32,000 nt of DNA from Proteus hauseri (GCF_040139125.1 NZ_JBEEUB010000003.1:73504-105503); one strand, 5' to 3'. Numbered from the stretch's first letter, positions 1 through 32,000 are shown. Numbers and translations: made by a program. The notes: generated from the sequence alone by a model not told the origin.

Positions 1-166
1 GTTGTTCCCGCTTTACCCACACAACTGGCATGCCAGTGCGAGTAGGCTGGAATGTAAACGCATCTGGCCCAAACTTCTGACGCAGTTCATTAACAACCTG
101 ATCATCGATATGATCGGTTGTTTCCCACGTTGGCCGAGCGCCTTTTTGCGCTATCTGATCGGTCAT
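1..166 (-). CDS. nuoC: NADH-quinone oxidoreductase subunit C/D, N-terminal fragment (the gene runs off the window start)
   Basis: Minus-strand translation from the ATG at 166 reads [55 protein letters not shown]. This is colinear with the E. coli NuoC N-terminus as I recall it (..[25 protein letters not shown]). It lies directly downstream of nuoB, as in the nuo operon. It is absent from the ORF track because it is truncated by the window edge. Confidence 0.85.
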
Positions 167-242
167 TTCTATTCACCACAACTTTGATCAGGGTTACTAT
201 GATCGCAACACATTGCTCTGGTTACGTCTTAGGCAAAAGCCT

Positions 243-917
243 TTAAATTTCGTCTGGTGTACGCAGATTTTTAACTGCGATACGTTCACCGTGCTTTCTT
301 TCTCGTTCTGACTGCATATTGGCACGATAAACACCTTGGTCGCCGACAACCCATGACAATGGGCGACGCTCTTTACCAATGGATTCTTGTAACAGCATCA
401 GTGCCTGCATATAAGCTTCAGGACGGGGTGGACATCCAGGAATATACACATCGACTGGAATAAATTTATCAACACCCTGAACCACTGAATAAATGTCGTA
501 CATACCACCAGAATTAGCACAAGCGCCCATGGAGATAACCCATTTTGGCTCTAGCATCTGATCGTATAAACGTTGAATAACGGGTGCCATTTTAGTAAAG
601 CAGGTTCCTGCAACCACCATAAAGTCGGCTTGACGCGGTGATGCTCGTAATACTTCAGAACCAAAACGCGCCACGTCATGTACAGCAGTAAATGACGTCA
701 CCATTTCAACGTAACAACAGGAAAGACCGAAGTTATACGGCCATAAAGAGTTTTTTCTTCCCCAGTTCACAACGTCATGCAACGCATGTTCCAGTTTTCC
801 CATATACACGCTGCGATGAACGTGAGCATCTAATGGGTCACTGACAATTTCCTGTGTTTGCAGGGGATAACGGTCATTCTCACCGTTCGGATCTATGCGG
901 GTGAGCGTATAATCCAT
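243..917 (-). CDS. nuoB: NADH-quinone oxidoreductase subunit B
   Basis: The 224-aa ORF is near-identical over most of its length to E. coli NuoB. It carries the CCxxE and GxCxxxGG/CPP Fe-S (N2) motifs: [24 protein letters not shown]. It sits between nuoA and nuoC. Confidence 0.97.
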
Positions 918-934
918 TTCTAATGCCTCGCTTA

Positions 935-1387
935 TTACTGCTGCGGATGTTTGCCGCTGGTTAATCTAACGTGTGTATTTCCTGCGCTTTCACGACGAGA
1001 GCGAACAGGTGTCCAATTTAATGCACCAATACGAACTAAATAGAATAATCCAGCTAATAAGATAGCGATGAAGACGGCCGCTTCAATAAAGCCTAGCCAG
1101 CCTACTTCACGAACGGAAACAGCCCAGGCATAAAGAAACAGTGCTTCAACATCGAAAATAACGAAAAACATAGCAACCAAATAGAATTTGGCTGACATGC
1201 GCAGACGAGCGCTGCCGACTGAATCAAGGCCTGATTCATAAGGAACATGTTTTGCCCTTGCTTGCGCACGTCCGCCTAAATAGCGGGCACCCAGCAACAT
1301 GAGCGAACATAACCCCAATGCACCTAACAGAAAGACAGCAAATGCCCAATGATGGGCGATAACTTCGGTGGTTGTAGACATACTCAT
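935..1387 (-). CDS. nuoA: NADH-quinone oxidoreductase subunit A
   Basis: The 150-aa ORF begins [19 protein letters not shown] and contains [19 protein letters not shown], which matches E. coli NuoA. It has three hydrophobic segments and is the first gene of the nuo operon. Confidence 0.95.
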
Positions 1388-2201
1388 TGCTTACTCATCA
1401 AAGGTGGTGTCAATTAACCAACTCTTATCCGGCGGTTTACACCACATTTATAATTACGAAAAAAAAGGCGTAAAGAACAGACTTGCTAATTAAACAAATG
1501 ATAACAGTCTATTCAAACCTTTCTTCTTTTTTGGAAAACTTTGCGATAAACCACTCAGTTCCCCATCGCTTTTTAACAAATTTAACACGCTATTTTAACA
1601 CCCAATTATTGGCTAATGCTAAAACGTGTCAGTCAACCTACAAATTTTCTGCTAACACGTTCAGTCTAACCGATAATTCGATTTTACTACACCAGTATCT
1701 CAGGAAAAACCTGACTCAATATAGGCAAATGTGCCTTATTTTCTTGATCAAACTCACAAAATAGTCGAAAAAATACATAAACAGTTTAAATTTTATCCAA
1801 ATTTTAACAAATTAACTTTCCAATAATGTGGAGGAGGTCAAATATCCTTTTTAATTTGCGAGTTTATTCTAGGAATACCTAGACAAACCTTTTATTTGTT
1901 AACAAATCCTACAAGCGTGTAACCGAGGTCAAAGGCATACATTCTTTTAACAAATATAAGCGGACGATGGAGAGAACTATGTCACAAAGATGAATGTATT
2001 AATTTACATAAATATTAAAGTTATGTTACTACCACAAAAAATAACCATAAAAAAACGGAAACAAATGCAAAATCTTGCACTTATTTCCGTTCATCTTATT
2101 CATCACTATTCAGTCTTATTTGACTGTTATTTAATTTTTAACGGTACATTAAAACGTAGCTTATGCCTTGGTATTAAAAATAACACTTTGGCATAAAGTG
2201 A

Positions 2202-3119
2202 TTACTCAAGTTCTGTCGAGCTAATATCTTCTGCTGCTGTTACTGTATAAGGTGTTTTCTTATTTTCGATAGCATTGAATACCGTTAATACCGCTTCATT
2301 TTGCTCATCGAAATTACGATATAACCAATACTGTGTTTCTGGTAAGCGAGGTAAACCTTCACTTTCACCTAAAATACGTAAATCAGCATTTTGCATTTCA
2401 AGTGGACGTGCAGTGATCCCCACCTCTGCATTCACTGCTGCACGAACTGCTGATAAAGAAGCAGCTTCATAAGCAATGCGCCATTGAATACCAGCATCAT
2501 CTAACGTATTGGTTGCCAATTGGCGGAATGGATTGGTTTCATCCATAACCACTAATGGCAGTGGTTCATTCATTTGTATTTGGTAATCTGGCGCACAATG
2601 CCATAAAACAGGCGATGTACGTAACGCGGTGCGTGGATGATGACCAATACGCGCCGTTGTTAGTGCCAAATCAATTTCATGGTTATCAAGCATTGTCTCA
2701 AAATATTGAGAACGCTTAATACGTACATCAACAGCTAAACGCGGATAAACTGACGCAATACGATTGAGTAGAAACGGTAATAAAGTGTCTACTGAATCAT
2801 CTGAAGCGCCAATACGTAACTCACCTTCAGCATCGCTATAAGTTAATGAAGCCGTAGCATCATCGTTAGCACGTAGAATTTGACGAGCATAACCTAGCAG
2901 TTGTAGGCCATGTTCTGTTAAAAGTTTATTACGACCATGGCGGGCAAACAGCTCTCTGCCAACCAATTGCTCTAAACGTTGCATCTGCTGACTTACCGCA
3001 GATTGGGTTCGACAAACTGCTGCTGCCGCGGCTGCAAAAGTGTTTAAATCTGCAACAGCGACAAACGTTCTTAGCAGATCGAGGTCGAGGTTCATTATCG
3101 GACGATTTGCATTAATCAT
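2202..3119 (-). CDS. lrhA: LysR-family transcriptional regulator LrhA/HexA
   Basis: The 305-aa ORF has an N-terminus [54 protein letters not shown] that is almost identical to E. coli LrhA. The position between nuoA and alaA is conserved. Confidence 0.93.
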
Positions 3120-3974
3120 TGTTTATTCTTCACTTATTTTTGATTTTTAAATTACATATACCTGGTGTTTTATATCAAAAGTCTAAAAGAGACCTCCGAT
3201 TTAGACAGTACTCTACTCTGAAAAAGAGAGCAAAGACATACTGGATACTTTACATTTGTTTCTTATGGTTTACACCTCCTAGATAGAAAGGAATTGCATC
3301 TTTTTGTAACAAATTAAATTTTATTATCATTTCGAGTATTAACAAGAAAGAACTGCCAGCCGTCATCACAAGTTAGACTTGGATCATACTATATTGTCTT
3401 TCCATTCATAAATTTTAACAATTTGAAAATAATTTAAATTATCTTAACTATGCACTCTCGTTTAAGTATCTTCCCCTATAAACTAAATTTAAGATTTAAA
3501 TTTAATTTATACTTAAACTATTTGATTGCTATAGAATAAAGTAGATTTAACCATAATATTTGAAAATTTAATATATTAAGTCAGATAATACAAACTCAAT
3601 AAAATTATTCAATAATTGATTATGCAACATTTCATCAACCTGTGTATTACGCTAAGTTATTTTCAAACCGCACACTAAAAACCCCCTTTTCACTAGTTAA
3701 ATACTTCAATATTTTAAAAGAAACTAGAACATACATCTAACTTAAACAATACAATCAGTTATCAAAATAACATTCTTAGAATATACCGACCTTTTACACC
3801 AAAAATTACTCAACATCTTCAAAAGTTTGTAACGTAAGAGTAGAGTGTTAGAACAGTCATTTTGCTGGGACAGCCTTTTCATTTGTATCTTATATAGTGA
3901 TAACGCTCTGAACTAATGTGTCGTTATGTCGTTACTATGTAGATATAAGTCATACCCTATTAGGTAAGCGTGCT

Positions 3975-5189
3975 ATGAATCAGATTAAAAAATCAAATAA
4001 GCTCGATCATGTCTGCTACGACATTCGAGGTCCGGTTTTGCAAGAAGCAAAGCGTCTGGAAGAAGAAGGTAATAAAGTATTAAAACTCAACATTGGTAAC
4101 CCGGCACCTTTTGGTTTTGAAGCGCCTGATGAAATTTTGGTTGATGTTATTCGCAACCTACCAAGTTCGCAGGGCTATAGCGACTCCAAAGGGCTGTTTT
4201 CTGCACGTAAAGCTATCATGCAACACTACCAAGCCCGTGATATGCGTGATGTGACTGTTGAAGATATCTATATTGGTAATGGTGTTTCTGAACTCATCGT
4301 CCAAGCCATGCAAGCGTTGCTAAATGATGGCGACGAAATGTTAGTACCAGCACCAGATTATCCACTATGGACTGCGGCAGTATCACTATCAGGTGGTACA
4401 GCAGTACATTATATGTGTGATGAGCAACAAGGTTGGTTCCCTGATTTAGATGATATTCGCAGTAAAATTACTAACAATACCCGCGGTATTGTTATCATCA
4501 ACCCAAATAACCCAACAGGTGCGGTATATAGCAAAGATATCTTGATGGAAATCGTTGAGATTGCCCGTCAACATAATCTAATCATCTTTGCTGATGAGAT
4601 TTATGACAAAATTCTTTATGACGATGCAGAGCACCACTCTATTGCGGCAATGGCGCCTGATTTACTCACTGTTACCTTTAATGGTTTATCAAAAACTTAT
4701 CGTGTAGCCGGTTTTCGTCAAGGTTGGATGGTTTTAAACGGTCCCAAAAAGCATGCTAAAAGTTATATTGAAGGCTTAGATATGCTGGCATCGATGCGTT
4801 TATGTGCCAACGTACCCATGCAACATGCGATTCAAACGGCATTAGGTGGTTACCAAAGTATTAGTGAGTTTATTCTACCGGGTGGTCGTTTATATGAGCA
4901 ACGTAATCGCGCTTGGGAACTGATTAACCAAATCCCGGGTGTTTCTTGCGTTAAGCCAATGGGCGCATTATATATGTTCCCTAAAATAGACTTGAACCGC
5001 TTTAGTATTAAAGATGATCAAAAGATGATCCTCGACCTGTTACTACAAGAGAAAGTATTGTTAGTACAAGGAACGGCATTTAACTGGCCATATCCAGACC
5101 ATTTCCGTATCGTGACTCTTCCTCGTGAAGATGATTTAGATATGGCGATTCAAAAATTTGGTCGCTTTATTGCCGGTTATCATCAGTAA
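3975..5189 (+). CDS. alaA: Glutamate-pyruvate (alanine) aminotransferase AlaA
   Basis: The ORF track frame is 3918..5189. I place the start at ATG 3975 (MNQIKKSNKLDHVCYDIRGPVLQEAKRLEEEGNKVLKLNIGNPAPFGF) because this is colinear with E. coli AlaA/YfbQ (about 405 aa). The PLP lysine context SKTYRVAGFRQGW is present. Confidence 0.95.
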   Translation: MNQIKKSNKLDHVCYDIRGPVLQEAKRLEEEGNKVLKLNIGNPAPFGFEAPDEILVDVIRNLPSSQGYSDSKGLFSARKAIMQHYQARDMRDVTVEDIYIGNGVSELIVQAMQALLNDGDEMLVPAPDYPLWTAAVSLSGGTAVHYMCDEQQGWFPDLDDIRSKITNNTRGIVIINPNNPTGAVYSKDILMEIVEIARQHNLIIFADEIYDKILYDDAEHHSIAAMAPDLLTVTFNGLSKTYRVAGFRQGWMVLNGPKKHAKSYIEGLDMLASMRLCANVPMQHAIQTALGGYQSISEFILPGGRLYEQRNRAWELINQIPGVSCVKPMGALYMFPKIDLNRFSIKDDQKMILDLLLQEKVLLVQGTAFNWPYPDHFRIVTLPREDDLDMAIQKFGRFIAGYHQ

Positions 5190-5213
5190 ATACTGATCGT
5201 CACCTCACATAAA

Positions 5214-5248
5214 AGACAGCACGATATCTGATTATGCTGTCTTTTTTA
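5214..5248 (+). terminator. Rho-independent terminator of alaA
   Basis: An 8-bp stem AGACAGCA (5214-5221) / TGCTGTCT (5235-5242) is followed by a T-run (5242-5247), about 25 nt after the alaA stop. Confidence 0.7.
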
Positions 5249-5326
5249 TTTTATTCTTGTAAGTCGTTTACATCTGTTATTGAACCACTCACAATAATGT
5301 CTTCAATCACGCAATTGGGAGATATT

Positions 5327-5908
5327 ATGAGTTACTTTTTTGCCCACCTTTCTCGTTTAAAACTCATTACTCGTTGGCCTTTAATGCGTAATATTCGCCA
5401 AGAAAATGTGTCTGAACACAGCTTACAAGTGGCTTTTGTTGCTCATGCTTTAGCGGTGATAAAAAATCGTATCTTTGATGGTAATGTCAATGCTGAACGT
5501 ATTGCATTACAGGCGATGTATCATGATGCCAGTGAAGTCATTACTGGTGATATGCCAACCCCCATTAAATATCACAATCCACAAATTGCTCACGAATATA
5601 AAAAAATAGAAAAATACGCACAGCAAAAATTGATTGAAATGCTGCCAGAAGCGCTACAAGACGATTTTCGCCCACTGATTGATGAGCAACTGCATAATGA
5701 AGAAGAGGCGTTTATTGTAAAACAAGCTGATAGTTTATGTGCTTATTTAAAATGCCTTGAAGAGTTAGCCGCAGGTAATAGTGAATTTAATCTGGCAAAG
5801 AATCGTTTAGAAAAGACCTTAGCCGAAAGAAATAGCCCTGAAATGGACTATTTTATGAAGATTTTTGTACCCGGATTTAGTTTATCGCTTGATGAGATTA
5901 GTGAGTAA
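5327..5908 (+). CDS. yfbR: 5'-deoxynucleotidase YfbR (HD-domain)
   Basis: The ORF track frame is 5234..5908. I start at ATG 5327 ([43 protein letters not shown]), which has GGGAGA 5-10 nt upstream. This start is colinear with E. coli YfbR. The HD motif (YHDASEV) is present. Confidence 0.92.
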
Positions 5909-5913
5909 AAAAA

Positions 5914-5950
5914 TCAGCTTATGATGATGTAACATCGTAAGCTGATTTTT
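5914..5950. terminator. Bidirectional terminator hairpin between the convergent yfbR and orphan ORF
   Basis: A 13-bp stem TCAGCTTATGATG (5914-5926) / CATCGTAAGCTGA (5933-5945) contains one G-U pair. It is flanked by an A-run on the left and T5 on the right. Confidence 0.7.
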
Positions 5951-5959
5951 CAATCAATA

Positions 5960-6463
5960 TTAATTTTTAAAAGTATTTTTATTACTAATAGACTGGAAGT
6001 AAGGTGAACTTTCATACTGAATACGACTAACAGATCCTTTATTTTCTAGTTGAGGTTCATCTGTACGCATCACTGTTGAAATCCACAAATTTCTATTTAA
6101 ATTTATTTTTTCAGCTTGTGGATTATTATAGTTTTCAAAAGATTTATATTCTATTTCTTGTGGATATTTTGAAATACTTGCTTGAATACTTTCCTTTAAA
6201 TTTTTCGATGAGTGCTTATTATAAGTTTGCCTAATATTTTTTTCCTCTTCATTTTTACCTAATAAGTCTTTCTGTATCTGATTTAAATTTATAGGATTTT
6301 CTATCGTAACATTCGATTTAGTTGCATTAAAAAAATTGGCAATATTATTTTTAATACTATTAATACTGGATGCTAATTTTGAAAAAATTGATTTACTTTT
6401 TTCATTAGAACCTATACCAACAACTTTTCCGCTATTGTTAGTAGTTTGAAATGTAATACTCAT
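5960..6463 (-). CDS. Hypothetical protein, Asn/Ser/Lys-rich orphan (167 aa)
   Basis: The ORF track frame is 5960..6559. The more plausible start is ATG 6463 (MSITFQTTNNSGKVVGIGSNEK...), because the upstream 32 codons read like AT-rich promoter DNA. There is no TM segment, no signal peptide and no motif I recognise. The gene is very AT-rich and interrupts the conserved yfbR-yfbS junction. It is the only long open frame in a 700-bp gap and has its own flanking terminators. Confidence 0.5.
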   Translation of the reverse strand: MSITFQTTNNSGKVVGIGSNEKSKSIFSKLASSINSIKNNIANFFNATKSNVTIENPINLNQIQKDLLGKNEEEKNIRQTYNKHSSKNLKESIQASISKYPQEIEYKSFENYNNPQAEKINLNRNLWISTVMRTDEPQLENKGSVSRIQYESSPYFQSISNKNTFKN

Positions 6464-6514
6464 AATTATCTCTTTATCTATAAATAAATGTATATATAAA
6501 GCATACACTTTTAA

Positions 6515-6531
6515 TTGAAAATCATTTTCAA
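6515..6531. promoter_or_regulatory. 17-bp perfect palindrome upstream of the orphan ORF (candidate operator)
   Basis: TTGAAAAT-C-ATTTTCAA is a perfect 8+1+8 inverted repeat, 52-68 nt upstream of ATG 6463. Confidence 0.3.
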
Positions 6532-6590
6532 AAAACACACACCAATAGATATGATGCATGCATCAAATAAAAAACCACTGACTAATAAAT

Positions 6591-6623
6591 AAAAAACGTC
6601 GTTTATTAATTAACAAACGACGT
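6591..6623 (-). terminator. Rho-independent terminator of yfbS
   Basis: On the minus strand a 9-bp stem ACGTCGTTT/AAACGACGT (6596-6604 / 6615-6623) is followed by T6 (the complement of the A-run at 6591-6596), about 20 nt after the yfbS stop. Confidence 0.7.
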
Positions 6624-6642
6624 TTCAGCAACATTCAGCTAT

Positions 6643-8490
6643 TTAGAATGGAAATAGTATCGGGATTAAAAAGACACTAATAAACATCACAATAATGGTA
6701 AATGGCACACCAATTTTAATAAAGTCGGCAAACTTATAACCACCCGGTTCAAGTATCAGCGTATTCACAGGGGATGAAACTGGGGTCATAAATGCTGCTG
6801 ATGCCGCAACGCCTATCACCATGGCAAATGGTAGTGGCGATACTTCCATCTGATTCGCCGCCGCAATGGCAATAGGTGCCATAAGTACCGCAGTTGCAGT
6901 ATTAGAAATAAACAATCCAATAGCCGCACACAATATAAATAAACACACCAGCATTACTTGAGGACCGGCACTACCCGCAACATCCATTAAGCCATTAACA
7001 ATTAGCTCAATACCGCCCGTTTTTTGCAGTGCTGCGGCAAATGGCATCATACCCACAATCAAAATAATACTTGGCCAGTGGATAGAACGATAAGCACTTT
7101 CCATATCAAGGCAACGGAATTTCCCCATCAACAAACACGCAATTAATGCTGCAATAAAGTTAGGTACTTCATTGGTTACCATTAATGCCACCATTAAGGC
7201 GAGTGAAAATAGAGCGTGGGGGGCTTGCGATGATGCCGGAGCAACGGCTTCAACTTCAGCCGCTAAATTAAGCACAATAAAGTTGCGAGGTTTCGTTGAT
7301 AGTATGCGGATTAATTTCCAATCCCCAATAACTAACAACACATCCCCTAAACGTAAAGGTTCATCAACAATCTTACCTGGTAATGCCCCACCTTCACGGC
7401 GAATCGCAACCACGTTTAATCCATAGCGAGTACGGAATTTAATTTCTCTTAACGATTTTCCGAGCAACTCAGAATCTGGGTTCATGGAAACTTCAGCTAA
7501 ACCCACATCACGTGATTGCTCAGAAAAATATTCACCACGTAATACCATGGGTTCTAACATCTGTTCACGGCAAAATTCGCGTAAATCGACATCACTGGCT
7601 GACATATCAACTAATAAAACATCACGCTCTCTTAATTCAGTGCCACCTGTCGCACTTACCATGACACGCCGAAAGCGCCTCCAACGTTCAATACCGACAA
7701 CGTTTGCACCATAACGAGAACGTAAATGTAATTCATCAAGTGAATGGCCTACTAGCGGTGAACCTTTACGAATTGCCAAACGACGAGCACGCCCCGCTAA
7801 CTGATAATCACGAATAAGATCACGGAAAGTACGACGATAAGCTTCTTTTTGCTTACCATTATCGTTATTTCCTAGCCAGCGGCGTACCACCAGCATATAT
7901 AGGATGCCTGCGAATAATACGGCGATACCAATTGGCGTAATTGAGAAAAATTGAAAACTTGGCAGCCCTTCTCTTACTAACTCACTGTTTACCACCATAT
8001 TGGGTGGTGTAGCGACTAATGTCATTAATCCACTAATAAGACCCGCAAAACCCAGAGGCATCATTAAGCGACCAGGCGATATTTTCATTCGTGCTGCCAC
8101 ACTAAGAACGACGGGAATAAATATCGCGACAACGCCTGTTGAACTCATAAATGCACCAAGACTGGCAACGCATATCATCAGTAATACAAGCATTTTTATT
8201 TCGCTACTACCCGCAACTCGAACCAGCCAATCACCCATTTGATAAGCAACACCGGTTCTGACTAACCCTTCCCCTATAACAAATAGAGCCGCAATGAGTA
8301 ATACGTTAGGATCACTAAATCCTACCGTAGCTTCATTTAAGGTGAGTGTACCGCTAAGAACAAATGCGATAATGACAAGTAAAGCGACCACATCCATGCG
8401 GATTTTGTTGGTCGTAAAAAGGACAATAGCTATCAATAGCAGGCTTAAAACCCATAACAATTCGCTATTCAAAATGGCCTCGATCAGCAA
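6643..8490 (-). CDS. yfbS: Putative anion/DASS-type transporter with two central TrkA-C (RCK_C) domains, YfbS
   Basis: The 615-aa ORF is colinear with E. coli YfbS along its whole length, for example [38 protein letters not shown] and [14 protein letters not shown]. Hydrophobic N- and C-terminal halves flank a soluble middle region. Confidence 0.9.
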
Positions 8491-8581
8491 TAAGTGAAAA
8501 CAGGTTAAGACATCAATTCACTACATTGATAAGTAGACCATTTTTGTAACTATAAGTCTTCTAGTATGATCAAATAAATGA

Positions 8582-9244
8582 TTAACTTTTGTGCTTTATT
8601 ACAACCTTTTCAGCTTGCTTTTCGATTTGAATATCTTTTAGTGATTCAATAATTAAATGAATCTCATTACGGCGAGGAAGTGTAAGAGGAGCGTGAACCG
8701 CAATTACCTGACAACCCGCGTCTAATCCTGAGTAAATTCCCGCAGCTGCATCTTCAAAAACCACACACTCTTGTGGCAATAAACCAAGTTTTTTAGCCCC
8801 TAAAAGATAAGGCTCAGGATTTGGTTTACCTTTATTGATACATTCTGCAGTAACCCAATGCTTTGGTTCAGGAATACCCGTGACAGATTGACGTGTTGTT
8901 GCAATAGGTACAGTACCTGATGTCACTATTGCCCAAGGAATAGTTAATTCATTAAGACGATTAATAAGCGCTATCGCACCAGGAAGTGGTGCTAAACCTT
9001 CCGTTTGGGTAGATTCTAGTTTTTCTAACCAGCGGAAGGTTTCTGTAATTTCTTGTTCACTCGCATTAGGCATAAAATGGCGAATCGACTCTATGGCAGG
9101 CTTTCCATGAATATAGTCATTAATTTCCTGTGTTGATACGCCCACTCTTTCACCAAACAGCGCCCAACAATGTTCAACAACAGGCAATGAATCAACTAAT
9201 GTACCATCTAAATCAAACAGAAAACCTTTACATGTGATTGCCAT
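8582..9244 (-). CDS. hxpA: HAD-family sugar (hexitol) phosphatase YfbT/HxpA
   Basis: The 220-aa ORF carries the HAD motif I, FLFDLDGTLVDS, and the C-terminal motif VVFEDAAAG. It is colinear with E. coli YfbT and lies in the conserved yfbS-yfbT-yfbU order. Confidence 0.88.
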   Translation of the reverse strand: MAITCKGFLFDLDGTLVDSLPVVEHCWALFGERVGVSTQEINDYIHGKPAIESIRHFMPNASEQEITETFRWLEKLESTQTEGLAPLPGAIALINRLNELTIPWAIVTSGTVPIATTRQSVTGIPEPKHWVTAECINKGKPNPEPYLLGAKKLGLLPQECVVFEDAAAGIYSGLDAGCQVIAVHAPLTLPRRNEIHLIIESLKDIQIEKQAEKVVIKHKS

Positions 9245-9278
9245 TTTTTATCTCTACCTTGCAGTGATGCGTTAACTA

Positions 9279-9773
9279 TTACGCATTAAGAATTTGTTGA
9301 ATTTCAACTGCGCTAAGATGATATTGACGCGGGCAAGCTAACCATACCGCTAGCATTCTTTGGTATTTTTCCCACATTGGTGTTTGAGAGTTAAATCCAT
9401 GACTGCCACTATCAAAATGGGTATAGCGCCCTTCTGTGTTTACCATAAACCGCACATAACTAAGATAGCGAGATTCTGTTGCTGCATCAAAGCCCATAAA
9501 TGCGACACGTCGAATATCCATCATATCTGACTCTTTTAGGTTGTCACGAGACACCTGTAGAGCATGATACATTTCCATGACATTAATAATGGTACGGCAA
9601 GTCTCTTCTGACATCTCATCAAAGTCACGATCAAGCTCGCGTAATTGCAAGCCATAGCCACGTTCGATAATTGTCTGATAGCGGCGATAACGTTCAGCGT
9701 TATCAGGATCCATCATTGTCATCATTTTGTATTGATTAGAGAGGATCAGGCGTTGTGCGTGTGTCATTTCCAT
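9279..9773 (-). CDS. yfbU: UPF0304 family protein YfbU
   Basis: [43 protein letters not shown] is near-identical to E. coli YfbU (164 aa). Of the two adjacent ATGs (9776 and 9773), the second has better spacing to the GGAGA Shine-Dalgarno sequence. Confidence 0.9.
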
Positions 9774-9912
9774 CATTATTCTCCAAAGAAATTATTGGCA
9801 GAATCATGGCATTAATCAAAACGCTTGAGTAGTCCTAACTAGCCGTTTTTTGATCTCAACAGGGGTATTTGATACAAGCTAGATGGCAAACCAAAGAAGC
9901 AAGATAAATCTT

Positions 9913-10368
9913 CTACACATCATCAAGAAAAGAGCGATCTAATTGCTTAAAAGCACGCTTTAGTAATTTTGCTAAAGAGAGATAAGTCGGTGTTTGTTCG
10001 ACAGGGGCTAATGCGATGCCAGCTTGTTCAAATTTAGTCCGAATATCAAAAAACCAACGCAGCAATGTTGCGGGTAAAGGTGTCGCAGCTCGTTTACCTA
10101 ACCACCATAATCCTTGCATTGGCAGACTACAGGCAAATAACGCGGTTGTAATTGCAGGGCCTAAGTTACCACCTAAAGCAATTTGCCACGTCATAGTAAA
10201 AATAGCGATAGGAGGCATATAACGAATACCAAATCGCGTTGCTTTGACCATTCGATTTTCAGGAAAAACAGGGGCTAACTGCTTTTCAACCGGCCAGGTT
10301 TTTAAATACTCATTACCCAAACGTAGCTTTTTAAAGAAGCCTGGGGGAGTGACTGTCGGTTCGCTCAT
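9913..10368 (-). CDS. yfbV: Inner-membrane protein YfbV (UPF0208)
   Basis: The ORF track frame is 9913..10383. I start at ATG 10368, which has GAGG 6 nt upstream, giving 151 aa as in E. coli YfbV. Conserved stretches include [39 protein letters not shown] and LKRAFKQLD. Confidence 0.88.
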
Positions 10369-10690
10369 AATGACCTCAATCAATTTCTTCTGTAACTTTT
10401 AAAAAATATCTATAAAGAATAAAAATCTTTTAGTAGAATTAAGTATATTTTGTCTTTGTTGCCTTTACTCTGTATCCTGTGCCCATTCTAAAGCTTTGTG
10501 GCAATAAAGCGCTATATTTTGTTTGCCGGCGTGATTTTTGACCCTTTTCGCCGATTTTACTAGAAATCGCTCTAGGGTGAATAAAAATCGTCCAATTAAT
10601 GATTGGCAACTATAATTAGCATCAGGTTTTTCACTTTAAGCATGATGCGCGTCATTAATGTCATCATAGTAATGCGATAGGCTTTTATGA

Positions 10691-10721
10691 TTGACGTTTT
10701 ATTAACCACCGTCTTTATAAT
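10691..10721 (+). promoter_or_regulatory. Candidate sigma70 promoter of ackA
   Basis: TTGACG (10691-10696) and TATAAT (10716-10721) lie 40 nt upstream of the ackA ATG. The 19-bp spacer is longer than optimal. An alternative -10, TTTATA at 10714-10719, gives 17 bp. Confidence 0.3.
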
Positions 10722-10760
10722 ATAAAAGACACTACGACAACAAGATAAATAGGTAATTCC

Positions 10761-11963
10761 ATGTCAAGTAAGCTGGTGCTGGTACTGAACTGCGGTAGTT
10801 CTTCTCTTAAATTTGCAATTATCAACCCAGAAAATGGTGAAGAATTCCTTTCAGGTTTGGCTGAGTGCTTCAACCTACCTGAAGCCCGCCTGAAGTGGAA
10901 AATGGATGGTCAGAAACACGAAGCGGCTTTAGGCGCCGGTGCTGCCCATAGCGAAGCATTAAACTTTATTGTTAATACTATTCTGGCTGAAAAACCAGAG
11001 CTTTCTGCACAAATAGCATCAATTGGTCATCGTATTGTTCACGGTGGCGAGAAATTCACTAAGTCTGTCATCATTACTGATGAAGTTATCGACGGTATCG
11101 AAGCAGCTATTCCGTTTGCACCACTGCATAACCCAGCTCACCTTATTGGTATCGAAGAAGCACGCAAAGCGTTCCCTCATTTAATTGAAAAAATGGTTGC
11201 TGTATTTGATACTGCATTCCACCAAACAATGCCTGAAGAAGCTTATCTGTATGCTCTGCCATACAGCTTATATAAAGATCACAGCATTCGTCGTTACGGT
11301 GCTCACGGAACAAGCCATTTCTATGTTTCTCGTGAAGCCGCTAAAATGTTAAATAAACCTGTTGATGAACTGAACGTAATCACTTGCCACTTAGGTAATG
11401 GTGGTTCTGTTTCTGCTATTGTTAACGGTAAATGTGTTGATACTTCTATGGGTCTGACTCCATTAGAAGGTTTAGTAATGGGTACACGTAGTGGTGATAT
11501 CGATCCTGCTATCGTATTCCATTTACACGACACTTTAGGTATGAGCGTTGAAGATATCAACAAACTGCTGACTAAAGAATCGGGTCTGTTAGGTTTAACT
11601 GAAGTCACCAGTGACTGCCGTTATGTTGAAGATAACTACGACACTAAAGCAGATGCAAAACGTGCAATGGATGTTTATTGCCATCGTTTAGCGAAATACA
11701 TCGGTTCTTACTGTGCACTGATGGAAGGTCGTTTAGATGCTATTATCTTTACAGGTGGTATCGGTGAAAACGCAGCAATGGTACGTGAATTATCGCTGAA
11801 AAAACTAGCTCTATTAGGTTTTGAAGTTGATCATCAACGTAACTTAGATGCTCGTTTCGGTAAATCAGGCACTATCACTACCGATAACAGCCGTCTTGCT
11901 GTTGTTATTCCAACTAACGAAGAGTTAGTAATCGCTCAAGACGCAAGCCGTCTGACCGCTTAA
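10761..11963 (+). CDS. ackA: Acetate kinase
   Basis: The 400-aa ORF begins [22 protein letters not shown] and contains [12 protein letters not shown] and [13 protein letters not shown]. These are canonical AckA motifs, and the gene is followed by pta. Confidence 0.97.
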
Positions 11964-12041
11964 GTTTTTTGATGTACTGCCAGTTTTTAAGCTGGCAGTA
12001 CTGTTCTACATAACGAGCAACCGATATCTAAAGAGGTTTCC

Positions 12042-14186
12042 GTGTCCCGTACAATTATGCTAGTCCCAACTGATACACGCGTAGGTTTAACCAGCGTCAG
12101 CTTGGGTGTTATCCGTTCTATGGAACAAAAAGGCGTTAGCCTGAGTGTGTTCAAACCTATTGCACAGCCTCGTGTTAAAGGTGCATTAGATCAGACAACC
12201 GCAATTATCCGCTCCCACTCTACTATTCAATCTTCAGAACCTTTAAATATGGATTATGTTGAGTCACTACTCAGCTCAAACCAAAAAGATGTTCTGATGG
12301 AAGAGATTGTTGCTAGATACCATGAAAATACCGCTGATGCAGAAGTTATTCTCATCGAAGGTTTGGTACCTATGCGTAAGCATCCTTTTGCTCAATCATT
12401 AAACTATGAGATTGCCAAAACATTAGGTGCTGAAATTGTTTTCGTTACTGCATTAGGTAACAACACCGCAGAACAGCTAAAAGAGCGTATTGAATTTGCT
12501 CGTGCTGAGTTCGGTGGTATTAAAAATCAGAATATTACGGGTGTTATCGTTAATAAACTTAACGCACCTGTTGATGATCAAGGTCGTACTCGCCCTGATT
12601 TATCAGAAATCTTTGATGATTCAAGCAAAGCAACTATCTCAAATGTTGATTTACAAACCATCGAAAAAAACAGCCCACTACCTTTACTGGGTTGCATTCC
12701 ATGGAACTTTGACTTAATTGCTACCCGTGCAACGGATATGGCAAAACACTTAAATGCGACTATCGTTAATAAAGGCGATATCGAAACTCGTCGTATTAAG
12801 TCTGTCACGTTCTGTGCTCGCAGTATCCCACATATGTTAGAACACTTCCGTCCTGGTTCACTGTTAGTGACTTCAGCGGATCGTCCTGATGTATTAGTTT
12901 CTGCATGTCTTGCTGCAATGAATGGTGTTGAAATCGGTGCTATTTTACTGACTGGTGGTTATCAAATCGATGCTCCAATCAAACAGCTTTGTGAACGTGC
13001 ATTTGAAACTGGCTTGCCTATCTTTATGGTAAATGCAAATACTTGGCAGACCTCTTTAAATCTGCAAAGCTTTAGCTTAGAAGTACCAGCAGACGACCAT
13101 GAACGTATTGAAAAAATTCAAAACTACGTTGCTCAACATATCAATGCAGAATGGATTGATTCATTAACCGCTAATTCAGAACGCCCTAACCGTTTATCTC
13201 CACCAGCATTCCGTTATCAATTAACTGAACTAGCTCGTAAAGCGAAAAAACGCATCGTTCTGCCAGAAGGTGATGAACCACGTACGGTTAAAGCAGCCTC
13301 TATTTGTGCTGAGCGCGGTATCGCAACATGTGTTCTGTTAGGTGATCCTGAAGAAATTCGCCGCGTAGCAGCAGCTCAAGGTGTTGAATTAGGCACTGGT
13401 ATTGAGCTTGTTAATCCTAAAGAAGTACGTGAAATCTATGTACCTCGTTTAGTTGATCTGCGCAAAAATAAAGGCATGACTGAAGTTGTTGCTCGTGAAC
13501 AGTTAGAAGATAACGTTGTTCTTGGCACATTAATGCTAGAAAAAGGTGAAGTTGATGGTTTAGTTTCTGGTGCTGTTCATACCACCGCAAACACTATTCG
13601 CCCACCACTACAGTTAATTAAAACGGCACCAGGTAGCTCACTGGTTTCTTCTGTGTTCTTTATGCTGTTACCAGAACAAGTTTATGTTTATGGTGACTGT
13701 GCAATTAACCCAGATCCAACCGCTGAACAACTGGCTGAAATCGCAATTCAATCTGCAGATTCTGCCATTGCATTCGGTATCGACCCACGTGTTGCAATGA
13801 TCTCTTACTCTACTGGTAACTCAGGTGCAGGTAGTGATGTAGAGAAAGTCCGTGAAGCAACTCGTTTAGCACAAGAAAAACGTCCTGATCTGATGATTGA
13901 TGGTCCTTTACAATACGACGCAGCAGTTATGGCTGACGTTGCTAAATCTAAAGCACCAAATTCACCAGTTGCAGGTAAAGCGACTGTGTTTATCTTCCCT
14001 GATCTGAACACCGGTAACACCACTTATAAAGCGGTACAACGTTCAGCTGACTTGGTTTCAATCGGACCAATGTTACAAGGTATGCGTAAACCAGTGAATG
14101 ACCTTTCTCGTGGTGCATTAGTTGACGATATCGTCTACACCGTTGCCTTGACAGCAATTCAAGCAAGCCAACAAGAAAACGCATAA
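12042..14186 (+). CDS. pta: Phosphate acetyltransferase
   Basis: The 714-aa ORF starts with GTG, as does E. coli pta. (V/M)[31 protein letters not shown] matches the E. coli Pta N-terminus. The C-terminal PTA_PTB domain is present ([21 protein letters not shown]). Confidence 0.97.
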
Positions 14187-14213
14187 TTATTGAAGTTTGC
14201 TTCAATTAGAACA

Positions 14214-14247
14214 ACGCCAGATGATTAATTTCATCTGGCGTTTTTTA
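14214..14247 (+). terminator. Rho-independent terminator of ackA-pta
   Basis: An 11-bp perfect stem ACGCCAGATGA (14214-14224) / TCATCTGGCGT (14231-14241) is followed by T6. Confidence 0.85.
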
Positions 14248-14262
14248 TTCTACTGATTTTCT

Positions 14263-14340
14263 ATTTAACTAAAATTCGAGGCAGTCTCAAGAGCTCAACA
14301 ACTTGATTCTGTCTCCTTTAAAAAGGAGAGTCAAGAGAAA
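14263..14340 (+). pseudogene. Remnant of a third hok/sok-like unit (leader segment only, toxin ORF deleted)
   Basis: 14270-14340 (CTAAAATTCGAGGCAGTCTCAAGAGCTCAACAACTTGATTCTGTCTCCTTTAAAAAGGAGAGTCAAGAGAAA) aligns with the intact leader at 14528-14598, with differences clustered in a central stretch of about 15 nt. After ..CAAGAGAAA it jumps directly to CCCCACTT (14341). In the intact unit CCCCACTT follows only at 14843, so the 243 bp corresponding to 14600-14842 (the hok CDS plus 3' region) are missing. Confidence 0.6.
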
Positions 14341-14442
14341 CCCCACTTATAAACACACCATACAAAAACAACTAATACATTGATTTTACTTATTTATTTA
14401 GACTATTTTTATTCAGAAAAAGATAGGAATGAGGTCGATTTC

Positions 14443-14451
14443 TGTTAGTAT
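14443..14451 (+). promoter_or_regulatory. Candidate extended -10 promoter of hok-like mRNA, copy 1
   Basis: TGtTAGTAT is a TGn plus -10 hexamer with 4/6 matches, and there is no good -35. The predicted TSS near 14458 places GGGUGCUUGG at the extreme 5' end of the mRNA. That is where the 5' pairing element sits in hok mRNAs. Confidence 0.35.
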
Positions 14452-14497
14452 GCAGGTGGGTGCTTGGATCATTTTGGTTCAAGCATTTGCGAGCGCC

Positions 14498-14558
14498 AAA
14501 AAGACGAAAGCCCCGAATTTTAATTTACTAAAATCCGAGGCAGTCTCAACGCCAGACA
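14498..14558 (-). ncRNA. Candidate Sok-like antisense RNA, copy 1
   Basis: The minus strand carries a promoter TTGACT (14593-14588), a 17-nt spacer, and CAGAAT (14570-14565). Its -35 lies between the hok SD and ATG. The predicted transcript of about 60 nt is fully complementary to the hok leader, including GAGG at 14537-14540. It contains the hairpin GGAUUUUA-GUAAAU-UAAAAUUC and ends ..GGGGCUUUCGUCUUUUU. Size and layout match Sok of plasmid R1 as I recall it. Confidence 0.45.
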
Positions 14559-14598
14559 ACGTCGATTCTGTCTCCTTTAAAAAGGAGAGTCAAGAGAA

Positions 14599-14742
14599 AT
14601 GACTAAATTTGCCCTGATAGGGCTGATTGCTGTCTGCATGACAGCACTGTGTTTATCACTACTTAGGCATGAAAGATTATGCTCTTTCAATATTCGTAGT
14701 GGTCATACAGTAGTTCAAGCGACTTTATCTTGCGATAAATAG
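14599..14742 (+). CDS. Hok/Gef-family type I toxin (47 aa), copy 1
   Basis: The peptide is MTKFALIGLIAVCMTALCLSLLRHERLCSFNIRSGHTVVQATLSCDK. It has one N-terminal TM helix followed by the Hok/Gef signature: VC.T...L.R..LC....R.GH..V.A. Compare R1 Hok ..[32 protein letters not shown].. The SD AAGGAGA (14582-14588) lies 10 nt upstream and is buried in the hairpin TCTCCTTT/AAAGGAGA (14571-14588). At 47 aa it falls below the 60-aa ORF-track cutoff. Confidence 0.75.
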   Translation: MTKFALIGLIAVCMTALCLSLLRHERLCSFNIRSGHTVVQATLSCDK

Positions 14743-14966
14743 CTTTGTGGGGGAATTTTCCCCCACAATTTCTCATAACACGTTGTTGCGTTTTGTGGTT
14801 ACAAGCACCCTACTTTAATGACTTACAATACACAGATGAGTACCCCACTTCTCGCCCCCTCTCTTTCACTCTTATTTTCACAATAATAAAACCAACTAAC
14901 GCATTGATTTAACTAATGTATTTACACTGTTTTTACTCAAAAAAAGATAGGAATGAGGTCGATTTC

Positions 14967-14975
14967 TGTTAGTAT
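14967..14975 (+). promoter_or_regulatory. Candidate extended -10 promoter of hok-like mRNA, copy 2
   Basis: Identical to 14443-14451 (inside the 403-bp perfect repeat, offset +524). Confidence 0.35.
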
Positions 14976-15021
14976 GCAGGTGGGTGCTTGGATCATTTTG
15001 GTTCAAGCATTTGCGAGCGCC

Positions 15022-15082
15022 AAAAAGACGAAAGCCCCGAATTTTAATTTACTAAAATCCGAGGCAGTCTCAACGCCAGACA
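15022..15082 (-). ncRNA. Candidate Sok-like antisense RNA, copy 2
   Basis: Identical to 14498-14558 (offset +524). The same TTGACT-17-CAGAAT promoter lies at 15117-15112 / 15094-15089 on the minus strand. Confidence 0.45.
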
Positions 15083-15122
15083 ACGTCGATTCTGTCTCCT
15101 TTAAAAAGGAGAGTCAAGAGAA

Positions 15123-15266
15123 ATGACTAAATTTGCCCTGATAGGGCTGATTGCTGTCTGCATGACAGCACTGTGTTTATCACTACTTAGGCATGAAAGA
15201 TTATGCTCTTTCAATATTCGTAGTGGTCATACAGTAGTTCAAGCGACTTTATCTTGCGATAAATAG
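15123..15266 (+). CDS. Hok/Gef-family type I toxin (47 aa), copy 2
   Basis: The nucleotide sequence is identical to 14599-14742. The 3' end of the repeat (15343) overlaps the stop codon of the convergent racemase gene (15339-15341). Confidence 0.75.
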   Translation: MTKFALIGLIAVCMTALCLSLLRHERLCSFNIRSGHTVVQATLSCDK

Positions 15267-15338
15267 CTTTGTGGGGGAATTTTCCCCCACAATTTCTCAT
15301 AACACGTTGTTGCGTTTTGTGGTTACAAGCACCCTACT

Positions 15339-16562
15339 TTAATCAACTAACACACGTTGATTAGTTGCGCCCCATAAAATGGACATTTCAGTAAATAGCG
15401 CACCACTGATATCTTCAACTTCTTCAGCTGTAATCTCAGCATTACCTTGCTGACCAAAAAACACCACTTCATCACCTGATTTGATATTTTTAAGGGAGGT
15501 TATATCAACAATCACAGTATTCATGGAGGTTTTACCCAACACAGGAACACGTTGACCACCAATTAATGCATGCCCTGCATTACTGAATACTCGTCGATAA
15601 CCATCAGCATAACCAACGGGAATATTGGCTAATACAGAGTCACGTTTTAAGGTATAAGTACGATCATAACCCACTGTATTACCTTTAGGATAATAATTGA
15701 TTGATGCAATATTTGATTTAAACGTCATCACACGTTTGTAGTCTGTGCTTGCGATAGTATCACCATAGAAAATACCACCAACACGTACCATATCTAACCA
15801 TGATTCAGGCACCGTGATCGTGGCAAAGGTATTTGCCATATGTAGTATCACATCTTTACGATCTAGCCCTGTAACTTCCAATACCTTTTGCGATTGCTGT
15901 TTAAAACGTGCAAGATCTTCTCTTACTTTATCCGCATCTTCTTCAGGATAGTGAGACATAATACCAACCACTTTAAGGTTAGCTAACTGGGCAATTTGCT
16001 TCGCTTCTTCAAGCCCTGCTTTGTTATTTACCTCTAAGCCATTACGCGACATTCCACCTGAATTTAACGCCAAATGGATAGGGATAATTTTATTTTGTTG
16101 TTTAGCAATAACATCTAATTTTTTTGCCATATCAAGATTGCCAATTAACTCTTCTACATTATAGGCAGTGGCTTGAGACATCTCTTGCTCTGTCGCGTTA
16201 CGAACTCGCATTAAACGCCCGTTAAAACCTAAATCACGTACCTGTTTTAACTCTTGGTTATTGGTCACACCAATACATTGCACATTGTTTTCAATCATTA
16301 CTGGTGCAACGAGTGATAAATCATGACCATAAGCATCCCCTTTTAATACTGCACAAAGAGAAGATTTCTCGCCTAACAGCGATTGAACTTTTTTCACATT
16401 AAAATCAAGCGCACTGCGTGAAATTTCAATCCATGAGTTATTAACAATTGCAGGCTGAACCTGAGTTGTTTGCGTTACTGGTGGATTGTAATTAACCGGT
16501 TGTTGACAAGCAGTGATAACCAAAAGAGGTAACAGCGCAAGATATCGTAAACCAAAAGACAT
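15339..16562 (-). CDS. Alanine-racemase-family PLP enzyme with a lipoprotein signal peptide (probable periplasmic broad-spectrum amino-acid racemase, Bsr-like)
   Basis: The ORF track frame is 15339..16604. I start at ATG 16562 ([19 protein letters not shown]|QQP), which has AAGGA 8 nt upstream. There is a lipobox ITAC. Alr-family motifs are present: the PLP-Lys context [11 protein letters not shown], and the PVGYADGY and MSHY regions. Confidence 0.8.
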
Positions 16563-16723
16563 CTTATTTTTCCTTAGTGATTGTGATGTAAGACCTTGAA
16601 CCAATTATTTTGTTGTAATTAATTAGGCACGAAAATATACACAATGTGAATATTCACTAAGGATAATAAGCATTTTTATTCATAAAATAAACATATAAAT
16701 TCATATGTTATTATTGATATAAC

Positions 16724-16745
16724 AAAAAAACCTGCCAAGGCAGGT
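16724..16745 (-). terminator. Rho-independent terminator downstream of CRISPR array 1 (minus strand)
   Basis: On the minus strand ACCTGCC-TT-GGCAGGT is followed by T7 (the complement of the A-run at 16724-16730). It lies about 75 nt beyond the leader-distal repeat. Confidence 0.65.
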
Positions 16746-16818
16746 GCTAGCTCTCTTTTTAGATAAAATTTGAAAAACTATCACTGATAGTGTTTTTATT
16801 TGATAGTTTACAGTGGAT

Positions 16819-17886
16819 TGGTTTTATCCCCGTGCATACGGGGAACACCCATTTCCTGCATTTATAAAATAGTAATCATTCGGTTTATCCCCGTGCATAC
16901 GGGGAACACTGGTAACGGGGATAAGTGGGTTACTGAAATTCCGGTTTATCCCCGTGCATACGGGGAACACTGATCATACTCTTCATATTTCATTTTATAT
17001 TCCGGTTTATCCCCGTGCATACGGGGAACACTATCATCAGGGCATTGTGCCATGTTATAACCTCGGTTTATCCCCGTGCATACGGGGAACACTTCTGAGC
17101 TTCTTCTAACTTCTCGTCATACTGCGGTTTATCCCCGTGCATACGGGGAACACTGTGTATCTTTGCAATCCAGTTATAGCCCTGTGCGGTTTATCCCCGT
17201 GCATACGGGGAACACCGAGCCCTACAAGTGAATATGGATTTCATTCGCGGTTTATCCCCGTGCATACGGGGAACACCTGCTCAACCGAAGGTGTTAATGC
17301 CGCACTAGCGGTTTATCCCCGTGCATACGGGGAACACATGATTATCTGGCAAATGTTGCAGTTAATAATCGGTTTATCCCCGTGCATACGGGGAACACGA
17401 AGTAGGGCGCTGAATATAGTGTCTATGTTCAGGTTTATCCCCGTGCATACGGGGAACACTTATCGAACATTTCGTATAAATCATCTTTCAGCGGTTTATC
17501 CCCGTGCATACGGGGAACACTTAACAGTCACATAAACGTCACTCAAGAAAGCCGGTTTATCCCCGTGCATACGGGGAACACTGATATCGCGGTTTTACTT
17601 GAGCGAGTTCTGGCGGTTTATCCCCGTGCATACGGGGAACACATTATCGTGTGTATATATGAACTCTCTAATATCGGTTTATCCCCGTGCATACGGGGAA
17701 CACGGTTCAACTGGAAAAGCCGCTGTGTTAGAAGACGGTTTATCCCCGTGCATACGGGGAACACTAGTTAGTAGGAAACGCAAATGAGTTAGTTTGCGGT
17801 TTATCCCCGTGCATACGGGGAACACGGTCAGACACAAAGAAAACATATTTAAACACCCGGTTTATCCCCGTGCATACGGGGAACAC
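16819..17886 (-). CRISPR. CRISPR array 1, type I-E repeat family, 18 repeats / 17 spacers
   Basis: The 29-nt repeat is CGGTTTATCCCCGTGCATACGGGGAACAC on the plus strand. In crRNA sense on the minus strand it is GTGTTCCCCGTATGCACGGGGATAAACCG, close to the E. coli K-12 repeat GTGTTCCCCGCGCCAGCGGGGATAAACCG. The period is 61 nt. Sixteen spacers are 32 nt and one is 33 nt (17154-17186). The repeat at 16819-16848 is degenerate (an extra T), which marks the leader-distal end. The newest end abuts the cas2-proximal leader. Confidence 0.98.
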
Positions 17887-17944
17887 TCTAAATATATTTA
17901 ATTGATTTAATTAAATAAAAAAACATATTTATTTCTACCAAATA
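17887..17944 (-). promoter_or_regulatory. Leader of CRISPR array 1 (the entire cas2-array intergenic region, 58 bp)
   Basis: AT-rich. In minus-strand sense it ends ..ATATTTAGA immediately before the first repeat. This matches the ..TTTAGA|GTGTTCCCC leader-repeat junction of E. coli I-E as I recall it. Confidence 0.7.
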
Positions 17945-19163
<1,219 letters not shown>

Positions 19164-19164
<1 letters not shown>

Positions 19165-19841
19165 TAAATAGTCCTAATTAGCATCAACCCACAGCCAAAG
19201 GCTTTTGCTCTACCAAATCCTTGTTGGTATTGTTGCCAAAAAAGAGCAGGATCTTCAATCGTAAGGGTACCTTGATAATCAACAGAAGAAAAAGCCATTA
19301 TTTTTCCTGACGATTTTTTAATACGTTCAGGCGTATAGGCTTTAATATCTGGCAAATGATTTAATGAAATCCCCCACTTATTTAAACGCTTTTCAGAACT
19401 TATCCAATTTAATGCGGCTTGTTGCATTAAATTATGAATATCATCTTGATTATAATTGTTGGCATTTAATTGAGCCTGCTTTTTAGCATGCATAAGAACA
19501 TCATGACGATGTTGTTTTCCCTCTTTATCGGTAATACAAATCGTTGGATTTGCTCTTAATGAAAATGCCAATTTCATTTTTGTGGTTAATTTGGGTAAAA
19601 AAGGTTTGGTTTCTATTTTAAAAAAACGGTGTTGAATAGTTGGCATTACAGAAGAAAGTATATAAAAAATAGGCGTTCCATTTTTCTCCATTTCTACTCG
19701 ATAAAGAAATGAGCGTTCAGTTTCTTCAGTAAATAGCTGCCACAATAACTGATGAATGGTATATCCTGCCTGCCGTTCGTTTGCGAGCAACGAGTGTAAA
19801 TAGTCAGTGGAACCGCCTATTGTAATTCTAGACAAGTACAT
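19164..19841 (-). CDS. casE: Cas6e (CasE/Cse3) pre-crRNA endoribonuclease
   Basis: The 225-aa ORF has the N-terminus MYLSRITI and the C-terminal motif GFGRAKAFGCGLMLI, as in E. coli CasE (MYLSKV.., GIGPAKSMGCGLLSL). It holds the conserved operon position and overlaps casD as TAATG. Confidence 0.9.
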
Positions 19842-20578
19842 TATTCGCCCTCCTTTCTTACACTCATTTGGTACATTTCGCGTTGGCGAAATTGCCAGTG
19901 CTGTCTATTTACAGGCTCATCCCACGGATGCAACGTCATTATATTTTTACCCGCAATTTCTTGACGACTTCCTTCCCAATAGTAAGTTACCCACCCATCT
20001 GAACTAAACCAATAATTATCCGCTTTATCAGAAGACATAATAGCTGGGAATGTTATATCTAATGCGTCTTGTAGTTGTTCTGTTTCTACAATTTGAGGCA
20101 TCATTGGTAAAGATAGCGGACAAGACTTACGACCTAAACTTAATGTGTAAGTAGGCATAAGTAATGCATTTTTAAGTTTATCTAGTGTATATTTCGAATG
20201 ATCAGTCAGCTTAATTGCTATAATCCATACGGCATCACATCGATAGTCTCGATTAGATAAAACAGTATTTAGATCTTTTTCAGCTAATTCGCTGCGCCGG
20301 GTTGAATGTATTATATTCTTGCGTGCAGAAGGCACCTGAGCAGTATGGTAGTCTCTTAATAAAGTACTCGGCACTTTCTGTTTTACTGCAACTAAAACAC
20401 TCTGCTGTAATTGAGTAAGTGCTAATTCATCTTCTCGCTTAATTCCTAATGCAGCACCAAGAAAACCTAGGATAGCTGAACGCGATGGCGCCAGCCCAGT
20501 TTGCCTATCGCCACCAACAGCGGGTAATCCCCAACTAGCAAGGGGTCCATAAAGCCGAAAAACGAGATATTGTGCCAT
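19841..20578 (-). CDS. casD: Cas5e (CasD)
   Basis: The 245-aa ORF begins MAQYLVFRLYGPLASWG....PSRSAILGFLGAALGIKR. This matches the Cas5e N-terminal motif (E. coli MRSYLILRLAGPMQAWG..PTRSGLLGLLGACLGI). Confidence 0.9.
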   Translation of the reverse strand: MAQYLVFRLYGPLASWGLPAVGGDRQTGLAPSRSAILGFLGAALGIKREDELALTQLQQSVLVAVKQKVPSTLLRDYHTAQVPSARKNIIHSTRRSELAEKDLNTVLSNRDYRCDAVWIIAIKLTDHSKYTLDKLKNALLMPTYTLSLGRKSCPLSLPMMPQIVETEQLQDALDITFPAIMSSDKADNYWFSSDGWVTYYWEGSRQEIAGKNIMTLHPWDEPVNRQHWQFRQREMYQMSVRKEGE

Positions 20579-20590
20579 GATATCTCCTTA

Positions 20591-21625
20591 TTATTCAGCG
20601 ATAAATTGTAATAATTCAGAGAGCGAGCCTTCTCCTGTTGCGGCATTTAGCTGATAACGTGAATCTGCACAAGCGCCATAAACTTTATCAAAATTTTCCA
20701 TGCGTTGATTTAATGCTGTTATTGCAGAAAATTCCATCTCTTCATCATCGATAGGTTTTAAAAATGCGACAGATAAAGAGCGTGGTTGATAACTTCCTTT
20801 TTCAGCTAAAACATAACTTGCATATGCACGAGAGGCAAAACTGTTTTGCTTACCTGTTGGCGATACTTTGATAGCTACTTCAGTTAACGCTTGAATTGCT
20901 TTATTGGCGAGCTCTTCATTGCCCTCTAATGATTCAATTAACTGAGTTTTATTAATGCAGATATAACTATAAAAAAGCGCAGCCGCAAAACCCATTTCAC
21001 CAATATGAGCAGACCCTGCATCTGTTTTACCATCATTTAAATCATCTACAGCAGTAAAATAGTCATCTTCAACAACCGCACTATGAACACTAATAGCATG
21101 AGCGACTTGGCAAGCGGCTTCGACATTATATTTTGGAGCGGATGCTAGCATTCGACCAAATAATGCAATATCAACAGATGTTTTATTCGATTTTAAATCA
21201 TCTAATTCTGCTTTCGTTGGTTCTCTACGTTCTTCAATAAGTAATTTTATTAAATCGAATGCTTTCACTTTTTCAAAATGACTAATATGAACAAGTTGTT
21301 CAGTTTCAATACTCTCTTTTTTTAGTTTGCCATATTGGTCAACCATTAACTCTGTCCATTTTTTAGCTTCTTTTTCCGCAATACCACCTTTAATTAATTC
21401 ATCATATATTTGTAATCCAAACTGCTTAGTACGAGTCCCTATATTGCCTGAAAGTGCAACATCAAATAACTCAGAAGTACGCCAATGACGCTTTAAACTT
21501 TGTGAACTTATTCTTAAACGCTCAAAACCACCCATTCTTGCTGTTTTTGGGCGGCCTAAATCATCACGATTTAAATTAGAAGGTGCGTAAGAAGTAAGAA
21601 TATGTAACTGAATAAATTGGCTCAT
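20591..21625 (-). CDS. casC: Cas7e (CasC/Cse4) Cascade backbone subunit
   Basis: The ORF track frame is 20591..21691. I start at ATG 21625 (MSQFIQLHILTSYAPSNLNRDDLGRPKTA..RISSQSLKRHWR). This matches the CasC N-terminus (..NIHVLISHSPSCLNRDD..RISSQSLKR) and avoids overlap with casB. Confidence 0.92.
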   Translation of the reverse strand: MSQFIQLHILTSYAPSNLNRDDLGRPKTARMGGFERLRISSQSLKRHWRTSELFDVALSGNIGTRTKQFGLQIYDELIKGGIAEKEAKKWTELMVDQYGKLKKESIETEQLVHISHFEKVKAFDLIKLLIEERREPTKAELDDLKSNKTSVDIALFGRMLASAPKYNVEAACQVAHAISVHSAVVEDDYFTAVDDLNDGKTDAGSAHIGEMGFAAALFYSYICINKTQLIESLEGNEELANKAIQALTEVAIKVSPTGKQNSFASRAYASYVLAEKGSYQPRSLSVAFLKPIDDEEMEFSAITALNQRMENFDKVYGACADSRYQLNAATGEGSLSELLQFIAE

Positions 21626-21657
21626 TGTCTTTATCCTGTTTAATTTTATTAAAATAG

Positions 21658-22245
21658 TTAAATTGCGGCTTGATAATATTTCATTGCCCACTCAACGATA
21701 ACTTGTTGATTAGTTTTTACAGTTCGAATTCTTTGTTTTTCTAAAACCCATTTTTCAATATCTTTACACATTGAAAATACAGATGCTTTTCCTTTAATTT
21801 GAATTAGAATTCGTCTTAAGCGCCTTATAAATTCATCATAAGTACGAGAAGATTGAAGTTGTAAAAAACGTGACTCGCTGATAATTGACTTTTTACTTTC
21901 ATCTTTTTCACCCGCTACCGTAGCAAAGTGTTTATCACTATTTTGTGTAATATAAACTAACACCGCAGTAATCGTTGCCCAACGCTCAATATCCTCTGTT
22001 TTAGCTTGATTAATTAAATCCGTTGGAAAACTAAGCCATAATGCGCGAAACCCTTCCGTTAACATAATTGCAGTAATAGATTCGCAACGTTTTAATTCTG
22101 CTTTATATCGATTAGGTGCTGGTGCAATTCCTTTTTTTCTTAATTCATCCGGCGATAAAAATAGGCTTTCCCACCAACGTAGCACATTAGCTTGTAATTC
22201 TGGATGACTATGCAGAGTAATATTATCCGATTTATAAAACCCCAT
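21658..22245 (-). CDS. casB: Cse2 (CasB/Cas11e) small Cascade subunit
   Basis: The ORF track frame is 21658..22287. I start at ATG 22245, which has GGAGAGG 5 nt upstream, giving 195 aa. The protein looks alpha-helical and basic, and the position between casA and casC is conserved. The sequence is diverged from E. coli CasB, so the call rests mainly on synteny. Confidence 0.8.
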   Translation of the reverse strand: MGFYKSDNITLHSHPELQANVLRWWESLFLSPDELRKKGIAPAPNRYKAELKRCESITAIMLTEGFRALWLSFPTDLINQAKTEDIERWATITAVLVYITQNSDKHFATVAGEKDESKKSIISESRFLQLQSSRTYDEFIRRLRRILIQIKGKASVFSMCKDIEKWVLEKQRIRTVKTNQQVIVEWAMKYYQAAI

Positions 22246-23830
22246 GTTCCTCTCCATTTTTCTTAGTAATTTTAAAATCTGTAGCAAAGCTTTTTATTTT
22301 TTTATTGCCATAAAGATCTCTGATTAAATTTTGCCTAGCCTTTATACATCCACTCACTGTTTTTTGTGTGCCTAATGAAGACAATGCATATTCATCAAAG
22401 ATGGAAAAACAAATATTTCTTATACTATTTAGCCAAAGGCTAGCTTGTTCAGGTGTTAAAAAGTCATCTTCCTGAGTTTGTTCAATAATATTTTGTACTG
22501 TTGAAAAAAATATACTCTCGCTTCTTTGCCAAAAGGTTAAATCAATAAAACTTATATCGCCTTTTATATCTTTAGGTCGTTCAAACCATGCCGCTTTTAT
22601 CTGATTTCTTAAACTTTTCAAGCATTCAGTAGTCAATGATTGAATAAGTTTTATTTCATTAATTACTTTATTATGATATTTATCTTCTATATGAAAAATA
22701 GGCATTTCTAAAGCATACCATCCTCTCGGTTTCATATTATCCATATCATAACCAAAAATAAGTAATCGAGGTTTTCTTGTAAACTCTAATGATTGATATA
22801 ACTTTAGATAATGACTAACTACAGTGGCACATTTTTGTCCATTTTCACTACTTGATAATAGTAATCTATCCCAAAGATTATAATGAATTCCGCCTTCCCT
22901 TCCTTTAATAGAATTAGGGAAAGTATCGGGTTTTTTAGTGTCCCAGTAATAAGGCGTTAATGGGTGTAGCCACCCTTCTTGGTAATCTAAACCATAATTT
23001 TTAGTTAAATAGTATTGCACTGTAATATTGCTATTTTCACCACTAATTTGGCATGTTGCAGGCTTATTTTCTGCTTGTAATCTTATTCTACGAGGCATAG
23101 CCCAATACATATGAAGAGGATGAACATCATTAGGATAAACTTTTTCTCCCATTCCCTCTTTTAAGTTCAATGGTACTAACCAAGGGAAAATACTACCATC
23201 GTAAAAATTTGGCTCATCATATTCCCAAAAATCACGATTAATCACATTTAGCCATAGCTTTTGCCATAACGTTGCCTCTGTATCGGTAGGTGATATCAAG
23301 GTAGTTAAAGGACCGCCTCCCCTTAAACTTACTCGATGGCCTTGACCTCCACTAGGCGCATTTATCTGTAGCGTAAACAGTGCTAATACTGCCATTTCTA
23401 ATGACATTACATCAGCAATGCCTCGTTTAATAAAGTGATCAGTATTCTGCTTTATTCCATTTTCACCCGGTGCATCAATTAATAATTGCGCTATAGGTAT
23501 ATTTTTTTGCTCTTCTAATGAAGAAAAATCCTGCATAAATAAAGGTGCTTCACCTGTTACATTAAAAGCATGAGCGACTTTATCAAAGGCACTTTTTAGC
23601 GTGTTATCTGAAGGCGGTGTTGCAAAATATTCTTCCCACTCATCTTCATCTTCTGGTGCAAATACCGTTTGTAATAACCCGATTGCAAATTGGTAAGCAG
23701 CACCTTGAAAATCGGCTCTATTTAAAGCAAAGTCGATAATATCAGGGTGAGAAATAGCTGAGATAGGAAGGGTTTTTATCTCTCCATTACGAAAACGAAA
23801 AGGCAACCAAGGTTGATTAATAATATTCAT
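22232..23830 (-). CDS. casA: Cse1 (CasA/Cas8e) large Cascade subunit
   Basis: The 532-aa ORF has the N-terminus MNIINQPWLPFRF (E. coli ..IDNWIPVR). The internal stretch APSGGQGHRVSLRGGGPLTTLI corresponds to E. coli APGFGGGFKSGLRGGTPVTTFV. Its start overlaps the cas3 stop as ATGA. Confidence 0.9.
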   Translation of the reverse strand: MNIINQPWLPFRFRNGEIKTLPISAISHPDIIDFALNRADFQGAAYQFAIGLLQTVFAPEDEDEWEEYFATPPSDNTLKSAFDKVAHAFNVTGEAPLFMQDFSSLEEQKNIPIAQLLIDAPGENGIKQNTDHFIKRGIADVMSLEMAVLALFTLQINAPSGGQGHRVSLRGGGPLTTLISPTDTEATLWQKLWLNVINRDFWEYDEPNFYDGSIFPWLVPLNLKEGMGEKVYPNDVHPLHMYWAMPRRIRLQAENKPATCQISGENSNITVQYYLTKNYGLDYQEGWLHPLTPYYWDTKKPDTFPNSIKGREGGIHYNLWDRLLLSSSENGQKCATVVSHYLKLYQSLEFTRKPRLLIFGYDMDNMKPRGWYALEMPIFHIEDKYHNKVINEIKLIQSLTTECLKSLRNQIKAAWFERPKDIKGDISFIDLTFWQRSESIFFSTVQNIIEQTQEDDFLTPEQASLWLNSIRNICFSIFDEYALSSLGTQKTVSGCIKARQNLIRDLYGNKKIKSFATDFKITKKNGEEHGVL

Positions 23831-26517
23831 GACAATTCCTGTCTTTCACTAAAACCGATTAAAGGATCATATTGATAATTTATATCTTCTTCTGGTATCC
23901 ACAATTGTAAATAGCGCGTTTGTGGATATTGTTTATTTATCTTTTCTTTTATATTTTCAGTTACAGTAGTGAGCTTATCGGCATATTTATTTTTCGAAAT
24001 TTTTACAGTACTTAAAGCAATAGAAAAATTAGGATCCTCTACCCAAGGAAGATAATTATCTTCTATTTTCTTTAATAAAAGGACATTAGCTATTTCGATA
24101 TCGCTGTATCGTGTGCTTATATCATAATAATCTTCTGTCCAAAATTCTGAACTCTCTTCACTGTAGCCCTTATTTAATTTTAATAGTTGCAATTGAGCTT
24201 TTACTGCTTTTGCTCTTTGTTCACCCAAACTATTATTTTCTTGTCGAATTAACGATAGTGGAATTTCATTATAAGCATTATCGCTATAAACTGACTCAAT
24301 TAATTGCCGCGCATCTTGTGGCATTTTTATTTCACCTAATTGCATTAAGCTTCTTAACGTTAACCATAAACGCCCCGGGGAGCGATAAACCGCTTCTGTA
24401 GATGAAAAATAGTGAGAAAGCCAATTACTTGAAGGTTCGTCTGTAAATAATGGTGCATGCACATATAATATAGGCGCTGTACGTTTATCTTGTTCTGTTG
24501 CAGTATAATCACCAGTTATTGTGCGAGTATGTCGATGCAGTCGTCCTGATCGTTGAATAAGATCGTCAATAGGACAAATATCTGAAATCATAATATCTGC
24601 ATCAGCATCTAAACTCTCTTGAAATACTTGAGTCGCAATTAAGACTGTACCTTTTCTTTGTTTAGCTGTGCTCAGTTTTCCAAATCGATTTAATACTTGT
24701 TCTTCACGTATTTTCCTATCTTGTAGTGTAAATCGGCTATGGAATAACAGGCAATTATCTTGATTTTCAGGTAGCCTTTGATTTATATCACGATATGCTT
24801 TAATAGCATCATTAACCGTATTTCTAATCCAAACAACACAGTTTCCATTATTTACTGCACTCACTATAATATTAATACAGTCTTGTTCTTCATTTATTAT
24901 TTCAACGTTTACTTGTCGACTGACTTCCTTTCTACTTTCTAAAGGATATTCCATCATTGCTACTTTGGGGGAATATGTTAAGTGTGTTGCTAATGGAAAA
25001 CTTTTTGACTGTATCATTTTTTGCGGCTGATCTAGTGCATCAAACCAGCTATTAATAATTCTTTGTCTTTGCTTAAGTGATAAAGTGGCTGTTAGTAGAA
25101 TAACAGAACCACCTTGATATAGATGTGCAGATAACAAATGTTCAATAATTTCAAACATAAATTCATCTGCAGAGTGAATTTCATCAAAGATGATAACTTT
25201 TCTATTTAATCCTAATAATCTTAAAGGTTGGTGCCTTCTAGGGAGCATGGCTAATAAAGCTTGATCTAGCGTTCCGACACCAATTGTTGCTAATAACGCT
25301 TTTTTACGAGAATCAGATAACCACTGATAGCATTGTGCAGATGCAGTATTATCTCGACTATTATATTGTTCGTTCCCATCTCTAATAATATTAGTAAATT
25401 GTTCATTCATAATGCTAGCACCATGTGCAAGTACAATACTGGGTGCTTCGCTATTTTCATCAAATATTTTAGTATAATAATTGACAATTCTTGAAAACAT
25501 GGCATTAGACGTCGCCATTGTAGGCAAACCAAAATAGAACCCATCAGCAGCATCAGCTTCCATTAATCGATGGGCTAATGTTAATGCTGCTTCAGTTTTA
25601 CCCGCTCCCGTAGTGTCTTCTAATATAAAAAGTTGGGGATGTTCATTTATTGGTACTTTTTCAGCCCATTGCTGTAGTGGTGTGGGTCTATAACCAAAAT
25701 TATGCTCAACAGAAATAAAAGGAGATATTTGGTAATCTCGCTTAAAACCACTTGATAATATAGCTTTCTCTGCTTGCTTTAACGTTAATAACCAATACTC
25801 AGATAATGAAACTCTATTTTTATAATAAGGAAAATACTCATTATTAGAACCAATCCAGTCAGCGAGTGTTGTCATTCCCGCAAGAAGCCATGATATCTGT
25901 TTTAATCTACCTAGCCACTCTTTATCATAAAAAAGCGCTGCTGAAATGCTAGGGTTAAATAATTTAAAAGCATCACAAGCAAAATTAACCGCTGAATTTT
26001 TATTATTTTTATGGATAAAGTTTTCCATATGCTCAATGTCATTCTTATTAATTGGTTTTCCATGATGCCCTAATACTGTTTCAATAATTATCAGAAAACC
26101 ATTTGATAATTTACGCTTATTATAATCACCGCCCGGTATTACCAAAGAAAAAATCGTTTCTTTTATTTCGTTCCAAAAATAATAACCTAAACGATCATGG
26201 CGATAATTTTTTCCATCGTAAGAAAACCGACTTTCAGGTATTTGCTTTTTATCAATAATATTTTGACTAATATATTGAAATGAAGAAGAAAATTTCCCCA
26301 AATCATGAAGAGAGAGTATAAAACCAAATAATTTAACGAAGTCTTCGGGGTTAATCTGTAAGAAATTAGAAATATCTTTCACAATTTTTGTATCTGCTGA
26401 AAATAATATAGAGCCAACAGCTGCTACATCGAGACTATGGTAAGGAAGTAAGTGATAACACTCACTATTACTGTCTGATTTAAATTTACCCCAATAGCTG
26501 TAATAGTCTTTATTCAT
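23827..26517 (-). CDS. cas3: Cas3 nuclease-helicase (HD + SF2 helicase)
   Basis: The 896-aa ORF has N-terminal HD motifs (HSLDVAAV, LHDLGKFS, LGHHG). Helicase motif I is TGAGKTEAAL, motif II is FDEIH, and motif VI is QRSGRLHRH. It is the first gene of the cas operon. Confidence 0.95.
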   Translation of the reverse strand: MNKDYYSYWGKFKSDSNSECYHLLPYHSLDVAAVGSILFSADTKIVKDISNFLQINPEDFVKLFGFILSLHDLGKFSSSFQYISQNIIDKKQIPESRFSYDGKNYRHDRLGYYFWNEIKETIFSLVIPGGDYNKRKLSNGFLIIIETVLGHHGKPINKNDIEHMENFIHKNNKNSAVNFACDAFKLFNPSISAALFYDKEWLGRLKQISWLLAGMTTLADWIGSNNEYFPYYKNRVSLSEYWLLTLKQAEKAILSSGFKRDYQISPFISVEHNFGYRPTPLQQWAEKVPINEHPQLFILEDTTGAGKTEAALTLAHRLMEADAADGFYFGLPTMATSNAMFSRIVNYYTKIFDENSEAPSIVLAHGASIMNEQFTNIIRDGNEQYNSRDNTASAQCYQWLSDSRKKALLATIGVGTLDQALLAMLPRRHQPLRLLGLNRKVIIFDEIHSADEFMFEIIEHLLSAHLYQGGSVILLTATLSLKQRQRIINSWFDALDQPQKMIQSKSFPLATHLTYSPKVAMMEYPLESRKEVSRQVNVEIINEEQDCINIIVSAVNNGNCVVWIRNTVNDAIKAYRDINQRLPENQDNCLLFHSRFTLQDRKIREEQVLNRFGKLSTAKQRKGTVLIATQVFQESLDADADIMISDICPIDDLIQRSGRLHRHTRTITGDYTATEQDKRTAPILYVHAPLFTDEPSSNWLSHYFSSTEAVYRSPGRLWLTLRSLMQLGEIKMPQDARQLIESVYSDNAYNEIPLSLIRQENNSLGEQRAKAVKAQLQLLKLNKGYSEESSEFWTEDYYDISTRYSDIEIANVLLLKKIEDNYLPWVEDPNFSIALSTVKISKNKYADKLTTVTENIKEKINKQYPQTRYLQLWIPEEDINYQYDPLIGFSERQELS

Positions 26518-26752
26518 ATTAACCTAATCACTATTTTCTATATTTTGCAGTCTATAATAAATAACAACTATTTTCTTAATTTAATACTAAAAACTAGACC
26601 GACCCCTATTTATTTATAACTCTACTATTTTACTCGGTATACAAACAATAATTTTATAAATGTCATTTTATTGTTAAAAATAATAAAAAATACTAACTAT
26701 TACTTATTCGTTTATTTTATAAAATAAAATTAGAAGCAATATATATTTAAGA

Positions 26753-28794
26753 ATAATTATCCCCGTGCATACGGGGAACACAAGTTAATTGATTGGTTAG
26801 TGATGTATATTTACGGTTTATCCCCGTGCATACGGGGAACACGTCAAGCACACACGCGAAATATGAAGGTAAGGCGGTTTATCCCCGTGCATACGGGGAA
26901 CACTTAATCCGCGCTTTTTAATAGTTCAAATATAGCGGTTTATCCCCGTGCATACGGGGAACACTGCCATAAACTCATCTGAGAACTCGTTTTTCCCGGT
27001 TTATCCCCGTGTATACGGGGAACACCATTTTGATAATGTATTCGCGAAACATATAGGCGGTTTATCCCCGTGTATACGGGGAACACGCAAACCGAAGCCA
27101 GAGGCCGTACACCTTTGGCGGTTTATCCCCGTGTATACGGGGAACACTCAACATGCTCTACACACTGGAATGCCAGTAACGGTTTATCCCCGTGTATACG
27201 GGGAACACCAGAAGCTCGCGCATTTCGTCTTCGTCCATGCCGGTTTATCCCCGTGTATACGGGGAACACATATGGATGCTGATTTACCTAATGAACCAAT
27301 CCGGTTTATCCCCGTGTATACGGGGAACACAAACAGAGACGCCACTTGATGAATTCTCGTTGCGGTTTATCCCCGTGTATACGGGGAACACATACGCCAT
27401 ATCCAAATTTAACCATTCGCCCACGGTTTATCCCCGTGTATACGGGGAACACTCGGTCTCTTTTCAACATCACGAGATAGCTGGCGGTTTATCCCCGTGT
27501 ATACGGGGAACACTAGAAAGGAAACAAGAAAGCTAACCCCTCCTCCGGTTTATCCCCGTGTATACGGGGAACACGGAGATGATGAACAACCGAGATACGA
27601 CACTGATGGTTTATCCCCGTGTATACGGGGAACACACTACCCCTGCCTCCCCGAACACAGAATTTATCGGTTTATCCCCGTGTATACGGGGAACACGTCC
27701 ATCTCTGCTACAGCTTGTACTTCTTCGCCGGTTTATCCCCGTGTATACGGGGAACACAAATCACGGTACGCATAACAAAGAGCCGTAACCGGTTTATCCC
27801 CGTGTATACGGGGAACACATATTTACCATCGCTAATCATGTCGTTTAACGCGGTTTATCCCCGTGTATACGGGGAACACTTATCACTCTATGCCTGATGA
27901 CGTTTGTCAGGCGGTTTATCCCCGTGTATACGGGGAACACGGTCAAGAACTCCAGTTGAAAGCCCTGATAGCCGGTTTATCCCCGTGTATACGGGGAACA
28001 CTATTTAATCCAAATATGTGGTTTTCCATTAAACGGTTTATCCCCGTGTATACGGGGAACACGATGAATTCCAAATCCCCGAAACAGCGATAGGCGGTTT
28101 ATCCCCGTGTATACGGGGAACACTTTTTTGTAGCACCACTAATTGATTGAATTGCCGGTTTATCCCCGTGTATACGGGGAACACCCCGTAAGCCTCGGCT
28201 AACCCATTAACATAGGCGGTTTATCCCCGTGTATACGGGGAACACGGTGTACACCACTGGTCGCCAATTTCTTTTAGCGGTTTATCCCCGTGTATACGGG
28301 GAACACTCATGGATAGACTTTCTTATATAGAAAGAGGGCGGTTTATCCCCGTGTATACGGGGAACACACGTACAGACTACAAGATCCCAGCCCAATTTCC
28401 GGTTTATCCCCGTGTATACGGGGAACACTTCTTCACTACTATCTTTTAGTAATAATAATTCGGTTTATCCCCGTGTATACGGGGAACACAATATGATTAT
28501 TTCGATACGTTACTAACATCTCGGTTTATCCCCGTGTATACGGGGAACACCATTGCACCGTTTTTATCAGTGATAGAATCGTCGGTTTATCCCCGTGTAT
28601 ACGGGGAACACAGTACAAACAGAGGATGAGGTAATTTCAACACCGGTTTATCCCCGTGTATACGGGGAACACTTAGCAATACAGAATAAGGTATACCCTG
28701 CTCACGGTTTATCCCCGTGTATACGGGGAACACTGCGCGATAATTAATACCATCTACAAGACTATCGGTTTATCCCCGTGTATACGGGGAACAC
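26753..28794 (-). CRISPR. CRISPR array 2, type I-E repeat family, 34 repeats / 33 spacers, two repeat variants
   Basis: The strict 61-nt period starts at 26814, and every spacer is 32 nt. The four leader-distal repeats (26753-26964) carry GTGCATAC, like array 1; the first of them is degenerate in its outer 8 nt. The 30 repeats from 26997 to 28794 carry GTGTATAC. The orientation is the same as array 1 and the cas genes, with the leader on the high-coordinate side. Confidence 0.98.
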
Positions 28795-28858
28795 TCTAAT
28801 CATAATAGATTGAATATAAAAAAGAAATTTAACTCTCTCTTTTTTACCAAAAAAACAT
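28795..28858 (-). promoter_or_regulatory. Leader of CRISPR array 2
   Basis: AT-rich. In minus-strand sense it ends ..ATGATTAGA|GTGTTCCCC, the same TTAGA junction as leader 1. There is a near-consensus IHF-like element, ATTCAATCTATTA, about 10-22 nt from the first repeat. Confidence 0.65.
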
Positions 28859-28896
28859 AAAAAAAACGCCCTAATAAATTAACTTTAATAAGGCGC
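28859..28896 (-). terminator. Candidate terminator of the PTS operon (minus strand), insulating it from the array-2 leader
   Basis: An imperfect hairpin CGCC-c-TA-a-TAAA [TTAAC] TTTA-a-TA-a-GGCG spans 28867-28895. On the minus strand it is followed by a T-run of 6 (complement of 28861-28866) within a longer T-rich tract, about 30 nt after the EIIC stop. Confidence 0.5.
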
Positions 28897-28922
28897 TTTA
28901 TTTAGCTTAATTATTAAAACAA

Positions 28923-30179
28923 TCAACGAACAATAATACCTAATAGAATACCGATAACACCAAAGTCAGCATCACTAAATGTCGTATTCGCAATCCCTAT
29001 ATCGCCAAGTACTGGCAATAGGAATACAGGTAAGAACGTAATTAATAAACCTTGAGCAAATGCACCTAATATTGCACCACGGCGTCCTCCCGTTGCATTA
29101 CCAAATACACCTGCGGTTGCACCCACAAAAAAGTGTGGAACAACCCCCGGAATAATTACTGTCCAATCTAATAAATAAAGTATAAACATTCCAATAACAC
29201 CCGCGGCAAAGCTACTTAAAAAGCCAACTAATACTGCGTTTGGTGCATAAGGAAAAACAACTGGGCAATCTAAAGCAGGTTTTGCATTAGGTACCAATTT
29301 ATCTGAAATACCTTTAAATGCAGGAACAATTTCAGCAATAACCATACGGACACCTTGCAGAATGATATAAACACCCGCTGCAAAGGTAATAGATTGCATT
29401 AACGAGAACATAAACCAGTTTTTACCACCACTCACTTCACGAACAAATGCATCGCCCGCAAATAAACAAGTAATGATAAAAATAATCCCCATAGTAAAGG
29501 CGATAGCCACTGGTGTGTCACGTAAAAATAGTAAGCTTTTTGGTACATTCATCTCTTCCGTTGAATGCTCTTTATTACCAAATTTACTACCAATAAAACC
29601 AGCTAACACATACGAGATAGTTGAGAAATGCCCTAATGCAACATCATCAGAACCGGTAATTTTTTTCATATAAGGATGTGCAATAGCAGGGAAAAATACC
29701 ATTGACACCCCAACAACTAATGAACCTACCGCAACTAATACGGTGCCTTCTAAACCTGCTGTTGCCAAAATAACCGCGACCATCATCGACATAAATAGCG
29801 TGTGATGCCCCGTTAAGAAAATAAATTTCCACGGTGTTAAACGAGCAATCAAAATATTAATCAGCATGGCAAAGAACATAATCAACGCCATCTCTTTACC
29901 AAAACTTTTTTGTGCAATAGAGACTATCGCTTCGTTATTTGGCACAACACCTTGAATACCAAAAGCGTGTTGGAAAATAGTAGAGAAATCACCCAGTGAA
30001 TTAATAACCAAGCCAGCACCAGCACCTAAAATAACAAAACCCATAATGGTTTTTACTGTGCCTTTTATGCACTCTGTAACTGGTTTTTTCTGAGCAATTA
30101 AACCTATCAGTGCAATTAACCCCACTAAAATAGCAGGCTCTGAAAGCACATCACTCATTAGAAAGCGGAAAAAGTCCAT
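28923..30179 (-). CDS. PTS ascorbate-family (UlaA/SgaT-type) EIIC permease
   Basis: The 418-aa polytopic membrane ORF carries family motifs shared with E. coli UlaA as I recall it: IKGTVKTIMGF, LQGVRMVIAEIVPAFKGISDKLVPNAKPALDC, APNAVLVGF. Confidence 0.85.
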   Translation of the reverse strand: MDFFRFLMSDVLSEPAILVGLIALIGLIAQKKPVTECIKGTVKTIMGFVILGAGAGLVINSLGDFSTIFQHAFGIQGVVPNNEAIVSIAQKSFGKEMALIMFFAMLINILIARLTPWKFIFLTGHHTLFMSMMVAVILATAGLEGTVLVAVGSLVVGVSMVFFPAIAHPYMKKITGSDDVALGHFSTISYVLAGFIGSKFGNKEHSTEEMNVPKSLLFLRDTPVAIAFTMGIIFIITCLFAGDAFVREVSGGKNWFMFSLMQSITFAAGVYIILQGVRMVIAEIVPAFKGISDKLVPNAKPALDCPVVFPYAPNAVLVGFLSSFAAGVIGMFILYLLDWTVIIPGVVPHFFVGATAGVFGNATGGRRGAILGAFAQGLLITFLPVFLLPVLGDIGIANTTFSDADFGVIGILLGIIVR

Positions 30180-30189
30180 AATAGGCTCC

Positions 30190-30477
30190 TTATAGCGCGC
30201 CTAATTCACGTAATGCGGCAGAAAGTTTCTCTTTCATTGCCACTTTATCAATCATATTATCCAATGAGACAACGATTCCATTTACGGCTTGTGCATTTAA
30301 TTGTTCGGCGATATCTCGGGTGCCTACATAAATATCACTTGGAGTACCTTTTGCTGAACCTAAATCTACGTGATCAACTTCTGCATTTACCGCTAAATCT
30401 TTTAGTATGCTTTTGATGCTAATTTCCATCATCAAGCTACTTCCTAAACCATTTCCACAAACAACGGTAATTTTCAT
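30190..30477 (-). CDS. PTS EIIB component (UlaB/lactose-type IIB fold)
   Basis: The 95-aa ORF begins MKITVVCGNGLGSSLMM, which contains the active-site Cys loop typical of PTS_IIB. It lies adjacent to EIIC and EIIA. Confidence 0.85.
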   Translation of the reverse strand: MKITVVCGNGLGSSLMMEISIKSILKDLAVNAEVDHVDLGSAKGTPSDIYVGTRDIAEQLNAQAVNGIVVSLDNMIDKVAMKEKLSAALRELGAL

Positions 30478-30510
30478 TATATTCCCCTTGGTAATTTCAA
30501 TAATTGTTAA

Positions 30511-30954
30511 TTAATAGTTGTTGATAACCGCAAACACTTCAGCTTTGCTTTTGGCATTAAGTAACGCTTGAATATCTTTATCGTTATCAAATAATTCGGC
30601 TAATTTCACAATGGCATTAATATGGCTATCGTTATCTGTTGCAGCCAACACTATCAGTAGTTTCACTGGATCGTTTTCATCAGCACCAAATTCGACACCT
30701 TGCTCAACAATGGTTAAAGCTAAAGATAATTTATTAACGCCCTCTTCTGGTCGAGCATGCGGCATCGCAATGCCAGGACCTAATACATAGTATGGTCCAA
30801 TTTGTTCGTGTGATTTATAAATTGCATCGACATAGCGAGGCTCAATATAACCTTTATCGATCAATGGCTGACATGCCACTTTAATCGCTTCTCGCCAATC
30901 ACTGACATGTGAAACAACTTGCACAACATCAGGTGTTAGTAATGTTTTAAGCAT
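30511..30954 (-). CDS. PTS EIIA component (type-2, UlaC/mannitol-fructose family)
   Basis: The 147-aa ORF contains GPYYVLGPGIAMPHARPEEGV, the phosphorylatable His context (E. coli UlaC: [21 protein letters not shown]). It is the first gene of the three-gene operon. Confidence 0.85.
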   Translation of the reverse strand: MLKTLLTPDVVQVVSHVSDWREAIKVACQPLIDKGYIEPRYVDAIYKSHEQIGPYYVLGPGIAMPHARPEEGVNKLSLALTIVEQGVEFGADENDPVKLLIVLAATDNDSHINAIVKLAELFDNDKDIQALLNAKSKAEVFAVINNY

Positions 30955-31011
30955 ATTTATAACCTTAGTGAAGTATTCTTTTCGCTTTATTACTAATGAT
31001 AGTAATCATTT

Positions 31012-31027
31012 ATGGTAGCGCTATCTA
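31012..31027. promoter_or_regulatory. Candidate LacI-family operator O1 (imperfect palindrome)
   Basis: ATGGTAGCGCTATCTA has the core GGTAGCGCTATC, a one-mismatch version of the palindrome at 31047-31060. It lies in the divergent PTS/regulator intergenic region. Confidence 0.45.
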
Positions 31028-31046
31028 GATAGAAAACTCACAATTG

Positions 31047-31060
31047 TGATAGCGCTATCA
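31047..31060. promoter_or_regulatory. Candidate LacI-family operator O2 (perfect 14-bp palindrome)
   Basis: TGATAGCGCTATCA is its own reverse complement. The central CG and 14-bp length are typical of LacI/GalR-family operators. It lies 35 bp centre-to-centre from O1. Confidence 0.5.
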
Positions 31061-31182
31061 TTTTAATAAAATGTTAATTGCAGAAAATGCCAACAATTGC
31101 CACTGTATTGTTTCAGCATAATAAGAAGATTTCAGGTAGGATCTGCACCCAAGAAAATTGAGATAAACAAGTATAAAAAAGA

Positions 31183-32000
31183 ATGATAAAAACACGTAAG
31201 CGCAGAAATACAGGTCGCGTCACTTTACAAGATGTCGCCAAACATGCAGGTGTCGGTTCCATGACCGTTTCACGCGCATTGCGCACACCTGAGCTTGTTT
31301 CTGATAAATTAAGAGAAAAAGTCAACCAAGCGGTTGAAGAGCTTGGCTATATCCCTAATGCTTCAGCTGGCGCATTAGCATCAGCACAAAGTCATATTGT
31401 CTCAGTTCTTTTGCCCTCTTTTACCGATAAAGCCAGTGCTGATTTTATGCAATCATTGCAACACGTGCTTAATCGTCATCAGTATCAGATTTTAGTAGGA
31501 TGTTATGAACATCAACCCCATAAAGCGACTGATGTCATCAATATGCTGTTACAAAGTAACCCCGCAGCATTAGTCACTTTTGGGTCTCAATTAAGTGCTA
31601 CCCACTTTTTGCATATTAGTAATGCCAATGTACCTGTGGTGAGTGTTGCAAGCCAATCTAATGAACAAGCGGCTATTAGTATTGAATGCCCTTATGAGCA
31701 GGCAACTTTTGAGTTAACAGACTATTTAGTCTCCCAAGGTAAGCGTTGCATTGGTTACATTGGTGCATTGCAAGGGCAACGTTTTCATCATCAGCAAATT
31801 ACAGGCTGGTCTCGAGCTTTGCTTAAAAATTATTTAAATGCAGAGCAAAGTGTAACGACACCTGATCCTGCTTCGATGGCTTATGGACGACAAGCGCTAA
31901 CCGAAATTTTATTACGCCAACCTGAATTAGATGCGGTGATATGCAGTCATGAAAGTATTGCGTTAGGAATGATATTTGAATGCCAGCGTAGATTAATTAA
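31183..32000 (+). CDS. LacI/GntR(gluconate)-like transcriptional regulator, partial (runs off the window end)
   Basis: Translation from ATG 31183 reads MIKTRKRRNTGRVTLQDVAKHAGVGSMTVSRALRTPELVSDKLREKVNQAVEELGYIPNASAG... This is a LacI-family HTH resembling E. coli GntR/IdnR. The frame stays open to position 32000. It is absent from the ORF track because no stop codon falls within the window. Confidence 0.85.
   Translation, partial: MIKTRKRRNTGRVTLQDVAKHAGVGSMTVSRALRTPELVSDKLREKVNQAVEELGYIPNASAGALASAQSHIVSVLLPSFTDKASADFMQSLQHVLNRHQYQILVGCYEHQPHKATDVINMLLQSNPAALVTFGSQLSATHFLHISNANVPVVSVASQSNEQAAISIECPYEQATFELTDYLVSQGKRCIGYIGALQGQRFHHQQITGWSRALLKNYLNAEQSVTTPDPASMAYGRQALTEILLRQPELDAVICSHESIALGMIFECQRRLI

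Follow-up and report, generated by a model that had tools for sequence, protein, structure and literature searches.

Two stretches of 403 bases, identical to each other, lie in tandem downstream of pta in a 32,000-nt stretch of Proteus hauseri DNA (NZ_JBEEUB010000003.1; the window, i.e., the whole stretch that was analysed). The locus raises the question of whether these copies are intact toxin-antitoxin units of the hok/sok type, and how their sequences came to be the same. The explanation that we consider very probably correct is that the window carries two intact chromosomal units of the hok/sok family and one dead remnant, which belong to an old tandem array of Proteus and Providencia located downstream of pta.

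The two cores and the Hok peptide

In direct comparison within the window, 14417-14819 and 14941-15343 matched at 403 of 403 bases with an offset of 524, as the first-pass annotation had claimed. The identity ended sharply at both edges. The 45 nt preceding each core showed 9 mismatches between the copies (80% identity), against 0 differences in the 403 bases of the core. The segments in front of the cores, 14341-14416 and 14843-14940, had been described as diverged and unequal in length, and this was correct. They share the opening CCCCACTT and are homologous, but they are 76 and 98 nt long and show 73% identity across the final 76 nt. Unit 2 shares its final 5 nt with the 3' end of the racemase gene, which runs convergently. 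The features are listed in Table 1.

Table 1. Features of the hok/sok locus and its surroundings, in window coordinates.
Feature	Position	Strand	Remark
Unit 0, decayed third unit	14259..14340	+	82 nt; 83% identical to 14518-14599 and 15042-15123
Spacer S	14341..14416	.	5' of unit 1; paralogous to last 98 nt of inter-copy spacer
hok/sok unit 1	14417..14819	+	Complete transcription unit, from -41 of hok promoter to just beyond fbi
Predicted hok promoter, extended -10 (TGTTAGTAT)	14443..14451	+	Predicted from conservation of TGnTAnnAT
tac (GGGTGCTTG)	14458..14466	+	5' end of hok mRNA; pairs with 14802-14810
Predicted Sok RNA, ~61 nt	14498..14558	-	From promoter and terminator-like hairpin; ends predicted
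ucb/SD-like hairpin	14510..14541	+	Full-length fold; opposite strand is the Sok terminator stem
Sok terminator, 14-pair hairpin and T run	14541..14510, 15065..15034	-	One per core
Variable patch (Sok 5'-tail target and Sok start region)	14549..14561	.	From column entropy
hok-SD hairpin (TCTCCTTT-AA-AAAGGAGA)	14571..14588	+	Buries SD AAGGAG, 14582-14587
Sok promoter, TTGACT-17-CAGAAT	14593..14565, 15117..15089	-	Third copy at 14334..14306
hok toxin ORF, 47 aa	14599..14742 (unit 1), 15123-15266 (unit 2)	+	ATG start; PF01848
G+C-rich hairpin, 10-pair stem	14745..14768	+	Directly 3' of stop codon
fbi (CAAGCACCC)	14802..14810	+	Complementary to tac
Inter-copy spacer X	14820..14940	.	121 nt
hok/sok unit 2	14941..15343	+	Identical to unit 1; every element at +524
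Unit 2 extended -10, tac, SD, hok ORF	14967-14975, 14982-14990, 15106-15111, 15123-15266	+	
Unit 2 hairpin, fbi	15269-15292, 15326-15334	+	
Unit 2 Sok RNA	~15082..15022	-	
Racemase gene	15339-16604		Convergent with unit 2
PTS gene	28923-30179		Type I-E island lies between racemase gene and PTS gene

The ORFs of both units encode MTKFALIGLIAVCMTALCLSLLRHERLCSFNIRSGHTVVQATLSCDK, i.e., one 47-aa peptide per core as had been read before. The peptide is a member of the Hok/Gef family, which confirmed the earlier assignment. It scored 25.8 bits against Pfam PF01848 (HOK_GEF; gathering cut-off 22, E = 8.2e-6), and the match spanned residues 5-45 of 47 and profile positions 2-42 of 42. It has the length of about 50 aa, the N-terminal hydrophobic helix and the conserved C-terminal LC...G.T/H..V.A part of the family. 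An annotated Hok/Gef protein of an IncF plasmid (WP_001378818.1) was 63% identical over 46 aa without gaps, and homologues were found by tblastn in 2,983 plasmid records. The NCBIfam HokA and Hok-family models (NF007290 and NF007279) gave scores below their curated cut-offs, 25 vs 89 and 20 vs 73, so that, by sequence, none of the named E. coli Hok proteins is orthologous to the peptide.

The first-pass annotation took the peptide to be unannotated and such loci to be routinely left out. Neither statement can be kept. The exact sequence is deposited in NCBI (RefSeq) and UniRef as "MULTISPECIES: Hok/Gef family protein [Proteus]" and occurs on 72 contigs, and the hok ORF had been called by gene callers in 10 of 10 related loci. 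Hok in P. mirabilis was already listed by Fozo et al. 2010 (PMC2887945), according to whom Hok is the best-annotated type I toxin family.

The 47-codon ORF was intact in all 32 units collected from Proteus and Providencia. The pN/pS of these ORFs was 0.15-0.41 where computable, and about 0.2 for the more diverged units. The hok peptide, as read from these alignments, is under purifying selection across two genera. By analogy with its family, it would act as a membrane toxin. Another ORF of 57 aa at 14429-14602, whose stop overlaps the hok ATG, was rejected as a gene. Its start lies 5' of the point at which the transcript is predicted to begin, Pfam gave no match, and the frame is interrupted in other units.

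The leader RNA, Sok and the absent mok frame

The Rfam family RF01794 was matched at 14458-14609 and 14982-15133 with 77.9 bits each (cut-off 59), and these were the only Rfam matches above the gathering score in the 32 kb window. The model is oriented in the hok sense, according to the IncF plasmid control. Sub-threshold matches at 14139-14249 (Qrr, NsiR1, and others) were discarded because they are merely the pta terminator. The -35/-10 scan did not detect a hok promoter. Within diverging surroundings, every Proteus and Providencia unit retains the extended -10 motif TGnTAnnAT, as does the IncF plasmid homologue. The hok transcript is predicted to start at about 14458, where position 1 of the Rfam model aligns.

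The features tac, fbi, and ucb were defined as in PMC9841398. The full-length hok RNA folded at -133.6 kcal/mol (z = -9.25). A 9-bp tac/fbi helix was present in this minimum-free-energy fold and in the RNAalifold consensus, with 99.3% of cells paired across 31 distinct sequences. Among the units, fbi carries only three wobble-compatible substitutions and two single mismatches. Because the helix hardly varies, its support consists of conservation and wobble-compatible changes, not of double compensatory ones. In the fold of the 3'-shortened RNA, tac switches to ucb at 14508-14514, and the same pairing is found in the Rfam alignment.

In the full-length fold, the GCCCC of ucb sequesters the invariant GAGG at 14537-14540, i.e., the position of the mok Shine-Dalgarno sequence in the plasmid homologues. 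Three pairs of this hairpin (helix 3) show compensatory changes, and two C-A mismatches of the sense strand read as G-U pairs on the Sok strand. The hok-SD hairpin (helix 5, 97.4% paired) is present in the full-length and shortened folds. The hairpin behind the stop codon (helix 13) has two compensatory pairs. It is likely the 3'-protective stem of the processed mRNA, a role modelled on the terminal stem-loop of the truncated hok mRNA of plasmid R1 (PMC9841398). No clear intrinsic terminator was recognized 3' of fbi. Across the 32 units, 97.5% of cells in the helices were paired, compared with about 48% when the partners were slid; 15 pairs showed compensatory changes, and the observed covariation was reached in 0 of 500 shuffles. 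The units therefore share a conserved, covarying RNA architecture.

The predicted Sok RNA folds into a single-stranded 5' tail of 17 nt, a hairpin of 13-14 bp and a U tail (-20.3 kcal/mol, z = -4.25). Its promoter hexamers are nearly invariant among the 32 units. In the window scan, terminator-like sites were above chance (10 vs 1.0 +/- 1.1 in shuffles), whereas promoter-like sites were not (5 vs 3.1 +/- 1.8). The leader thus appears to contain, on the 5' side of the toxin ORF, an antisense gene that is served by a promoter and a terminator of its own. At the sequence level, the promoter, terminator, and fold bear out the earlier proposal of a minus-strand antisense RNA, about 60 nt long, driven by TTGACT-17-CAGAAT.

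The target of the Sok 5' tail is the sole variable patch in the leader. Its mean column entropy was 1.2 against 0.0-0.25 in the flanking leader, and several distinct sequence types and 2-nt indels were found among the units. In the full-length fold, the patch pairs with a variable segment of the 3' UTR, 14770-14793. Duplexes between cognate partners averaged -13.6 kcal/mol and non-cognate ones -11.6 kcal/mol, and about one third of the units stand out. Co-evolution of the two segments is suggested, but the signal is not robust.

From these elements, each unit may be proposed to work as follows. The hok mRNA, made from the extended -10 promoter, would be structured and about 360 nt long between its predicted ends. 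In the full-length RNA, the 5' tac would pair with the 3' fbi, ucb would hold the GAGG region and the local hairpin would bury the hok SD, so that the RNA forms a silent reservoir. The convergent promoter in the leader would produce the Sok RNA, which is fully complementary to 14498-14558. By analogy with plasmid R1 (PMC9841398), slow trimming of the 3' end would remove fbi, tac would re-pair with ucb, and the RNA would open to Sok and the ribosome. As long as Sok is present, the duplex would be destroyed by RNase III, as modelled on the same system. When transcription stops, the unstable Sok would be lost and the 47-aa Hok made, which would insert in the inner membrane and kill or arrest the cell. 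Since the cores are identical, one Sok species would control both mRNAs, and the two copies would double the dose of toxin and antitoxin.

The mok leader ORF was not found, as no ATG, GTG or TTG is placed in range after GAGG. The IncF homologue has an ATG 5 nt past GAGGC, where the window reads TCA. No leader ORF with a canonical start is conserved among the units. The only one present, from TTG at 14474, was rejected, because it has no SD, lies within the tac hairpin and loses its frame by 2-nt indels in other units. Non-canonical starts at 14549 (ACG) and 14565 (AUU/CUG) were also rejected, as they are not conserved. The absence of mok had been overlooked in the earlier reading. The hok-SD hairpin is closed in both predicted conformations, i.e., full-length and 3'-shortened, and the activation step is therefore not explained by the folds. 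A relay, in which unpaired GAGGC would bind GUCUC and so open the SD hairpin, was dropped, as the hairpin is closed in these same two minimum-free-energy folds.

A wider proposal can be offered tentatively, with somewhat less than an even chance of being right. Proteus and Providencia may hold a mok-less branch of hok/sok, which forms a converting array at a fixed site and has a diversifying Sok tail. If so, RNA structure and Sok alone would control the translation of Hok, without coupling to a leader peptide. The array would grow, shrink, and be homogenized through gene conversion, always at the same site. Diversification, whether allowed or selected for, would be confined to the Sok 5' tail and give each unit its own antitoxin specificity, and conversion would make two units share one specificity, as in the window.

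History and setting of the array

The genome scan returned 19 loci. Two of them (L026 and L027) were set aside, being chance matches of 21-22-mers. Proteus and Providencia carry one to five hok/sok units at the site downstream of pta, and complete chromosomes are among these genomes. Where other genomes have tandem copies, these are mosaic, with 91-96% identity to each other. Units 1 and 2 of P. cibi likewise have identical cores behind differing spacers. Unit 1 of the window is 93-99% identical to units of other Proteus species, while the flanking pta is 88-93% identical.

A decayed third unit, unit 0, lies in front of unit 1, and it was overlooked in the first-pass annotation. It comprises the distal hok leader only and still carries the minus-strand hexamers of a Sok-type promoter. 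It has lost the 5' leader and the hok promoter, and a deletion that begins precisely at the ATG has removed the toxin ORF and 3' UTR. Other Proteus genomes have the remnant at the corresponding position, but its conservation is low, about 77%, and its hexamers are mutated, so that it is considered a relic.

The spacers preserve the history of the copies. Spacer S was 83-87% identical to the orthologous spacers of single-copy and multi-copy Proteus genomes, and 73% identical to the tail of 14820-14940. Spacer X was 83.5-88.4% identical to the inter-copy spacers of five multi-copy Proteus loci (P. cibi, L007, L002, L003, and L009), compared with 50% overall and 73% over the tail to spacer S. Since spacer X is orthologous across species, the array is old, and the perfect identity of the cores is read as the result of recent homogenization by gene conversion or unequal crossover, not of a first-time duplication. 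It had been suggested that gene conversion or a very recent duplication affected the core alone. Homogenization of the core alone is in agreement with these data, whereas the duplication part fits them poorly, because spacer X was inherited (83.5-88.4% to orthologues against 73% to its paralogue).

As for the surroundings, the cluster had been regarded as the exact boundary between E. coli-like synteny and the CRISPR-Cas region. Synteny with E. coli does stop at pta, behind which E. coli has yfcC. However, the order pta-hok-racemase-EIIC-GAT is a conserved Proteus backbone, whether CRISPR-Cas is present or not, and in the window the type I-E island is found past the racemase gene, ahead of the PTS gene. 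Unit number and the I-E island showed no significant co-occurrence in the Proteus genomes sampled.

A very recent first-time tandem duplication, in place of a homogenized old two-copy array, would account for cores that are 100% identical and closest to the units of single-copy genomes, at 98.3-98.8% (L005, L001, L006, and L004). It is nevertheless improbable, since the spacer would have been copied too, yet 14820-14940 and 14341-14416 are only 50-73% alike; the inheritance of spacer X and the abrupt beginning of identity at 14417/14941, within otherwise homologous sequence, also argue against it. Less likely still is that the second copy is an assembly artefact of one real unit, because tandem units occur at this site in many other genomes, with arrays of two to five units in complete chromosomes. 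The repeats are perfectly identical, and the contigs with the exact pta protein are all from short reads and break about 154 nt past pta, at 14340, where the remnant and cores share an exact repeat of 36 nt. Identical repeats, however, are collapsed by assemblers rather than invented, as exemplified by a stand-alone 396-nt contig of P. mirabilis ATCC 29906 that equals one unit, and the unique 121-nt spacer has orthologues in other multi-copy genomes.

An old, homogenized array could also consist of inert relics, comparable to most chromosomal hok loci of E. coli K-12, which are kept by hitch-hiking and make no toxin because the mok-type ORF is gone. Many chromosomal hok loci of E. coli are inactive (Fozo 2010, PMC2887945; PMC11264685, discussion). 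The missing mok start codon, the hok SD held in a stable hairpin in every predicted fold and the decay of a unit at this very site (unit 0) fit such a reading, but it is unlikely. Every ORF is intact and under purifying selection in two genera, and compensatory changes preserve the RNA helices. The core is conserved above a neighbouring housekeeping gene (98.8% vs 92.3% to L005), and the dead unit 0, unlike the cores, drifted to about 77%. A functional tie between hok/sok and the CRISPR-Cas island, e.g., as an addiction module that stabilizes it, is scarcely credible. The first CRISPR array lies about 1.6 kb from hok/sok in the window, but the conserved racemase gene is placed between hok/sok and the island, and the same hok/sok site is found in Proteus genomes without CRISPR-Cas, where the PTS gene directly follows the racemase gene. 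Two intact units and a remnant of an old array remain the preferred explanation.

Known relatives and meaning of the locus

The closest comparison is the Hok-family locus of WP_001378818.1, adjacent to the IncFII repA of IncF plasmids, which we take to be srnB of plasmid F. Its leader scores 98 bits on RF01794, and its elements are the same and in the same order, i.e., extended -10, GGGTG 5' end, GCCCC box, GAGGC, SD, ORF, G+C hairpin, and CACCC 3' element. Beyond these conserved boxes, nucleotide identity is low. The ATG behind the plasmid GAGGC opens a leader ORF that runs in frame into the toxin, for a maximal ORF of 103 aa, whereas the window has none, and the window locus is chromosomal and tandem.

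The hok/mok/sok system of R1 also has a Hok/Gef toxin and a cis-antisense Sok gene in the leader, 5' of the ORF. The tac/fbi, tac/ucb, and ucb/SD pairings and the metastable 5' hairpin appear to be shared, as modelled by folding. In contrast to R1, the window lacks mok and a separate terminator hairpin past fbi, and its peptide has 47 aa instead of 52. Post-segregational killing is not applicable at a chromosomal site. The hokA-E loci of E. coli are chromosomal Hok/Gef genes with sok-type leaders as well, and HokA is the top NCBIfam model for the peptide. However, the peptide is far under the equivalog cut-offs, the genomic site differs (yfcC follows pta), and no nucleotide-level match to the locus was found in any of 5,426 E. 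coli chromosomes.

Tandem type I loci with strain-variable copy number are known from zorO-orzO/zorP-orzP, ldr/rdl, and ibs/sib (Fozo 2010, PMC2887945). They resemble the present locus in the repetition of near-identical toxin-antitoxin units within one intergenic region, but their toxin families are unrelated. The window copies are fully identical, and therefore their two antitoxins cannot discriminate between the mRNAs.

The locus belongs to an ordinary, already catalogued family and is mildly unusual only in its homogenized copies and missing leader ORF. It is neither a novel system nor part of the CRISPR-Cas island, and annotation of the pta-racemase interval should show two Hok/Gef genes, their sok RNAs, and one pseudo-unit. 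Beyond this housekeeping its importance is small. The array of Proteus and Providencia is a compact natural series, with one to five units, mosaic copies, a single variable specificity patch, and no mok. It could serve for studies of the evolution of antitoxin specificity and copy number, and of whether Hok is made without leader-ORF coupling.

Identity and setting of the hok/sok locus

The first-pass annotation had proposed two base-identical, unannotated hok/sok-like loci in tandem just downstream of pta. In base-by-base comparison at an offset of 524 (region 14100-15700 read), the two cores agreed at 403/403 positions, and the identity ended sharply at both borders. An ATG ORF for the proposed 47-aa peptide was found in each copy. 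The convergent minus-strand promoter proposed for a Sok-like antisense RNA, TTGACT-17-CAGAAT, was present in 3/3 copies, i.e., units 1 and 2 and the partial unit 0, and is followed in each full unit by a terminator-like 14-pair hairpin and T run. Terminator-like sites were well above expectation (10 vs. 1.0 ± 1.1 by chance). The promoter scan showed no excess of promoter-like sites (5 vs. 3.1 ± 1.8 by chance).

Features of the pta-PTS region (window positions)
Feature	Position	Strand	Remark
Unit 0	14259-14340		82 nt, remnant
Spacer in front of unit 1	14341-14416		
Unit 1	14417-14819		core, 403 nt
hok ORF, unit 1	14599-14742	plus	47 codons
Entropy peak 1	upstream of promoter		
Entropy peak 2	14549-14561		Sok 5' tail and target; about 1.2
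Entropy peak 3	14770-14793		3' UTR; 1.1
Inter-copy spacer	14820-14940		
Unit 2	14941-15343		core, 403 nt
hok ORF, unit 2	15123-15266	plus	47 codons
Alanine-racemase-family gene	15339-16604	minus	convergent; 5-nt overlap of its 3' end with unit 2
Type I-E CRISPR-Cas island	16900-28800		between racemase gene and PTS EIIC gene
CRISPR arrays	~16.9-17.9 kb and 27.2-28.8 kb		
cas3 to cas1	18.2-26.5 kb		
cas1	18244-19164		
cas3	23827-26517		
PTS EIIC gene	28923-30179		after island

The peptide scored 25.8 bits against Pfam HOK_GEF (PF01848; gathering score 22) and far under the cut-offs of the NCBIfam HokA and Hok-subfamily models. By these profile scores, it is a Hok/Gef family member and no orthologue of the named E. 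coli Hok proteins. Rfam RF01794 ("sok") matched at 14458-14609 and 14982-15133 (77.9 bits vs. 59), and Rfam gave no other hit across the 32 kb. Because this model is oriented hok-sense, i.e., it hits the toxin-gene strand of the IncF plasmid control, the match shows leader homology but does not indicate in which direction Sok runs. Among characterised-type relatives, plasmid Hok/Gef proteins were the nearest (2,983 plasmid records), those of E. coli and Klebsiella at 61-63% identity. The protein next to IncFII repA on an IncF plasmid aligned ungapped at 63%, and its locus is presumably of the F-plasmid srnB type. No match to the window locus was found in a DNA-level search of E. coli chromosomes.

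The peptide was not unannotated, since RefSeq and UniRef already list this exact sequence as "Hok/Gef family protein [Proteus]". The proposal that such loci are routinely left out of annotation was not supported either, as gene callers annotated Hok in 10 related loci. Among type I toxins, Hok forms the best-annotated family, type I loci are prone to tandem duplication, and one Hok was listed for P. mirabilis HI4320 (Fozo et al. 2010, PMC2887945). The literature available without subscription yielded no paper dealing with the pta-site array of Proteus and Providencia or with a hok/sok lacking mok. The locus is a real, ordinary hok/sok-family locus, correctly recognised and uncharacterised. Its modest interest lies in the absence of mok and the concerted evolution of the array.

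The upstream genes, i.e., yfbS-type permease, HAD phosphatase, yfbU, yfbV, ackA, and pta, are arranged as in E. coli, where yfcC comes after pta, whereas in the window the hok/sok units follow. Thus, the proposed boundary held in that E. coli-like gene order ends at pta. It did not hold as the start of an accessory region, because the hok/sok site is present in loci without CRISPR-Cas; the array is Proteus backbone, unlinked to the island. In 9/10 related loci, the racemase gene is directly followed by the PTS gene, without CRISPR-Cas. The N-terminus of the racemase resembles the signal of a lipoprotein or secreted protein, so the enzyme may be periplasmic. The 29-nt repeats of the two CRISPR arrays differ at one base (GTGCATAC vs. 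GTGTATAC). The listed ORFs 17137-17535, 26948-27349, and 27192-27536 lie inside these arrays and are probably spurious.

Predicted RNA structure and the leader without mok

In an alignment of 33 distinct Proteus and Providencia units, conservation starts at an extended -10 box (TGnTAnnAT, 14443-14451), and from 14458 onward (GGGTGCTTGG...) the units hardly vary. Because the first position of the Rfam model also falls on 14458, we infer that the hok mRNA starts there. The full-length RNA (14458-14819) gave a predicted fold of -133.6 kcal/mol (z = -9.25), in which nucleotides 1-9 form a helix with CAAGCACCC (14802-14810), i.e., the 5' element tac with the 3' element fbi. The tac/fbi interaction defines the inactive mRNA of the hok family (PMC9841398). 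When the last 39 nt were removed, the minimum-free-energy fold switched and tac paired with AAGCCCC, the leader box ucb (14508-14514), the structure encoded in the Rfam consensus; the centroid of the shortened RNA contained a 5' metastable hairpin.

RNAalifold on 32 units recovered the tac/fbi helix, ucb/GAGG hairpin, SD hairpin, several intra-ORF hairpins, and a post-stop hairpin. Paired cells reached 97.5% vs. approximately 48% with slid partners (pair count, 32 units). Compensatory changes occurred at 15 pairs, and the observed covariation was reached in 0/500 shuffles. The predicted Sok RNA (14558..14498, minus strand) folds into a 13-14 bp hairpin, preceded by an unpaired 5' tail of 17 nt and followed by a U tail (z = -4.25). 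The sense-strand hairpin is weaker, because two Sok G-U pairs become C-A mismatches.

In plasmid R1 and the IncF control, the leader ORF (mok in canonical hok/sok) begins just after the GAGG box, whereas the window units have no such ORF. The IncF locus has GAGGCCTGC-ATG and an ORF in frame into the toxin, whereas the homologous triplet in the window is TCA. Hok synthesis requires translation of the leader ORF up to the hok SD (PMC9841398). In all units, ATG, GTG, and TTG ORFs reaching this SD were scanned, and none was conserved. The sole such start in the window, TTG at 14474, lies inside the tac hairpin, lacks an SD, and has its frame broken by 2-nt indels in other units. In five Providencia units (L011, L012, L019, L028, and L017), a TTG ORF of 36-58 codons begins about 20 nt after GAGG and overlaps hok in another frame; the lineage of the window has TCG in place of this TTG. 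The Providencia ORF may be mok-like, with the window's lineage having lost it by this change.

A strong SD (AAGGAG, 14582-14587) belongs to the hok ORF itself, and a TAA at 14578 prevents in-frame extension. In the full-length as well as the shortened predicted conformation, a perfect local hairpin encloses this SD. Opening of this hairpin by a GAGGC/GUCUC pairing relay was unsupported by the predicted folds.

The array across genomes and its homogenisation

By exact-peptide look-ups and a genome scan with the leader 21-mer, hok/sok units were found at the same site, right after pta, across Proteus. One unit is present in P. penneri, P. columbae, P. faecis, and others, two in P. alimentorum and in the loci L003 and L009, three in P. 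mirabilis H110, and four full units with one partial in P. cibi. Providencia species showed pairs of related units.

In other genomes, the tandem copies resemble each other at 91-96% and are clearly mosaics; e.g., in unit 2 of L003 the 5' ORF goes with one lineage and the remainder with another. The two cores of the window show 0/403 differences and the 45 nt immediately upstream 9/45, and units 1 and 2 of P. cibi show the same pattern. This agrees with the gene-conversion half of the earlier proposal (gene conversion or a very recent duplication of the core alone, not a simple old tandem duplication) and indicates that the functional unit alone has evolved in concert, through gene conversion or unequal crossover. 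The identical cores could be read as a first-time tandem duplication, but the spacers do not point to this origin. The inter-copy spacer is orthologous across species, being 83.5-88.4% identical to the inter-copy spacers of five other multi-copy loci, and only 73% (tail) or 50% (overall) identical to the spacer in front of unit 1. Because it is closer to the spacers of other species than to its own paralogue, the multi-copy state predates these species.

Unit 0 was 83% identical to the distal leader 14518-14599 by repeat finder. It lacks the hok promoter, the 5' leader, and the entire ORF, and its Sok promoter hexamers look intact. The deletion junction lies exactly at the ATG and is followed by CCCCACTT, with which the next spacer begins. 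Other Proteus genomes have unit 0 in the corresponding position, drifted to approximately 77% and with variously mutated promoter hexamers. Judged from this sequence decay, it is a relic.

Five short-read Logan contigs (L030-L034) with the window's exact pta protein all stop about 140-155 nt past pta, at the first repeat, and in P. mirabilis ATCC 29906 a stand-alone 396-nt scaffold (L015) is one collapsed hok/sok unit. Short-read assemblies thus systematically lose the number of units at this site. A 5.2 kb contig of a MAG labelled Paenochrobactrum (L014) carries a unit nearly identical to that of Providencia huashanensis (L018) and is probably a mis-binned Providencia contig. Proteus vulgaris PR00166 has a second, Providencia-type unit on contig L022 (74% to the window core) besides the one matched on L023, which is flanked by sequence matching the pta-racemase region of the window; thus, two family sublineages coexist in one genome.

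Variable patches and maintenance of the toxin gene

Column entropy in the unit alignment is about zero over most of the leader, with three peaks. Within the unit, which hardly varies elsewhere, variability is confined to the patch at the Sok 5' tail and to the 3' UTR segment. Different Sok tail types, including 2-nt indels, occur among units of one array. As Sok is encoded antisense, complementarity to its target is automatic. Relaxed constraint is the simplest reading of the variable tail patch; selection for orthogonal Sok specificities is a possible, though unproven, alternative. The full-length fold brings the target patch into pairing with the 3' UTR segment that also varies. Duplexes of cognate partners reached -13.6 vs. 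-11.6 kcal/mol for non-cognate ones, a mean gain of only 2 kcal/mol, which is a hint, not a robust one, of three-way co-evolution.

The 47-codon ORF is kept in 32/32 units, and the exact peptide occurs on 72 contigs from at least four Proteus species. Wherever computable, pN/pS against the window sequence was 0.15-0.41; among Proteus and Providencia units, the more diverged ones gave approximately 0.2 (pS up to 0.84). By these measures, the toxin gene is maintained. Against the related locus L005, the core is 98.8% identical and the adjacent pta gene 92.3%; this higher conservation of the core fits constraint on both strands and by RNA structure.
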